A stretch of 64,000 bases of DNA, taken from Polyangiales bacterium (GTDB taxonomy: Bacteria; Myxococcota_A; Polyangia; Polyangiales; Polyangiaceae). Where the stretch lies: positions 224,001 to 288,000 of the forward strand of contig JBBRLQ010000004.1 in the NCBI GenBank assembly GCA_038231275.1, written 5' to 3'. The notes beneath the pieces are model-generated. The model searched no databases, was not told the DNA's origin, and saw nothing but the letters and a program-made list of their open reading frames with translations. Positions 1 through 64,000 of this stretch are shown in pieces (positions within the stretch are counted from its first letter, which is position 1; each line of letters opens with the position of its first letter). A program made the translations under genes and the position numbers.

Positions 1-365
1 TCGGCGACACGGCTGACGGCCTCGTCGGTGAAGCGAATCGGCAGCAAATCGTGGAGGATCCGCCCCTCCGCCGAGCCGAAGCACAGGTGGTCGGAGTGGT
101 GCGGGCTTCCGATCTCGCGCACGAACACCGCGAGCTCGCGCAAGTACGGCTCGTCCAGCGGCTCGGTGCCACCCAGGGACATCGTCAACCCGTGCGTGAG
201 GATCGGATACCGATCGCGCGCCCGCGAGAGCGCGTTCGGGTAGTACCCGCCGCGCTGCATGTAGTTCTCCGGAGAGACCTCCAGAAAATCGATCTCGGCC
301 TTCGCGTCGCGAGCCAAAAGCTCGTCGATGAACTCCCAGCGAAGGCCGAGACCGACACCGTTCAC
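1..365 (-). CDS. DUF692 / multinuclear non-heme iron-dependent oxidase (MNIO) family enzyme, 5' part only (runs off window edge)
   Basis: Hand translation of the minus strand from GTG at 365: VNGVGLGLRWEFIDELL...IDFLEVSPENYMQRGG...YPILTHGLTMSLGGTEPLDEPYL...SDHLCFG...HDLLPIRFTDEAVSRVA. The motifs GLGLR, LEVxPENY, HGLxxSLG, SDHLC and HDLLP are characteristic of DUF692. Absent from the ORF track because it has no stop in the window; starts 6 nt after the upstream TAA. Confidence 0.9.
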   Translation of the reverse strand, partial: MNGVGLGLRWEFIDELLARDAKAEIDFLEVSPENYMQRGGYYPNALSRARDRYPILTHGLTMSLGGTEPLDEPYLRELAVFVREIGSPHHSDHLCFGSAEGRILHDLLPIRFTDEAVSRVA

Positions 366-371
366 GTGGTG

Positions 372-809
372 TTACTTCTTCTTCGCGTCGGCCGAGCAGG
401 TGCCCGCGCCGCACGAGGCCTGCGTGCCCGCCGGCTTCTTGCCGGGGGTCATCGCCGGCTTCTTGCCCGGGGTCGTCGGCGGCGTCGGCGTGGCCGTCGC
501 GGCGGCGGCCTTGGGGTCGGTCGTCGGCGTCGTGGTGGGCGTGGTCGTCGCGGCGGCACCGGTGCCGGGCGCGGTCGGATCGGCCGGCTTCGCGTCCGCG
601 GCCTTGCCCTTGTTCGCGCCGCAACCGGCGGCCGAGCACGAGGCGGCGGGGGCCGCGGTCGGGGTGGTCCCGGCCGCGGGCGCCACCTCGGATGAGGTCA
701 CAGGGGAGGCGGGCGCGGGCGGCGGCGCACCGCCGCAGGCGACGAGAGCCGTCGTTCCGAGGGCGGCGAGCGTGCTGGCGAGATTCTGCAAAGACAGGTT
801 CGGTCGCAT
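372..809 (-). CDS. Low-complexity lipoprotein with two CxxxxC motifs; probable MNIO precursor peptide
   Basis: Strong RBS (AAGGAG), signal peptide with lipobox LVA-C25, Ala/Pro/Thr/Lys-rich spacers, two similar cores ASCSAAGCGA and ASCGAGTCSA; lies directly upstream of the DUF692 gene. Confidence 0.8.
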   Translation of the reverse strand: MRPNLSLQNLASTLAALGTTALVACGGAPPPAPASPVTSSEVAPAAGTTPTAAPAASCSAAGCGANKGKAADAKPADPTAPGTGAAATTTPTTTPTTDPKAAAATATPTPPTTPGKKPAMTPGKKPAGTQASCGAGTCSADAKKK

Positions 810-832
810 GAAAGACTCCTTTTGTTTCGTTT

Positions 833-1645
833 TCAGTTGGCTCCGGGGGTGGCCCGGAAGTCGATGCTCACGTCGGCGACATCCGCCACCTTCGTACCCA
901 AGAGTCCAAGAGACTTCGTCGCGAGCTTCCCGAACGTGTCGCGAGGCTTTACGTCGTGCTCGGCGAGGGTAACCCGAAGAGGCGTCTTTGACTTCAGCTC
1001 GATGAAAATAGGCTTCGAGTCGGCCGGCGCACCAGAAGGGTAATGTAGGCGGGCTTCCAGCAGAGCTTCTCGGTTTTCGACCTTGTGGCCGTGGAGAAGG
1101 AAGTCCCCTTTCGCGGTCAGCGTGACGACGCGCACGTCGTCGCCGTTCTCCTTGATGGGCGCGACCTTGCTCGCGTCGGTGGTCGTGCCCGGATCGACCG
1201 AGCGAATGGCGTACACAGCCCAGCGGTTGGCCGCCTTCTCTTCGGGGCTCGCCGCCTCACCGACCTCCATCCACGTGAGCGCATGCTTCGTCTGCGCCGC
1301 GTCGTCGTCGTTGCCGAAGGTGTGGGTCGAAAGCGTCGACACGTCGACCTTCACCTCGCCGCGCGTGTTCGCGAGGTTCGCGAGGTCCACGTCGACTTTG
1401 CCGCCCGCGGCCTCGGTGATGGCCTTGATGTGCTCTTTGGGGGCCGGCATGTCGACCGACGTCTTGCCCTTCGGGTCGATCGCGAAGGAGACCGTCTTCG
1501 CGGACGGCGTCGCGATGGAGGCCGCGAGGGAGCTCGCCACCGGTGCGATCGCGACCGGCTCTTCCTTCGGGCGCATCGCGAGCCATAGGCCCCCGACCAC
1601 CACCAACCCCGCTGCCGCCCCGATCGCCAGAGACTTTCCGTTCAT
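833..1645 (-). CDS. Membrane-anchored YceI-like protein
   Basis: Start re-assigned to ATG 1645 (GGAGGA RBS). N-terminal TM helix, then beta-rich YceI-like pattern (F.ID...T, VDL.NLANTRGEVKVD.STL.T, KGDFLLHG, VTLAEHDV). Confidence 0.65.
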   Translation of the reverse strand: MNGKSLAIGAAAGLVVVGGLWLAMRPKEEPVAIAPVASSLAASIATPSAKTVSFAIDPKGKTSVDMPAPKEHIKAITEAAGGKVDVDLANLANTRGEVKVDVSTLSTHTFGNDDDAAQTKHALTWMEVGEAASPEEKAANRWAVYAIRSVDPGTTTDASKVAPIKENGDDVRVVTLTAKGDFLLHGHKVENREALLEARLHYPSGAPADSKPIFIELKSKTPLRVTLAEHDVKPRDTFGKLATKSLGLLGTKVADVADVSIDFRATPGAN

Positions 1646-1747
1646 CTGTCCTCCGCCCCTGCCTACGTGCCGGGGGTGCCGGTGGTTTCGCCCGTTCGCG
1701 TGAGAGCTGAAATTACAGGCATTTGCGTCGTGTGGGCCCAAAATTTT

Positions 1748-3232
1748 TCAGAGCGCGGCGGCGAGGCGCTTCAGGGCCTCGCGGAGCTCGGCGGGCGTGA
1801 GCTGCGCGAAGCCGAGGCGGACGAAGGGACGCGCGCGTCCGTCGAACGTGAACGCCCGCGCCGTCTGCATGAGGACGCCTCGCTCGAGCGCGCGGGCGGC
1901 CCACGCTTCGGGGCTCACGTCGGGGGCGACGCGCGCCCAGATCGCGGTGCCACCGGCCGGGGTGGTGAACGTGAGCACGTCCCCGAAGCGTTGGCGCAAG
2001 CCGCTGACCAGCACCTCGCGCCGTTCCATGTAGGCGCGTCGGACGCGGCGCACGTGGCGGCCGACCTCGCCGTCCTCGAGCAGCTCCCCGACGGCGTCCT
2101 CGATCGCATGGTCCCCTTGGCGATCCATGTAGCGGCGACGGGTGACGAGGCGCTCGATGACCGGGCGCGGCGCGACGACGTAGCCGATGCGAAGGCCCGG
2201 CGCGAGCACCTTGGAGAGCGTGCCGACGTAGACGACGACCCCCGACTGATCGGCGCTCGCGAGGGGAAGGACGGGGCGGCCGTCGTAGTGGAACTCGTGA
2301 TCGTAGTCGTCCTCGATGACGACGAAGCGCTCGCGGCGCGCGAGGTCGAGGAGCGCGAGGCGGCGCGCGGCGTCGAGGGTGACGGTCGTGGGGTACTGAT
2401 GATGAGGCGTGACGAAGACGGCGCGAACGGGACCGGCGGCGGCTTCGGCGACGCGCGCGGCGAGGGCGGTCATGTCGAGGCCGCCGTCGTCCACCGGCAG
2501 CGGGACGATGCGTGCGCCGGCCGCGCGGAACGCCTCCCACGCGGGGCGATAGCCGAGGGCCTCGACGACGACGACGTCTCCTGGCGTGAGGAGCGAGCGC
2601 GCGAGGAGATCGAGCGCCATCTGGCTTCCGCGCGTGACGATCACCGTGTCCTCGCGCGCGGCGAGACCTCGCGTCGCCGAGAGCATGCGCGCGAGGCCGA
2701 CGCGAAGTCGCTCGGCGCCGAGCGGATCGCCGTAGGTGAGGAGCGCGCGGCCGTTCGTGCGAAGTGAGCGACGGAAGGCGCGGGCGAGCGGCGCGGTGGG
2801 CATGAGACGGACGTCAGGCACTCCGCCCATCATCGAGAGCACGTCGCGTCCAGGAATGGGGACGTCCGCCCATGCGCGCTCGAACGGGGGAAGGTCGAAG
2901 CCGACGCGCGCCGGGATCTCCTCGCGAGGCGCGGCTCCTTTCGCGAAGCGACGTGGCGCGACGTCGGGGAGCGCCTTCGACACGAAGGTGCCGCGCGCGG
3001 CCTCCGTCGTCAGCCAGCCCTCGGCGACGAGCTCGCGAAACGCCGCGATGACCGTATTGCGGTGCACCCCGAGCGCGCGCGCGAGCTCTCGGGTGCCGGG
3101 GAGCGCGTCGCCTGGCGCGAGGCGGCCTCGTCGCACGTCTTCGGTGATGGCGCGCGCGATGCGGAGAAAGAGCGGCGCGCGGCCTGCGGGATCGGCGGCA
3201 GGGACGGCCAGGGGCATCGACCAGGTGCGCAT
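1748..3232 (-). CDS. MocR/GabR-family GntR regulator (wHTH + PLP aminotransferase-like domain)
   Basis: LPGTRELARALGVHRNTV wHTH; TPHHQYPT, IEDDYD, GTLSKVLAPGLRIGY. Confidence 0.93.
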   Translation of the reverse strand: MRTWSMPLAVPAADPAGRAPLFLRIARAITEDVRRGRLAPGDALPGTRELARALGVHRNTVIAAFRELVAEGWLTTEAARGTFVSKALPDVAPRRFAKGAAPREEIPARVGFDLPPFERAWADVPIPGRDVLSMMGGVPDVRLMPTAPLARAFRRSLRTNGRALLTYGDPLGAERLRVGLARMLSATRGLAAREDTVIVTRGSQMALDLLARSLLTPGDVVVVEALGYRPAWEAFRAAGARIVPLPVDDGGLDMTALAARVAEAAAGPVRAVFVTPHHQYPTTVTLDAARRLALLDLARRERFVVIEDDYDHEFHYDGRPVLPLASADQSGVVVYVGTLSKVLAPGLRIGYVVAPRPVIERLVTRRRYMDRQGDHAIEDAVGELLEDGEVGRHVRRVRRAYMERREVLVSGLRQRFGDVLTFTTPAGGTAIWARVAPDVSPEAWAARALERGVLMQTARAFTFDGRARPFVRLGFAQLTPAELREALKRLAAAL

Positions 3233-3269
3233 TCCACTGGTCTACCGATTCGTGGAAATTTTGCCACGT

Positions 3270-4430
3270 TCAAAGGACCAGGTGCCCTGTCGCGATCGCA
3301 CGAACGACGCCCGCCAGCGCGCCCGCAGCGAGTGGCCACAGGGGATTACTGCGTGGAAATGCGACACGCAGTGCTGCGCACACGATGACGATCGCGGCGT
3401 CGTCCCACGCGTGGACCGACGCGCGGCCGAGTGACAACCCTGCCGCGGCGATGACGCCGACGACCGCGGGCGCGACGCCGCGCAAAAATCCTTGGACGAC
3501 TCGGTTCTCGCGGAACGCCGCCAGCGAGCGGGCGGCCAGGAGCGCGAGCACAGTCGGCGGCGCGAAGACGCCCAGCGTCGCGGCGAGCGCACCGAGCGGA
3601 CCGGCCGCACGCCACCCGACGAACGTGGCGGTCGTGGCCACCGGTCCCGGAGTGATCTGCCCGAACGCGACCGCGTCGGCGAACGCGCGCGCGTCGATCC
3701 ATCCGCGCGCGACCGCCTCGTGCTCGATCGCGGGCACCATCGCAATCCCGCCGCCGAACGTCGCCACGCCGATGCGCGCGAAAACGCCGAACACCGCCAA
3801 CGCGATGGGCAGGCTCCACGCGACGACGAGCGCGGTCGCTGGAGGCAGGAGGACGAGCGACATCGGACCGGGCATCGACGGCGGCCGAGGCCTCGCCGAC
3901 ACCGCGCCGACGACGCCCGCGATCGCGATGACCTCGATGAGCGTGAGCCAGCGCGCGGCGAGCGCGATCGTGGTCGCGAGCGCGATGAGCCACCCACGCA
4001 GATCCTTGAGCGTGCTCCTCGCGAGATCGACGGCGATCGCGACGAAGAGGCCGGCGACCGCGGGGTTCAGCCCATCGAGCGCCGCACGAACGCCGCGCAT
4101 TCCTTGCAAGACATCGTAGTACGCGGCGATCAGCGCGATCATCCCGCAGCCCGGAAGGATGAAGACGCCCGCGGCGACGAGCGCACCGACCACGCCCTTC
4201 AAGTGGTAGCCGACGAGGACGAGGAGGTTCGTGACCATCGTCCCCGGCAGTGCGCCGGCGACGGCGACGCGCTCCACGAACGCGTGCTCCTCCATCCACC
4301 CGCGCTCCGCCACCATGACGCGCCGCATGCGCGCGATCGCCGCGAGGCCGCCGCCGAACGCGACGGCCCCAGTCACCAGCGCGACCTCCGCGAGCGCGCG
4401 GAGGCGTACGGAGGGACGCGCGTCGGGCAC
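3270..4430 (-). CDS. chrA: Chromate efflux transporter (CHR family, two-domain)
   Basis: Two repeats with AFGGG / TFGGG, LPG and GQITPGP motifs, multiple TM helices; start re-assigned to GTG 4430. Confidence 0.87.
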   Translation of the reverse strand: MPDARPSVRLRALAEVALVTGAVAFGGGLAAIARMRRVMVAERGWMEEHAFVERVAVAGALPGTMVTNLLVLVGYHLKGVVGALVAAGVFILPGCGMIALIAAYYDVLQGMRGVRAALDGLNPAVAGLFVAIAVDLARSTLKDLRGWLIALATTIALAARWLTLIEVIAIAGVVGAVSARPRPPSMPGPMSLVLLPPATALVVAWSLPIALAVFGVFARIGVATFGGGIAMVPAIEHEAVARGWIDARAFADAVAFGQITPGPVATTATFVGWRAAGPLGALAATLGVFAPPTVLALLAARSLAAFRENRVVQGFLRGVAPAVVGVIAAAGLSLGRASVHAWDDAAIVIVCAALRVAFPRSNPLWPLAAGALAGVVRAIATGHLVL

Positions 4431-4452
4431 GCCCCGGTTTACACCGAACCGC

Positions 4453-5442
4453 TCAGAATTTCGCCTGCGCGAAGACGCACGCGGCGGGGTTGCCGGCGGC
4501 CGGCTTGTAGTCGACGGAATCCTTGTAATAGACGCGCGCGAACGCCGAGTCCCAGCACTCCGACACCTGCACGTTGGACACGGTGGTCGGCAGGTTGCCT
4601 CCGGTGAGCTGCGCGTCGCCACGGCCGGCGCCGCTCTGATCCCAGCGGCTGTGGAGGACGATGTCGTCGGCTTTGTCGTTCTGCGCGGGATCGGCGCCGT
4701 CGTGCAGCGTGATGTCGACCGCGCCCGAGCCGTCGCCCTGGTGCGTGACGCCGACCTTGGCGGCGCGCGGGCGATCGGTCGCGGTGAGGTCGACGGCGAG
4801 CGTCGCCGGGTACTGGCGAAGATCAAACGCGACCTTCACGTTGCCGGAGTCGTGGCTGCGCGCCGGATCGAGCCGCGACGACGCGTCGAAATCGAGCGTG
4901 AAGCTTCCCTGACGATGCTCGGCGCGCGAGCGGCCGAAGCCGTGACCGGTGAGGACCGCCTTGAAGTCCGCTTCGCTCGTCGAGCCCTTGGCCCGCCCTT
5001 CGAGCGCGTAGTCGTACTCCTTGTCGCCCACCTCGTTGACCGTGAAGCGCCACACCACCGGCGAGAGGGCGTCGCCTGCGCCGGGACCCCACACCGCCTT
5101 GTGCGGCTCGATCGTCGTCGCGGGCGTGTGCACGATCGTCCACACGAGGCCGATGACCCACGCGGTGCCGTAGTCGACGGTGTCGGTGATGTCGCGCGTC
5201 ACCTGGTAGTACTCGGCGTAGCTGCTGGTGCCGCCGCCGCCTGCCGGCGTGTTGGAGAGGTGGAGGACCTGGCCCTGCGTCTTGGTCGGCGCGCCGGTGG
5301 TGGAGCCGGGGACGCCCATGCCGACGTCGGCCGACTGCGGGATCGGATCGCGGAAGCGCTCCGAGTCGTCCGCCTTGATCGTGCACGCGTTCGAACCGCC
5401 GACCACCGCGCCCAGCATCAAAAGGCCCATCCACTTGCTCAT
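4453..5442 (-). CDS. Hypothetical lipoprotein
   Basis: GAGGAG RBS, signal peptide ending SNA-C, strong GC3 codon bias, beta-rich body with C-terminal Cys pair. Confidence 0.75.
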   Translation of the reverse strand: MSKWMGLLMLGAVVGGSNACTIKADDSERFRDPIPQSADVGMGVPGSTTGAPTKTQGQVLHLSNTPAGGGGTSSYAEYYQVTRDITDTVDYGTAWVIGLVWTIVHTPATTIEPHKAVWGPGAGDALSPVVWRFTVNEVGDKEYDYALEGRAKGSTSEADFKAVLTGHGFGRSRAEHRQGSFTLDFDASSRLDPARSHDSGNVKVAFDLRQYPATLAVDLTATDRPRAAKVGVTHQGDGSGAVDITLHDGADPAQNDKADDIVLHSRWDQSGAGRGDAQLTGGNLPTTVSNVQVSECWDSAFARVYYKDSVDYKPAAGNPAACVFAQAKF

Positions 5443-5621
5443 TGGTCTCTCCTCCTCGGTGAACGTCGTCGTCGTGGGGACTGTTCGCGGAGGGCCTACT
5501 CCAAGTTCTGGGCCAACGGCTCGGCTACTCGGATCCCCTGAAATTCAAGAGTTTCCGGTGATGGGAGTGAACGCCGGTTGTCACCCCTTCGCGGGACGGA
5601 CGATGACGGCGGCTACGGAAG

Positions 5622-5686
5622 CTCGCGAACGATTCGTTCGCGGAGCGGCGAACCGTCCGATCGTCCGCGAACGATTTGTTCGCGAG
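5622..5686. promoter_or_regulatory. Two 19-bp palindromes forming a 23-bp inverted repeat; candidate enhancer/operator sites
   Basis: CGCGAACGATTCGTTCGCG (5624-5642) and CGCGAACGATTTGTTCGCG (5666-5684), 42 bp apart, in a divergent intergenic region. Confidence 0.6.
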
Positions 5687-5725
5687 AACGCGACCCAAAC
5701 CTGCGACCCCACATGCGCGGCGCCG

Positions 5726-5741
5726 TGGACCACGCGTTGCA
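5726..5741 (+). promoter_or_regulatory. Putative sigma54 (-24/-12) promoter
   Basis: TGGACCACGCGTTGCA has GG-N10-GC spacing with TTGCA at -12; predicted +1 is about 5752, next to ATG 5753. Confidence 0.5.
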
Positions 5742-5752
5742 CTGCCCTCGGC

Positions 5753-7273
5753 ATGAACCGAACGCGAAGCTGGGGGCTACTTGGGCTAGCGATGGCCGTC
5801 GCGGGCGCCGCGGCGTGTGGGTCGGAGCCGGGCGGCACCGGTGGTCCCACCGGATCCCTCGGAAGCTCCGCCGCCCCCGACGCGGCGGCGCCGGCGGATC
5901 CTGGCACTGTCGCGCCGAACGCGGGGCCGGTCTGCACGGGTGAAGCGACGGCCCTGCTCGACAAAGGGGCCAAGCAGCTTACGAACCTCTGTGCGCGCGG
6001 CTACGGCGATCCGATCTCGCGCGCCTTCTGCGGCGCGACCCCGCCCACCCTCACGAGCCTCTCGGACGTGCAGAAGCTCGTCGGCCTCGGGTTCAAGCCC
6101 GGGCCGTATACGAACGGCGGCACCAGCGGCAAGAACGGCAACCCCGGCTTCATCCTCACCGCGCAGTCGACCTCGATCACGACGCGCAAGGTCTCGCAGA
6201 TCAACCCGCGCACGATCTTCTTCACGCCGCCGCTCGGTCGCGGCAGGCTGAGCGGTCCGCCGCAGCCGAACCCGTCGTACGTGGCGATGGGCTTCACGCG
6301 CGGCGACATGGCCATCGAGCTCCTCGCGAAGGATCCGACGATGAACGGCGGCAAGGGGGACATTCGCTTCTTCCTCTTGAAGTACGAGCAAGCGTGCAGC
6401 GCCACGCCCGGCGGCTGCACGCCCGGCGACTTGTACACGCCCGCGGTCGAGTCGAACTTCACGGGCTGGTCGCTCTACGACGACGAGGATCTCAAGAACA
6501 CCACGCAGGACTGTCGGCAGTGCCATCAGCCCGGCGGTCCGGGAACGCCGCGCATGCTCCGCATGCAGGAGCTCCAACGCCCGTGGCAGCACTGGATGTA
6601 CAACGACGCGACCGGCGTAGCCGCGCTGCGCGCCGACTTCCACGCGGCGCACCCGGCGAACGAATCGTACGGCGGCATCCCCGCCGGCGCGGCCGACTTC
6701 GGCGACGTGCAGCAGCTCGAGGCGTTCGTGGAGAACAACGGCTTCCTCGTGCAGCCCAACGAATTTCCGGGAAAGGCGATCCTCGCCGAGCTTGGCGCGA
6801 GCGGCACGAGCGCGACGTGGCAGACGGCCTACAAGGCGTCGGAGGGCGCGCAGTTCATCCCGGTGCCGTACTTCGATTCGATCGCGACCGATCCGGTGAA
6901 GGTGCAAACGCTCGTCGGACAATACAGCGCGGTCGCCGCCGGTACGATGCCGGCGAGCCAGCTCGGCGACATGAGCGACGTGTTCAGCGACGCCGCGCAG
7001 CGCGCCATGACGCACAAGCCGGCGGCCGGGCTCACCGGCCGTCAGATCCTCGTGCAGGTTTGCCAGCAGTGCCACAACTCGCACCTCGACCAGACGATCT
7101 CGCGCGCGACGATGAACGTGGAGCTCTTGGACACGCTGTCGCGCGCGGAGAAGAACGAAGCCATCCGGCGCATCAACCTCCCGAAGGACGACTGCAGCCA
7201 CATGCCGCCGCAGCGCTTCCGTGAGCTGGACGCCGCGGAGATCGCCACGGTTCAGGCGGAGCTGGCGAAATAG
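5753..7273 (+). CDS. Di-heme c-type cytochrome lipoprotein of unknown function
   Basis: Start re-assigned to ATG 5753; lipobox AAA-C; CRQCH and CQQCH heme motifs; C-terminal HMPP (possible axial Met). Confidence 0.75.
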   Translation: MNRTRSWGLLGLAMAVAGAAACGSEPGGTGGPTGSLGSSAAPDAAAPADPGTVAPNAGPVCTGEATALLDKGAKQLTNLCARGYGDPISRAFCGATPPTLTSLSDVQKLVGLGFKPGPYTNGGTSGKNGNPGFILTAQSTSITTRKVSQINPRTIFFTPPLGRGRLSGPPQPNPSYVAMGFTRGDMAIELLAKDPTMNGGKGDIRFFLLKYEQACSATPGGCTPGDLYTPAVESNFTGWSLYDDEDLKNTTQDCRQCHQPGGPGTPRMLRMQELQRPWQHWMYNDATGVAALRADFHAAHPANESYGGIPAGAADFGDVQQLEAFVENNGFLVQPNEFPGKAILAELGASGTSATWQTAYKASEGAQFIPVPYFDSIATDPVKVQTLVGQYSAVAAGTMPASQLGDMSDVFSDAAQRAMTHKPAAGLTGRQILVQVCQQCHNSHLDQTISRATMNVELLDTLSRAEKNEAIRRINLPKDDCSHMPPQRFRELDAAEIATVQAELAK

Positions 7274-7342
7274 TCGCCGCTCGATCGCGGGCGATGATCG
7301 CGCGCTGTTCCCCACGCGGGATTCGTGGCCACATAGCCCGTC

Positions 7343-8626
7343 GTGCGCCAAAAACCCACGGAGCGGAAGCTCGCGATCGGCGTCGTCCTTTCTTGGACGC
7401 TCGTTCGTGTCATGTCGCTTGGCATCGGGCATGTCTCGGTTCCTCTCGACGCGTGGAGCTTCCGTGCGGCGGCCAGCGCGCTCGGCGGCGGTGACTTCGG
7501 CGCCTACACGGGCGCGCGCCCACCCGTTTTTCCGCTGCTCCTCATCGCGACTCGGGGGAACGACCACGCGCTGTGGATCGTGCAGTCACTCATCGGGATC
7601 GGAGCGGCCTGGGTCCTCTTCCACGTCACGTTGGCCGAGACCCGCAGCCGTGTCGCCGCGGTCGTCGCCGGCTCGTCGATCGGGTTGGGGTTCTACGCTC
7701 TCTCGGCGGAAGCGTCGGTGATGAGCGAATGCGTCCTCGCGGGGCTCCTCGGCGCCTCGCTCCTCGTCGCGCGAAGGATCGTCACGGCTCCGCGCTCGTC
7801 TCGTGAGTTCCTGCTGCTCGGGTGTCTCGCCGGCTTCGCGGTGCTCACGCGACCTATGTTCATCTACTTGCCGCTCGCGTTCGCGATCGCGGCGCGCGGC
7901 GCGGGGCGGAGGAAGGTCACGCTCCTTCTCGGATCGAGCGGCGGCATCGTCGTGGCGTGGTCGGTGTTCAACTGGTTCGCCGTCGACTACTTCGGCCCCA
8001 CCACGCTCCTTGGATTCAACCTGACGAACCATTGCGGCGGGTTCATCGAACGCGCGGGGCCCGAATTTGCTTCGATCCGCGACGTCTACTTGAAGTACCG
8101 CGCGGCCCGGGTGGCTCAATTCGGCGACCACATGCAGACGATCTGGGACGCGCTCCCGGAGATGATGAGCGTGACCGGGCTGTCGTTCTCGGCCCTGTCG
8201 AAGCGATGTCTCTCGATGTGCCTCGCGCTGATCGTGGACGATCCCGGCGCGTACCTCGCGAGCGTGGGCCGAGCGCTCGGACGTTTCATGCTCGCGCCGA
8301 ACTACCGCGGCGGTTCGTGGCTGCCGCCCTCTGGGCCCGTGCTCGCGCGGACGTGGGACGTCCAAGAGGCCATCTTCATCACTTCGAAGTTTGCGCTTCT
8401 CCTCCTCGCTCCCCTCGCGTTCAAGCGCGGAACGACTCGCTTCGCGCAGCTCGTCGTCGGGATGGTCGTCGGAGGCGCCGTGTTCCAGGCGCTCCTCGAG
8501 CTCGGAGAGAACGATCGGTACTCCGTGCCCCTCCAGCCGTGGGCCGTCTGCGGAGTCGCTCTGCTCGCGAGCGCGTGGGCGAGAGGGCGGAGCGGAGGTC
8601 CCGCGCCAGCGACTCTCGGCGGGTAG
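7343..8626 (+). CDS. Polytopic membrane glycosyltransferase (GT-C, ArnT/GT39-like)
   Basis: Many TM segments with R.P..P (RPPVFP), MSE, LTRP and DRY motifs typical of GT-C enzymes. Confidence 0.6.
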   Translation: MRQKPTERKLAIGVVLSWTLVRVMSLGIGHVSVPLDAWSFRAAASALGGGDFGAYTGARPPVFPLLLIATRGNDHALWIVQSLIGIGAAWVLFHVTLAETRSRVAAVVAGSSIGLGFYALSAEASVMSECVLAGLLGASLLVARRIVTAPRSSREFLLLGCLAGFAVLTRPMFIYLPLAFAIAARGAGRRKVTLLLGSSGGIVVAWSVFNWFAVDYFGPTTLLGFNLTNHCGGFIERAGPEFASIRDVYLKYRAARVAQFGDHMQTIWDALPEMMSVTGLSFSALSKRCLSMCLALIVDDPGAYLASVGRALGRFMLAPNYRGGSWLPPSGPVLARTWDVQEAIFITSKFALLLLAPLAFKRGTTRFAQLVVGMVVGGAVFQALLELGENDRYSVPLQPWAVCGVALLASAWARGRSGGPAPATLGG

Positions 8627-8635
8627 GCGCGAGCA

Positions 8636-8665
8636 TCATGCAGCCGGGCCTTCGGGGCTGCATGA
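8636..8665. terminator. Stem-loop between convergent GT-C gene and tRNA
   Basis: TCATGCAGCC-N10-GGCTGCATGA, a perfect 10-bp inverted repeat. Confidence 0.55.
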
Positions 8666-8683
8666 CTCTTTCGAGAAGACGGG

Positions 8684-8755
8684 AGCCGCCCTGGGGATTT
8701 GAACCCCAGACCTGCGGTTTACGAAACCGCTGCTCTACCCCTGAGCTAGGGCGGC
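8684..8755 (-). tRNA. tRNA-Thr (anticodon CGT)
   Basis: Minus strand GCCGCCCTAGCTCAGGGGTAGAGCAGCGGTTTCGTAAACCGCAGGTCTGGGGTTCAAATCCCCAGGGCGGCT folds as a cloverleaf with a GTTCAAA T-loop; CCA is not encoded. Confidence 0.95.
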
Positions 8756-8770
8756 GAGGAAGCACCGCGC

Positions 8771-8799
8771 AAAGAACACAAAGAACGACCTGACGTCAA
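8771..8799 (-). promoter_or_regulatory. Possible sigma70 promoter of the tRNA
   Basis: TTGACG-N17-TTCTTT, with TG dinucleotides just upstream of the weak -10. Confidence 0.35.
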
Positions 8800-8873
8800 C
8801 GAAATCCGCAGCTTGACCGTGCGGACGCGCCGAATTCAGGCCGGTTTGTGGCGGCGTTTTTTGGGGTGGTCCT

Positions 8874-10433
8874 TCACGCGACCGCCGAGCGCGATGCGCG
8901 CGCGGCGACACGCGACGCGGCGAGGCGGCTCAGCGCCATGATCGAGTGCTGCGGGTTCACGCCGAGGTTGGTCGGGAAGATGCTCGAGTCGACGACGTAG
9001 AGCTCCTCTGCCTCGTGGCACGCGAAGTCGAGGCCGACGACGCTCGTCCTCGGATCGGGCCCCATGCGCGCGGCGCCGAAGAGGTGCGTCGCGATGAACG
9101 AGTACGCGCGCGGATCGAGCGGCGCCTCCTCGATGAGCTTCACGTCGTCGATCGATCGCAAGACGTACGGCACGCCATAGATGCCCGGCCAGACCTCGCG
9201 CGCGCCAGCCTCGAAGAGCATGCGGCCGAGGAGCGCGCAGGCCTTTCGCGTCGCGCGCAGATCGTTCTCGGTGAGCGTGAGGCGGACGACGTCTCCCCCG
9301 CCCCAGCCTGGGCGGACGGTGCCCTCGGCTTCGGCGCGGACTTGGACGGCCCACACCGCGACGTCGCCGAAGCGGGCCATGCGCGCGGCGAGCTCGGAGC
9401 CCACGCCGGGGATGCGCGCGGCGGCGAGCTCGGGGGGCATCGAGATCGTCTCGAGCTTGAAGCGATCGCTCTTTCGGAAGTGGATGCTCTCGGCGCCTTG
9501 CGTCGCGCCGAAGCTCATGTCGACGCGCTGCTTCATCAGGCCGCCGAGCGCGAGGCCGGGGTGCGCCTGGAAGTGCTCGCCGAGCGCGCGCGAGCGGATG
9601 CCGCTGCGACGGAGCAGGTTGGGCGTCTGCACCGTGCTGGCCGCGACGAAGACGCCGCGACGCGCGCGCAGGCGGACCGCGTGACCTCCGTGTCCGCGCG
9701 CGATGACGCCGACGGCGCGACGGCCGCGCACCTCGACCCGCTCGGCGCGGCAGCTCGTGAAGATGCGCGCCCCTTTGGCGAGCGCCCACGGCACGTAGCT
9801 GATGTTCATGCCTTGCTTCTTGCCGTCCGCGCAGCCGGTGAGGCAGTTGCCGCTGCCGATGCAGCCCTTGTCGTAGCGACGCATCGGCGCGGCTTCGATG
9901 CCGTTCTTACGCGCTTGCTCGAGGAAAAGGCGGTTGTTCTCGCCGAGCACGTCGTCCGCGACGCTCTGGACGTGGAGATCTCTTTCGAGCGCGTCGAAGT
10001 GCGGGTCGAGATCCTTCATGGTGATCGCGGTGCCGAGGCCGAAGCGCGCGGACCAGTCGTCGACGACGTCCTCAGGAGTGCGCCACACGATGGCGGAGTT
10101 GACGACGGTGCTGCCGCCGACGCACCTCCCCTGGATCATCGGCATGTAGGCGCGGCCCTTCAGGACCTGGAGACCGTTGTCGCGCATGATGCGATCGAAG
10201 GCGCCGCGGACGTCGGAGCCGAAGTCGCGCGTCTTCACCCATGGGCCCTCTTCGAGGATGCCGACCGAGTAGCCCGCCGACGCGAGCGTGTGCGCCGCGA
10301 CCGCGCCGCCCGCGCCCGAGCCGATGACGACGTAGTCGAACGCCTCGTCGACGTCGCGGGTGAGAGCGAGGCCGTCGACGACGGCGCCTTGCGGAAGATC
10401 TTCGTCGGGGAAGCGATCAGGCGACGGCGGCAT
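8874..10433 (-). CDS. GMC family FAD oxidoreductase
   Basis: VIGSGAGG FAD motif, GRCVGGSTVVN, Cys cluster CIGSGNCLTGC, C-terminal HLFG...DSSIFPTNLGVNP; start re-assigned to ATG 10433. Confidence 0.92.
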   Translation of the reverse strand: MPPSPDRFPDEDLPQGAVVDGLALTRDVDEAFDYVVIGSGAGGAVAAHTLASAGYSVGILEEGPWVKTRDFGSDVRGAFDRIMRDNGLQVLKGRAYMPMIQGRCVGGSTVVNSAIVWRTPEDVVDDWSARFGLGTAITMKDLDPHFDALERDLHVQSVADDVLGENNRLFLEQARKNGIEAAPMRRYDKGCIGSGNCLTGCADGKKQGMNISYVPWALAKGARIFTSCRAERVEVRGRRAVGVIARGHGGHAVRLRARRGVFVAASTVQTPNLLRRSGIRSRALGEHFQAHPGLALGGLMKQRVDMSFGATQGAESIHFRKSDRFKLETISMPPELAAARIPGVGSELAARMARFGDVAVWAVQVRAEAEGTVRPGWGGGDVVRLTLTENDLRATRKACALLGRMLFEAGAREVWPGIYGVPYVLRSIDDVKLIEEAPLDPRAYSFIATHLFGAARMGPDPRTSVVGLDFACHEAEELYVVDSSIFPTNLGVNPQHSIMALSRLAASRVAARASRSAVA

Positions 10434-10911
10434 GGGGCTTCTGCTTTTCGTTGGGGGTCTCGGGCGCGGGCGCGGACGGGCGGAGGCTGCGCGGAGCTTT
10501 TCGGACGATGCGCGAGGGCGTGAGCAGCGGCTCGCTCGGCCCGAGGAGGCGCGCGCGCACCGTGGGATCGCCTGCGTAGAGGAGCGCGGCGACCGCCTTG
10601 AGCGCGAGGAGGAGCTGACGCACGGCGTAGAACCGGCTCGTCGCGAGCGCGACGAGGACGAGCTCACGATCGGACGGCGCGAGGCCATGCAGCGTCACGA
10701 GGCGTCGCAGGACGAAGATGGGCGCGAGCGCGACGATCCAGATCGCGAGGCGGACGCCGATCACCGGCTCGAGCGGGATGCGGGCGAGCGTGTCCTTGAC
10801 GTAGCCGTCGATGTCCATCGTCGCGATGCCCTGATCTCCCGGGAAAATGGCGATGAACGCGTCCTTCGCGCAAGCGAGCTCGAAGCGGGTCAAGCGGCGG
10901 AGCGGGCTCAC
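10417..10911 (-). CDS. Small helical partner of the GMC oxidoreductase (gluconate-2-dehydrogenase subunit 3-like)
   Basis: Overlaps both neighbours in the operon; the pattern L...DRE..L..L..SR....RQL...LK.....LY resembles GMC small subunits. Confidence 0.6.
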   Translation of the reverse strand: MSPLRRLTRFELACAKDAFIAIFPGDQGIATMDIDGYVKDTLARIPLEPVIGVRLAIWIVALAPIFVLRRLVTLHGLAPSDRELVLVALATSRFYAVRQLLLALKAVAALLYAGDPTVRARLLGPSEPLLTPSRIVRKAPRSLRPSAPAPETPNEKQKPHAAVA

Positions 10912-11780
10912 GAGCGACCTCCTTTGGGCTTCTTGGTCTCCTTGGCCGGCTTCTTCGGCTTGGCGCTGCTACTGCGAGGCGTGACTTCGCGCGCGTGGGC
11001 TGGCGCGTTGCGGCGCCACCAGTCTTCGTCGATCGCCTCGAGCGCGCGGCGGACGGTGACACGCGCGGCGTCCTCGTCGCCGGCCTCGACGAGCGCGATG
11101 CACGCTTCGTAGAACGCGAGCGACTCGGCGCGGCGATCGTAGAGCGACGCCGTGAGCTCCGGGAACTCCTCGGGCAGGCGCGCGAACGAGTTGAGGAGGA
11201 GCTCGAGGCCGACGTTGCCCGACGCGTGAACGACCGCGCGCTGGAACGCGACGTCGCCGCGCGCGAAGGTGATCGGATCGGCGACCCGGGGACCTTGCTC
11301 GGCGGCGAGCGCGCGCATCGTCGCGATGTCGTCGTCCTTGTGACGCGAGGCCGCAAGCGCGATGCCCTCGCTCGCGAGGACGCGGCGGAGCTCCAGCATC
11401 GAGTCGAGCAACTCGCGGTACGTCGGCTCCCACGGCTCGAGCGATCCGATGAGCGTCGCCAAGGCATCCAGCCCTGCGCGCTCACGCCACGACGCGACGA
11501 GCGTGCCGGCGCCGTGCCGGGTCGTGACGAGCCCCTGCGCTTCCAACCGCGCGAGCGCGGCGCGGAGGGTCAATCGATTCACCCCCAGCGCGAGGGAGAG
11601 CTCGCGCTCCGAAGGCAACCGCGATCCGGCGGCGATGCGCCCACCGAGGATCTCGTTTTGAAGTCGCGTGGCGACGGCGTCGACGACGCTCGAACGAGCG
11701 ACGGGGCCGATGGCGGCGAGCGTCTCGCTGGGATCGGAGAGGCCACGGGGAGCGATGACAGGCGGGGGTTGATTTTTCAT
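10908..11780 (-). CDS. GntR/FadR-family transcriptional regulator
   Basis: [23 protein letters not shown] wHTH plus FCD-like domain (ELRRVL, DVAFQ...ASGN). Confidence 0.9.
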
Positions 11781-11792
11781 TCGGTCGTCCAG

Positions 11793-11803
11793 TGGTTGAA
11801 CCA
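11793..11803. promoter_or_regulatory. FadR-subfamily operator palindrome
   Basis: TGGTTGAACCA (TGGT-N3-ACCA) about 12 nt upstream of the regulator start codon. Confidence 0.6.
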
Positions 11804-11890
11804 GTTAACATGCGAATGAGCGGTGCGCAATTGATTTCGCACCGCCGCCTCCCCTCCGACTCCGATTCCGATCCTGGTACCGTTTCGCCC

Positions 11891-12925
11891 ATGATCGACC
11901 TGCGATCCGACACCGTCACCCGCCCCACCGCCGCGATGCGCGAGGCCATCGCGCGCGCGGAGGTCGGCGACGACGTGTTCGGTGAAGACCCCAGCGCCCT
12001 CGCGCTCGAGGCCGAGGTCGCGCGCATCACGGGAAAGGAAGCAGCGCTCTTCGTCTCGACGGGCACGATGGGCAACCAGCTCGCGATCGCCTGCCAGACG
12101 CGGCCCGGAAACGAGGTCTACGTCGGCCCCGGCGCGCACGTCGCGTGGTACGAGAACGGAGCCACCGCGGTCTTGAGCGGCGTCCAGCTCGCCGTCTGCG
12201 GCGCCGACGTATTTTTCACCGCCGACGAGCTGGACGCGCAGATCAAACCGCACGCCTATTGGTCGCCGCAGCCGGCGCTCGTGTGCATCGAGAACACGCA
12301 CAACCGCGGCGGCGGGCGCGTGTTCCCGCAGTCCGACGCCATCGCGATCGCCGCGCGCGCAAAGGCGCGAGGCATGTTCGCGCACGTCGATGGCGCGCGG
12401 ATCTGGAACGCATCGGTGTCGACGCGGCTGTCGGTCGCCGAGCTGTGCGCGCCGTTCGACACGGCGAGCGTGTGCTTCTCGAAGGGGCTCGGCGCGCCGG
12501 CGGGCAGCGCGCTATGCGGGACGCGTGAGCTCATCGAGCGCGCGCGGCGCTTCCGCAAGATGTGGGGCGGCGGGATGCGGCAGGTCGGCGTTCTCGCTTC
12601 CGCGGCGCTCTACGCCCTCACGCACCACCGCGCGCGCCTCGCCGAGGATCATGCAAACGCCCGCGCCTTCGCCGAGGCCGTGGGAAAGCTCCCGCGCGCC
12701 CACGTCGATCTCGCGAGCGTCGAGACCAACATCGTCAACGTCGATCTGGACGCGCCGCTCCTCGCCGACGACGTCTCCAAGGCCGCGCGCGGGCTGGGGC
12801 TCGTCATCAACCCTTCGGGTGCGCGCCGCCTCCGCGCGGTGACCCACCTCGACGTGTCGAGCGCGCAGGTGCTCGAGGGCGCGGCGATCCTCGGCCGCGT
12901 GATCGCGCAGGCCGCCGCACGATGA
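11891..12925 (+). CDS. ltaE: Low-specificity L-threonine aldolase
   Basis: [53 protein letters not shown]; start re-assigned to 11891. Confidence 0.93.
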
Positions 12926-12932
12926 GGGCGGC

Positions 12933-14030
12933 GTGAGGCTCACTGCCCTGGGTTTGGCGCCGCTCGTGCTGTACGCGTCGCTCGCGCTCGCAGGCTCGGG
13001 CTGCGCGCCGCAGCGGGGCAGCGCGTTCGAGCGATCGCTCGCGGAAGCGCGGCGCGCCGAGACCGCCGGTCGATTCGCCGAGGCCGCCGGGAGCTACGAC
13101 GCCGCCGCCGGCTCCGCCCAAGTCCCTCGCGACGCCACGCACGCGAAGTACCTCGCGGCGTTGATGCTCGCCCGCGGTGGCGCGCGTGCGGACGCCCTCG
13201 TTCGACTCGACGTCATCGCGGCCGCGCAGCCGCCCCAGGCAGACTCGGCCAGCGCCGCCCTCCGCGCCGCCGATCTGCGGATCGCCGCCGGCGACGACGA
13301 GGGCTGGCGCAGGCTCGAAGCGCTCCTCCACGCGTTTCCCGCGAGCGGCGTCGCGCGCCCCGCGCTGCATCGCGTGCTCCGTCACGACGACGACACCATC
13401 GGCATCCCCGCAGCAATCGCCCACGTGCGCGTGCTCCAAAAGACCCTCGGCGATACCGATCTCGGCGAATCGCTGGCCTACGAGGCCGCGCTTCGCCTCG
13501 CGGAGACCGGCGACACGCGCGGCGCCCGCGACGCCTTCGTCGACGTCGCCACGCGCTGGCCTTACCCCGGCGGCTCCCTCTTCGACGACGCCCTCTTCCG
13601 CGCGAGCGAGCTCGACGAGAAGCTCGGGCGCTTCGACGACGCCGCGCGCGATCTGGAGCGCCTCCTCGACGAACGCGAGGTCGCGCAGCTCTCGGGCAGC
13701 TACCAGCGCCCGCGCTACAGCTCTGCCCTCTTTCGCCTCGCGACGCTCTATCGCGACAAGCTCAAGGACAAAGAGCGCGCGCGCCAGGCGTTCCATCGCC
13801 TCTACGCCGACTTCACGACGTCGATCCTTCGCGACGACGCGCTCTGGCAAGAGGCCGCCCTCTGGCGCGAGGACGGCGACACGGGCACCGCGTGCGAGCG
13901 ACTCGCGTCGCTGGCCGAGGACATCCCCGACTCGCGCTACGTGCCGTGCGCCATGCAGCTTTGCCCACGTGTGAAGCGCGCGGCGAAGAGCAAGGCGCCG
14001 GCCGAGTGCCACCCGTACATTCAGCGGTAG
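12933..14030 (+). CDS. TPR-repeat lipoprotein
   Basis: Signal peptide ending GSG-C; helical repeats (DDALFRA, SALFRLA, DDALWQEA; FP.S, YP, IP.S turns). Confidence 0.75.
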   Translation: MRLTALGLAPLVLYASLALAGSGCAPQRGSAFERSLAEARRAETAGRFAEAAGSYDAAAGSAQVPRDATHAKYLAALMLARGGARADALVRLDVIAAAQPPQADSASAALRAADLRIAAGDDEGWRRLEALLHAFPASGVARPALHRVLRHDDDTIGIPAAIAHVRVLQKTLGDTDLGESLAYEAALRLAETGDTRGARDAFVDVATRWPYPGGSLFDDALFRASELDEKLGRFDDAARDLERLLDEREVAQLSGSYQRPRYSSALFRLATLYRDKLKDKERARQAFHRLYADFTTSILRDDALWQEAALWREDGDTGTACERLASLAEDIPDSRYVPCAMQLCPRVKRAAKSKAPAECHPYIQR

Positions 14031-14112
14031 GGCAACACCCGGTAGAGGGCGCGCGCCATCCCGCGCGCGGATCCAGAAGAAGCAGAAGCAGACGAGGCAG
14101 AAAAAGGAGACC

Positions 14113-14532
14113 TTACGGCGCCTTTTCTTCCTCCTCCTCCTCTTCCTCTTCGTCGTCGTCCTCGTCTTCGTCTTCGTCGAGGTCGTCGTCGAGATCGTCG
14201 AGGTCTTCCTTGCCGTCGTCTTCGGCTTCCGGCTCCTCGTCGGGCTCGGCGCCCTTCTTCTCGAATTTGACGTCGACGCCGACGTCGCCGAGCTGCGCGT
14301 CGATGAGCTCGAAGAGCTCGTCCACGTCGTCGCCGGACCACTCGTCGAGCATGTCGGTCAAAAATTCGAAGAAGTCCCCATTGTCGAGGCGACGCTCGAT
14401 TTCTTCGACTTGCTCTTCGGAGAACGCTTCGAGGATGTCTTCCCGAAGTGTCTCCGTGTCGCCCTCCTCAATCGCATCTTGTGCCGAGAGACGGATCTGC
14501 CGGACGGCGCGTTTGTCGAGGTGGATCTCCAT
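14113..14532 (-). CDS. Small highly acidic protein
   Basis: ATG 14532 with GGAGAAAGG RBS and an upstream TTGACA-N18-TATCCG; 139 aa, about 63 D/E by hand count, poly-D/E tail. Confidence 0.75.
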   Translation of the reverse strand: MEIHLDKRAVRQIRLSAQDAIEEGDTETLREDILEAFSEEQVEEIERRLDNGDFFEFLTDMLDEWSGDDVDELFELIDAQLGDVGVDVKFEKKGAEPDEEPEAEDDGKEDLDDLDDDLDEDEDEDDDEEEEEEEEEKAP

Positions 14533-14617
14533 GAACCTTTCTCCGCCTGCCTCGGATACGCGAGCGAGTCCGGCGCTGTCAATACGATGAACGCGATGAG
14601 CGATCGATGAGTGACAC

Positions 14618-15358
14618 TTGCCTCCCCGGCCGCGTACGTCCACTCTATTCGTCGTGCGAACCGCACTGCACGTTGCCCTTGCGCTCCCCGGCGTTTTCGT
14701 GTTCGGCGTGGAAGCGCGCGCGCACGCCGACGATGTGGACTCCGACGTCCCGGATCTCACCGATCTTCAGGTCAAAGGCGCGGCGACGGTTCCGCCGCCG
14801 TCGACCACTCGCTATTTGCAGTACGGCCCGGCGCTCACCGCCGAGCTGATCGGCGTCCTTTCCACGCCGGGCGCGATGTGCAGCCAGGCGGTCAGCGCAA
14901 ACGGCCAGCCGGAGAGCACGTGCATCCTCGGCGGCGGCGGCGGCGTCGCGTGGCGCACCGGCGTTCGCGTCGCCGGACCCTGGTATTTCGGCGGGGCGTA
15001 CGCGCTTTCGAAGCAGGATTCGAACAAGATCATGCGGCTCCCAATCTTGCAGCAGCTGCGGGGCGAGGCGCGGTACTACGTGCGGCCGGATTATCAAACG
15101 CAGCCCTACGGCGCGTTCGGCCTGGGATTGGCCGCGTACGGGAACGAAGGAGCGTTCACCGATTCGCTCGGCCCCCTCGCGTTCCTGGGCGCCGGCGTCG
15201 AGACGCAGCTCTCGCAACGGTATGTCCTCGTCGCGGGCCTGGCGTACCGCGCGATGCTCTTCAACAAGTTCACCGACTCGAGCGGGGCGCTTCGCCCTTC
15301 GGGTATCACAACGTCGTTTGCGCTCGAATTCGGCCTCGAGTCACGCGATCCGCTCTGA
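14618..15358 (+). CDS. Putative small outer-membrane beta-barrel protein
   Basis: Signal peptide ending ARA-HA, alternating aromatic/Gly strands (PYGAFGLGLAAY, FLGAGVE); exact start uncertain. Confidence 0.6.
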   Translation: MPPRPRTSTLFVVRTALHVALALPGVFVFGVEARAHADDVDSDVPDLTDLQVKGAATVPPPSTTRYLQYGPALTAELIGVLSTPGAMCSQAVSANGQPESTCILGGGGGVAWRTGVRVAGPWYFGGAYALSKQDSNKIMRLPILQQLRGEARYYVRPDYQTQPYGAFGLGLAAYGNEGAFTDSLGPLAFLGAGVETQLSQRYVLVAGLAYRAMLFNKFTDSSGALRPSGITTSFALEFGLESRDPL

Positions 15359-15458
15359 TCGTTCGGGTCCGTGAAGGTGGCCCCTCCCGGAGAGGATCGT
15401 CCTTTGGGCAAAGGCTCGCCTTGACGCGGAGGTGGAGGGTGATGTCCCATCACGGGCG

Positions 15459-17240
15459 GTGATCTGCACAACGTGCGGACAAGACAATCCCGCGCACCTG
15501 GTCTTTTGCCAGATGTGCGGACAACGCCTCGGCCCCCGCGTGGTTCCGCCCACGCCGCCGATTGGCATCACGCCGCCCAACATCTCCCCCGCCGCGGGCA
15601 CGATGGCGATGCCCGCGCGCCCTGCGATTGCAGAGCCGCCGCGCCCCCCGCCGCCGCCGCCGGCCCCCGCGCAGGTCGCCCCTGCGCGTCCTGCGCCGCC
15701 GAAGCCGAACCTCGCGGCCACGCTCGTGGATCCGCGACCGCCGAACATGGACGACCCGTCCAAACGCGTCTGTCACGTGTGCGCGACGGTGAACGGCCCG
15801 ACGACGCGTTACTGCGAATCGTGTGGGACGACGTTGCTGCCCCCGCTTCCGAAGCCTGGGCCTGCGGCTGCGCCTGCAACTCCCGCCGCGTTCGCACCGA
15901 CTCCAACGCCGCCGGATGCGCCGCCGATTCCGCCCGCGCCACCGACGGACGGAAACCTGCGCACCGCGGCAATGGCGCAGCAGATGTACCCGGGTCTCCC
16001 GGTCGGCGCTCCTGCGCAGCCCGGCGCCGCGCCCGCACCCCCGTCCGCGTCTCAGGGAGAAATTCAGCCCGGCCGCGTCGTCGATCTCGGCGCCGCGCCG
16101 TTGCCGGCGACGAGCAGCAGCAGCGTTCGTGTCTGCCCGCGCTGTCGCGGGACATCGGAAGCGACCGCGCTCTTCTGCCGGTTCTGCGGAGGATCGCTCG
16201 CCGAAGCGATCGCGCCGCCCTCGGCACCCGCTCCGACCGTGGCGCGTCCGCCCGAGCAGCTCCCTCAGTCGCAGCGCATGACGACCTCGCCGCCCACCCC
16301 GGCCCCCGCGCCGTCGCCGCTCGTCCAGGCTCCGCCGCCCCCGCCGCCCCCGCCGCCCCCGCCGCCCCCGCCGCAGCCACCGCCTCCACAGCCTTCACCG
16401 CCCGCGGCGCCGCTTCCGCTTCCGCCGCCACCGCCACCGCCACCGCCGCCTCCCGTCATCGCCGCCGCGCCGCACGCGCTGCCCGTGGAGGCGCCGGCTC
16501 CGCTCATCGGCAGGCTCGTCCTCGTCGCGAAGGACGGCGGCGAAGGTCCTTCGTATCCCCTCCTCGACACGGTCGACATCGGCCGCGCCGAGGGCAACAT
16601 CGTCATCGCAGACGACAAGTACCTGAGCCCCCGCCACGCGCGCGTCACCCGCCGCGCCGGCAAGCTCTTCTTGCGAGACCTGGCCAGCGTCAACGGCATC
16701 TACGTCCGCCTCGCGCCCCGTGCCGGGGAGAAGGGTCCGGAGTCCCAGGTCCCCCTGAGGGACCAAGATTTGTTCCTGGTCGGACAACAGGTGATAAGGT
16801 TCGAGATTGTGAGGGAAGCCGAGGAGGGGTTGGGCCCTGCCGTGGAGCACGGCACGCTTCTGTTTGGCACCCCCACGACCCGTCTGTACGCTCGGCTCAG
16901 CCAACGCTCGATCGAGGGCGTCACCCGCGACGTGTACTACCTGGCCAAGCAGGAGACCGTCCTCGGCAGGGAATCGGGCGACATCGTGTTCACGGAGGAT
17001 CCCTTCTTGTCTCGCCGTCACGCCGCGATCCGCGCCAATGGGCCCGCCCCCCACCCGCAAGACGGGAAGGCAGGCGATCCCGCCGCGCCCACCTTTACGC
17101 TCGCCGATCTTGGCTCTTCCAACGGCTCCTACATCCAGATTCGAACCGAAGTGCTCCTCGAGGACGGTGATCAGTTCCGCATCGGCCAGCAGCTGTTCCG
17201 CGTGGATCTCACGCGCAACGCTGGGACGACCGGAGCTTGA
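15459..17240 (+). CDS. Zinc-ribbon / polyproline / tandem FHA domain protein
   Basis: Three double zinc ribbons (CTTC..CQMC, CHVC..CESC, CPRC..CRFC), poly-Pro linker, two FHA domains with intact GR...SxxH...NG motifs; start at 15459 or 15432. Confidence 0.85.
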   Translation: MICTTCGQDNPAHLVFCQMCGQRLGPRVVPPTPPIGITPPNISPAAGTMAMPARPAIAEPPRPPPPPPAPAQVAPARPAPPKPNLAATLVDPRPPNMDDPSKRVCHVCATVNGPTTRYCESCGTTLLPPLPKPGPAAAPATPAAFAPTPTPPDAPPIPPAPPTDGNLRTAAMAQQMYPGLPVGAPAQPGAAPAPPSASQGEIQPGRVVDLGAAPLPATSSSSVRVCPRCRGTSEATALFCRFCGGSLAEAIAPPSAPAPTVARPPEQLPQSQRMTTSPPTPAPAPSPLVQAPPPPPPPPPPPPPPQPPPPQPSPPAAPLPLPPPPPPPPPPPVIAAAPHALPVEAPAPLIGRLVLVAKDGGEGPSYPLLDTVDIGRAEGNIVIADDKYLSPRHARVTRRAGKLFLRDLASVNGIYVRLAPRAGEKGPESQVPLRDQDLFLVGQQVIRFEIVREAEEGLGPAVEHGTLLFGTPTTRLYARLSQRSIEGVTRDVYYLAKQETVLGRESGDIVFTEDPFLSRRHAAIRANGPAPHPQDGKAGDPAAPTFTLADLGSSNGSYIQIRTEVLLEDGDQFRIGQQLFRVDLTRNAGTTGA

Positions 17241-18499
17241 GCCATGAGGGGTCGCTCGTGACGCAACCCGAGGGCCCGAAGGGCGTGGAGCACGGGCCGG
17301 ACAGCACGAAGGCGTCCGCGGCCGAGGTGCGCGTGAAGCTCTTCGCGCGTACGGACGTCGGGCAGGTGCGCGAGCACAACGAGGACAATTTCCTCGTCGC
17401 CGACATCACGCGACGCCAGCGAGGTCTCCTCGAGGCGAACCGCACGACGACGATCGGCCACCACGGCGCGCTCTTCGCCGTGTGCGACGGCATGGGCGGC
17501 GCGGCAGCCGGAGAGGTCGCGAGCCAGCTCGCCGTGGACATCCTCTTCGAGCGCATGACCGAGTCGCTCGACGAGACCATCCCCCTCCTCCGCGACGATC
17601 TCGCGCGGCGACTCGTGCGCGCCGTCGAGTCGGCGGGGCTCCGAATCTTCCAAGACGCCAAGGTCGATCGCACGCGCCGCGGCATGGGGACCACGGTCAC
17701 CGCCGCTGCCCTCGTCGACGATCACCTCTTCCTCGCGCAGGTCGGCGACTCGCGCGGCTACGTCCTCCGCGACGGCACCCTCGTGCAGGTCACGCGCGAT
17801 CAGTCGCTCGTGAACCAGCTCATCGAAGCCGGCCAGCTGACGGAAGAAGAAGCCGAGACGTTCGAGCACAACAACATCATCCTCCAAGCGCTCGGCACGA
17901 GCGACACGGTGCAGGTCGACCTCACCTTCGTCGAGCTCCGGCGCGGCGACATCTTGCTCCTCTGCTCGGACGGCTTGTCCGGCATGGTCCGCTTCGACGA
18001 CATTCGCGAGATCTTGAAGGCCGGTCCCGAGCCGATCGACGTTTGCAAGGCGCTCACCGAGCGCGCGAACCAGGCCGGCGGACACGACAACATCACGGTC
18101 ATCGTCGCGCATTTCGACGGAGAGGCGCTGAAGCCCCTCGATCCGGAGACGGCGCCGCTCAAGTACCGCAAGTACTCGCTCCCCGAGGAGACGAACAGCG
18201 ATCTCACCGAGCCGCATCGCCGAAACAGCCTTCGCGACATCGCGCCGAGCGGCAGCGGGATGCCGTCGAACCTGTACACGGCGCCGTCGTCGAGCGGCGC
18301 GGTCGGCGACACGAGCGGTCCGCAGCTCCCGAACAGCAGCGGCCAGGCACCCGGGTGGCACGAACGCGGCGGCGCGCAGCTCTATTCGGAAGAGCGAATC
18401 GACATTCCGGGGACGCACGTGCCCGCGTGGATCGTCGTGGTGCTCGTCGTCGGCGTTGTCGCGCTGCTGAGCGGCACGGCGTTCTTACTGCTTCGCTGA
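17237..18499 (+). CDS. PP2C-family Ser/Thr phosphatase with C-terminal TM anchor
   Basis: TDVGQVREHNED, VCDGMGG, MGTT, VGDSR, LCSDGL, GGHDNIT. Confidence 0.93.
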   Translation: MSHEGSLVTQPEGPKGVEHGPDSTKASAAEVRVKLFARTDVGQVREHNEDNFLVADITRRQRGLLEANRTTTIGHHGALFAVCDGMGGAAAGEVASQLAVDILFERMTESLDETIPLLRDDLARRLVRAVESAGLRIFQDAKVDRTRRGMGTTVTAAALVDDHLFLAQVGDSRGYVLRDGTLVQVTRDQSLVNQLIEAGQLTEEEAETFEHNNIILQALGTSDTVQVDLTFVELRRGDILLLCSDGLSGMVRFDDIREILKAGPEPIDVCKALTERANQAGGHDNITVIVAHFDGEALKPLDPETAPLKYRKYSLPEETNSDLTEPHRRNSLRDIAPSGSGMPSNLYTAPSSSGAVGDTSGPQLPNSSGQAPGWHERGGAQLYSEERIDIPGTHVPAWIVVVLVVGVVALLSGTAFLLLR

Positions 18500-18554
18500 C
18501 CGCGCGGGTGCCGGCGAATTCGCCGCGACGCCCGCCCTTGTTGTGTTCGCGGCA

Positions 18555-19394
18555 TCAGCTGCATCGCGCGAGCACGACGGCGGCGACGGGATCGGCGCGA
18601 TCGACCAGCAGCGCCTCACGCGCGGCTTGACGCGCCGACGCGCAATCCCCACGTCCCGCACGCGCCACCCCGATGAAGCCCCACGCGACGCCTTGACGCG
18701 CGTGATCGGGATCGCCGGTGAGGGGCGCGAGGACCACCTCCGCTTCGTCGAACGCGCCGCGACGGAGCATTTGGCGGCCGACGAGGAGGACCAAGGCAGG
18801 AAGATCGCCGAGACGCTCCCGCGCGCGCCCCAGCGCGTCGTCCGCCTCCCCTTCGCGCCCCAGACGCAGGAGCGACTCGACGAGGCCGGTCCACGCCATC
18901 GCGTCGCCCGCGTCGATCTCGGTGAGGCGTAGGAACTGCTCGCGCGCGTCGTCGAACGCGCCGCGCTGGTACAGGCGACGCCCCAAGTTCGCGCGCGCGG
19001 CGGCGAAGCCCGGGTCCACCTTGATGGCCATGCGGTAGTGCTGCTCCGCCTCCTTTCCGAGATCGCGCTGATCGAACAGGAGCCCGAGCGCGTGGTGGGG
19101 CGCCGGGAGATCGGGGTTCAGCTCGCGCGCCCTCTTGAAATGCGCGTACGCGAGGTCGAGGTTGCCGCGTCGCAGCTCGACGAGGCCGAGGTTCACCCAC
19201 GCCTCGACGAAGCGCGGGCTGTACTCGATCGCCAACGCCAGGCGGGCCGACGCCGTGGCCAGATCGCCCGAGGCGAGCGCGAGCGCGCCGTCTCGATTCA
19301 GGGCGGCCGCGCGTGGCGGCAACGGCGCGGCGTTCGAGCACGCGCCCGAGAGCGCGGCGAGGATCACGACCAACCCAAGGGCGAGCTTCCGCAT
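18555..19394 (-). CDS. TPR-repeat lipoprotein
   Basis: Start re-assigned to ATG 19394; lipobox SGA-C; canonical TPRs (EAWVNLG, PHHALG, ARANLG). Confidence 0.8.
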   Translation of the reverse strand: MRKLALGLVVILAALSGACSNAAPLPPRAAALNRDGALALASGDLATASARLALAIEYSPRFVEAWVNLGLVELRRGNLDLAYAHFKRARELNPDLPAPHHALGLLFDQRDLGKEAEQHYRMAIKVDPGFAAARANLGRRLYQRGAFDDAREQFLRLTEIDAGDAMAWTGLVESLLRLGREGEADDALGRARERLGDLPALVLLVGRQMLRRGAFDEAEVVLAPLTGDPDHARQGVAWGFIGVARAGRGDCASARQAAREALLVDRADPVAAVVLARCS

Positions 19395-19453
19395 GACGCC
19401 CCATCGGCACCGGCCCGGCCAGGTTGCGCGGAAAATGCTAAGGTGCTCCACCC

Positions 19454-19732
19454 ATGGCCGACGAGACCCAAGACCCTCGCAAAGTCCCATACTTGCGGGC
19501 GAGCATGGGGGACTTGTACCGCGCCCGCGAGGTCCCCTCGTGCGACGCGTGCGGCGAGGAGCTCCCGGTCGAGTCGTCCGACGATGGCTTCGGCGTGCGC
19601 GGCAAAGGCATGTACCTGAGCAGCCGCGGTGATGCGGTCCGGTACGAGGACGTGCCGCTTTGCCCCTCGTGCGGCACGGCGATCGCGCTGTCGGCCCTCC
19701 GGCAGTGGGAGAGCGAAGAAGAAGAGGGTTGA
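19454..19732 (+). CDS. Small zinc-finger protein
   Basis: CDAC...CPSC pair, acidic tail, good codon bias, TAAGGT -10-like box upstream. Confidence 0.6.
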   Translation: MADETQDPRKVPYLRASMGDLYRAREVPSCDACGEELPVESSDDGFGVRGKGMYLSSRGDAVRYEDVPLCPSCGTAIALSALRQWESEEEEG

Positions 19733-19760
19733 TCGGCCCGGGCGAGCCTGCGCGAGGCCG

Positions 19761-20552
19761 CTACTGAACTTTCCGATCGTCCTCTTCGAACTCACCGGGC
19801 GGTCGTCGCTCCAGGTGCTCGAGGCACAGCGCGCGAACGGCCGGCGACACGTGCGTCGACTCCGCGACGAGGCGCAGCTCCTGGCGCATCAAGAGACCGG
19901 CGATGGGGCCGCCAATCTCGACGGGCGTGTCCGGGTTCAGGATGACCGTGAGGCGCACGCGCGATCTGTGGATCCATCGGACGCTGCGCGCGATCTCGGC
20001 GAGGACGTCGGGCCGGCACGGGCGCTTCGACGCGAGACGGATCACGTCGTCCTCGGTCACGCGAGGATTGCGGAGGAGCTGGCGGATGACCTCGGGGTGC
20101 GGATCAAGCAGGAGGCGCGCGAGCAGATCGCCGTCTTGCCGCCGCGCGAGGCTCTTGCGCTCACCGAGGGTCAGCGTGCGGCCGCGCCCGTAGTCGGGGA
20201 TGCGATCGTCGTTGGGGTTCGCGGGCAGGATGGCGGCGCGCGGCGACGCGATGAGCGGATGACGCACCAGGCGCTCGAGCGACAAGAGCGACTCGCCGGT
20301 CGCCTCCTCGCGCAAGCGCTGCACGATCTCGCTGGAGCTCGGCGAGTTGAGCGCGTCCACGAGCGACACCAGCACTTCGCGCGCGGGCTCCTCCGCCTGC
20401 TCTGCGGCGTGGCATACGTGATCGAGCGCGCGCGCGAGCTCTGCGACCGGGACGTCGGCGAGCTGGGCGCGCCAATACGCGACCCGCAGCGGCGCGTCGC
20501 ACATGCTGCGCGTGACACGAACCAGGCCTTCCGCGCGCTCCCGGGCGTCCAC
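19761..20552 (-). CDS. Conserved-looking hypothetical helical-repeat protein
   Basis: LLLDPHPEVIRQLLRNPRVTEDDV and VILNPDTP repeats (HEAT/leucine-rich-variant-like); TAAAAT 6 nt upstream of the GTG start. Confidence 0.7.
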   Translation of the reverse strand: MDARERAEGLVRVTRSMCDAPLRVAYWRAQLADVPVAELARALDHVCHAAEQAEEPAREVLVSLVDALNSPSSSEIVQRLREEATGESLLSLERLVRHPLIASPRAAILPANPNDDRIPDYGRGRTLTLGERKSLARRQDGDLLARLLLDPHPEVIRQLLRNPRVTEDDVIRLASKRPCRPDVLAEIARSVRWIHRSRVRLTVILNPDTPVEIGGPIAGLLMRQELRLVAESTHVSPAVRALCLEHLERRPPGEFEEDDRKVQ

Positions 20553-20620
20553 GTGTGGATTTTAGTCCTTTCGCCCTTTGACCGAAACGGGCAAACGGAA
20601 AGTCGCGGTACCATAGGGCT

Positions 20621-22243
20621 GTGAACCCCTACGGTCCGCCGCGTCCTGGCTACGGCCCGCCTTACCCACAAGGTCAGCAGCAACAGCCGCAGCAGCAACA
20701 GCCGCAGCAGCAGCCGCAGGGCTATGGACCGCCGCCCCAACAGCCCCAACACCAGGGCTACGGACCGCCGCTGCAACAACAGCCGCAACAGCCAGGCTAC
20801 GGACCGCCGCAACAACAAGGCTACGGACCGCCGCCCCAACAACAGCCGCAACAACAGCAACAGGGACAGGGACCGCGGCCGGCGATGGCGGCCGGGCCCG
20901 CGTCGAAGCCGCTCGCGCGTCTCCCGCTCCAAATCGGGACAACGAGCACGTGGAGCGCGGCGCGTGCGGCCATCGCGCTTTTCCCAGGCCTCGCGTTGAT
21001 GGCCTGCGGCGTCCTCACCGCGGTCCTCAGCGACGCCAAGGACGACGACGCCCTCAGCCTGACGTTCACGCTCTGGCCGCTCACGCTTGTCCTCGGCCCG
21101 CTCCTCCTCGCCTACGGGTTTTTCCATCTCTACGGCGCGCTCAAGAACCGCGCGAGCGACGTGCTCCTCCACACCGAGGGGCTCGTCGTCGACGGCGGGC
21201 GCCTGCACGGCACGCGGATCGCGTGGGGCGATCTCACGCATCCCTTCGCGCACGTCGAAGAGACGGAGGCGACCCGCCTCGTGATGTGGAAGATGCTCCT
21301 CTTCACGTTGTGGCTCGTGGTCGTCGTGGCGTCCCGCGGTGACGTGCGCGGCTCGATGTCGCCGGTCCAGCGCGTGCGCGTGTGGCGCCTTTGGGTCGTG
21401 CGCGGCGGGCGGCCCGAGATCGTCGCGCAGACCGATCGCGAGATCGAGGCCGACTCGATGCATGCGGCGGCGGCGAGCATCGAGGCGGTGGTGAGCGGCC
21501 GAAAGTACGTCGAGGAGGCGCCGCACGTCGCGACGCAGATCACCGGCTGCCCGCAGTGCGGCGCGCCGGCGATCCCCGACGACGCGCCGCAGGTCTCGTG
21601 CGTGTATTGCCGCGCGTGGGTGCCGCTCCCGCCGCAGGTGCGCGGGCAGGCGGCGGCGGCGAAGGCGATGCAGTCGAGCCGCGCCGTCCACCAGACCATG
21701 ATCCAGAAGCTCGTGCAGCAGCCGAAGGCGGGCCGCTCGAACGGCTGGCTGCTCGTCTTCACGCTCCTCATGTTCGGCGCGTGGCCGCTCGGATGGGGCC
21801 TCGTCGCGTCGCACGCGCTCGCCGACGGGTTTCAGCTCGAGGACGCGGCGTTCCTCCTCTTGCCCTTCGCCGCGGTGCTCGGCGCGTTCTTCCTCGCCCG
21901 CGCGCGCCTGGCCGACCGCGGCGCGCTCCAGATGCTCACGCTCGGGTTCGGCGCGCTCGCGCCGCGTCGTGAGGGAGAGCCATCACGGTGCCGGCGCTGC
22001 CAGGGTCCCCTTCCCGACGCGGGCCTCGGAGGCGTCGCGCAGTGCCGCTACTGCGCCGCCGACAACATCGTGGGCCTCGATCTGCGCCCGAGCGTCGACC
22101 AGGCGCGCGCCGAGCAAGTCACCTTCGACGACGCGCTCAAGAAGCGCTCGAGCGAGAAGATGCTGTGGGCCGCGCTCTCCGTGGTGGCGGTGCTCGCTCT
22201 GCTCGGTTGGATCGGAGGGGTCGTCGCGTACGCTTTTCTCTAG
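20621..22243 (+). CDS. Membrane protein with Gln/Pro-rich N-terminus and zinc ribbons
   Basis: Repeated GYGPP(P)QQ units, several TM helices, CPQC..CVYC and CRRC..CRYC ribbons. Confidence 0.75.
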   Translation: MNPYGPPRPGYGPPYPQGQQQQPQQQQPQQQPQGYGPPPQQPQHQGYGPPLQQQPQQPGYGPPQQQGYGPPPQQQPQQQQQGQGPRPAMAAGPASKPLARLPLQIGTTSTWSAARAAIALFPGLALMACGVLTAVLSDAKDDDALSLTFTLWPLTLVLGPLLLAYGFFHLYGALKNRASDVLLHTEGLVVDGGRLHGTRIAWGDLTHPFAHVEETEATRLVMWKMLLFTLWLVVVVASRGDVRGSMSPVQRVRVWRLWVVRGGRPEIVAQTDREIEADSMHAAAASIEAVVSGRKYVEEAPHVATQITGCPQCGAPAIPDDAPQVSCVYCRAWVPLPPQVRGQAAAAKAMQSSRAVHQTMIQKLVQQPKAGRSNGWLLVFTLLMFGAWPLGWGLVASHALADGFQLEDAAFLLLPFAAVLGAFFLARARLADRGALQMLTLGFGALAPRREGEPSRCRRCQGPLPDAGLGGVAQCRYCAADNIVGLDLRPSVDQARAEQVTFDDALKKRSSEKMLWAALSVVAVLALLGWIGGVVAYAFL

Positions 22244-22244
22244 C

Positions 22245-22265
22245 AGGCTGCTGCAAAAGCAGCCT
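22245..22265. terminator. Stem-loop directly after a stop codon between convergent genes
   Basis: AGGCTGCT-GCAAA-AGCAGCCT, 8-bp stem. Confidence 0.4.
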
Positions 22266-22359
22266 ACCGGAAGGCGCGGGAGCGGTTTTGCGCCAGCGGG
22301 TGGTCTGAAGGCACGCGATCCTCGGGCGACATCAGGCACAGCATCGACGACTGCTTGGT

Positions 22360-23919
22360 CTAGAAGCCCAAGTCGGCAGGCTTGGCGGGCCCCGGCGGCT
22401 TCGCAGGTCCCGGCGGCTTCGCGCCTCCGGGGGAGCCGTTTCCGCCATTTCCGTTGGGCCGCGGCACGGGCGCGTGAGGCGTGCCGCCACCGGCCGCAAC
22501 GACGGGCGGAGGCACGGGCGGCGCCGAGGCCGTCGGAACCGCGCCGGTCCCAGGCGCGGTCGCGACCACCGGCGGATCGATCGGCGGCGGAACGTCGACG
22601 GCAGCCGGCGGCGGACTCGTGGTCGCCGTCGCGACGGCGGCCGTCGTGGTGCCCGCAGTGGCCGGCGCCTTCTTGCCGCCCTTCATCATCATCACGCCGC
22701 CCACACCGATCGCGAGCACGAGCACCGCGCCGCCGATCCCGATCGCGACGCCTGCGCCGCTCTTCTTGGGGACGCCCGCGGCGCCGCCGTTGTACGTCTT
22801 GGCGAGCGGCGCGCCCGTCGTGTTCCCGGACACCCCCTGCGCCATCGGCGCCTGACCCGGGTAAGGCGTCTGCTGCATCATCCCGCCTTGCCCAGCCTGT
22901 CCCCCGTGCTGCGCCGGGTTCGGCGTGGCCAAGAGCGCCGTCTGGTGCGGGTTCGGCGTGTTCGCGAGGAGCGGGTTCCCCGCCGTCGGCATGTTCGGCG
23001 AAACGTTCGGCGCGTTGGGCATCAACGCCGTGCCGCCGATCTGGTTGCGATCCATCACGTCGGTCACCGTCGACTGACCGAGCGTCATGGCGAGCGAGTC
23101 CGCGAACTCCTTCGCCGACTGGTAACGCTTCGACGTGTCGCGATCGGCCGCGCGCGACCACCACCGGTCGAACTGCGGCGGGACGCTCGCGATGTGCGAC
23201 GGCACCGGCACCGGCGCGACGATGATCTTGACGAGCAGATCCCCGAGCGCTTCGCTCTCGAACGGCAGCCGCCCCGTGAGCATCTGGTACACGATGACGG
23301 CGAGCGACCAAAGATCGCTCCGCCAGTCGACGCCCTTTGTCCCCTGGGCCTGCTCCGGGCTCATGTAGTACGGCGTCCCGAGCATCGCGCCGGTCTTCGT
23401 GTTGTTGCCTGTGTCGAGGCCCGTCGTGTTCTTCTTCGCGATCCCGAAGTCGAGGACCTTCACGATCTCCCGATCGTCGTCGCGCACGAGGAAGATGTTG
23501 TCGGGCTTCAGATCGCGGTGGACGATGCCGGCCTGGTGCGCCTTCGTCAGCGCGCGCGCGACCTGCTGGATGATCGTGTTGATCTCCGGCGTCGGCAGCG
23601 TGCGGAGGCGCGTGAGGCGCTTGCCGAGGTCTTCGCCTTCGAGCAGCTCCATCGCGATGTACGGCGTGTTCTCCCAGACGCCGTGATCGAGGATCTGGAC
23701 GACGTGGGGGCTGCGAAGCTGAGCGGCCGCTTTCGCCTCGCGCTCGAAGCGCGCTTGCGCTTCGGCGAGCCCGGCGAACTCTCCCTCGATGAACTTCACC
23801 GCGCACGGGATGTCGAGCCCCAGGTGCGTGGCGTGCCAGACCGAACCCATGCCGCCCCGACCAATGAGGCGGTTCAACTTGAAGCGACCAGCGACGACGA
23901 GATCCTCAACGAGCTGCAT
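22360..23919 (-). CDS. Hanks-type Ser/Thr protein kinase, membrane-anchored
   Basis: GRGGMG, AVK, HRDLKPDN, DFG, GTPYYMSPEQ, TM helix and Pro-rich tail. Confidence 0.95.
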   Translation of the reverse strand: MQLVEDLVVAGRFKLNRLIGRGGMGSVWHATHLGLDIPCAVKFIEGEFAGLAEAQARFEREAKAAAQLRSPHVVQILDHGVWENTPYIAMELLEGEDLGKRLTRLRTLPTPEINTIIQQVARALTKAHQAGIVHRDLKPDNIFLVRDDDREIVKVLDFGIAKKNTTGLDTGNNTKTGAMLGTPYYMSPEQAQGTKGVDWRSDLWSLAVIVYQMLTGRLPFESEALGDLLVKIIVAPVPVPSHIASVPPQFDRWWSRAADRDTSKRYQSAKEFADSLAMTLGQSTVTDVMDRNQIGGTALMPNAPNVSPNMPTAGNPLLANTPNPHQTALLATPNPAQHGGQAGQGGMMQQTPYPGQAPMAQGVSGNTTGAPLAKTYNGGAAGVPKKSGAGVAIGIGGAVLVLAIGVGGVMMMKGGKKAPATAGTTTAAVATATTSPPPAAVDVPPPIDPPVVATAPGTGAVPTASAPPVPPPVVAAGGGTPHAPVPRPNGNGGNGSPGGAKPPGPAKPPGPAKPADLGF

Positions 23920-24180
23920 GGATGGGCTTCCCCCCAGTCTACTAGCGTCAGACTACCTCAATGCGGGCACCGGCATCGAACGGATCGGCACGCCGCCGAT
24001 GCATATTAAGATGAGTACGGAGCAGAGTCGCAAAAGAGAGTATTTTTGTCCGAGAGGGTCCTTCGTGTCGCTGCATGGCGACACATGGTTCCCTCCCCGC
24101 GATGGTGCAGGGATTTCACTTACCTTGCGCTGGCCGCACGATCTGTCTCCACTACGCGCATCACGTAAAGACTCCTGCCC

Positions 24181-24546
24181 ATGCCCAGCAAGCCTCCTGC
24201 CAAACCGCCGAGCAAGGCCATACCCCCTGCCGGCCCTCCCGCCGGCCCGAGCGAGGACGATGACGTCGTCGTCGAAGAACGCCAAAAGACAAGCGTTCCG
24301 AAGCGCTGGCGTGTCGTCTTCCACAACGATGATTACACTTCGATGGAATACGTGGTGACGGCGCTTGTGCAGATCTTTCACAAAAGCGAGGCAGAGGCCT
24401 TCCACTTGATGCTGACCGTGCACAAGAAGGGAAGCGCCTCTGTAGGCCTGTATCCTCGCGACGTCGCCGAGACCAAGGTCGACGTCGTCACGAAACACGC
24501 GAGGGAGCACGGCATGCCGCTCCTCGTCACCGCAGAGCCCGAATGA
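24181..24546 (+). CDS. clpS: ATP-dependent Clp protease adaptor ClpS
   Basis: VVFHNDDYTSMEYVV, MLTVHKKG, DVAETKV; directly upstream of clpA. Confidence 0.95.
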   Translation: MPSKPPAKPPSKAIPPAGPPAGPSEDDDVVVEERQKTSVPKRWRVVFHNDDYTSMEYVVTALVQIFHKSEAEAFHLMLTVHKKGSASVGLYPRDVAETKVDVVTKHAREHGMPLLVTAEPE

Positions 24547-24553
24547 GAGCGTC

Positions 24554-26908
24554 TTGAGCAACAAAGAATCCCCCTCCCCGATCAGCCCGGAAGTCGAAAT
24601 CGCCCTCTCCCTCGCCGCGAACGAAGCGGCGCGAAGGAGGCACGAGTTCGTCACCGTCGAGCACTTGCTCTTCGCGCTCCTCTTCGACGACGCGACCGCG
24701 CTCGTGGTGAAGCACGCCGGCGGAGACGTCTCGCAGCTCAAGAAGAAGCTCGAGGGCTACCTCGACACGGAGCTGGAAGCGCTCGGCGAGGACGGCGGGG
24801 ACACGATCCCGACGGCCACGCTCGCTGTTCAGCGCGCCATTCGCCGATCGATCGGCCACGTTCGGTCGAGCGGCAAGGAACAGGTCAGCGGCGCGAACGT
24901 GCTCGTCGCGATCTTCGCGGAGCGCGACTCGTACGCGGTCAGCCTCCTCGAGGACAACGGCGTCACCCGCCTCGACGTCGTCGCGTACATCGCCCACGGC
25001 GTCAGCAAGATCTCGGATGACGAGAGCACCGGCGAGACCGCCAAGGTCGACGCCGAAGGCGACGGCGCGCGCCCCAACAAGGATCCGCTCAAGGCCTTCT
25101 GCGTGAACCTCAACGAGGAGGCCAAAGAAGGGCGCATCGATCGCCTCATCGGCCGCGCGCGAGAAGTGGACCGCATCATCCAGGTCCTCGCGCGACGGAA
25201 GAAGAACAACCCGCTCCTCGTCGGCGACTCCGGCGTCGGCAAGACCGCCATCGTCCAAGGCCTCGCGCTGCGCATCGAGAACAAAGAGGTGCCGAAGGCG
25301 CTCGAGGGCGCGGTCGTCTACAGCCTCGACATGGGCGCCCTCCTCGCGGGCACGCGCTACCGCGGCGATTTCGAAGAGCGCCTGAAGGGCGTCGTGAAGG
25401 CGCTCCAGAAGCTCGACAACGCCGTGCTCTTCATCGACGAAATCCACACCATCGTCGGCGCCGGCGCCACGAGCGGCGGCAGCATGGACGCGTCCAACTT
25501 GCTGAAGCCCGCGCTCGCGAGCGGCAAGCTTCGCTGCATCGGTTCGACGACGTTCGAGGAGTACCGCACGCACTTCGAGAAGGATCGTGCGCTCTCACGC
25601 CGCTTCCAGCGCGTCGAGGTGCTCGAGCCGAGCCTCGCCGAGACGAAGGAGATCCTGAAGGGCCTCCAGAAGCAGTACGAGGAGTTCCACGGCGTCACCT
25701 ACACCGCCGACGCGATGGAGGCGGCGGCGGTCCTCGCGAGCCGGTACCTCCACGACCGGCGGATGCCCGACAAGGCGATCGACCTCATGGACGAGGCCGG
25801 CGCCGCGGTGAAGCTCTCGATCGGCCCGGGCGCCAAGGTCGAGACCACCGACGTCGAGACGGTCCTCGCGCGCATGGCGCAGATTCCGCCGCGGGAGGTG
25901 TCCAGCAACGACAAGGAGAAGCTCCGGTCGCTCGCCGCCGATCTCAAGGGCAAGGTCTTCGGACAAGAGGACGCGATCGACCAGCTCGCCTCCGCCATCA
26001 AGCTCGCGCGCGCGGGGCTCCGGAGCCCCGAGAAGCCGATCGGCAGCTTCCTCTTCACGGGCCCCACCGGCGTCGGCAAGACCGAGGTCGCCAAGCAGCT
26101 CGCGAAGACCATGGGCATCACCTTCATCCGCTTCGACATGAGCGAGTACATGGAGCGCCACACCGTCTCGCGCCTCATCGGCGCGCCTCCGGGGTACGTG
26201 GGCTTCGATCAGGGCGGCCTCCTCACCGACGCCATCGCGAAGACGCCGCACGCGGTGCTCTTGCTCGACGAGATCGAGAAGGCGCACCCCGACGTGTTCA
26301 ACGTGCTCCTCCAGGTGATGGACCACGGCAAGCTCACCGACAACAACGGCAAAGCCACCGATTTCCGGCACGTCATCTTGCTCATGACGAGCAACGCGGG
26401 CGCGCGGGATTTGCAAAAGAAGCAGGTCGGCTTCGGCGAGTCGCGCGTCAGCGGGGACGCCGAGCGCGAGTACAAGAACCTGTTCAGCCCCGAGTTCCGA
26501 AACCGCCTCGACGCCCGCATCCGCTTCGCGCCGCTGTCGCCGCCGATCATGGCGAGCATCGTCGACAAATTCCTGGGCGAGCTCGAGACACAGCTCGAGG
26601 AGCGCAAGGTCACCATCTCGGTCACCGCCGCCGGCAAGGCCCTGCTCGCCGAGAAGGGCTACGATCCGGACTTCGGCGCCCGCCCGCTCGCGCGCGTCAT
26701 CCAAGACGACATCAAGCGGCCGCTCGGGGACGAGCTCCTCTTCGGCGCGCTCGAGCACGGCGGCGAGGTGAAGCTCGACGTGGCGCCCGACAACGAGGGC
26801 AAGCCGCTCGAAGACAAGAAGCTGGTCTTCGCGTTCACGTCCGCGCCTCCCCCTCCCGCACCGGAGAGCGAGCCGGAAGAGAAGGCTCCTGCGAGCCAGC
26901 TGAATTGA
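24554..26908 (+). CDS. clpA: ATP-dependent Clp protease ATP-binding subunit ClpA
   Basis: Clp N-domain (HEFVTVEHLL), two AAA modules (GDSGVGKT, GPTGVGKT), VGF loop, no ClpB middle domain. Confidence 0.95.
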   Translation: MSNKESPSPISPEVEIALSLAANEAARRRHEFVTVEHLLFALLFDDATALVVKHAGGDVSQLKKKLEGYLDTELEALGEDGGDTIPTATLAVQRAIRRSIGHVRSSGKEQVSGANVLVAIFAERDSYAVSLLEDNGVTRLDVVAYIAHGVSKISDDESTGETAKVDAEGDGARPNKDPLKAFCVNLNEEAKEGRIDRLIGRAREVDRIIQVLARRKKNNPLLVGDSGVGKTAIVQGLALRIENKEVPKALEGAVVYSLDMGALLAGTRYRGDFEERLKGVVKALQKLDNAVLFIDEIHTIVGAGATSGGSMDASNLLKPALASGKLRCIGSTTFEEYRTHFEKDRALSRRFQRVEVLEPSLAETKEILKGLQKQYEEFHGVTYTADAMEAAAVLASRYLHDRRMPDKAIDLMDEAGAAVKLSIGPGAKVETTDVETVLARMAQIPPREVSSNDKEKLRSLAADLKGKVFGQEDAIDQLASAIKLARAGLRSPEKPIGSFLFTGPTGVGKTEVAKQLAKTMGITFIRFDMSEYMERHTVSRLIGAPPGYVGFDQGGLLTDAIAKTPHAVLLLDEIEKAHPDVFNVLLQVMDHGKLTDNNGKATDFRHVILLMTSNAGARDLQKKQVGFGESRVSGDAEREYKNLFSPEFRNRLDARIRFAPLSPPIMASIVDKFLGELETQLEERKVTISVTAAGKALLAEKGYDPDFGARPLARVIQDDIKRPLGDELLFGALEHGGEVKLDVAPDNEGKPLEDKKLVFAFTSAPPPPAPESEPEEKAPASQLN

Positions 26909-26927
26909 ATGAGGTAGTGTCATCGCC

Positions 26928-27374
26928 ATGAGCGACATCAAAGAGATCCTCGTGCCGGTCGACTTCACGCCCACGAGCGAGCATGCGCTCGACTACGCGA
27001 TCGAGTTCGCGAAGAAGCTCGGCGCGAAAATCACGCTCCTCCACGCGTACGAGCTACCGATCTACGGCTTCCCCGACGGCGCCCTCGTGGCGTCGGCGGA
27101 GGTGGCCGGACGCATCCTGGCGAGCGCGCAGGCAGGCCTGAACGCGACGGTCGAGAAGAACAAGGGCCGCGGCGTCGAGCTGCGCCTCCTCCTTCGCGAT
27201 GGTCCGCCAGCCCACGAGATCGCGGCTGTGGCGAAGGAGCTCCACGTCGATCTCGTGATCCTCGGGACGCACGGACGCACGGGCCTCCGTCGCGCGATCA
27301 TGGGGAGCGTCGCCGAGGAGGTCATCCGCGCCTGCGAATGCCCGGTCCTCGCGCTCCACGACGCCAAGAAGTAG
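26928..27374 (+). CDS. Universal stress protein
   Basis: ILVPVDF, DLVILGTHGRTG...GSVAEEVIR.CECPVL. Confidence 0.93.
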   Translation: MSDIKEILVPVDFTPTSEHALDYAIEFAKKLGAKITLLHAYELPIYGFPDGALVASAEVAGRILASAQAGLNATVEKNKGRGVELRLLLRDGPPAHEIAAVAKELHVDLVILGTHGRTGLRRAIMGSVAEEVIRACECPVLALHDAKK

Positions 27375-27376
27375 CG

Positions 27377-27396
27377 TACTGGCCATTCGTTCAGTA
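27377..27396. promoter_or_regulatory. LexA-like (SOS) box overlapping the -10 of the radical SAM gene
   Basis: TACTG-GCCATTCGTT-CAGTA palindrome (CTG-N10-CAG) containing GTTCAG; abuts TATGCT at 27395-27400. Confidence 0.6.
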
Positions 27397-27406
27397 TGCT
27401 CACGGA

Positions 27407-28537
27407 GTGAAGCTCCACCCCGTCGACAACCCGCCGAACCCCTGGGCCACCACCGACATCGAGTACCTCGGCGGTGAGGTGCCCAACGCCGATCTCGTCG
27501 TGCTCGAGGATCACTCGCGCGAGATCCTCTCGAAGAACACGAGCCCCGACGTCCCGTTCACGTGGAGCGTGAACCCGTACCGCGGCTGCTTTCACGCGTG
27601 CGCCTACTGCTACGCGCGCCCCTCGCACGAGTACTTGAGCCTCGGCGCCGGCACCGACTTCGAGCGGAAGATCGTCATCAAGCCCGAGGCGCCCGCGCTG
27701 CTGAGGGAGGCGTTCGAGCGGCGCTCGTGGAAGGGCGAGCTCGTCGCGTTCAGCGGCGTCACCGACTGCTACCAACCCCTCGAGGCGAGCTACGGCCTGA
27801 CGCGCGGCTGCCTCGAGGTATGTGTAGAATACAAGAACCCTGCGTCGGTGATCACCAAGTCGCCGCTCGTCGAGCGCGACGCGGATCTCCTCGCCGAGCT
27901 CGTGAGGGTCGCGCACTGCCACGTGAGCGTCAGCATCCCCTTCTGGTCGGAGGCAAACGCGCGCGCGATCGAGCCGTTCGTCACGACGCCGGCGCGCCGG
28001 ATGCGCATCCTGGAGCGCCTCGCGGCCAAGGGCATCCCCGTCGGCGTGATGGTGGCGCCGGTCATTCCGGGCCTCAACGACGCGGACATCGCCACGATCC
28101 TCGAGCGCGCGAAGGACGCGGGGGCCACGTACGCGGGGATGGTGCTGCTGCGCCTGCCGGGGGCAGTGAAGGAGGTGTTCGAGGCGCGCGTCCGCACGGC
28201 GCTCCCGCTGCGCGCCGAGCGCATCTTGCGGCGCGTGCGGGAGACGCGCGGGGGCAGCATGTATGATGCACGCTTCGGGGTTCGCCAGAAGGGCGAGGGA
28301 CCGTACGCCGACGCCATCGGCGCGCTCTTCGATTCGACGGCGACGCGGCTCGGCCTTCAGACCCGCGCCGAGTGGAGCGAAGCGCCGCGGAGCGGAACGC
28401 TCCTGAAGGAAAGGCCTGACCGGCTTTTCCGGTCAGGCCCGGAGCGGCGCGAGATGCCTGCCGAGGCGGAGGCGAGCAAAGAGCGGCCGGCCACGTTCGA
28501 GCGGCCGGCGCGTGGGGGACAGATGCGATTGTTTTAA
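27407..28537 (+). CDS. PA0069/SplB-like radical SAM protein (putative DNA repair)
   Basis: NPYRGCFHACAYCYARP, TDCYQP.E, ITKS.LV.RD, APVIPGLND; start re-assigned to GTG 27407. Confidence 0.9.
   Translation: MKLHPVDNPPNPWATTDIEYLGGEVPNADLVVLEDHSREILSKNTSPDVPFTWSVNPYRGCFHACAYCYARPSHEYLSLGAGTDFERKIVIKPEAPALLREAFERRSWKGELVAFSGVTDCYQPLEASYGLTRGCLEVCVEYKNPASVITKSPLVERDADLLAELVRVAHCHVSVSIPFWSEANARAIEPFVTTPARRMRILERLAAKGIPVGVMVAPVIPGLNDADIATILERAKDAGATYAGMVLLRLPGAVKEVFEARVRTALPLRAERILRRVRETRGGSMYDARFGVRQKGEGPYADAIGALFDSTATRLGLQTRAEWSEAPRSGTLLKERPDRLFRSGPERREMPAEAEASKERPATFERPARGGQMRLF
28389..28446. repeat. Palindromic element inside the 3' end of the radical SAM CDS
   Basis: GGCCTGACCGG-CTTTT-CCGGTCAGGCC (28413-28439), a perfect 11-bp stem, flanked by GGAGCG / CGCTCC / GGAGCG. 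Confidence 0.55.
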
Positions 28538-28642
28538 GGGTAGTGTTTGCGTGGTTGGAGGTGCGGTGATGCAGCGCCAACGACCACTCATCTGCTTCGG
28601 CCGCGCTGGACGCCTTCGCCCAACCCTCTATCGTGAGCACCG

Positions 28643-28975
28643 ATGGATGATTTCGAGCAGCTCGCGAATCGGGTCAACGACACCGATCTCCAGTGGTGGC
28701 CCTTCCTCTTTCTGCGGCCGGAGCCGCACTGCAAGCTGTCTCGCGCGCGCGTCTTCGCGCTCGCCGCGCTCTATGGCGTGTTCGGCGGGATGCTGGCGAA
28801 CGCGCTCCTCTCGCTGACCGGCCACTCGCGCGGCGTGCACCTCGCGGTCCTGCCTGCCGCCGCTCCCATGGTCTTGTTCGTCACCTTCCGATGGACCAGC
28901 GCGTGGGCGTGGAACCGCCGCGCCGACCGCCTCGCACCGACTCCATACGCACAAAAGCCCCGCGACGCCGGGTAG
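28643..28975 (+). CDS. Small hypothetical membrane protein
   Basis: Two TM segments, WWPFLFLRP and AWNRRA motifs, TATCGT box upstream. Confidence 0.6.
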   Translation: MDDFEQLANRVNDTDLQWWPFLFLRPEPHCKLSRARVFALAALYGVFGGMLANALLSLTGHSRGVHLAVLPAAAPMVLFVTFRWTSAWAWNRRADRLAPTPYAQKPRDAG

Positions 28976-29015
28976 TCCGTCGTCGCAGGGCTTGCGTCTG
29001 GCGAAGTCGCCTATT

Positions 29016-31826
29016 TCATGGCGCAGCGCAAAAGTCGCCGCCCGTGGCGCCGGCTGCGGGGATGGGCACCGTCGTCGTGTCCTCGTCGATTGAGAGGAGG
29101 AACGCGATCAGCTTCTGGACGTTCGCCTCGCGCACCTTCGGATCGGTCTCCGAGAGGAAGTTCGGCGCGAGCGGGCCCGCGTGGTGTTGCGCAAAGGTCG
29201 CCGAGAAGAGGCTCTCGAGGGTCGTCGCCTGTCCGGCGTGGAGGTACGGCGCGCCGGTCGAGAGGCCGAGGAGCGACGGCGGGTTGAAGCCCTTGCCGTC
29301 CGCCTCGTTGCCCTGCCCTTGCGTGACCATGTCCTGGCGAAGCTCCGAGATGCCGGCGAGCGCGTCACCGACGCCGAAGGTGCCGACCGGGCGGAGCATG
29401 CACTGGATCTGGTCGAGCCCCCCGTTGGTCGACGGGAAGCGCATGAAGCGGTTCGTCGTCGCCGGCAAGAGCGCTTGCGGGAAGCCGGCGGGCGGCGTCC
29501 ATGCTTTTGCCGAGAGCGCGGCCATCGTCGCGATCGAGGGCGCGTAGAACGCCTTCGAGATGGTCCACTTGTCCCCGCCGTGGCAACCCTGGCACGCGCC
29601 GTCGACGGTGAAGAGATCGTGACCGGCGGCGACGAGGCCCGCGTCCAGGTTCGACGGCTTGCGCGGCGAGCGGATGGACTTCACGTACTCCGTGATGTTC
29701 AGGAAGTCGTCGAGGACGCTAACCTGCGCGAGGCCCGCGGGGTTCGACGGATCGGAGAGCTGCGTGGCCGAGCCGTTGAGGCCCGCGTGGCCGGCCTTCG
29801 CGACGTCGATGCGATCGGTGACCGCCGGCGGCGTGCTGTTGGTCGCGACGATGGCGCCGACGCCGCCCGAGATGCCGCGCGTGTTGGCGTCGAAGTCGGG
29901 GACCTCGTCGAAGATGGCTGTCCAGTTGAGGATGCGCCGATCGGTCGCGTCCTTCGACGAGTACGTGCCGTCGAGGCTCGTCGACTGGCGCGTTCCGCGG
30001 TTGAAGTACCACGTGACGTCGTCGGTGAGGCCGTCGGTGTGGCACGACTGGCACGAGCTCCACGCTTGCCCCTTGAGTGACCAGCGACCGACGCCGGTGT
30101 CGAAGAAGCGCTTGCCCTTGAGGACCTTCTCCTCGCTCGAGCCGCCGGCCGGAAGCGCCGACGCACTCGCCACCGTCGGAGTGGCCGCGCCGCCCGCGAC
30201 CGCCTGCGTGTTGAAGTCGAGGACGGTGAGGTTGCGGCTGACGTCGTTCGCGACGAACGCGAATTTTTTGCCCGACGCGCTGCCGATGGCGACGCCGATC
30301 GGGTTCTTGCCGGCGCTCGAGGCCGCGATGCCGGCGGGCGTGAGATCGAGGAACGCGTTGCCGGGCGACCCGACCTCCGCGATCTGCGAGCTCTTGGTCG
30401 GATCGTATTTGACGCGGAACACGGCGTCGGCGGCGTTGGCGGCGACGTAGGCGACGCCGGTGGCGGGGACGAACGCGATGTCGCTGGGCACTCCTGGGAA
30501 GCGACGGGTGCCGTCATCAGCCGCCGCGCGCGCGGTGTAGAGCGCCGCGAACTGCGCGTTCAAGCTGGCGGTCGAGGTCGAGACCTCCTTGTCTTGCGAG
30601 AGATCGACGACCGAAATCACCGGCGCCGTCGTGGTCTTCACGTTCGCGATGTTCGGCGCGCACACGAAGTTGACGCACTTTCCGCCGTTCGCGCCGCACT
30701 GGGCGTCGGCGCTGCAGTTGGTCGTGCACTTCTTGGCGGCGGCGCAGGAGCCCACGACTTGTCCGGGACAGCTCGTGTCGTCGGTGCAGGTCGCGGCCGC
30801 CGGACCGGTGAACGCGCCGATCGGCCCCTTCGGCGAGGCGCAGATCGAGGTGACGTAGGCGTAGGCGCCGTTGATGGTGACCGACTGGAGCTGGTTCGGG
30901 TAGCAGCCCGCCTTGCCGCCCGTGTGATCGGCGAAGCCGAGATCGGCCACGGGGCCGAGCTGGATCGTCGACACCGATTTATCGGAGACCTTGATCTTGT
31001 AGAGGAGCCCCGCCTTCGCGGTGTCGGCGTTCGCGCCGGCCGGATCCTCGACCGCCGTGCGCTGCGCGAAGTACTCGGTGACGAGGATGCTCTCGTCGGC
31101 GTCGTTGGCGTCGAGGTTGTTCGTGATCGCGACGCTGCGCGGGTGCGCGAGCGCCGGACGCGCCGTGACGGATCCGAGGAGGCCTGTCTTGACGAGCGCG
31201 TCGTTGAGGTCGACCGTCGACGTCACCGTCAAGGTCGCCGTGTCGATCCCCATGACCGTGCCGTCGACCCAGTTCGCGACCCACACCTTCGCGCCGGTCG
31301 GCGTGAGCGCGAGGCCCGTAGGCTCGCTGCCGACCGCGACGCGCCCCGCCTCGGTGGGCGTGCCCTTCAGATCGGAGATCTTCACGAGCTTCTGATCCTT
31401 CCTCAGGATCACGTAGGCGGTCACGCCGTCCGGCGCGACGACGACCTGCCACGGCTCGCTCCCGGCGCCGAGCGACAGCTCCTTCTTCTTGGCGAGCGAC
31501 GGCGGGCTGCCGTCGGCAGGATAAGTGACCGCGAAGACCGTGATCGATCCGACGTCGCGGTTCACCATCACGGCGACCGTGTCGTCGGGCGAGAGGGCGA
31601 CCGCCGAGCCGCGGCTCGGTCCAGGCGCGACGCCGGGCGGGACGACCGGACCTCCCTCGTATCCGCCGTCGCCATCGCCGCCGCCGCCGTCGACCTCCAC
31701 GGCCGCGTCGGGCGAAGGCTTCGGCCCCTCGGGTTGAGACGCGCTGTCACCGCATCCGATCGACTGCGCCAAGAGCAACGCGGCCCACGACGAAGAAGCG
31801 AGCCTGATGCCGAAAGTGCGTTTCAT
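29016..31826 (-). CDS. Large lipoprotein: YncE/YVTN beta-propeller + di-heme cytochrome c peroxidase/MauG-like domain
   Basis: ATG 31826 with GGAGGAG RBS; lipobox SIG-C; GSEP propeller blades; Cys-rich insert; GKRFF...SCQSCH and GHDLF...CQGCH; PSLLGL...APYLHAG. Confidence 0.85.
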   Translation of the reverse strand: MKRTFGIRLASSSWAALLLAQSIGCGDSASQPEGPKPSPDAAVEVDGGGGDGDGGYEGGPVVPPGVAPGPSRGSAVALSPDDTVAVMVNRDVGSITVFAVTYPADGSPPSLAKKKELSLGAGSEPWQVVVAPDGVTAYVILRKDQKLVKISDLKGTPTEAGRVAVGSEPTGLALTPTGAKVWVANWVDGTVMGIDTATLTVTSTVDLNDALVKTGLLGSVTARPALAHPRSVAITNNLDANDADESILVTEYFAQRTAVEDPAGANADTAKAGLLYKIKVSDKSVSTIQLGPVADLGFADHTGGKAGCYPNQLQSVTINGAYAYVTSICASPKGPIGAFTGPAAATCTDDTSCPGQVVGSCAAAKKCTTNCSADAQCGANGGKCVNFVCAPNIANVKTTTAPVISVVDLSQDKEVSTSTASLNAQFAALYTARAAADDGTRRFPGVPSDIAFVPATGVAYVAANAADAVFRVKYDPTKSSQIAEVGSPGNAFLDLTPAGIAASSAGKNPIGVAIGSASGKKFAFVANDVSRNLTVLDFNTQAVAGGAATPTVASASALPAGGSSEEKVLKGKRFFDTGVGRWSLKGQAWSSCQSCHTDGLTDDVTWYFNRGTRQSTSLDGTYSSKDATDRRILNWTAIFDEVPDFDANTRGISGGVGAIVATNSTPPAVTDRIDVAKAGHAGLNGSATQLSDPSNPAGLAQVSVLDDFLNITEYVKSIRSPRKPSNLDAGLVAAGHDLFTVDGACQGCHGGDKWTISKAFYAPSIATMAALSAKAWTPPAGFPQALLPATTNRFMRFPSTNGGLDQIQCMLRPVGTFGVGDALAGISELRQDMVTQGQGNEADGKGFNPPSLLGLSTGAPYLHAGQATTLESLFSATFAQHHAGPLAPNFLSETDPKVREANVQKLIAFLLSIDEDTTTVPIPAAGATGGDFCAAP

Positions 31827-32003
31827 TCGTAGTCTCCTCCATGAAAAGCGAGCGCGGGATACACGACGGCGTCTCGGGAGCCCTCCACCGGGGGCCCCGA
31901 AGCGCGCCATCACTGCCTGCCCCCGGCCGCTCGCGTCGCGGGGGTCGGTATTGACCTTAAGGCGCGGGCGCCCACGCGAAAGTAGATTCTCCCCATGGGT
32001 GGC

Positions 32004-32018
32004 ATAGGCTCCGCCTAT
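32004..32018. promoter_or_regulatory. LysR recognition site (T-N11-A)
   Basis: ATAGGCTCCGCCTAT palindrome between the divergent LysR gene and the cytochrome gene. Confidence 0.65.
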
Positions 32019-32035
32019 CTCCCGGCAGAGACCCC

Positions 32036-32980
32036 ATGGATCTGAACCATCTCCGCTATTTCCAAGCGATCGCGACGTCGGGCAGCCTGACGGCCGCGGC
32101 GAAATCCCTCCACGTGAGCCAGCCGACGTTGACCGTCGCGATGCAGAACCTCGAGGAGCGCCTCGGCACGACACTGCTCCTCCGTGATCGCAGCGGCGTG
32201 CGCCTGACCGCCACCGGCGAAGAGCTGCTCCGCCACGCCGCCGACGTGTTCGCGCTCGTGGAGCGCGCGGAGCAGCAGATCAAGGGGCTCGAGAAGGAGG
32301 ACGTCGGGGACTTCACCATCGGCTGCCACGAGTCGCTCGGCGCCTACTTTCTGCCGCAGTTCATGGCGCCGTTCCTGAAGACCTACCCGCTCATCGCGCT
32401 CTCGCTGTGGAACGGCACGAGCGCGCTGGTCCAGCGCGCGGTCGTCGAGCGCAACGTGCATTTCGGTCTGGTGGTGAACCCGCAGCCGCACCCCGATCTC
32501 GTGATCATCGAGATGTTCCGCGACGCGGTCGATCTCTTCGTGGCGGTCGACGCGCCGCCGCCGTCGGTGTTGATTCCTCTGTCCGAGCGCATCGCGCTCC
32601 TGGAGGAGAACGACGACGAGGAGCTCATGAACGCGAAGCATCGCATCCGGCGCGGGCCGCTCGTGATGGCCGGGCGCCTGTCGCAGTCGCGCGATCTCGT
32701 CGATCGCATCGCTGCCGCAGGGCTCATGCCGACGCGCACGCTGTCGTGCGGCGACCTCGAGCTCGTCAAGAGCCTCGCGCTGGCCGGCGTCGGCGTCGCG
32801 CTCTTGCCGCGGCGTGTGGCGGCGTACGGTCACGAGGGTCGACTCCGCCGTCTTCACCCCTCGTTCCCGAGCTTCCCCGACGTCATCGCGCTCGTCTACC
32901 GAGCAGACATGCACAAGACGAAGGCCGCGATCCGCCTCAAGGACGCCCTCGTCACGTACGGCAAGGCGCTCGACAACTGA
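32036..32980 (+). CDS. LysR-family transcriptional regulator
   Basis: GSLTAAAKSLHVSQPTLT...LEERLGTTLLLR...LTATGE; substrate-binding domain with GVGVALLP. Confidence 0.95.
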   Translation: MDLNHLRYFQAIATSGSLTAAAKSLHVSQPTLTVAMQNLEERLGTTLLLRDRSGVRLTATGEELLRHAADVFALVERAEQQIKGLEKEDVGDFTIGCHESLGAYFLPQFMAPFLKTYPLIALSLWNGTSALVQRAVVERNVHFGLVVNPQPHPDLVIIEMFRDAVDLFVAVDAPPPSVLIPLSERIALLEENDDEELMNAKHRIRRGPLVMAGRLSQSRDLVDRIAAAGLMPTRTLSCGDLELVKSLALAGVGVALLPRRVAAYGHEGRLRRLHPSFPSFPDVIALVYRADMHKTKAAIRLKDALVTYGKALDN

Positions 32981-33007
32981 ATTTTGCGCGCGTCCGACCT
33001 TGAAGCG

Positions 33008-35107
33008 TCAGCGCTTGAAGAGGCCGAACAGCTTCCCGAGCACCCGTCCGAGCTTCGACGTCGGCAGCTGCCACGTGGGCTCCATCTGCGGCCCGTCGTA
33101 CTTGCCGAGCTCCCTCAGGATCTCTTCGACGGGCTTGGTGCGATCGAGCTTCAGCGGCAGCGCGCGTCCGGTGCGGGCGTTTCGCGCCTCGATCGCCATG
33201 ACGCAGTGGTCGTCGAAGCTGATCCGAACCGTGACCCGTCCCTTCTCCCACAGCGACGGATCTTCGACCACGGCCGAGCAGAGGTACTCGTTGCGACTGG
33301 CGTCCGTCGACTCGCCCTGGAAGATGGGGAGGCTCACGCTGCCGAGGATGTCGGCGTCGAGGGTGACGACGCGCTCGGTTGGGATTCGGCTATTTTTCTC
33401 GACGATCGGGACGAAGCGAAGGCCGGTCACGCCGTAGCCGATGCTCATGGGGAGGATGTCGAGGAGCGTCGGGCCCGAACCCGAGCCGATCTCGGCGGCG
33501 AGGAGCGCGGCGCCGAGGGCAACGGCTTCGTCGGGGTTGATGCGCTTGCTCGGCCTTCGTTTGAAGAGATCGGCGACCGCCTTCTGCACGGCAGGGATGC
33601 GCGTCGTTCCGCCGACCAGGAGCACATCGTCCACGTCCGTCTCGGGCGACAGGCCTGCCGACTGCATGACCTCCTTCGCGATCGTCAGCGTGCGCTCGAT
33701 GAGCGGGCGCATGAGCTGCTCGAACTGCTGGCGCGTGATCTCCACCGAGAGCGCGCGCCGCGGCTCGCGCGTGAACTCCGGCAGCTCGACGACGTACTCG
33801 GTCTGCACCGACAGCGCGCGCTTGGCGAGCTCCGCCGCCCCACGAAGCCGCGCGATCTGCTGCGGCTCCGGATCCACGTCGATCCCCGCCTCGCGCTGGA
33901 ACTCCGCCAAGATGTGCGACGCCAGGAGATCGTCGAAATCGGAGCCACCGACGAAGTTGTCGCCGCCGGTCGCGAGCACCTCGAACTCGTCGTCGCCGAG
34001 GTTCACGATCGAAAAATCGAACGTGCCGCCGCCGAAGTCCCACACCGCCACGCGCGTCTTCTTCCCCTTTTGCTTGTGGCCGTAAGCCACGGCGGCCGCG
34101 GTCGGCTCGTTCACGATGCGGTGGACGGTGAGGTTCGCGTCCTTGGCCGCGCGCCGGACCGCCTCGCGCTGCACTTCCGAGAAATACGCGGGGACGGTGA
34201 TGACGGCGGCCTCGACCTTGGTCTTCAGGTACGCCTCGGCGGCGTCGCGGACCTCTTCGAGCACGCGCGCGGCGATCGCGTCCATGCTGATGACCTTGTC
34301 GTCGATGCGGACCCCGAAGCGCTGCCCCTCTGCCTGCGCGAGCGGATACGCGAAGTGCTTCTGAAGCTCGGCGGCGACCTCGTCACGGTATGTGCGGCCG
34401 ACGAGGCGCTTCGATCCATAGACGGTGCGCAGCGGGTAGAGGATCTGGCGATCGGCGGCGCGCTGGCCGACGTGCCATTTGCCGTCGGGATCGAACGTGA
34501 TCATCGACGGAATGGTGTTCGTCCCGGTACGGCCCGGGATGATCTGCGGTCGCCCGTCGACGACGTACGAGGCGCACGTGTTCGTGGTGCCGAGATCGAT
34601 CCCGATGATCAGCTTCGCGGCGGCAACCGCGAGCGGCTCGATCTGAGGCTCTACTTCGTCTTCCTCGGGCGGCGCGTGGACCGAGACCGCGCGCGGCGGG
34701 GCATCTGCACGCGCCTTGGCCTGGAGGTGCTCGCCGGGCATCGGCGGCGGCCCGCCGATCTTGCCCGGCAAAGGCGGCGGCCTCGCCGGATCCGACGCCT
34801 TGAGCGAAGCGACCACGACGGGATCGATCCCGAGCGCGAGGAACGAAATCCCCATTCGCCCGGCGCCGGCGTCGACGCGCATGACTTGCGCGAGACCGGC
34901 GGCGAGCTTCTCTCCTGCGTCGTCGAGCAGATCGAACCGGATCTCGTCACCGACCTTGGCGACCGCTTCGGTCATGACGAGCGCGCCGGTGCTGCTCACG
35001 TCACGAAGGCGGTCGGTTTGCGTGTCCCCCTTGCCGGCCACGTACCATTGGATTCGAACGTACGACGCGAGCCGCGGGTGACTTCGGCGATCGGTGCTTC
35101 GGGACAA
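33008..35107 (-). CDS. PilZ domain-Hsp70 (DnaK-like) fusion
   Basis: PilZ RRSHPR and DVSSTG motifs; Hsp70 GIDLGTTN, TVPAYF, NEPTAAA, DFGGGTFD, VGGTTRIP, NPDEAVALGAA; short divergent C-terminus. Confidence 0.9.
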   Translation of the reverse strand: MSRSTDRRSHPRLASYVRIQWYVAGKGDTQTDRLRDVSSTGALVMTEAVAKVGDEIRFDLLDDAGEKLAAGLAQVMRVDAGAGRMGISFLALGIDPVVVASLKASDPARPPPLPGKIGGPPPMPGEHLQAKARADAPPRAVSVHAPPEEDEVEPQIEPLAVAAAKLIIGIDLGTTNTCASYVVDGRPQIIPGRTGTNTIPSMITFDPDGKWHVGQRAADRQILYPLRTVYGSKRLVGRTYRDEVAAELQKHFAYPLAQAEGQRFGVRIDDKVISMDAIAARVLEEVRDAAEAYLKTKVEAAVITVPAYFSEVQREAVRRAAKDANLTVHRIVNEPTAAAVAYGHKQKGKKTRVAVWDFGGGTFDFSIVNLGDDEFEVLATGGDNFVGGSDFDDLLASHILAEFQREAGIDVDPEPQQIARLRGAAELAKRALSVQTEYVVELPEFTREPRRALSVEITRQQFEQLMRPLIERTLTIAKEVMQSAGLSPETDVDDVLLVGGTTRIPAVQKAVADLFKRRPSKRINPDEAVALGAALLAAEIGSGSGPTLLDILPMSIGYGVTGLRFVPIVEKNSRIPTERVVTLDADILGSVSLPIFQGESTDASRNEYLCSAVVEDPSLWEKGRVTVRISFDDHCVMAIEARNARTGRALPLKLDRTKPVEEILRELGKYDGPQMEPTWQLPTSKLGRVLGKLFGLFKR

Positions 35108-35163
35108 GGAGTTCCTCCGTGCGAGACGGGACGAGAAGCGGCGGTCTCGCCTAAACTATCAGA

Positions 35164-37344
35164 TCAGGGGCGGCCTGGCGCGGCGGTGAAGGCGAAGGTC
35201 GTGTTCGGCGCGAGGGCGGCGCGCAACGTGACGCGACGACCGTGGATCTCCGTCGCGCCGCATGACGCGCACGTGAAGCTCTTGAGCGCGTCGCCGAACT
35301 CGAGCGTGAGATCGGTCACTGCGAACGCGCCGGTCTTGAGCGAGCCCGCGTAGCCGCCCGCTGCCGTGTAGGTCGCGTCGAGCTGCACGCCCTCGCGCGC
35401 GCGCCAGAACGCGCCGAGGTCGCCCATCGTCAGGTTCGTGCGGACGCCGCGCTTGGTGGTCGCCTCGAGGAATTTGTCGGCGACGTGGAGCTTGTTCTTC
35501 AGGTTGTCGGGCCCGACGCCGCGCCCATAGGACGGGTGGAGCAGCGCGGTGGTGAACGCAAAATTGTCGGCGTTGCGGAGCACAGCGTACGACCACAGCG
35601 AGATGAACTTCGCGGCGTTGTTGGCCTGCATCTCGACGCGTGTGTCCACCCCCTCCACGACGGTGCCGAGCCCGTCCTCGATCGCGATGGGGAATGTGTA
35701 GAGTGCACGTTGATGGAACGTGTCGCGGCTGAGGCCGGTGCGCGCGAGGGAGATCGGTAGGTTGAATTTGTAGTCGCCGACGGCGAAGCTCGAGTCCGCG
35801 ACAAAGCCCTCCGACTCGAGCACGTCGTAGAGCGACGGGTGGACGTAGAGGTAGGGGCTCCGCCACGCGATCGGCTTCGCGCCAGTCTCCTTCTCGATGA
35901 GCTCGCTCGAGACGCGAATTTCGCCGCACAGGCTCGTCGCGCGCTCCGGCACGTACGTGGCGTAGGTCTCCTGGCAGGTGCCCTGCGGCTGCTTGCTGAA
36001 CGTGTCGGCGTGACGGACCGAGTGCGCGCCGAGCGGGCACATCCCCAGGTCGCAGAGGGAGTGGAGCGTGTCGGGCGTGTAGTAGCCGGATACATAGTCC
36101 GTGGTGATCAGGAACGTGCCGCGCGCGCCGTGAGCGCGCTCGAGCTCGGCGACCTGTTGCGCGCCAGGCTCTCCCCACGTGCCGTTTTTTTGGGCGTCGG
36201 GGGCGTCGACGTCGTGCGTGAGCAGCATCACCGAGTCGTCGGGACCGGGCGCGGGGTGCTTGAGGACGAGGTGACCTCGGGCCCCTTCGCGCATCGCCTC
36301 GCGCAAGAAGAGCCCGATGAGATCGCCGGAGGGCTCGAAGCAGTTCACGTAGCAGCGGTAGTGGCCGAAGGTGTGGAGATCGTGGCCGAGCGCGTAGACG
36401 GCCCCCTGCCCCACCTGCCGCCGCGTGACCATGGCGCCGGCGGGGGCGCCCCTTACGATCGCGTGGGCGACGACGGTGGTGCTGGCGCTCGACGGCTCCA
36501 TCACGTAGCCCTCAACCGGGTTCTTCGCCTGATCGTTCGAGAGGGGGACGCTGCGCTCTTCGGGGCTGTCGAAGGCGCGGGCAGCGACGGCGAGCGCTCC
36601 GTCGAACGCCAGCGCGTCGATGTCGAGCCGCCGTTCGCTGCGCGTGATCCCCGCGATGGCGAGGAGGTTCGTGCCGGCGTCGACGACGGGCTTGGTCAGG
36701 ACCACGACGCCGCCGCCGGTCGCGAACGCCTCGAGCGCGCTCCGCTGGGCGTCGTCGATCACGCTACCGAGGAGGTACCCGGGGACGACGACGAGCGCGT
36801 ACGAGGAGAGGCCCGCGAACGCGCCGCTCCAATCGGTGCGCGGCGCTGGGCGATCGTAGGGGACGCCCCACTGCTCGAGGACCGACGCGATGGTGTCGAC
36901 CTCCTCCGGCCCATCGTCCCAGATGTAGTTCGGCACGAGGAGAAGCGCGCGCGGGTGCGTGTCGACCGCCGCGACATCGTCGATGGCGCCGTTGCAGTCG
37001 TTGTCGACGCCGTCCAAGACCTCGGGAGCCGGGCCCGGCGCCATGCACACACGCGCGCCTCCCTGGCATGCGGCGTGCGCGGATCCGCACGCAGGCGCGG
37101 CGCCCACGCACGCGTTCGCGTCGACAGGCATGAGGACGTCGACGAGGCCGTCGCAGTCGTTGTCGATGCCGTCGCATCGCGTCTCGACGTCTTCTCGATC
37201 GGGAGAGTCGGCCGCGAGCGCGCACGGCGCGGCGGGAGGCGTCGTCGCCGGCGTCGCTCCGGCGCCCGGGTTGACGGTGCACGACGCCGAGACCGCGACC
37301 ACGCCGAGGAGCGCCGCTGCGCGACCACGCGACAGGAGGGCCAT
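35164..37344 (-). CDS. Lipoprotein polysaccharide deacetylase (NodB/CE4-like) with CDGxDNDCxG motifs
   Basis: Start re-assigned to 37344; lipobox SAS-C; CDGIDNDCDG and DGVDNDCNG; glutamine-amidotransferase-like middle domain; THDVD, HSVRH, RSPY, DSS, LLHP motifs. Confidence 0.8.
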   Translation of the reverse strand: MALLSRGRAAALLGVVAVSASCTVNPGAGATPATTPPAAPCALAADSPDREDVETRCDGIDNDCDGLVDVLMPVDANACVGAAPACGSAHAACQGGARVCMAPGPAPEVLDGVDNDCNGAIDDVAAVDTHPRALLLVPNYIWDDGPEEVDTIASVLEQWGVPYDRPAPRTDWSGAFAGLSSYALVVVPGYLLGSVIDDAQRSALEAFATGGGVVVLTKPVVDAGTNLLAIAGITRSERRLDIDALAFDGALAVAARAFDSPEERSVPLSNDQAKNPVEGYVMEPSSASTTVVAHAIVRGAPAGAMVTRRQVGQGAVYALGHDLHTFGHYRCYVNCFEPSGDLIGLFLREAMREGARGHLVLKHPAPGPDDSVMLLTHDVDAPDAQKNGTWGEPGAQQVAELERAHGARGTFLITTDYVSGYYTPDTLHSLCDLGMCPLGAHSVRHADTFSKQPQGTCQETYATYVPERATSLCGEIRVSSELIEKETGAKPIAWRSPYLYVHPSLYDVLESEGFVADSSFAVGDYKFNLPISLARTGLSRDTFHQRALYTFPIAIEDGLGTVVEGVDTRVEMQANNAAKFISLWSYAVLRNADNFAFTTALLHPSYGRGVGPDNLKNKLHVADKFLEATTKRGVRTNLTMGDLGAFWRAREGVQLDATYTAAGGYAGSLKTGAFAVTDLTLEFGDALKSFTCASCGATEIHGRRVTLRAALAPNTTFAFTAAPGRP

Positions 37345-37391
37345 TGGAACACGATAGCAGGCGCCCCGCGCGCGTGGTGTAGCGTAGCGGA

Positions 37392-39563
37392 ATGGTCCGC
37401 CGCGCCGCGCTCGTCCTCGCGCTCGCCGTGGCGTGCACGGGCACGAACGCCCCGCGATCGACCGTCCCCACCACGCCCGCCGCGCCGAAGGTTGCCGCAC
37501 CGTCTCCCACCACGCCCGCGCCCGATCCGCTCACGGTGCGCGACGGCGATCGCATGGTCGAGGTCGCCTGCAACGGACTCGATGACGACGACGACGGCCT
37601 CGTCGACGTGCTCGTCCCCTCCTCCGTCAACGCGTGCCGCACGGATCGTCCGGGGCCGTGCGGCACGGGGCACGCGGCGTGCGTCGCCGGTCTTCGCGCG
37701 TGCATGACGCCGCCGCCGATGCCCGAGGTTCGTGACGGGATCGACAACGACTGCAACGGCGTCGTGGACGACGTGCGGTCCGAGCCGCAGCATCCCCGCG
37801 CGCTCGTCGTCGCGCCGCGCTACGCGTGGACGGACGCGGCGCCCGACGTCGCCAACGTGACCGCGGCGCTCGCCCAGGCCGGAATTCCCTTCGAGAAGCA
37901 GAGCGCCGGCACCGAGTGGGACGCTGCGCTCGCGACGCTCGACGGGTACTCGCTCGCCGTCGTCCCCGGCTACCTCATCGGCGCGACGATCTCCAAGACG
38001 GCGCGGGCCGCGCTCGAGCGCTTCGTCACGCGGGGCGGCGTCTTGGTCGTGTGGAAGCCGCTGGGCAAGCCGGAGCAAATGCAGGCGTGGGATCTCTGCG
38101 GCCTCGCGAGCGGCGTGCGGCGTCGCGACGTTACCGAGCTGCGCGTCGAGGGGGCGTCGGCGCTGACGGTGGATCTCGATCGACCGGAGGAGAGGACGCT
38201 GCGCATCAACGAGAAGCCCGGGCCGAATGGCGTCGAGGTGTGGGCATTCGAGCCGCGTCCGGGAACCGAGGTCCTGCTCCGTGCATACGCGGGCGACAAG
38301 GCGGTGGGGGCCGCGGTGACGCGACGCGCGCTCGGCCGAGGCGCCGTGTACGCGATCGGGCACGACCTCGCGACGTTCGACGCCCCTCGGTGCTACGTGA
38401 ACTGCTTCGAGCCGGCGGGCGACGTGATGCGAATGGCGCTCGAGGGGGTGTTCCGTGAGAGCGCCGCGGGCCACGTCGTCCTCGCGCACACCGCGCCCGG
38501 CGAAGCGTCGTCGGTGCTGCTGGTCACGCACGATCTCGACGCACCCGACGCGCAGAACGCAGGCGAATGGGGGGACCCTGGCGCGATCCAGGCGGCGCAC
38601 GTTCTCCGAGGCCACGGCGCGCGGGCGACCTTCAACGTGACGACCGACGCCCGCGCCGGGACCTTCAACGCCGAGACGCTGAAGCAGCTCTGCGCGCTGG
38701 GCATGTGCCCCCTCGGCGCGCGTGGGGTCGGGCGACCCTCGACCTTCGCGACGCTCCCGATGGGGACATGCAACGAGACGCGCGCGACGTACGGCGCCGC
38801 AGCAACGCTCTGCGGCGAGGTCCGCGTCTCCCTGCAGCTCCTCGCCGAGGTCACGGGCGAACGGCCACGCGTGTGGCGCTCCCCCTTCCTCGCGATCCAT
38901 CCGAAGCAGTACGACGTTCTCGCGCAAGCAGGCGTCCTCTACGACTCGGGACACGCCGTTGGTGACCTGCCGCACAACCTGCCGCTCGATCTCGCGGCGG
39001 TCGGGGTGCACCAGGACCGGTTCCATCACAGGCCCATCCTCGAATTTCCGATCGCGCTCCAGGACGGGCTCGACGTCGTCGAGGAGGGCAAGCGCCGCCA
39101 CCTCGACCTGGGCGCGTCGAACGAGCACATGTTCGCCTCGCGTTGGGACTACGTGCTCTTGGCGAACGCCGAGAACCGCGCGGTCACCACGCTGTCGTTG
39201 AGGCCGTCGCGCGGGGGAGACGCAGGCGACGACGCGATGAGGGCCAAGATGACGGCGCTCGATCGCATCCTCACGCGCGCCGCGTCGACCGGCGCGGCCG
39301 TCGTCTCGATGGATCGCATGGGAGATTTCTGGCGCGCGCGCCTCGACAGCAGGATCGACGCCACGTGGGAGGGCGCCGCCTACAAGGGGTCGATCCTCGC
39401 GGGAAAGGCCACCGCGCCGGGCGTGACGTTGGAGTTCGGCGACGAGATCGCCGCGTTCTCGTGCCCGGAGTGCCGGGGTGACGCGCGCGTCGTCGGCAAG
39501 CGCGTCGTCCTCCCGCCCCTCGAGGCGGGCCGACGCGTCGAGTTCACGGCACGGACGCGGTAG
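37392..39563 (+). CDS. Paralogous deacetylase-like lipoprotein with degenerate active site
   Basis: Colinear with its divergent neighbour (RCYVNCFEP, HDLDAPDAQ, LGMCPLGA, LCGE.RVS) but HSVRH is replaced by RGVGR and LLHP by SLRP. Confidence 0.8.
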   Translation: MVRRAALVLALAVACTGTNAPRSTVPTTPAAPKVAAPSPTTPAPDPLTVRDGDRMVEVACNGLDDDDDGLVDVLVPSSVNACRTDRPGPCGTGHAACVAGLRACMTPPPMPEVRDGIDNDCNGVVDDVRSEPQHPRALVVAPRYAWTDAAPDVANVTAALAQAGIPFEKQSAGTEWDAALATLDGYSLAVVPGYLIGATISKTARAALERFVTRGGVLVVWKPLGKPEQMQAWDLCGLASGVRRRDVTELRVEGASALTVDLDRPEERTLRINEKPGPNGVEVWAFEPRPGTEVLLRAYAGDKAVGAAVTRRALGRGAVYAIGHDLATFDAPRCYVNCFEPAGDVMRMALEGVFRESAAGHVVLAHTAPGEASSVLLVTHDLDAPDAQNAGEWGDPGAIQAAHVLRGHGARATFNVTTDARAGTFNAETLKQLCALGMCPLGARGVGRPSTFATLPMGTCNETRATYGAAATLCGEVRVSLQLLAEVTGERPRVWRSPFLAIHPKQYDVLAQAGVLYDSGHAVGDLPHNLPLDLAAVGVHQDRFHHRPILEFPIALQDGLDVVEEGKRRHLDLGASNEHMFASRWDYVLLANAENRAVTTLSLRPSRGGDAGDDAMRAKMTALDRILTRAASTGAAVVSMDRMGDFWRARLDSRIDATWEGAAYKGSILAGKATAPGVTLEFGDEIAAFSCPECRGDARVVGKRVVLPPLEAGRRVEFTARTR

Positions 39564-40806
39564 CCCAGAGCGTCGAGCGATCCCTCGGGCGGGCGAGCTC
39601 GAAGCGCACGAGCTCGACCCAGGCGGTCCCTGCGATGCTCGGGCCGGTGTCGAAGAGGTACGGGACCTCGAGCGTCGCGGTGGGCAGCGCTCCCTGCGCG
39701 TCGCGAAGCGGCTCGAGCGCGTCGAGGATCGCGGCGGCGCGCTCTGCGTGCCCGAGGCGCCACGCGGCAAGCGCGACGCCGGCGCTCCCCTCTGGCCACA
39801 CCGCCTCGAGGTGCTCCCAGGTCTGCGCCGGGAGGCTGCGCGAGAAGCGCGCCATGAGCAGCGTGTCCTCCAGGACCGGACCGCGTGCTTGTGCGCGGTG
39901 CCCGCTCACGGCCAGACGCGCGAAGCGCGTGGCGTACTCCTCGTCTGCCGAACGGTACGCGACCTCGGCACGCTTCGCGTCGCCGTTCGCGACGAGGAAG
40001 AGCGCGCCCCACGACGCGCAGTCGAGCGCGCGGAGATCGTCGCGCTCGCCGCCAGGGCCGGCGCCGCGCGCGAGCTGGCCGAGGTCTGCCCGCCACGCGC
40101 GCGTGAGGCCCTCGGCGATGCGAACCGCCCCCCGCGCGTACGCGTCGGTGCCGGTCACCCGCGCCAATGCGCGGAGAAAGAAGTACGCGTCGATGTTGTG
40201 CTCCGTCGACACCCACGCGATCGGACCGACGCGCAGACGCTCCGTCACTCGGCCACCGTCGAGCTCATAGACGAGGACGCCGGAGCCACCGGTCACGAGG
40301 CCGTCGCGCGCGTCTCCCGCCACGTCGACCTGCCGCGATAAGAGGTAGCTCGCCGCGCGGTGGGCGAGGCGGAGGGCGTCCGCGCGTGCATCGCCGCCTG
40401 GCTCCGCGTCGAGATATTCGGTCGCGGCATAGCCGACCCACGCGACCGCGCCCGCGCGGACGTAGGCGCGCGCGGACTCGACGTCGCCTCCCGCGAACGA
40501 GAACGGCAGCGCGCCGTCCTCACCTTGCAGCGACGCGAGGCCGCGCAGTACGCTCCCGGCGCGCCCGCGCTGCCCGTGCCGCAGGAGAACGAGGGCTACG
40601 AGCGCGCTGTCGTAGACGGCGAAGCGCTGGCGCGTCGCATCCGTCAGCGCGAGCTCGCCAGATCCACGCGGCGACGAACGGAGCGTGCGTACGAGGTACT
40701 CCGTCGGCGTCGACGTCACGAGCGCGGGCGCGCGCGGGCGCGATGGCTCGGTGGTCGCGCCGCACGCGAGGAGAAGCGACAGCCCGAGGGCCGCCGCGCG
40801 GCTCAT
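39544..40806 (-). CDS. Six-hairpin (alpha/alpha)6 glycosidase-like lipoprotein
   Basis: Start re-assigned to 40806 (ATGA overlap); lipobox LLA-C; YDSAL, GAVAW, STEHNIDAY, LDCASWG, VWPEGSA, SIAGTAW. Confidence 0.6.
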   Translation of the reverse strand: MSRAAALGLSLLLACGATTEPSRPRAPALVTSTPTEYLVRTLRSSPRGSGELALTDATRQRFAVYDSALVALVLLRHGQRGRAGSVLRGLASLQGEDGALPFSFAGGDVESARAYVRAGAVAWVGYAATEYLDAEPGGDARADALRLAHRAASYLLSRQVDVAGDARDGLVTGGSGVLVYELDGGRVTERLRVGPIAWVSTEHNIDAYFFLRALARVTGTDAYARGAVRIAEGLTRAWRADLGQLARGAGPGGERDDLRALDCASWGALFLVANGDAKRAEVAYRSADEEYATRFARLAVSGHRAQARGPVLEDTLLMARFSRSLPAQTWEHLEAVWPEGSAGVALAAWRLGHAERAAAILDALEPLRDAQGALPTATLEVPYLFDTGPSIAGTAWVELVRFELARPRDRSTLWATASVP

Positions 40807-43800
40807 CGTACGGTCCGGAGCATCGAGCGGCGCGCCGCGTCGCGGACCCCGGAGTCTGGATCGCTCAGGAGCTGGTTCAGGCGCGCGCGCACCGCTGCGT
40901 CGTCTACCGACGCGAGTACCGAGACGGCGGCGGTCCGCACGTCCGGCGATGGATCGGCGAGCGCAGGGGCGACGTGCACATGAAAGCCTGGCGCGGCGAG
41001 CGCGCCGAGCGCGACCACCGTGACGCGCCGTGACGCGGGATCGGCGCCCGACGTGAGGTGCTGCGCCAGGCGCGCCGATGCCGCCGACGCGCGCGGCTCT
41101 GCGCGTAGGGCGATCCGCGTCTCCAGCGTCGCGTGACCCCACGCGCGTCCGAACGCCGCGAGCCCCTTGGCGTCCGCCTTCCCGACGAGCGACGCGAGCG
41201 CGGCGGCGCGCACGGTGGGCGACGCGTCCTCCAGCATCGCCTCGAGCACACCCATGGCGGCGTCCGTCAGCGGGCCGCTCGCCCGATCGATCGCGGCGGC
41301 CGCGCGCGCGCGCACCGCCGCCGACGGGTCTCGCCGCAGCGGCGCGGTCCGGACCAGCGCGTCGTTCGTCCATGCCATCGCGTCGAGCACCGCCGCGCGC
41401 ACGTCCTCGCTGGGATCCTGCGCCATCTCGTCGACCAGCGCGGCCGCGTCGGGGGTCGCCAGCGCCCCGACCGCGCGCACCGTCGCCGCACGAACCGACG
41501 CTGCCGTCGAACGCGCCAGCTCGCGCAGGAGCGGCAGTGTCTGCGGATGCGCCATCCGCCCCAGCACGCGGACCGCCGGGGTCAGGAGCTCCGGCACGTC
41601 GACGCCCATCATCGAGTCGACGAACGGGCCCGGATCGTCGCGGTGCATCTCCGCGAGGGCGTGCTCCACGACCTCTTGCACCTCGGGCGCCCCGGCGCCG
41701 AGCCGCCTCGCGAGCGCCACCGCGACGTCTGGCTCCCTCCGCTCCACGAGCGCGCGCGCAGCGAGGACGGCGACCTCGGGGTTCGGATCGGCCACCGCGC
41801 GCGCGAGCGCCTTGCGCGCGAGGGCCTCATCGACCCGCGTGCGGAGCGCCTCGGCCGCGTGGAGCCTCACCGCGTCGCTCGGATCGCCCGCGAGCGCGAT
41901 CGCGAGGGCGTCCAGGCCGCGATCGGTCCGGAGGCGTCGCAACGCGGCGACCGCGACCTTGCGTGACTCGACCTCGAGGCTCGTCCGAAGCACATGCTCG
42001 TACTGCTCCGCGAGCGCCGCGGCGTTGCGCGGCGACTCGTTACCTGCGCCGGGATCCTCGATGCGGAGCATCGCGAAGAACGCTGCCCGCACAGGAGGAT
42101 CCTCACGCTCCAAAAATGCGAGGGTCTCCGCGAGGACGCCGTCGACCGCGATGGCGTCGAGCACACGGGCCAGCGAGGCTTCGGTCCCGACGAGCGCGGA
42201 GGCGACGAGGTGCGCCGCGCGGGATGCGCGCGCGCCGAGCTCGCGCACGCGCGCATCTACCGTCTCCTTGCCCATGCGCGCGAGCGCCACCAACGCGCGG
42301 TTTCGCACGAAGGCGTCGGGATCCGTCACGCGCGCCGCGAGGATGTCGAGCACGCGTTCGTCCCTCTCGCCGCGCGCGAGCGCGTTCACCACCGCGGCGC
42401 GGACGCGACCGTCGGGATCCTCGGTGACGCCGCGGAGGGCCGTGACGGCGGCCGGCGCAGAGATCTTCCCAAGCGCACCCGCCGCGGACGCGCGCAGCGA
42501 CGCGTCCTCGGACACCAAGAAGCGCGCGAGCGTCGGCACCGCGCGAGGATCCCCTGTCTTGCCGAGGGTCCACGTGATGCCGAGACGGACGTCGATCGAC
42601 GCGCTCCTCTCCAGCTCGTCGAGGCGCGCGAAGAGCAGCTCCTGCGCGCCGCGTGAGAGCGCCTCGGCGATGCGATCGCGCACTTCGGGGAGCGCGCCGC
42701 CGAGCGCGCGCAAGAGGCCCTCGAACGCCTCCGTGCTCGTCGCCGATCCGAGCGCCGTCACCGACGCCATTCGGACCTCGATGGAAGCGTCGGTGAGGCA
42801 CCCGACGAGCGCCTGCACGGTCCCCTCCCCCGCCCGACCGCCCAGGCCGGTGACCGCCCGCAGGCGCACGGTGTCGCTGGGGTCGGTCGACGCGCGGACG
42901 AGCAGGCCGTCGCCCGGCGCGCCGTCGATACGCGAGGCCAAGGTCACGACGTGCATCCGCGTAGGCACGCTGCCGTTCTCGTACGCGGCAAGGAGCGCGT
43001 CGGTGAACGGCGCCAGATCGCCGGCGGAGAGATTCGTCAGCGCTTCCACGGCCGCCTCCCTCACCGGCTCCTCGTCGTCGCGCAGACGTCCCACGAGCGC
43101 AGACGCCGACGCCGCGTCCGCGAGCTTCCCGAGCGCCTCGCAGACCGCCGCGCGCACCGGCCACGATTCGTCGAGGGCCGCGCCGAGGAGCAGCGGTCCG
43201 ACGCGCGCCGCGCGCAGCTCCCCGCACGCCCTCGCGGCCACCGCCCGGACCTCGAACCGTGCATGATGCAGGTACGACGCGACGCTGTCGACGAGGCCCA
43301 CGCGCCCGAGCTCCAGCAGGGCCGCCTCCGCGCGTTGCCGGACGTCGTGCGCCTCCGCCGTGAGCTCCCCGATGACCCGATCGAGGTACCCCACGCGCTC
43401 CAGCGCGAGCCCCGCGCGCCTCCGCACCTCCGCGTTCGGATCGCGCAGCGCCGCTTCGAGGGGCGACGTGTCGTGGATCCGCATCGTCTCGAACGCCTCG
43501 AGGGCGCGCAGGCGCGTCCCGTAGTCCGGGTCGGCGAGCGCGGCGATGAGCACGTCGATCGCGCGCTCCCCTTCGATCCGCGCGACCGCCGCCGCGGCGT
43601 GCGCGCGCACTTGCGGGGCTGGATCGCGGAGCGTCGCGCGCACGAGCGGCTGGAGGGCACGCCCATCGCCGATGGCCTCGAGCGCCTCGGCGGCAGCCAT
43701 TCGCAGCAAATCGTCGCGATCGTAGAGGCGCGCGACGAGATCGTCCGTCGCGCGGGCGTCGCCGATGCGGCCTAGAACACGCGCAGCCCACACGCGCGCC

Positions 43801-44438
43801 GGCGGGTGCGACGGAGCCACGAGCAACTCGAGGAGGGCCGGCACAGCCAGCGCACCGAACGCGACGAGCGCCTCCGCGACATTGCGCGACGAGCGCTCGT
43901 CGTTCCTCTCCAGCTCGCTCACGAGGAGCGGGATCGCGCTCGCGTCGCGCAAGCGCGCCAGCGCCGCCGCCGCCGCCACTTTGACCGACGCGTCGTCCTC
44001 GTGACGATCGCGGAGCGCGGCGACCAGCGCGGCGACCGCCGACGACGCCGCCGCGAGGCCGAGGATCTCCGCCGCGTGCGTGCGCTCGCTCCATTTGGAC
44101 GCCTCGCGAACGCGCACGGAGTACACCTCGACCAGCCCGAGCTCCGAGAAGAGCCGGCCACCCCACGCGCGCGCGGCGAGGTCGTCGCCGCGGAGGAGCA
44201 TGAGCACGGCGCGCTCGAGCGTGAGCACGTCGAAGCGTTCTTTGAGCGTCGCCATGAGCGGACCGATCGGCGCATCCCGAGCGTCCCCCAGCTGCCGCTG
44301 CGCCTCGGTCACCGCCGCGAGAGCGCGTCGCGCCCACGCGCGCCGGAGCACCTCGCGTATCAGCACCCACACCGCGGGCACGACCGTCGCGACCACGAGG
44401 GCGACGGTCATGACGAGCGCCCAAGGCAGCGTGCTCAC
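40803..44438 (-). CDS. 1211-aa HEAT/PBS-lyase repeat protein with N-terminal TM helix
   Basis: N-terminal hydrophobic segment followed by roughly 30 L.D.D..VR..A..ALG-type repeats. Confidence 0.9.
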   Translation of the reverse strand: MSTLPWALVMTVALVVATVVPAVWVLIREVLRRAWARRALAAVTEAQRQLGDARDAPIGPLMATLKERFDVLTLERAVLMLLRGDDLAARAWGGRLFSELGLVEVYSVRVREASKWSERTHAAEILGLAAASSAVAALVAALRDRHEDDASVKVAAAAALARLRDASAIPLLVSELERNDERSSRNVAEALVAFGALAVPALLELLVAPSHPPARVWAARVLGRIGDARATDDLVARLYDRDDLLRMAAAEALEAIGDGRALQPLVRATLRDPAPQVRAHAAAAVARIEGERAIDVLIAALADPDYGTRLRALEAFETMRIHDTSPLEAALRDPNAEVRRRAGLALERVGYLDRVIGELTAEAHDVRQRAEAALLELGRVGLVDSVASYLHHARFEVRAVAARACGELRAARVGPLLLGAALDESWPVRAAVCEALGKLADAASASALVGRLRDDEEPVREAAVEALTNLSAGDLAPFTDALLAAYENGSVPTRMHVVTLASRIDGAPGDGLLVRASTDPSDTVRLRAVTGLGGRAGEGTVQALVGCLTDASIEVRMASVTALGSATSTEAFEGLLRALGGALPEVRDRIAEALSRGAQELLFARLDELERSASIDVRLGITWTLGKTGDPRAVPTLARFLVSEDASLRASAAGALGKISAPAAVTALRGVTEDPDGRVRAAVVNALARGERDERVLDILAARVTDPDAFVRNRALVALARMGKETVDARVRELGARASRAAHLVASALVGTEASLARVLDAIAVDGVLAETLAFLEREDPPVRAAFFAMLRIEDPGAGNESPRNAAALAEQYEHVLRTSLEVESRKVAVAALRRLRTDRGLDALAIALAGDPSDAVRLHAAEALRTRVDEALARKALARAVADPNPEVAVLAARALVERREPDVAVALARRLGAGAPEVQEVVEHALAEMHRDDPGPFVDSMMGVDVPELLTPAVRVLGRMAHPQTLPLLRELARSTAASVRAATVRAVGALATPDAAALVDEMAQDPSEDVRAAVLDAMAWTNDALVRTAPLRRDPSAAVRARAAAAIDRASGPLTDAAMGVLEAMLEDASPTVRAAALASLVGKADAKGLAAFGRAWGHATLETRIALRAEPRASAASARLAQHLTSGADPASRRVTVVALGALAAPGFHVHVAPALADPSPDVRTAAVSVLASVDDAAVRARLNQLLSDPDSGVRDAARRSMLRTVR

Positions 44439-44809
44439 CCGCCCCCGAGGAGCTTCGTGATCGTCTGGACGACGAGCGCAGGATCGGCCGGCTTGTTCAA
44501 GAACTCGCTCGCGCCGGACTGGAATGCCCAGAAGCGATCGGCCGCCTCGGTCTTGCCGGTCAGGATGATGATCGGGATCTTCGGCGCGATGCGCTTGATC
44601 GCTCGACAGGCCTGGTAGCCGTTCAGCTCCGGCATGGTCACGTCGAGGACCACGATGTCCGGCGGGTCGCGCTCGACCGCCGCGATCGCGAGCTCACCGT
44701 CGCGCGCGATCGTGGTGCGATGGCCGAGGGCTTTGAGGCGCACCTCGAGCGGCTCGAGGCCCTTCGGGTGGTCGTCCACGAGGAGCACGTGCGCCGATTT
44801 CACGCTCAT
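44435..44809 (-). CDS. Single-domain response regulator
   Basis: LLVDD, VLDVTMPELNG, LTGK, NKP intact; start re-assigned to 44809 (ATGA overlap). Confidence 0.92.
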   Translation of the reverse strand: MSVKSAHVLLVDDHPKGLEPLEVRLKALGHRTTIARDGELAIAAVERDPPDIVVLDVTMPELNGYQACRAIKRIAPKIPIIILTGKTEAADRFWAFQSGASEFLNKPADPALVVQTITKLLGGG

Positions 44810-46230
44810 CGGCTGCCCCTGGAAGAGGGCGGCGCGCCTGCGCGCTCGGAGATGGGCCCGAGATCGATGACGGGAACGGCGCCGTGCGGGACGATGACGA
44901 CGGCGGCGCACTTCGCCAGCGCTTCCACCACCGAGTCCCGCCGCAGATCGAAGCGCCACCCCGTCCCGTCGTCCCTCTTGTGCAGGGCGTCGACGATTCG
45001 CTGCGCCGCCGCCGCGTCGTCGACGAGGACGAAGCTCCGACCTTCGCGGCTGCGCATGTCGGTCGGTAGCGTGACGACGACCGACGCGCCGGCACCAGGC
45101 GCGTCCTCCACGCGCACGCTTCCTTTGTGCTCGGCCATGATCTCGCGGACGACGGCCAGCCCGATGCCGCTCCCCGGCACGTCGCGATCACGCTCGAGGC
45201 GGGCGCCGCGCACGAAGACGCGCTCGCGCTCCGCGAGGGGGATTCCCGGTCCGGTGTCCTCCACGACGAGCTCGACGTTGCGCCGCGCGTCCGTGCCCTG
45301 ATCGCCGCGCCCTTCGGCGGCGCGGAGGTGCACCGCGACGTGACCGTCCACCGGCGCGAATTTCAAGGCGTTGACGACGAGGTTCGTCACGACCTGCTTG
45401 ATCTTGAGGGGATCGCACCACGCGGTGAGCCCGTCGTCGACGTCGAGCGTCACGGCGATCCGCTTCTGCTCGGCGACGTTGTCGAAGAGGCCGACTGTGC
45501 CACGCACGAGCTCGCCGAGGTTGCACAAAATGCGTCGTGCGGGCCCGCGCGCTCTGCCGTCTCCGCGCGAGGGCGGCGCGTCGGTCGTGGCGCGCACCAC
45601 TCCGGAGAATCGCTCGAGCAGGCTCACGAGATCGTCCGTGGCCTGGAGGATCTGCGCGACGTGCACGCGTTGCTCGTCCTCGAGCGGGCCGACGATCTCG
45701 TCGCGCAAGTTGGCGGCGTAGCCCACGATGATGCCGCAGAGCACACGCGCGTCGTGGGCCATCGACCGCGTCTCGGTGCCGACCGTGTCGAGGCGCGCGC
45801 CGGTCGCCCGCAGACGATCTTCCAGATCGCGCGCGCGCGCCGCCACCCCTGCGGCGTCGCGCCCGCGATCGAGCGCCGCCTGCGTTGCGACGAACAGCTC
45901 GCTGCCCTCGTTCGAAGGAGTCGCGATCGCCGCGGGCCCGAGCGCCGAGACGCGCGACGCGACGACACCGGCGGCCACCGACACCACGAGCGGCAGGCGC
46001 GCCGTCCGCTCGTCGCGCCGGAGCGCCGCCGACAGCGCGAGGAAGCGCTCGGGCTCGTCGCCGGCATCCAGAACGACGGCGTCGATCCCCGGCGCGCTCA
46101 GCGTCGCGAGATCGTCCACGTTGACGACGCAGCTCTCCGCGCTCGCGCCCGCGGCACGCAAGGACTCTGCGCAGCGCTCGGCGGCGATCGCGTCGATCCC
46201 CACGACCACCAGGAGCCCGTCGTCCGTCAT
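44806..46230 (-). CDS. Cytoplasmic histidine kinase with degenerate receiver-like N-terminus
   Basis: H-box MAHDAR, NLVVNALKF, VEDTGPGI, GSGIGLA; no TM helix; start re-assigned to 46230. Confidence 0.88.
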   Translation of the reverse strand: MTDDGLLVVVGIDAIAAERCAESLRAAGASAESCVVNVDDLATLSAPGIDAVVLDAGDEPERFLALSAALRRDERTARLPLVVSVAAGVVASRVSALGPAAIATPSNEGSELFVATQAALDRGRDAAGVAARARDLEDRLRATGARLDTVGTETRSMAHDARVLCGIIVGYAANLRDEIVGPLEDEQRVHVAQILQATDDLVSLLERFSGVVRATTDAPPSRGDGRARGPARRILCNLGELVRGTVGLFDNVAEQKRIAVTLDVDDGLTAWCDPLKIKQVVTNLVVNALKFAPVDGHVAVHLRAAEGRGDQGTDARRNVELVVEDTGPGIPLAERERVFVRGARLERDRDVPGSGIGLAVVREIMAEHKGSVRVEDAPGAGASVVVTLPTDMRSREGRSFVLVDDAAAAQRIVDALHKRDDGTGWRFDLRRDSVVEALAKCAAVVIVPHGAVPVIDLGPISERAGAPPSSRGSR

Positions 46231-47747
46231 CCTGTCGGTCTCGGCGCGAAGCCCTTCCGCGCGAATTTGTCCCAGCCCTGCTTCCCCTTCATGAAGTCCC
46301 AGAGCCCGCGGAGCTGCCACCCCATCAGATACTGCCGATACCCCAAGTTCGACAAAAATCCGGTGAACAAGAGGATGAGCACGTCACTCAAGCGTTCGTA
46401 TTTGAAGAGCGAGAGCCCCGCCACCGCCGCCCGGGTGCCGCGCTCGGTCGTGATGCAGAGGAGGACCGACAGCGTGCTCAAGAGGAGGTTGATGCCCATC
46501 GCGAGGGCCAGGAACGTCAGGAGCGCTTTCACGGACAGGATGCCCAGCGCCAACGTCAGGAGGAATACGACGTACCCGGCGCACTCGAGCACGGGCGCCA
46601 GCGCCTCGAAGAGGAGCTGGTACGGCAACGAGAAGAGCCCGACCTGCCGAAAGCGCGGGTTGAACATCATCACGCGGTGGTAGCTGAGCACCTCGAGCAG
46701 CCCGCGGTACCAGCGCGAGCGCTGCTTGCCGATGTCGGTGTAGTTCTCGGGTGCCTCGGTCCACGCGGTCGGAAACGGGAGGATCGAAATCTTTCCAGGA
46801 AGCTTCTTGTCGAGCAGGTACCGGTGGAGGCGGACGACGATCTCCATGTCCTCGCACACCGTGTGGACGCCTTGGCCGCAATACTCGATGCCGATCTTCG
46901 ACTGCATCGTCTTGGTCAGAAATCCGCCGATCGACAGGACCAGATCGCGTCGCATCAAGGCGAACACGCCCGAAAGAACGAGCAGCGACCGCAGCGCCGC
47001 GAACGCCATGCGCCCCTGCGCGAACGAACGCATGTACTCGACGATCTGGAAGCGCCCGATCCAGGTCTTCGGCAAGCGCATCTCGACGACGCGCCCGTCT
47101 TCCACGACGGAGCCGTTGGAGATCCCGACCTGCACACCGACCGCCACGACCTCCTCGCGATCGTCGACGATCGGCCGCGCGGCGAGGAGGAGCGCGTCGG
47201 GCGTGAGGAGGCTGTCGGCGTCCATGCTCGTGACGTAGTCCCCGCGCGCGACGTTGATGCACGCGTTGAGAGCGTCGGCCTTCCCGCCGTTCTCCTTGTC
47301 GATGAGGACGAGGCGCGTGAGCCCCGCCGGGAGCGGCCCGCGCACCTCGTAGAAGCTCCGGATGGGGGCCGTCACGAGCTGCTCGTCGTATTCGAGCTCG
47401 ACGCGCACGAAGTGGAACGCGCGTAAAAGCTCCCCGACCGTTTTGTCCTTCGAGCCGTCGTTGCAGACCACGATCTCGAACGACGGATACCGCAGCCGCA
47501 GCAGCGACCGGATGCTGTCGCAGATCGTGACCTCCTCGTTGTATGCGGGGACGAGGAGCGTCACGTGCGGAAGGAAGCGATCGTGCTCACGCGCGAGCGC
47601 AGGGCGTACGTGCTCGTTCGCCAGGACGTCCCCAATCCGCCGCGCGCTCAAGAGGCTGAACACGATGTTGATGAGGAAGAACACCAGCACGTAGGCCAGG
47701 ACGAAGGCGTCCAAGGCCCATAAAATGGCTGTGACGAGCTGCACCAC
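46227..47747 (-). CDS. Processive GT2 glycosyltransferase (PgaC/IcaA/chitin-synthase-like polysaccharide synthase)
   Basis: PAYNEE, DGSKD, ENGGKADALN, DADS, EDME, TEAPE, QRSRW and flanking TM helices; GTG start at 47747 or 47744. Confidence 0.92.
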   Translation of the reverse strand: MVQLVTAILWALDAFVLAYVLVFFLINIVFSLLSARRIGDVLANEHVRPALAREHDRFLPHVTLLVPAYNEEVTICDSIRSLLRLRYPSFEIVVCNDGSKDKTVGELLRAFHFVRVELEYDEQLVTAPIRSFYEVRGPLPAGLTRLVLIDKENGGKADALNACINVARGDYVTSMDADSLLTPDALLLAARPIVDDREEVVAVGVQVGISNGSVVEDGRVVEMRLPKTWIGRFQIVEYMRSFAQGRMAFAALRSLLVLSGVFALMRRDLVLSIGGFLTKTMQSKIGIEYCGQGVHTVCEDMEIVVRLHRYLLDKKLPGKISILPFPTAWTEAPENYTDIGKQRSRWYRGLLEVLSYHRVMMFNPRFRQVGLFSLPYQLLFEALAPVLECAGYVVFLLTLALGILSVKALLTFLALAMGINLLLSTLSVLLCITTERGTRAAVAGLSLFKYERLSDVLILLFTGFLSNLGYRQYLMGWQLRGLWDFMKGKQGWDKFARKGFAPRPTG

Positions 47748-47776
47748 GAGCGGGTCTGGCTCGAGAGTAGCGTAGA

Positions 47777-49135
47777 ATGGCGAGCAAGTTGGCGATCGCG
47801 ACGAATCGGCGGGCGACGCGCCTGGTGTGGGTCCTGGCACGACTCCTCGCGATCGCTGCGATCGGTGGCGTCGTGTCTTGGCCCGCAACCGCACGCGCGT
47901 CGGACTGCGCCGCGAGCCGTTACACGGCGGGAGCGACCACGCGCGACGCCGCGATCCTCGAGGCCGGGCAGCTCGCCGCGGCGGGGCGCTACGCCGATGC
48001 GCGCGCCGCCTACCTCGACCTCCTGAGCCGCAACGAGGACGACTCCGAGGCGCTCTACGGGCTCGCGCGCGTCGACGCGTGGCAAGGATGCGCCATGCTC
48101 GCGGAGAGCGAGTACACGCGGGTCCTCGTCGCGCACCCGAGGGACGCCGACGTGCGGGCCGGCCTCGTCGACCTCTTCGTGTGGAACGATCGCTACGACG
48201 AGGCGAGCCGCATGATCGACGAGGGCCTCGCTCTCGATCCGCGCTCACCTGCGCTGCTGGCGAGGAAGGCGCGCATGCTCGCGTGGAAGGGCGAGGCGGT
48301 GGAGGCCGCGCGCATGGCCGACGAGGCGGTGAGCCTGGCGCCGGACGACGGGGATCTCGCGGCGATGCGCGCCCGCATGTTCGTGGGGGAGGCGCGCGTC
48401 GCCGGGCGGTTGGATCTCTACCCGCCGGGCTACCAGGATCTCTACGCGCTCGGCGGTCAAGTCCTCGGGCGCGTGCGGCGCTTCGAGCTGTACGGAGGAA
48501 TCCAAGCGCTCGAACGCTACGGCGGCGCGACGTCGCGCCCGGTCCTCGACGCGCGTTATCCGTTCGGACTCCTCTACCATCCCGCGCTCGGCGTCACGCT
48601 CGGCGCCGAGATCGCGCCAGGCCTCCCCGCCAACGCGATCCCCGACGTCGCGATCAAGACCTTCGCGAACGTGCCGGTCGCGCACCGGACCTCGGCGTAC
48701 CTCGCGTACTCGTTCTGGCACTTCGGCGGCGGTGAGCTCGTGAACATCCTCAACCCGTCCGTCGAGGTGACGTTGCCGCGCGACGTTCGCGTGACCGTGC
48801 GCGGGTGGCTCTCCGCGGTGACGCTCCCCCGCCCTTCGCCGCAGACGGCGGACACGAAGATCGCCGGCGCGCTGGGACCGGCCGCGGCCTGGGACGTGAC
48901 GCCGCGCGTGACGGTCGGCGCTTGGTACACCTACGGGACCGAGCTCGATCAGAACCCCGCACTCTTCCAGCTCCTGGCGTTCCGCTCGCACCAGGTGGGC
49001 ACGTTCGGGGAGGTCTTGTTCAACCGCTTTCAGGGCGTTCGGCCGCTCGTTCAGGTCGCCCGACGCGAGGCGACGTCATCGGGCGTGTCCATTTGGACGA
49101 TCTCCTTCGAGCTCGGCGCGTGGCTGCGCTGGTGA
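47777..49135 (+). CDS. TPR + YaiO-like outer-membrane beta-barrel protein
   Basis: Signal peptide, about 4 TPRs (ALYGLARVDAWQG, VRAGLVDLFVWND), amphipathic strands, C-terminal ELGAWLRW beta-signal. Confidence 0.75.
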   Translation: MASKLAIATNRRATRLVWVLARLLAIAAIGGVVSWPATARASDCAASRYTAGATTRDAAILEAGQLAAAGRYADARAAYLDLLSRNEDDSEALYGLARVDAWQGCAMLAESEYTRVLVAHPRDADVRAGLVDLFVWNDRYDEASRMIDEGLALDPRSPALLARKARMLAWKGEAVEAARMADEAVSLAPDDGDLAAMRARMFVGEARVAGRLDLYPPGYQDLYALGGQVLGRVRRFELYGGIQALERYGGATSRPVLDARYPFGLLYHPALGVTLGAEIAPGLPANAIPDVAIKTFANVPVAHRTSAYLAYSFWHFGGGELVNILNPSVEVTLPRDVRVTVRGWLSAVTLPRPSPQTADTKIAGALGPAAAWDVTPRVTVGAWYTYGTELDQNPALFQLLAFRSHQVGTFGEVLFNRFQGVRPLVQVARREATSSGVSIWTISFELGAWLRW

Positions 49136-49180
49136 ATCGATTTCCCTAAAGGTGCCCCGATCGGAGCCGTTCGTGGGGTT

Positions 49181-49489
49181 GTGACGATCGCGAGCCATCC
49201 TCCGCGCACGCTCGACCGGGTCCTCGGAGATCTGACGGTGGCGCGGCGTGCGCTCGCCTCAGGCGACGGTCCGACGGGAGAGGCCGCGCTCGTCCGCGCC
49301 TTCGCGCAGCTCGGTACGGCGTACGCGCACCTCGGCGCCTGCGAGCGACCCGAGGTCACGGCGCGCCTCCAGGCGGTCTACGATCTCTGCACGCGCTACA
49401 TCGGCGCCGCGGGCGTCGGCGAGACGCGCGGCATCGACGCGGCGATCCGACTCCTCGCGCCCGTCCGCGACGCGCTCGGCGAAGTCTAG
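49181..49489 (+). CDS. FliS-like four-helix protein
   Basis: ARRALASGD...LVRA..QL..AYAHL...PEVTARLQAVYD.C..YI..A...IDAAIRLLAPVRDA follows the FliS pattern by eye. Confidence 0.5.
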   Translation: MTIASHPPRTLDRVLGDLTVARRALASGDGPTGEAALVRAFAQLGTAYAHLGACERPEVTARLQAVYDLCTRYIGAAGVGETRGIDAAIRLLAPVRDALGEV

Positions 49490-49528
49490 AGCACGTCTAG
49501 CTCACGACTCCGTTACGGCGACGGCCGT

Positions 49529-50422
49529 CTAGAAGTGCTGCTTCACGACGTCGAGCTTCTCGCTCTGCGGGAAGCTCAGCTTGCGCGTCGCCTTGTCGAT
49601 GCACGCGGCGACCTTGTTGTTGGTCGGCGTGATCTTCACCGACACACCCAGCACCTTGCCCGACTTCACCGCCGCGCAGATGTCCGCGTTCGCGCTGTCG
49701 GAGAGGCCGCAGCCCCCGAAGAAGGTGCTGTTCGCCATGGGCCTGCCGAGCTGATCTTTGGTCAGATCGGGCTTGCTGTTCTTCTTGCCCATGTCGATCG
49801 TCTGCGGGTTCTCGTCCATCGCCTTCTCGCAGCTCTTGCCCGTCGAGACGGCGATCTGGACGCTGAGCTCCTCGTGCGAGCCGCTCTTGGCGTCGTGATC
49901 GTAGATGGCGACGTGGATCTTGGTGCCCTCGTCGTTGATCTTGTCGAGATCCTCCCACGGGATGATCTTGTCGCCGGTGTAGCCGTGCTGGGTGTGAATC
50001 AGCGGAACCTCGACCGATTTGTTCCCCTTGCCGCGCGGGTACACGATGACGGCGTCGCGGTTCTTCACGTCGCTGCCGAGCGCGCCCATCTTCACCTCGT
50101 CGTCGGTGGCGTTGATGGTGATGCGAATGCCCTCTGGGAGCGTCTCGATCTTGATGGCGCCCGAGTAGTCGCCGTGCCCGCTGCCCGAGCACGGGACGAA
50201 CGTCTCGCTGCCGTCCTCGTCGTGGATGTCGTGGGCGTGGACCTTGTCCTTCTCGCCGCAGCTGTGCGGTGTCGGCCGCGCGACCTTCGCGATCGACTCG
50301 CCGTGGTGCTGGTCGTTGTCGGTCTTCGGTGTGGCCGGGCCGTCGGTGGCGGGCGTGCCGCCTCCACATGCCACCAGATACGAGAGCGCGCACGCCGAGG
50401 CGAGGATCGAGAGAGTTCGCAT
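49529..50422 (-). CDS. Hypothetical lipoprotein with AgmX/PglI-C (TonB-C-like) terminal domain
   Basis: Real start at ATG 50422, lipobox LVA-C; C-terminal VAACIDKATRKLSFP. Confidence 0.65.
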   Translation of the reverse strand: MRTLSILASACALSYLVACGGGTPATDGPATPKTDNDQHHGESIAKVARPTPHSCGEKDKVHAHDIHDEDGSETFVPCSGSGHGDYSGAIKIETLPEGIRITINATDDEVKMGALGSDVKNRDAVIVYPRGKGNKSVEVPLIHTQHGYTGDKIIPWEDLDKINDEGTKIHVAIYDHDAKSGSHEELSVQIAVSTGKSCEKAMDENPQTIDMGKKNSKPDLTKDQLGRPMANSTFFGGCGLSDSANADICAAVKSGKVLGVSVKITPTNNKVAACIDKATRKLSFPQSEKLDVVKQHF

Positions 50423-50448
50423 GGGTGGGGAGCCTACCAGAGGAAGAG

Positions 50449-53025
50449 TTACGGCTGAACCACGACGATGGCGGTCCCGAAGGCCGCCATTTGTAGCGAA
50501 ATACCGTTCGATCCGAGATCGGCGCCGGTCCTCGTGCCCAGCGCCGCTCCGGTGAGGCCTTCGGTCAGCGTGTACGTCGCCGGCGGCGTCAGCCCGAGCC
50601 GATCGAGCGCGCCAAGCTGGAGATCGACGACGCCCGCGTCGTGTCCGCTGACGACGAAGAGGAAGAGTGGGGCCTTCACTCCACGCGCGCGACGTGCCCA
50701 CGCCGCCTCGCGCAGCCCCTTCGCGCTCACCGCCGGTGCGGCCCCGCCGACGACCATCGCCAGGTGCTGCGCGAGCGCCCGCTTGCGCGTGAGATCTCCG
50801 GTGTCCGCGCCGTAGTACGCGCTGTCGTTGTAGACGCTCGACACGTACCCGCCGAGGAGGGCGCGCGGTGCGCCGTCGCCGGTCACCTCCCACGCGACCA
50901 CGCGTCCGTCGCCGCCAAGCGGCTGGTTTCGCTCGACGATCAGCGGCGTGAACGACGCGGCCTTCGGCGTCCAGAACGTCTCGTACCAATACGTGCGCGT
51001 GGTGCCGGCGCCGCTCGCGAGCTTCTGGTTCGCGTCGCCGCTCCGGAGCCCAACGCCCGGCCACGAATACATCCCGTTCGGATCGGCGTCGAAGAGCGCC
51101 GCGAGCTTCTGGACCTCCGGCGACGCCGTGCCGTCGAGACCCGCCGAGCCGCGATCGAGCAAGAGGATGAGCGTCCCGCCGCCCTCGTGGAACTTCGTGA
51201 GCTTCGCGGCGGTGTCGGCGCCGACGATCTTCGGCAAGAGGAAGAAGACCACCTTGAACGCCGAGAAATCCTGCGTGGTTTGCGCCTCGACGACCTGCGG
51301 GTTCATGCCCGCCTCGTGGAGCCAGCCGAAGAGGCCCGGGTACTCGTTCACGTACATCGCCTGCACGTCGTCGTTGGTTCCGGCTTGCGGCACCGCATAG
51401 CGCGCGTCCTGGACGATCGCGACGGGATCCTCGACTTCGTCGCTCCCCTCGAGCGCGAGCCCCCACGTCGAGAGGAGCGCTCCCCATTTCTTCAGCACGT
51501 CGTACCGCGGGCGCAGCGATCCATCGAGGCCGATCGCCGCCTGGAAATCGTAGTCGGAGCCGTCGAGGTTGAGGCCGCCGCGCATCGTGTAGAAGCTGCC
51601 GCCCTTCATGCCGTGGCCGATCGCCTTCGCGAGGAGCTGATCGGTCGCCTCGGGGCGCACGTTGGGCTTCACGCCGAGGGGGAACGAATAGAAGCCCCCT
51701 TGCAGCTCGGCGCCCCACGCGAAGCGGCCGCCGGTGTCCTTCGTGTAGAGGAGGTTCGAGCCGGCGTAGAGCTTGGTGAAGTAGTCGACCTGGTACGGCT
51801 GATCGGAGACCTCGCCGTTCGTGGGAAATTGCTTGGGGTAGAGGTCGAGGCCGGCGAGGCCGATCTGGTTTTTGGTCTGGCCGTCGTGGACGAGCACGTT
51901 GCGGGTGGGAACGCCGAACGGCGAGTCGTTGGTGAGAAACAGGATCTCGGGCTCGCGAACTCCGCGCGTCTCGAGCATCGCGCGGATGGTCTTCAGGTAG
52001 TCGAGCACGTACGCGAGGCCGGCCTCGTACCAGTCGCGCGCGGCGACATCGTCGGAGACCGCCGAGGGGAGCGCGCTGGGCGGCACCACGTCGGCGAAGG
52101 ACGCATACGTCTTCGCGTACGCGGCATCGAGCGCGGCGATCGTCCCGTAGCGCGCCTCCAGGAACTTTTTGTAGTGGGCGACCGCGACAGGGTTGTAGTC
52201 GACGTCGCCGAAGCGATTGCTCCAGTAGAGGTTGGTCTCGTTGTCGACTTGCACGGCCACGACGCAGCGCCGATCGATGTACTTTCGAACGATCGGCAGC
52301 ACCTGATCGAACCAGTCGGCGACGCCGGAGAGGTAGCGAGGATCGAGGTAGGTCGGCTGCGCCTGCGTCGCGTCGCCCGTCGGCGAGAACGTGAACGTGG
52401 ACCCGTCGGATTTTTTCACGAGCGCGTCGGGGAACGCGTCCTTCCACCACTTGGGCACCGCGCCGTACGTCCCGAAGCCACGCGGCCACTCCGAGGTGAT
52501 GAGCGGGCCTGGCTTGGCGACGATCTTCATCCCCGCGTCGCACGCGATCTGGAAGAATTTGTCGACGTCGCGCGCGCCCTTGAAGTCCCAGACGCCCTGC
52601 ACGTTCGAGTGGTAGTCCCACGGGAGGTACGTGGTGACGAGGTTCATGTGGGCGGCCTTCATCTTGTCGATGGAGTCCTGCCAGAGCGCTTGCGTCTTCG
52701 CGGCGTCGAAGTCGGGATCGCGTACGCGGAAATAGTGGATTTCTCCGCCGTAGAGGAACATCGGCGTGCCGTCGACGACGAGCTGGCCCCCACGGACGAC
52801 GACGGAAGGACCTAGGGCCGCGGCCTCACCGCCGTCGGCCAAGGCATCGGGGACGATCGCACCGTCGCCGGCCTCGACTCCTGACTCGGCGGGCACGAAC
52901 GTCGCCGGCGCGTCGCCGCTGCTGCCGCAGGCGCCGCCCACCATGACCGTGACCGCGACCGCAAAGACCGCGGTCGAAAGCGCGCCGATCCTTGCTACGG
53001 TCTTTCGCTCGATGCGGACGCGCAC
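50449..53025 (-). CDS. GH35 beta-galactosidase-family lipoprotein
   Basis: GGEIHYFR, KPGP.ITSEW, VQVDNE (acid/base), AELQGG (nucleophile), YTMRGG.N; lipobox GGA-C. Confidence 0.85.
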   Translation of the reverse strand: MRVRIERKTVARIGALSTAVFAVAVTVMVGGACGSSGDAPATFVPAESGVEAGDGAIVPDALADGGEAAALGPSVVVRGGQLVVDGTPMFLYGGEIHYFRVRDPDFDAAKTQALWQDSIDKMKAAHMNLVTTYLPWDYHSNVQGVWDFKGARDVDKFFQIACDAGMKIVAKPGPLITSEWPRGFGTYGAVPKWWKDAFPDALVKKSDGSTFTFSPTGDATQAQPTYLDPRYLSGVADWFDQVLPIVRKYIDRRCVVAVQVDNETNLYWSNRFGDVDYNPVAVAHYKKFLEARYGTIAALDAAYAKTYASFADVVPPSALPSAVSDDVAARDWYEAGLAYVLDYLKTIRAMLETRGVREPEILFLTNDSPFGVPTRNVLVHDGQTKNQIGLAGLDLYPKQFPTNGEVSDQPYQVDYFTKLYAGSNLLYTKDTGGRFAWGAELQGGFYSFPLGVKPNVRPEATDQLLAKAIGHGMKGGSFYTMRGGLNLDGSDYDFQAAIGLDGSLRPRYDVLKKWGALLSTWGLALEGSDEVEDPVAIVQDARYAVPQAGTNDDVQAMYVNEYPGLFGWLHEAGMNPQVVEAQTTQDFSAFKVVFFLLPKIVGADTAAKLTKFHEGGGTLILLLDRGSAGLDGTASPEVQKLAALFDADPNGMYSWPGVGLRSGDANQKLASGAGTTRTYWYETFWTPKAASFTPLIVERNQPLGGDGRVVAWEVTGDGAPRALLGGYVSSVYNDSAYYGADTGDLTRKRALAQHLAMVVGGAAPAVSAKGLREAAWARRARGVKAPLFLFVVSGHDAGVVDLQLGALDRLGLTPPATYTLTEGLTGAALGTRTGADLGSNGISLQMAAFGTAIVVVQP

Positions 53026-55015
53026 GGTAAGAGAGAGGATAGCGCCGGCCGGCCTCTGCGTCGCCCTGGCCGCGGCGATCGTCAGCGACGCGCGCGCGCA
53101 AGCTCCAACGACCGGGCTGGTTCCGTCGTCGCCTTTCGACGTAGACGCGCAGATGGCGCTCCATGCCGATCCGGTCGCGAGCTACGTGCTCCGCGCGACG
53201 CTCGATCCGGTGGCGCACACGGTCCACGGCGACGGGACCCTCACGTGGCGCAACACGAGCAACGCGCCCGTGCACGAGATCTGGCTCCACCTCTATTTGA
53301 ACGCCTTCAAGAACGAGCGCAGCGTCTTCCTGCGCACGCCCCTTTCCGGCGGGCGCGGCGTCGGAAGGCCGACCGACTGGGGCTACGTCGACGTGCGCAG
53401 GCTCGCACTGCGAGATCTCGACGGGGCGTCGGCGATCGACCTCGCGCCGCAGATTCAGCTCTCGCGCCCCAACGATCCCGACGAGACCGACGCGCGCGTC
53501 CCCCTCCCGCGCGACGTCGCGCCGGGCGAGACGATCGCGCTCGACATGGTGTGGGACTCCAAGCTCCCCAGCGTGCTCGAGCGCACCGGGTATAGCGGGA
53601 GCTTCCACTTCGTTGCGCAGTGGTTCCCGAAGATCGCGCGCCTCGAGCCGGACGGCCGCTGGGCGCATTTCCCGTTCTACCGTTTGAGCGAATTTTACGC
53701 CGATTTCGGTACCTACGACGTCACCCTCGACGTGCCGCAGTCGTTCACGATCGGCGCCACTGGACCGATGATCGAGTCGCGCATCGACAAGGGACGGCGC
53801 ATCGAGCGCCACGTGCAGACCGACATCCACGACTTCGCGTGGACGGCGTGGGATCAGTGGCAGACGACGGTCGACACCATCGACGGGGTCCAGGTCACCC
53901 TCCTCTATCCTCCCGGCTACCGCGTCGACGCCAAGCGCGAGCTCGACGCGCTGCGCTTCGTGATGCCGTACTTCGACCAGCGGTACGGCCGCTACCCGTA
54001 CCCGGTGCTCACCGTCGTGCACCCGCCGTTCACCGCGGCCGAGGCGGGCGGCATGGAATACCCGACGCTCATCACGACCGGCGGCCCCTGGTATGGCCCG
54101 CCGGGAATCCTCGGGCCTGAGCTCGTGACGGTCCACGAATACGGGCATCAGTATTTCTACGGCCTCATCGCGACCAACGAGCACGACTGGCCGTTCCTCG
54201 ACGAGGGCCTCAATTCGTTCGCCGAACAGGACGCGATGGCGAAATGGCGCGGCGCCGGCAGCGCGGCCGAGCTCCTCGGCTTCGCGTTCAGCGACGGCGT
54301 GCTGCAAGGCGCGATCAGCAACCTCTCCGTCCACGACGAGCGCGTCGCGCAGCCGGCCGCTGATTTCACGAGCGGCGGAGGCTACGCCGGCCTCGTCTAC
54401 TTCCGCACCGGCGCGATCATGGAGACGATGCGCCGCGTGTACGGCGACGAGCCTGTCGCCCGCGCCCTCGGCCGTTACGCGCGCAAAGGGCGCTTCATGC
54501 ACCCGGTCCCCGACGATCTCCTCGCCACCTTCGCCGAAGTGCTCGGCCCGCCCGCCGCCGCGACATTGCACGCCGCGTACTTCGAGAAGGGCTGGGTCGA
54601 CTACGTCGTCGCCGACGTGAGATCGCACGCCGTGCACGACGCGACGGGAGTCTTCGATCGCGACGGCAAGCGCGAGACGGTGCGCGAGGGCAAGGCGGCC
54701 GGCGCCTTCGAAGGATGGGCGCTCGTCACGCGACGCGGCACGCTGAGCTTCCCCGTCGACATCGAGCTCGTCCTCGAGGACGGCACGACGCAGCGCGTGC
54801 GGTGGGACGGCCAGGGCGACTCGATACGTGTACCTTACACGGGTGCGTCGGCGCTCCGGGCGGCGGTCGTCGATCCCGATGACCTCGTCCTCGTCGATCA
54901 GCAGCGCACCAACAACTTCGCGGCCGCCGCCTCCGGGAGCCGCGGGAGCACCTCGCGGACGACGGAGAAGCTCGTCTACTGGACCGAGCTGGTGCTCCAG
55001 GCGGTGCTGCCGTGA
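53012..55015 (+). CDS. Secreted M1-family zinc aminopeptidase
   Basis: GGMEYP, HEYGHQYF...LDEG, QWFPK; signal peptide ending ARA-Q; start uncertain, ATG 53012 chosen. Confidence 0.88.
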   Translation: MRTRTVRERIAPAGLCVALAAAIVSDARAQAPTTGLVPSSPFDVDAQMALHADPVASYVLRATLDPVAHTVHGDGTLTWRNTSNAPVHEIWLHLYLNAFKNERSVFLRTPLSGGRGVGRPTDWGYVDVRRLALRDLDGASAIDLAPQIQLSRPNDPDETDARVPLPRDVAPGETIALDMVWDSKLPSVLERTGYSGSFHFVAQWFPKIARLEPDGRWAHFPFYRLSEFYADFGTYDVTLDVPQSFTIGATGPMIESRIDKGRRIERHVQTDIHDFAWTAWDQWQTTVDTIDGVQVTLLYPPGYRVDAKRELDALRFVMPYFDQRYGRYPYPVLTVVHPPFTAAEAGGMEYPTLITTGGPWYGPPGILGPELVTVHEYGHQYFYGLIATNEHDWPFLDEGLNSFAEQDAMAKWRGAGSAAELLGFAFSDGVLQGAISNLSVHDERVAQPAADFTSGGGYAGLVYFRTGAIMETMRRVYGDEPVARALGRYARKGRFMHPVPDDLLATFAEVLGPPAAATLHAAYFEKGWVDYVVADVRSHAVHDATGVFDRDGKRETVREGKAAGAFEGWALVTRRGTLSFPVDIELVLEDGTTQRVRWDGQGDSIRVPYTGASALRAAVVDPDDLVLVDQQRTNNFAAAASGSRGSTSRTTEKLVYWTELVLQAVLP

Positions 55016-55980
55016 CGCTGCCGGCGACCGAGGTGACGAGCGCGGCGGAGACGGACGAGGCGGCCGAGAAGCCCGAGAAGCTCGATCCGCAGCGCCTCGT
55101 GCTGCTCGCGAACGCGTCGATGCGCGCGCGCCGGCGTCCGCTCGCGGTCGTCCTCGTGTGGGGGTACGAGCTGCTCCTCGCGGCGACGATCGCGTGGCCC
55201 GCGGCGAGCTACGTGAACGGCGTGTACGGCGCGCATCCCATGGGCGATGCACCGCTGTTCCGGCCCGGAGGCCTCGCGCTGGCCGATCTGGCGGTGCGCG
55301 CGCGCCCGGTGATGGCCGCCCTCTCCGCGCACGCGTCGCCGCTCTTCGCGGTGGGGGCGGTGCTCGGCCTGATTCCGCTGGCGCTCCTCATCGTGCAGAT
55401 CGCCCACGCGACGCCGGCGCGAAAGTCTCCGCCGCTGGGAGCTTCGCTCGCGCGCGCGTGGAGCGTTTTCCCGCGGTTCTTCGCGCTGATGATCGCCTCG
55501 GCGTTCGTGCAGGGACTGCTCTTGATCGCGGGCATGTTGGCGGCGAGCGCGACGGCGGGCGGCACGACGCGGAGCATGGGCGAGGCGCGCGCACAGCAGC
55601 TGGGGTTCGTCGTCTTCGCGGTTTTCCTGCTCCTCACGGCGACTGCGGGCGTCCTCCACGACGTCGCGCGGACGGCGGCGGTGCGCTTCGACGTCGGCGT
55701 GCTGCGCGCGGTGCGCCTCGCGAGCAACGCCCTCCGCCGCGGGTTTCTCGCCCTCATGTGGTCATGGGGATGGCGCGCCGCGATCGGCCTCGTCCCGATC
55801 GCGATCGCTGCGGCCCTCTCCGCCAAGCTCGCCGGCCGCGGCGTCACCGCCCTCTGGGCCATGGCCGCGATCCACCAGCTCGTCATCCTCGCCCGCGTCG
55901 CCCTCCGCGCGTCGTGGCTCGCGAAGGCGCTGCGCGTCGTCGACCACGCGCACCACGTGACGCGCTCGAAGACGGACTGA
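55012..55980 (+). CDS. Hypothetical polytopic membrane protein
   Basis: GTGA overlap with the peptidase stop; about 6 TM segments. Confidence 0.7.
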   Translation: MTLPATEVTSAAETDEAAEKPEKLDPQRLVLLANASMRARRRPLAVVLVWGYELLLAATIAWPAASYVNGVYGAHPMGDAPLFRPGGLALADLAVRARPVMAALSAHASPLFAVGAVLGLIPLALLIVQIAHATPARKSPPLGASLARAWSVFPRFFALMIASAFVQGLLLIAGMLAASATAGGTTRSMGEARAQQLGFVVFAVFLLLTATAGVLHDVARTAAVRFDVGVLRAVRLASNALRRGFLALMWSWGWRAAIGLVPIAIAAALSAKLAGRGVTALWAMAAIHQLVILARVALRASWLAKALRVVDHAHHVTRSKTD

Positions 55981-55984
55981 CCGT

Positions 55985-57430
55985 CTAGCGCGCGCGGTAG
56001 AGTTGCTCGTACTGGCGCGCGGGGCGTTCCCAGCCGCGGTCGAGGCGCATGACGCGGCGGACCAGCTGGGGCCAGCGCGGGGAGGCGTGGGCAGCGATGC
56101 CGCGCTCGGCGGCGCCGAGGAGCGCGTCGACCGTGTCCTCCTGGAAGAGGAAGCCGGTGCCGGTCTCGAGCTTCGCGTCGCAGTCGACGACCGTATCGAC
56201 CAGGCCGCCGGTGGCGCGCGCGACGGGCAGCGCGCCGTACCGGTGCGCGTAGAGTTGGACGAGTCCGCACGGCTCGAAGCGGCTCGGCACGAGCACGAGA
56301 TCGGCGGCGGCGAACGCGCGGTGCACGAGCTGCTCGCTGGCGGCGCGCACGAAGACCGCGCGGCCGTCGCTCTTCTTCGCCGCGCCTTCGAGCGAGGCGG
56401 CGAGCGCGTCGTCCCCGTCGCCGCAGACGACGATCTGCGCGTCGCTCGCGCGGAGGATGCGGCCCATGACGCCCGCGACGAGATCCGTTCCCTTTTGCTC
56501 CACGAGGCGGCCCACGCTGAGGAGGATCGGCGCGGCGGTGTCGAGCGGGAGGCCGAGCTCGCGCTGCAGAGCGCCGCGGCAGCGCGCTTTGTTCGTCGCG
56601 TCCTCGGCGTCGTAGCGCGCGGCGAGGGCGGCGTCGGTCGCGGGGTTCCACACCGCGTTGTCCACTCCGTTGGTGATGCCGACGAGCGTGGCGCCGCGCG
56701 CCGCGAGGACGCCCTCGAGCCCGTGCCCCTGCGTGGCAGCGATCTCGCGCGCGTAGGTCGGGCTCACGGTGGTCACGACGTCGGCGGTCACGATGCCGAG
56801 CTTCAGGATGTTGGCCTTGCCGTAGAACTCCATCCCCTCCATCGTGAAGTGCTCCCAGCCGAGGCCGAGGGTCGGCACCACGTCGCGCGGGAAGACCCCC
56901 TGATGCGCGACGTTGTGAACGGTGAGGACGGTGCGCGTCGCCGCAAGCGCAGGCACCGAAGCCATCGCCGCATTCTTGTAGACGGGCACCAGCGCTGCCG
57001 GCCAGTCGTTGCAGTGGATGACGTCGTACGGCGCTCCGGCGAGGGCGCGCGCCTTCGCGATCTCGACCGCGACCTTCGAGAAGAGCGCGAACCGGAGCGC
57101 GTTGTCGGCGAAGTCTTCGTTGCCTTTTCCGTAGACGCCGCCGCGGTCGTACATGCCGGGCACGTCGACGAGGACGAGATCCACCTGCGACGGCAGCCGT
57201 CCGTCGTAGACCGTTGCCTGGAAATCTTTACCGCCCATCTCGATCGGGATCGGCGTCAGGCGACGGGCGACGAGGAGGCCGGAGGCCTCGAACTCGGGGA
57301 AGCGCGGCGCGACGATCGTGACCTTGTGCCCGAGGCCCCGGAGGGCTTTCGGCAGCGCGGCGGCGACGTCGGCCAGCCCGCCCACCTTCACGAACGGCGC
57401 TAGCTCGGTCGAAACGAAGAGGATCTCCAC
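55985..57430 (-). CDS. glgA: Glycogen synthase
   Basis: KVGGLADV, HCNDW, TVHN..HQG, TVSPTYAREI, GRLVEQKG, PSRFEPCGLVQ. Confidence 0.95.
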   Translation of the reverse strand: MEILFVSTELAPFVKVGGLADVAAALPKALRGLGHKVTIVAPRFPEFEASGLLVARRLTPIPIEMGGKDFQATVYDGRLPSQVDLVLVDVPGMYDRGGVYGKGNEDFADNALRFALFSKVAVEIAKARALAGAPYDVIHCNDWPAALVPVYKNAAMASVPALAATRTVLTVHNVAHQGVFPRDVVPTLGLGWEHFTMEGMEFYGKANILKLGIVTADVVTTVSPTYAREIAATQGHGLEGVLAARGATLVGITNGVDNAVWNPATDAALAARYDAEDATNKARCRGALQRELGLPLDTAAPILLSVGRLVEQKGTDLVAGVMGRILRASDAQIVVCGDGDDALAASLEGAAKKSDGRAVFVRAASEQLVHRAFAAADLVLVPSRFEPCGLVQLYAHRYGALPVARATGGLVDTVVDCDAKLETGTGFLFQEDTVDALLGAAERGIAAHASPRWPQLVRRVMRLDRGWERPARQYEQLYRAR

Positions 57431-57479
57431 GGGGCCGGTCTAGTAGCACGAGGGGCCCGCACAAAGTATCTAGACGTGT

Positions 57480-58553
57480 GTGACCCGGGTTCGTGGCACG
57501 GAACGGCTGGATTTGGTTCGCCCCGAGGGGGTGGCGGAGGGGTCCGTCGTCAGCATCTTTCGGGTGCCCCCCGAGGTCGATGGGCAGCGGCTCGACGTCT
57601 TCCTGCGCGATCAGCTGAAGCGCACGAGTCGTACTCGGACGCAGTGGATCATCCGCGTGAGCGCCTACGGCGAAGACGGACGGCGCCTCAAGCCCAACGA
57701 TCGCGTCCGGAGCGAGCAGCAGGTCTTCCTGTGGCGCGCGCCGTGGGACGAGGATCCGGTGCCGACCAACATCGACGTGCTCTACGAGGACGACGATCTG
57801 CTCGCGGTCGACAAGCCCGCCAACCTGCCGGTCCATCCCAGCGCGCGTTACCACAAGAACACGCTCATCAAGCTCCTCCACGCCCAGCGCCCCGGCGAGT
57901 TCTTGTCGCTCGGTCACAGGCTCGATCGCGAGACGAGCGGCGTGCTCCTCGTGTCGAAAACGCCGGAGTGCGATCGCGCGCTGAAGCGCATCTTCGAGCT
58001 GCGCGACGACGTCGAGAAGACGTACACGGCGATCACGTGGGGCGTGCCCGACGACGGCTCGGGGGAGATGGAGATGCGCGTCGCGCGGAGCATGGAGCTC
58101 GACAAGACCAACGCGTTCCGCGTGAAGATGCGCCTCTCCGACGGCCCCGACGCGCTCACCGCGGCGACGCGCTTCGAGGTCCTCGCGGTGGCGCGCCCGA
58201 CGCGGCCGGCAAGCGAGGGCCACGAGGGACGCGCGGGGCAGGTCTATGCGCGCGTGCGCTGCGAGCTCGAGACAGGGCGCCAACACCAGATCCGCGTCCA
58301 CCTCGCGTTCGCGATGGGGACGCCGATCGTCGGCGACAAGCTGTACGGCCCCGACGAGGAGCTCTTCGCGCGCGGCGTCGACGGCGAGCTCACCCCGGCC
58401 GACGTCGCACTCCTCGAGCTCCCGCGCCACGCGCTCCACGCCACGCGCCTCGCGCTCACGCATCCGATGACGGGCCGCCGACTCGAGATCAACGCGCCCA
58501 TCCCCGCCGATCTCGACGCGTTCTGGACCGCGTGCGAACAGAGGTCGTCGTAG
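57480..58553 (+). CDS. RluA/RluD-family pseudouridine synthase
   Basis: S4-like RLDVFL, VDKPANLPVHP, HRLDRETSG, TGRQHQIRVH, IVGDKLYG, ALHA. Confidence 0.93.
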   Translation: MTRVRGTERLDLVRPEGVAEGSVVSIFRVPPEVDGQRLDVFLRDQLKRTSRTRTQWIIRVSAYGEDGRRLKPNDRVRSEQQVFLWRAPWDEDPVPTNIDVLYEDDDLLAVDKPANLPVHPSARYHKNTLIKLLHAQRPGEFLSLGHRLDRETSGVLLVSKTPECDRALKRIFELRDDVEKTYTAITWGVPDDGSGEMEMRVARSMELDKTNAFRVKMRLSDGPDALTAATRFEVLAVARPTRPASEGHEGRAGQVYARVRCELETGRQHQIRVHLAFAMGTPIVGDKLYGPDEELFARGVDGELTPADVALLELPRHALHATRLALTHPMTGRRLEINAPIPADLDAFWTACEQRSS

Positions 58554-58562
58554 TCGAATCGA

Positions 58563-59438
58563 CTACGGACAGTCGTTCGCGGCGCCCGGCGTACCGAGAT
58601 CGGAGCCGGCGGTCCACGCCTTCGACGCGAGGCACCACCCCGCGGAGCCACCCGCCTGCGCGCCACTCGTCGCTTTGAGCTCGACGCTGTGACCACCCGG
58701 CGACGACTGGTTGTACCAACCGCCGTACGGCGCCTGCGCGATCTGCGTCGCGCCGTCCATGAGCATCAAGCTCCCCGACGAAGCGTTGGCCAGCAGGATG
58801 CCCTCCGTCGACGTCAGCCCCGTGCCGTACTCGTAAACGATCTTCGCCGCGGGGACCTTCGCGGCGGTCGCCGCCGACGTGTTCCTCGCGAGGACGACGT
58901 ACGCGCCCGCCGGGATGACGAGACTCGCGCCGCCGATCGTGTGCGTGCGCGCCGCGCCGTCGTGAAAGACGAGGCCGGTGAGGAGCTTGTCCTTCGCCGT
59001 GGTGTTGAAGAGCTCGATCCACTCGTTGTCGGGCTCGGTGCCCGACGGGTCGTACATGACCTCGCTCACGATGACCTCGCCGGCGGCGGGCTTCGTCACG
59101 CCGGGGGGCGGGGGCGGGGGTGGCGGCGGCGGCGGCGCGGAATCGGCTGCGCCCCCTCCTGCGTCCGAAGGCGGCGGCGGCGGAGGAGGCGACGGCGGTG
59201 GCGAATTGTCGCCCGATCCCGACGCGTCGGGTCCGCCATCGACGTTTCCATTCATGACGTGTCCGCCGTCTCCCGAGCCGCCCGTCGTGGACGCGCCCGC
59301 GTCGGGGTCGCTCGTGAGACCGGGGTCGTCGAACGAAGGGGCCACCGCGCAGCCGGCAATGGCGCCGACCGACAGTACGCTCCAGATCCAAGTACGCACG
59401 GCGCAGCTCACGTTCCGACAAACGTTCGCGTTGGGCAT
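58563..59438 (-). CDS. Lamin-tail-domain lipoprotein
   Basis: Lipobox IAG-C, Pro-rich linker, VIVSEVMYDP...EWIELFNTT...GTPGAAN. Confidence 0.85.
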   Translation of the reverse strand: MPNANVCRNVSCAVRTWIWSVLSVGAIAGCAVAPSFDDPGLTSDPDAGASTTGGSGDGGHVMNGNVDGGPDASGSGDNSPPPSPPPPPPPSDAGGGAADSAPPPPPPPPPPPGVTKPAAGEVIVSEVMYDPSGTEPDNEWIELFNTTAKDKLLTGLVFHDGAARTHTIGGASLVIPAGAYVVLARNTSAATAAKVPAAKIVYEYGTGLTSTEGILLANASSGSLMLMDGATQIAQAPYGGWYNQSSPGGHSVELKATSGAQAGGSAGWCLASKAWTAGSDLGTPGAANDCP

Positions 59439-59608
59439 GGGACTCCGGACCGCTATATGAGCCTCGCCTCACAAAATCGCAACGCGCTTCGAAAGCGCTG
59501 TCGAACGATTACCGTGAGCGTGAATCTTTGCAGGCCGAACGGCCGCGCTGGTGCCATTTCCGCGGGCGATTTCAGCGTCTCCGCCGCGTCGCGGACGCGC
59601 CGAAGCTC

Positions 59609-59920
59609 TCAGAGACCGCGGGGCACTTTGTCGAGGTCGAGCTGATCCAACGCCGCACGGATGAGCGCGCTGCGGTTCGCCTTCGTCACGCCGCGCGCCT
59701 TCAGCTCGTCGACGAGCCGGTCGAGGCGATCGAGGTCCTTCGTGTACATCGAGATGCAGATCACCTTGTAGTGCGTCGGCTTCTCGGTCCCTGCTTTCGG
59801 TGACGGCTTCGGGGTCTCGCCGCGCGGCGTGTAGAACGTGCCGGAGAGCACGCCCTGCACCTCGTCGCCGTCGAGCACACGAGCCGCACCGAGCCCTGCT
59901 CCATCATCACGCGCCGCCAT
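59609..59920 (-). CDS. Small ribbon-helix-helix-type protein
   Basis: GGAGGA RBS; KVICISMY strand, then DLDRLDRLVDELKARG helix and NRSALIRAAL helix. Confidence 0.7.
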   Translation of the reverse strand: MAARDDGAGLGAARVLDGDEVQGVLSGTFYTPRGETPKPSPKAGTEKPTHYKVICISMYTKDLDRLDRLVDELKARGVTKANRSALIRAALDQLDLDKVPRGL

Positions 59921-59959
59921 CGTTTCCTCCGCGATTCGTCAGGTTCGAAGTTTTCGTCG

Positions 59960-61300
59960 TCACGCGGTCGCCCTCGCGTCCTCGGTCTCGCCGAGCTCCG
60001 GCGCGGTCACGCCGGCCGCGCCGGTTCCGTCGATGTACCGGCGCACGACGCGCCTGTAGTCGGCCGCCGCGTTGGAGTCGCCCGCGTACTCGAAGATCGT
60101 CTTGCCCTGCGCGGGCGCCTCTTTGATCTTGATCGTCGAGCGCACCGGGCTGAGGCATCGCTCGCCGAAGTGCTGCTGGAGGGTGTCGACCGCGTCGCGG
60201 CAGATGCGCGCGCGCGCGTCGTAGAACGTCGGCAGGACGCCGTAGATCTCGACAGGGTGATGGAGGAGGCTGTTGACGTTCTTGACCGTCTTGATGACCT
60301 GCCGCACGCCAACGAGCGAGAGGAAGTCGCACGCCACGGGCACCAGGATGCCCTCGGCAAAGACGAGCGCGTTCTGGTTCATGAGCGAGAGCGACGGTGA
60401 GCAGTCGAGGACGACGACGTCGTAGCCCTCGCACGCCGACGCGAGGCGCTGCTGGAGGATGCGGTCGCGGTTCTGCCGTCCCGCGAGGTAGAGTTCGGCG
60501 GCCGCGAGCGTCTCGTTCGACGCCACGAGATCGAGGTTCGGGCGCACGGGAATCGCGACGTCGGACGGGCGGAGACCCATCACGAGCACGTGGTAAAGCG
60601 AGCGCTCCGCCTTCACGCCGAGCGAGACGCCAACGTTGCCCTGCGAGTCCGTGTCGACGAGCAGAACCTTCAGTCCCTCGGCGGCGAGGCCCGCGGCGAC
60701 GCTCACCGTGGTGGTGGTCTTGCCGGTGCCGCCCTTGTGGTTGAAGACGGCGAGACGTCGGGGGCCATGGATCTTGCGGCGCGCGACGACGGGTGCGCGC
60801 ATGGGGGAAACGGGGGCGCCGCCGGTGACGGTCGCGGTCGGAGCCGGAGCCGCGGTCGGCGTCGCGGTCGTGGTCGGCGTCGCGGTCGGCGTCGCGGTCG
60901 TGGTCGTGGTCGCGGTCGGCGTCGCGGTCGTGGTCGTGGTCGGGTGATAAATCGGTGCGAGCGTGGGCGTCGGTGCCGGCAACACCGCAGGAGGAGGGGC
61001 GGTCATCGCGCCGAGACGCGCGCCGCCGGCTTCCGCAAGCAGCTGGGTGCGGCACGGGTCGGAGCACGCATACCGGCGCTGTCCCTGCACGCGGAGCACC
61101 TGCGAGACGAGCTCGACGCTGAAGCGCTTACTGCACCCGTCACACGTCGCGCCGCCCGACGTCTCGCCGCGCATCGCCTTGCCGTGGCAGTGCTGGGAGC
61201 AATAAAACGCGAAGCCGCCGTCTCGCTCTTCCATCTGGTAGCGAAACTGCACTTCGAATGTAGTGCCGCATACGCTGCAGCCTTCGGACATCGCCGCCAT
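59960..61300 (-). CDS. ParA/Soj ATPase with two N-terminal TRASH-like metal fingers
   Basis: GGAGG RBS; CSVC..CSQHC and CDGC..CSDPC; Thr/Pro linker; deviant Walker A KGGTGKTT, DTDSQGN, LDCSPSL, IKEAPAQG. Confidence 0.9.
   Translation of the reverse strand: MAAMSEGCSVCGTTFEVQFRYQMEERDGGFAFYCSQHCHGKAMRGETSGGATCDGCSKRFSVELVSQVLRVQGQRRYACSDPCRTQLLAEAGGARLGAMTAPPPAVLPAPTPTLAPIYHPTTTTTATPTATTTTTATPTATPTTTATPTAAPAPTATVTGGAPVSPMRAPVVARRKIHGPRRLAVFNHKGGTGKTTTTVSVAAGLAAEGLKVLLVDTDSQGNVGVSLGVKAERSLYHVLVMGLRPSDVAIPVRPNLDLVASNETLAAAELYLAGRQNRDRILQQRLASACEGYDVVVLDCSPSLSLMNQNALVFAEGILVPVACDFLSLVGVRQVIKTVKNVNSLLHHPVEIYGVLPTFYDARARICRDAVDTLQQHFGERCLSPVRSTIKIKEAPAQGKTIFEYAGDSNAAADYRRVVRRYIDGTGAAGVTAPELGETEDARATA
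60851..60942. repeat. Coding tandem repeat (GTCGCG/GTCGTG/GTCGGC hexamers) encoding the Thr/Pro/Ala linker
   Basis: About 15 degenerate hexamer units encoding PTTTTTATPTAT... Confidence 0.7.
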
Positions 61301-61389
61301 GGGTAGCCTCCCGTGTAGGCTCCACTAGCCAGAACGGGGCGGGTTTGGCCAAATAAGTGGCTACCGAAATCCGCGCGCTCGCGACGGGC

Positions 61390-62946
61390 TCAATGGCGGA
61401 AGTGACGGACGCCGGTGAAGATCATGGCGAGGTTGTGCGCGTTGGCCATCGCGATCACGTCGGGATCTTTCACGCTGCCGCCCGGCTGCGCGATGGCGGT
61501 GATTCCTGCTTTCGCAGCCGCCTCCACGCCGTCCGGAAACGGGAAGAACGCGTCTGAAGAAAGGACGCTCCCCTTCGCGAGAGCACCCGCCTTTTCGACG
61601 GCGATCTGGACGCTGATGACGCGCGACATTTGCCCGGCGCCGACGCCGACGGTGCGCTCGCCGTGCGCGAGCACGATGGCATTCGACTTCACGTGTTTGC
61701 AGACACGCCACGAAAACTCCAGAGTTTTTCGCTCCTGTTCGGTGGGCGGTCGCGCGCTCACGACCCTCCCGTTCAGGACCTCATCACGACCGGTTGCGTC
61801 GCGCGTCTGCACGACGAGGCCGCCGCCCACGCGCTTGTACTGGAGCGCCGCGTGGCCCGCGTCGAGCCATGCGCCCGTCGCGAGGAGGCGCAGGTTCTTC
61901 TTCGCGCGCAGCACCTCGAGCGCTGCCGTCGAGTAGCTCGGCGCGACGACGCACTCGAGGAACGTCTCCGCGAGGATCTTCGCGGTGGTCTCGTCGACCT
62001 CGCGGTTGAGGGCGACGATCCCACCGAACGCGGAGAGCGCGTCGGCGTCGCGCGCCACCTTGTAGGCGTCGGGCAGCGCGTCGGCGACGGCGACCCCGCA
62101 CGGGTTCGTGTGCTTGACGACGACCGCCGCGGGACGCTCGAACTCGCGGACCGCATCGAGCGCGGCCTCGACGTCGACGAGGTTGTTGAAGCTCAGCTCC
62201 TTGCCGCCCGCCCCCAGGCTCTCCGCGCGCGCGAGGGACCCAGGCGCCGCGTTCTTTTCAATGTAAAATGCGCCCTGCTGGTGCGGGTTCTCTCCGTACC
62301 GAAGGCCATACGCCTTCTCGAACGGCAAGGTCAGGTACCCGGGGAACTGCGCGCGCGTCCCGTCGACCTGGTGGCCAGAGAGGTAGCCGCTGATCGCCGC
62401 GTCGTACGCCGCGGTGTGCGCGAAGGCCTTGGCCGCCAGCTCCGCGCGCGTCGCTGCGGTGACGCCGCCCGACTCCGTGAGCTCCTTCGCGACGCGATCG
62501 TAGTCCGTGGGATCGCACACCACCGCGACCCGCGCGTGGTTCTTCGCCGCGGAGCGCACCATCGACGGTCCGCCGATGTCGATGTTCTCGATGATGTGCT
62601 CGTGCGTAGAGCCCGCCGTCGCCACGGTTTTTTCGAACGGGTAGAGGTTCACGATCACCAGATCGATCTCGCGCCCGCCGAGCTTCTCGAGATCCTTCTC
62701 GTCGACCTTGCCGCGCGAGAGGATGCCGCCGTGCACGCGCGGGTGCAGCGTCTTCACACGACCGCCCATCACCTCCGGCGAGCCGGTGTACGACTCGACG
62801 GTCTCGACCTCGACGCCCTCGTCGGCGAGCGCCTTCGCGGTGCCGCCGCTCGACAGGATCCTCACGCCCTGCTTCACGAGCGCGCGCGCGAACGGGAACA
62901 AGCCGGTCTTGTCGCTGACGGAGATGAGCGCGGTTTTTTGTGCCAT
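61390..62946 (-). CDS. purH: Bifunctional AICAR transformylase / IMP cyclohydrolase
   Basis: ALISVSDKTG, GRVKTLHP, IDIGGPSMVRSAAKNH, RYGENPHQ, KHTNPCG, SDAFFPF, RHFRH. Confidence 0.97.
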   Translation of the reverse strand: MAQKTALISVSDKTGLFPFARALVKQGVRILSSGGTAKALADEGVEVETVESYTGSPEVMGGRVKTLHPRVHGGILSRGKVDEKDLEKLGGREIDLVIVNLYPFEKTVATAGSTHEHIIENIDIGGPSMVRSAAKNHARVAVVCDPTDYDRVAKELTESGGVTAATRAELAAKAFAHTAAYDAAISGYLSGHQVDGTRAQFPGYLTLPFEKAYGLRYGENPHQQGAFYIEKNAAPGSLARAESLGAGGKELSFNNLVDVEAALDAVREFERPAAVVVKHTNPCGVAVADALPDAYKVARDADALSAFGGIVALNREVDETTAKILAETFLECVVAPSYSTAALEVLRAKKNLRLLATGAWLDAGHAALQYKRVGGGLVVQTRDATGRDEVLNGRVVSARPPTEQERKTLEFSWRVCKHVKSNAIVLAHGERTVGVGAGQMSRVISVQIAVEKAGALAKGSVLSSDAFFPFPDGVEAAAKAGITAIAQPGGSVKDPDVIAMANAHNLAMIFTGVRHFRH

Positions 62947-62989
62947 TGCGACGGGGAGGTACCCCGCCGAACCGAGCCCGTCAATGCAC

Positions 62990-63022
62990 GACGCCCCACG
63001 CGGCGGGGCCGTGCGGGGCGTC
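62990..63022. terminator. GC-rich stem-loop downstream of the sigma4-like gene
   Basis: GACGCCCCACGCGGC-GGG-GCCGTGCGGGGCGTC; no poly-U tract. Confidence 0.4.
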
Positions 63023-63057
63023 AGGAAGAGCTGAAAATAAGGCGGATCGGGCGACGA

Positions 63058-63807
63058 TCAGTCGTCGAGCGCGGCGCTGGCAAACTCCTCGACGTCGAAC
63101 TCCTCGACCGCTTCGGGAGGGGCACTATCCTTCGTCTTCTCGGTCGCGACATCCTCGACTTCGTCGAGGTCCTCGCTCTCCTCTTCGTCCTCTTCCTCGA
63201 CAACCGGGCGCGTGAGCACCGGGAGGCGGCGCTTCCCGACGGGGCCTTCGTCGACGTAGTCGCGGAGCGCGCTCATGTCCTTCAGGGCCTCGAGCTTCGC
63301 GAGCCCCTTCACCTCGACCTGGCGGATGCGCTCGCGGGTCAGGTTCATGATGGCGCCGACCTCTTCGAGGGTCGTCCCGCCACGATCGGACACGTCTAAG
63401 GCGCAGGTCTCGGTCATCTCCCACACCTCCAGATCGGGGAAGTTCAGCTTGATCGCGCCGGTCTTCGCCGACACGTCGAGATAAAGGTGGTGCTTGCACG
63501 AGACGAACGGGCACGGCCGCTCGCCGTTCGCGCACTCGGCGCGCGTGCGCGGCTTGTCGACCGGCGCCTCCGGGTAGAGCATGCGCCCGAGCTCGAGCTC
63601 GCGCTTCGTCATGCGCTTCACGCTGATCGTCCGCGCGCGCACGTCGCGCTTGCGACGCGAACGACGCTGCTCGCGCGTGACGTGCTCTCCCTCCGGCGCG
63701 TCGATCGGGGCGGGGGCGAGCGCGAGGGCTCCCTCCGTCTCCACGGCCATCTCCGGCATGTCCATCGTCTCTTCCTCTTCCGTCCCCGGAACGTGCTTCG
63801 CGTCCAT
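63058..63807 (-). CDS. Sigma70 region-4-only DNA-binding protein with Cys/His motif and acidic tail
   Basis: ATG 63807 with [26 protein letters not shown]...[33 protein letters not shown]; no region 2. Confidence 0.8.
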
Positions 63808-64000
63808 TCGTGCTCCTCCCGAGTGGATCTCGGCCGGTGGCGCTCGTCCCGCGAGCGTCCGACAAAGATCTCCCTGCGAAGCGAACGTGAGGGTCGCCTC
63901 ACCCACACGCCGCCACAGCCACTTCTTTTGAAACGATTTTGCGGAGACGCGGCAGCGGCCGGCGTCCACGCGGATCGTCTTGCTACATCGCTTCCCGCTG

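Follow-up and report, generated by a model that had tools for sequence, protein, structure and literature searches.

A candidate synthase-dependent exopolysaccharide secretion system with a single-domain receiver, a membrane HEAT protein and a YaiO-like barrel in a Polyangia-like myxobacterium

The locus described here lies within a 64,000-nucleotide stretch of DNA (the window, to which all coordinates refer) and is probably a synthase-dependent exopolysaccharide secretion system, of a kind built from a receiver, a membrane HEAT-repeat protein, a processive GT2 and a TPR/YaiO barrel. The version in the window appears to add a soluble histidine kinase (HK) of its own, a HEAT protein of unusual length and a pair of periplasmic modification proteins, and we propose these additions together with the identity of the system with good, if incomplete, confidence. 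Secretion systems of this kind are widespread, and no description of them was found in the literature searched; to that extent the initial annotation, which called the system undescribed, is upheld.

Organization of the locus

Five consecutive genes are found on the minus strand. The GT2 gene (46227-47747; 506 aa, GTG start) encodes an N-terminal TM segment, a GT-A domain and a C-terminal TM bundle. It is followed by genes for a soluble HK with no recognised sensor domain (44806-46230; 474 aa), a response regulator (RR) made up of a single receiver domain without an output domain (44435-44809; 124 aa), a HEAT-repeat protein in which an N-terminal TM helix precedes a HEAT solenoid (40803-44438; 1211 aa) and an exported, lipoprotein-like protein of an unnamed family with a predicted (alpha/alpha)6 barrel, here called X420 (39544-40806; 420 aa). 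Each gene overlaps the next by a 4-bp start/stop sequence, which is ATGA at 46227-30, 44806-09 and 40803-06 and GTGA at 44435-38. On the plus strand, a gene encoding a signal peptide, TPR repeats and a C-terminal YaiO-like beta-barrel (47777-49135; 452 aa) diverges from the GT2 gene across a 29-bp spacer (47748-47776), in which a consensus scan gave no promoter-like site. At the other end lie two paralogous genes for exported deacetylase-type proteins of the same architecture, paralogue A on the minus strand (35164-37344; about 726 aa) and paralogue B on the plus strand (37392-39563; 723 aa). These diverge from one another across a 47-bp spacer, and paralogue B converges on the X420 gene with an overlap of 20 bp between the 3' ends. 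The initial annotation had described five minus-strand genes joined by 4-bp overlaps, a TPR and barrel gene diverging from the GT2 across about 30 bp and two deacetylase-type genes adjoining the other end; every element of this arrangement was recovered, all four overlaps to the base.

The longest ORF of paralogue A extends to 37500; its signal peptide starts only at residue 53, and the gene start was accordingly set at 37344. Codon-position GC (GC3 of 0.85-0.90) backs the reading frames of the HEAT, HK and TPR genes and of both deacetylase-type genes. GT2, RR and X420, taken as stop-to-stop ORFs, fell short of the GC3 > 0.82 filter, and these gene calls are based on domain matches and homologues rather than on GC3.

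Phylogenetic distribution and co-occurrence

Overlaps of four bases are frequent in high-GC operons and constitute weak proof taken alone. The cluster is judged to be beyond chance because its gene order recurs, 13 of 21 myxobacterial loci being colinear for GT2-HK-RR-HEAT-X420. These loci are part of a sample of 80 fetched through X420, the remaining 59 of which come from other phyla. Across the whole sample X420 is accompanied by GT2 (46 loci), a deacetylase-type gene (39), RR (29), HK (26), HEAT (24) and the barrel (24). More specifically, the myxobacterial loci contain HEAT in 20, RR in 18, GT2 in 17 and HK in 16 cases, with a deacetylase-type gene in 9/21 and the barrel in 11/21, many of those contigs ending early. 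Outside the myxobacteria a deacetylase-type gene is present in 30 of the 59 loci and lies directly downstream of X420 in 29 of them, and deacetylase-type gene and GT2 are found together in 21. In some loci no GT2 lies within 10 kb of the paired X420 and deacetylase-type genes. The initial annotation had staked its reading on the genes co-occurring in other genomes, and they do so in several phyla.

Gene maps reveal a recurring order of barrel, short HEAT, GT2, X420 and deacetylase in Acidobacteriota and other groups, often with a single receiver, and no sugar-nucleotide gene that recurs in the clusters. A plasmid of Mesorhizobium, a cultured rhizobium, carries in its RefSeq annotation a kinase, two RRs, a "YaiO family barrel", a "HEAT repeat protein", a GT2 and an Hpt protein in that order. 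The same cluster is found in a same-genus genome (G001). Nevertheless close relatives seldom carry the cluster: the GT2 was found in 4 of 41 close-kin genomes, the window's own included, and X420 in none of 29 further genomes from the family to which the window belongs. The host is an uncultured Polyangia-like myxobacterium and not M. xanthus; the records nearest to it are MAGs of Myxococcales, Labilithrix and Polyangiaceae.

Synthase, HEAT partner and two-component pair

The GT2 matches Glycos_transf_2 in Pfam (2.3e-23) and contains the motifs NDGSKD at residue 96, DAD at 176-178, ED at 299-300 and QRSRW at 342-346, with TM segments at 1-39 and 378-434. In an alignment of 28 GT2s the residues D97, D176xD178, E299-D300 and Q342-R-x-R-W346 are invariant, and QRxRW is found in all 41 of 41 GT2s. 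The protein thus carries the D, DxD, (E)D and Q(R/Q)xRW motifs and the flanking TM helices of processive synthases, and the motif set (D,D,D,QxxRW) claimed for it at the outset is borne out.

The HEAT protein matches HEAT_2 over 13 stretches (Pfam, 2.1e-102) and begins with a TM segment at residues 1-32. At 1211 aa it is far longer than the HEAT proteins found elsewhere (about 350-430 aa). A profile of the short HEAT proteins aligns to its residues 22-345 (hhalign, probability 99.9, E 3.5e-37); as judged from this profile match, approximately the first 345 residues are equal to the short HEAT partner that adjoins the GT2 in other phyla. Of 12 such partners, 11 have a TM segment at the N-terminus. 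In Spirochaetota, four GT2s of about 945 aa possess this HEAT module fused at the N-terminus (probability 97.9, E 3.3e-13). The locus displays the combination that marks this kind of system, in which a QRxRW GT2 is flanked by a single receiver and a HEAT protein with an N-terminal TM anchor, along with the TPR-YaiO barrel.

The HK and RR carry the sequence hallmarks of a two-component phosphotransfer pair. The HK, whose gene lies between those of GT2 and RR in the window copy, exhibits an ATPase domain (HATPase_c, 1.1e-24), a HisKA match below its cut-off (1.1e-3) and an H-box histidine at His159, with no strong TM segment in the prediction. The RR matches Response_reg (Pfam, 1.5e-25), and its D13, D56 and K106, invariant in 14 aligned receivers, indicate that it is phosphorylatable. 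Gene order is the one line of evidence that suggests a functional link between receiver and synthase.

Periplasmic proteins

X420 has no Pfam or NCBIfam match, glycoside hydrolase families such as GH8, GH15, GH63 and GH76 included. Its family comprises 1278 clusters at E <= 1e-3, and the sole PDB match of the family profile (A1) is a gluconokinase at E 0.19. The AF2 model (pLDDT 92.7, pTM 0.90) predicts an (alpha/alpha)6 barrel. The best Z in structural comparison (VIA) is to MmpH 7qsj (Z 33.6, rmsd 2.6, 311 aligned, 13% identity), and PssZ 6r2m (Z 22.9) and the GH8 enzyme CelA (Z 22.5) also match. Because the fold occurs at similar Z in epimerases, phosphorylases and terpene cyclases (VIA), the hydrolase activity is only putative; X420 is a probable, model-based candidate for a polymer-specific glycoside hydrolase. 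The "glycosidase" of the initial annotation accordingly holds for the predicted fold, the activity being putative.

Paralogue A comprises a signal peptide ending in Cys, a Cys-rich MopE motif (Pfam, 7.1e-8), a GATase1/GH42M-like domain (GH42M, 3.4e-4) and a CE4-type domain that matches Polysacc_deac_1 (PF01522) at 2.3e-4 and 21.5 bits, below the cut-off of 23.1. Matches to PF01522 at E <= 0.1 are nonetheless found in 35/35 members of the family alignment (A2, which includes paralogue A), the cut-off is reached by two of three homologues scanned singly, and the A2 profile matches PDB 3rxz at 5e-6. The CE4 motifs are conserved across the family, and paralogue A, with motif columns H D D H H R H, retains all catalytic and metal residues. 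In paralogue B the same columns are H D D R R R R, each of the three conserved His being replaced by Arg; the metal-binding His pair and the catalytic His of a CE4 enzyme are absent, and the fold is retained. By these residues paralogue B is probably a non-catalytic pseudo-enzyme copy. Of the two deacetylases initially claimed, both possess the CE4-type domain and only paralogue A keeps the catalytic His. The X420-adjacent copy is degenerate in the window, and 2 of the 8 other myxobacterial copies listed show partial degeneration as well.

The AF2 model of paralogue B (pLDDT 85.2) has Agd3 6nwz (2.4e-14) and PelA 9cgy (5.5e-11) as its top Foldseek matches, and its CE4 domain superimposes on 3rxz with Z 24.7 and rmsd 2.5 over 242 aligned residues (VIA). 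Over the whole chain the deacetylase-type protein resembles PelA (Z 17.5, 462 aligned, rmsd 6.7) and Agd3 (Z 16.8, 500 aligned, rmsd 8.5; both VIA). This likeness is of fold only, since Agd3 (6nwz, of CBM87 plus CE18 build) is not among the matches of the A2 profile at E <= 1.

Nature of the polymer

The presence of a deacetylase is the one reason for proposing a HexNAc polymer. The product is probably an N-acetylhexosamine chain, which would be beta-linked if the GT2 inverts like its kin. Alternatively the polymer may contain no amino sugar (e.g. a glucan), the CE4-type proteins removing O-acetyl groups or acting on peptidoglycan, with X420 and the deacetylase as a separate envelope-remodelling pair that travels with the synthase. 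Such a reading accords with the breadth of the CE4 superfamily, which spans acetylxylan esterases, peptidoglycan deacetylases and non-carbohydrate enzymes at Z 17-23, with the limited company of deacetylase-type gene and GT2 outside the myxobacteria, with the lack of recurrent sugar-nucleotide genes and with the occurrence of X420-like domains in fusions with exosortase/EpsI, with a kinase and with an RHS protein. We nevertheless regard it as unlikely. The closest whole-chain folds to the deacetylase-type protein are those of Agd3, PelA and NDST1, each an N-deacetylase of a secreted or extracellular amino-sugar polymer; the X420 gene is translationally coupled to the HEAT gene through the ATGA overlap and shares the colinear order of the myxobacterial loci; and the GT2s exhibit chitin-synthase Pfam matches that are weak, with one homologue over the cut-off (45.8 bits vs 27).

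The locus might instead be a divergent pgaABCD-type operon for PNAG (poly-beta-1,6-GlcNAc) whose parts have drifted past the family models. The list of roles (synthase, deacetylase, hydrolase, TPR porin) equals that of Pga, the best NCBIfam model for the GT2 is PgaC_IcaA (TIGR03937, 4e-28), and PgaC is the nearest of three E. coli synthases (23.6% identity over 377 aa, E 4e-20), BcsA showing 18.9% over 313 aa. However, the PgaC_IcaA match amounts to 98.5 bits against a cut-off of 422.3, which no protein in the whole genome of the window exceeds, and the GT2 tree places PgaC outside the 29 system-linked GT2s, on a branch of 4.8 changes per column. The PgaA model (TIGR03939) gives the barrel protein 16.6 against 366.65, BLASTP against PgaA, PgaB and PgaD yields nothing for the window proteins at E < 0.05, and the HEAT partner, receiver, YaiO barrel and (alpha/alpha)6 protein are without Pga counterparts. 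A PNAG operon is thus a very improbable explanation. The cellulose synthase model (CelA, TIGR03030, for BcsA) gives the GT2 35.4 bits against 699.1, and the GT2 has no PilZ match.

The outer-membrane barrel

The barrel protein matches TPR_19 in Pfam (8.9e-12). The YaiO model PF19413 has no match to the window barrel at E <= 0.1 and is matched by 8 of 23 members of the barrel family (best 3.8e-7); YaiO clusters also make up 25 of the 30 Atlas neighbours of residues 205-452, with a top score of 0.96. The initial annotation had made its case depend on a YaiO-like barrel, and these matches agree with it. The BcsC model (NF008520) gives only 18.4 against a cut-off of 858, and BLASTP yields no match to E. 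coli PgaA or NfrA. The TPR-YaiO protein is the probable export pore by prediction. The excerpts of literature found on YaiO treat it mostly as an E. coli PCR marker and show no role of YaiO-type barrels in polysaccharide export, as would suit a GT2 that builds a periplasmic or lipid- or protein-linked glycan among unrelated neighbours, the barrel included; this is the least probable reading of the locus, given that a barrel of this family lies beside HEAT and GT2 in several phyla, and likewise on the Mesorhizobium plasmid, that the GT2 has the QRxRW motif and C-terminal TM bundle of channel-forming synthases, and that predicted periplasmic enzymes are linked to the GT2 across phyla.

Proposed working of the system

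For an exopolysaccharide secretion system, the domain identities, motifs, predicted folds, gene order, co-occurrence and fusions elsewhere suggest the following scheme. The HK would phosphorylate the single-domain RR at Asp56, and the phosphorylated RR would act by protein contact on an inner-membrane complex of GT2 and HEAT protein, the solenoid of the latter presumably lying in the cytoplasm. This contact would take the place of the c-di-GMP receptors that hold the same position of control in Bcs, Pga, Alg and Pel systems; switching seems to be by protein phosphorylation and not by c-di-GMP. The GT2 would polymerise a nucleotide sugar and thread the chain through its own membrane channel. 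In the periplasm paralogue A, as the intact CE4-type enzyme, would strip off some of the acetyl groups, paralogue B, being degenerate, may only bind or pass on the chain, and X420 would cleave or trim it, after which the TPR-YaiO protein would carry the chain across the outer membrane.

A broader proposal, tentative as a whole and in our judgement possible rather than probable, is that these loci represent a distinct, phylum-spanning secretion class. In such a class a phospho-receiver would gate the GT2 via a membrane HEAT subunit instead of c-di-GMP, a YaiO-type barrel would be the porin, X420 and the GATase1-CE4 deacetylase, with its Agd3/PelA-like build, would be two new carbohydrate-active enzyme families, and the dead paralogue would serve as a polymer-binding subunit in this lineage.

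Comparison with known systems

The family models for Pga, Bcs and Pel all fail to capture the locus, yet it resembles each of these systems in part. With PgaABCD/IcaADBC it has in common a processive GT2 with a membrane partner (small in Pga), a periplasmic CE4-type deacetylase together with glycoside hydrolase activity (putative in the window) and a TPR and beta-barrel porin. In contrast to Pga, the synthase partner is a TM-anchored HEAT solenoid and not PgaD, the deacetylase combines a GATase1-like and a CE4 domain without sequence match to PgaB, the putative hydrolase is a separate (alpha/alpha)6 protein and not a GH153 domain, the barrel is YaiO-like, and the operon contains a kinase and receiver in place of c-di-GMP control.

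The Pel system (PelA-G) and the fungal galactosaminogalactan cluster are alike in the whole-chain resemblance of the deacetylase-type protein to PelA/Agd3 and in the TPR-barrel exporter, but the window synthase is a GT2, not the GT4 PelF or Gtb3, and the locus has no GH114, GH166 or GH135 hydrolase. Bacterial operons with Agd3 homologues, as described in PMC7229062, combine GH114 with a cytoplasmic glycosyltransferase and a membrane protein of multiple spans, a gene set from which that of the locus differs.

Relative to BcsABZC, the window synthase has no PilZ domain, BcsB is absent and X420 has no sequence match to BcsZ (BLASTP), whereas the two systems are alike in possessing a QxxRW GT2, a periplasmic (alpha/alpha)6 enzyme (BcsZ, GH8) and a TPR and barrel exporter (BcsC).

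Organization of the locus

The locus is the fully equipped form, found in myxobacteria, of a receiver-HEAT-GT2-YaiO system for polysaccharide secretion that is apparently uncharacterised. At a G+C content of about 70% the window has many spurious open ORFs; the real genes were chosen by codon-position GC, domain matches (Pfam, NCBIfam) and homologues. Five of these genes lie in succession on the minus strand: the GT2 synthase (46227-47747; 506 aa, with a GTG start and an Arg/Pro-rich frame upstream of it), a histidine kinase (44806-46230), a single-domain receiver (44435-44809), a HEAT-repeat protein of 1211 aa (40803-44438) and X420, a 420-aa product of no family (39544-40806). They are joined by ATGA, ATGA, GTGA and ATGA junctions at exactly the coordinates of the initial annotation, whose observation is confirmed and whose interpretation, a candidate undescribed synthase-dependent exopolysaccharide system, is supported. 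A TPR plus barrel gene (47777-49135, plus strand) has its start 29 bp away from that of the GT2. Beyond X420 are two deacetylase-type genes: paralogue B (37392-39563, plus strand) is convergent with X420, their 3' ends overlapping by 20 bp, and paralogue A (35164-37344, minus strand) is divergent from paralogue B. Consensus scans of 32800-49600 gave no signal, with one promoter-like site against 0.5 expected and three terminator-like sites against 4.8 expected.

Several neighboring genes were set apart from the system. A PilZ-Hsp70 (DnaK-like) fusion of 699 aa (33008-35107, minus strand) follows paralogue A in the same orientation after a 56-bp spacer, and its PilZ part keeps both RxxxR (residues 8-12) and DxSxxG (residues 36-41); it was rejected as a part of the system, being matched in only one of the best 80 of 114 X420 loci, away from the cluster. 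A GH35/GH42-like protein (50449-53025, minus strand) has an exo-beta-D-glucosaminidase as its best NCBIfam model (129 bits against a cut-off of 1500), a match that is suggestive beside a possible chitosan-like system; the gene was likewise rejected, with no match in the best 80 of 114 loci. Between the barrel gene and this GH35-like gene are two ORFs, one of 102 aa (49181-49489, plus strand) with a weak FliS match below the cut-off (E 2.6e-4) and one of 298 aa (49497-50393, minus strand) that starts with a signal peptide and Cys and has no Pfam family.

The synthase, its HEAT-repeat partner and the barrel

The GT2 matches Glycos_transf_2 and related Pfam families, and matches chitin synthase weakly. 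D97, D176xD178, E299-D300 and Q342RxRW346 are invariant in an alignment of 28 relatives, and there is one N-terminal and one C-terminal hydrophobic block. Among the curated NCBIfam models PgaC_IcaA scores highest, with 98.5 bits where the cut-off is 422.3. By BLASTP against E. coli K-12 reference sequences taken from the annotated record, the GT2 is 23.6% identical to PgaC and 18.9% identical to BcsA, and has no match to NfrB. A search of PDB sequences returned only short N-terminal GT-A matches, with entries for BcsA, HAS, NodC and chitin synthase absent at E <= 1e-3. The initial annotation had suggested a PNAG- or chitosan-like polymer; of the synthases that it named for comparison, a tree of 32 rows, comprising 29 system-linked GT2s and three E. 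coli synthases, covers PgaC. The E. coli synthases fall outside the 29; their branches measure 4.8-7.6 changes per column, a length that makes the outgroup placement unsure. The 12 GT2s of myxobacterial origin group in a supported clade adjoining the Desulfobacterales copies (quick tree; head of the careful tree). A threshold of E <= 1e-40 puts the wider GT2 family at 5238 or more proteins, and the public names of the relatives are generic.

In the HEAT-repeat protein a strong TM segment at the N-terminus is accompanied by 13 HEAT_2 stretches. In other loci its place is taken by a short HEAT partner of about 350-430 aa; 11 of 12 such partners have a TM segment at the N-terminus, and all three that were scanned match HEAT_2. 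Residues 22-345 of the window protein align colinearly with the profile of the short partner (probability 99.9, E 3.5e-37), and the 1211-aa protein is therefore the short partner plus about 850 extra HEAT-repeat residues. In Spirochaetota, four GT2s (about 945 aa; four assemblies) have the same module N-terminally. Comparison of that module with the short HEAT profile gives a probability of 97.9 (E 3.3e-13), and with residues 1-412 of the window protein a probability of 94.6. In these fusions the HEAT part has one TM segment before it and two after it, ahead of the GT-A domain; because this order places HEAT and GT-A on one side, the HEAT domain would share the cytoplasmic side with the GT2 catalytic domain. 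The positive residues that follow the TM segment in the window protein agree with a cytoplasmic HEAT domain. An 898-aa in-frame HEAT-GT2 ORF in an Acidobacteriota MAG (locus L086, 12964-15660, minus strand) was not counted as a fusion, because its close relative at locus L035 is two genes with an ATGA overlap and the L086 sequence is maybe a long-read assembly; this ORF may reflect a 1-bp assembly error. Cultured organisms carry the HEAT-GT2 pair too, namely Paenibacillus cellulosilyticus and Mesorhizobium ciceri bv. biserrulae WSM1271. In the latter it lies on plasmid pMESCI01 (genes MESCI_RS31990-32020), and its neighbors there are a kinase, two receivers, a YaiO barrel and an Hpt protein.

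The four Spirochaetota loci (L047, L051, L059, L076) also carry, directly upstream of the HEAT-GT2 fusion, a protein of about 672 aa with the order ODP (di-iron) - GGDEF - receiver, and after the fusion X420 and then a deacetylase-type gene. The ODP - GGDEF - receiver protein looks like a different input module of the same machine.

The direct Pfam matches of the window barrel protein are TPR models only. The YaiO-like character proposed for it is supported by its family, where YaiO PF19413 is matched by 8 of the 23 members (best 3.8e-7), and by residues 205-452, for which 25 of the 30 nearest Atlas clusters are YaiO with scores up to 0.96. The RefSeq name of the Mesorhizobium counterpart is 'YaiO family outer membrane beta-barrel protein'.

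A dedicated kinase, predicted to be soluble, appears as a feature of the locus. It has a HATPase_c match and a weak HisKA match with His159, and neither a strong TM segment nor a recognised sensor domain was found. The receiver has D13, D56 and K106 and carries no output domain. A complex prediction of the GT2, HEAT residues 1-370 (to which the protein was shortened) and the receiver, with the receiver scored, gave no answer (score 0.00, mark 0.32) and speaks neither for nor against binding.

X420 and the deacetylase-type proteins

X420 has no Pfam or NCBIfam match, and the sole match of its profile among PDB sequences is a gluconokinase at E 0.19. A 90%-identity collection contains 236 homologues; among the matches listed (n=120) none has a Pfam family or a name beyond 'hypothetical'. 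In a 50%-identity library the family comprises 1278 clusters at E <= 1e-3. The AF2 model is an (alpha/alpha)6 barrel (pLDDT 92.7). In structure it comes nearest to glycoside hydrolases and sugar enzymes akin to them, such as MmpH (Z 33.6), dextran dextrinase (Z 31.4) and the Listeria EPS hydrolase PssZ (Z 22.9); epimerases reach Z about 29. The alignment shows numerous invariant acidic and aromatic residues, D66, E202, D206, D262 and E339 among them. X420 and both paralogues start with a signal peptide ending in Cys and are tentatively labeled lipoproteins, because the lipobox is only loosely canonical.

X420-like domains are also fused to exosortase EpsH plus DUF3485 (EpsI), to DUF3485 alone and to a Ser/Thr kinase, and occur inside an RHS-repeat protein (P0133, P0141, P0142, P0148, P0149, P0168, P0198). 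The EpsH/EpsI fusions tie the X420 fold to PEP-CTERM/exosortase systems.

Paralogues A and B are 44% identical and match nothing in NCBIfam. Each alone matches PF01522 only below the cut-off; in the family alignment, a PF01522 match at E <= 0.1 is present in all 35 members and a GH42 trimerisation (GATase1-like) domain in 31 of the 35. Among PDB sequences the profile of this family picks up the CE4 structure 3rxz at 5e-6. The family keeps H-D-x-D, H-x3-H, R and a late H, which we take to be the CE4 motifs. In the AF2 model of paralogue B (pLDDT 85.2), residues 367-653 match CE4 enzymes with Z 20-25, and the whole-chain fold is nearest Agd3, PelA and human NDST1 (Foldseek). Both genes had been annotated as deacetylases. 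They are better seen as a putative enzyme, paralogue A, which keeps every motif residue, and a probable pseudo-enzyme, paralogue B, the copy adjoining X420, in which Arg replaces the motif His in all three columns. The X420-adjacent copies in two other myxobacterial loci lack one or two of these His. In only 8 of 35 deacetylase-type proteins, both window copies included, does the GATase1-like domain have a Cys-rich 'MopE' metal-binding motif ahead of it.

Phylogenetic distribution

At E <= 1e-30 the GT2 is found in 4 of 41 related genomes, the window's own included. A genome of the same genus has the same cluster in identical order. In a genome from another family of the same order the barrel, GT2, X420 and deacetylase-type gene are present, and the kinase, receiver and long HEAT protein were not matched by tblastn, a 1.2-kb gap before the GT2 being left aside. 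The distribution of X420 in the phylum is patchy: 38 of 401 sampled genomes have it, with none among 29 other members of the window's family and 25 of 29 and 9 of 34 in two other families.

Loci were fetched from genome contigs by X420 alignment, and in the best 80 of 114 the parts were scored by tblastn at E <= 1e-6. These 80 loci contain the GT2 in 46, the deacetylase-type gene in 39, the receiver in 29, the kinase in 26, and the long HEAT protein and the barrel in 24 each. The 21 myxobacterial loci among them have HEAT in 20, the receiver in 18, GT2 in 17, the kinase in 16, the barrel in 11 and a deacetylase in 9, several contigs ending inside the cluster, and 13 of the 21 are colinear for GT2-HK-RR-HEAT-X420. 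The parts of the proposed system recur together in other genomes. The other 59 of these best 80 of 114 loci include Acidobacteriota, Spirochaetota, Desulfobacterales, Gemmatimonadota and Nitrospinota; here a deacetylase-type gene directly follows X420 in 29, and a deacetylase-type gene and GT2 occur together in 21. By crude ORF clustering the order barrel - short HEAT - GT2 - X420 - deacetylase recurs, often with a single receiver. X420 and its deacetylase-type neighbor are read as a conserved, putatively periplasmic module.

A second type of locus, GT2 - CBM30-like - TPR - unknown 300-aa protein - exosortase - X420, is carried by Nitrospinaceae, Lindowbacteria and Elusimicrobia MAGs (L036, L050, L055, L062, L065, L077). 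Elsewhere F9, a family without a name whose members have about 377 aa, adjoins a deacetylase-type, GT2 or barrel gene (L022, L023, L026, L027, L028, L031); a Pfam match was absent in the one member scanned, and F9 was rejected as a part of the window locus, the window having no copy.

Comparison with known polysaccharide systems

No description of a receiver-HEAT-GT2-YaiO system was found in the literature covered, from which subscription-only papers and supplements were excluded. What was available on YaiO, among the matches listed, mostly concerns its use as a PCR marker, and a passage of PMC12419801 is irrelevant to the theme of HEAT repeats with a PgaC-type synthase. Bacterial operons with Agd3 homologues, as described in PMC7229062, differ in make-up from this locus, and the EPS of M. 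xanthus is Wzx/Wzy-dependent according to PMC7484181.

The nature of the polymer, the part played by phosphorylation and every protein contact are inferences. The X420 and deacetylase-type families are named in neither Pfam nor NCBIfam and are candidate new CAZy families and candidate matrix-dispersing enzymes. Because a cultured carrier of the core exists (WSM1271, pMESCI01), the question of gating is testable.

The roles in the locus are those of synthase-dependent systems, while none of its proteins reaches the curated Pga, Bcs or NodC models of NCBIfam and none matches the Pga, Bcs or Nfr accessory proteins of E. coli by BLASTP. To our knowledge, c-di-GMP gates every well-studied system of the synthase-dependent kind (cellulose, PNAG, alginate, Pel); gating by a phosphorelay via a HEAT-repeat subunit, if true, would be a new control principle in biofilm matrix production.
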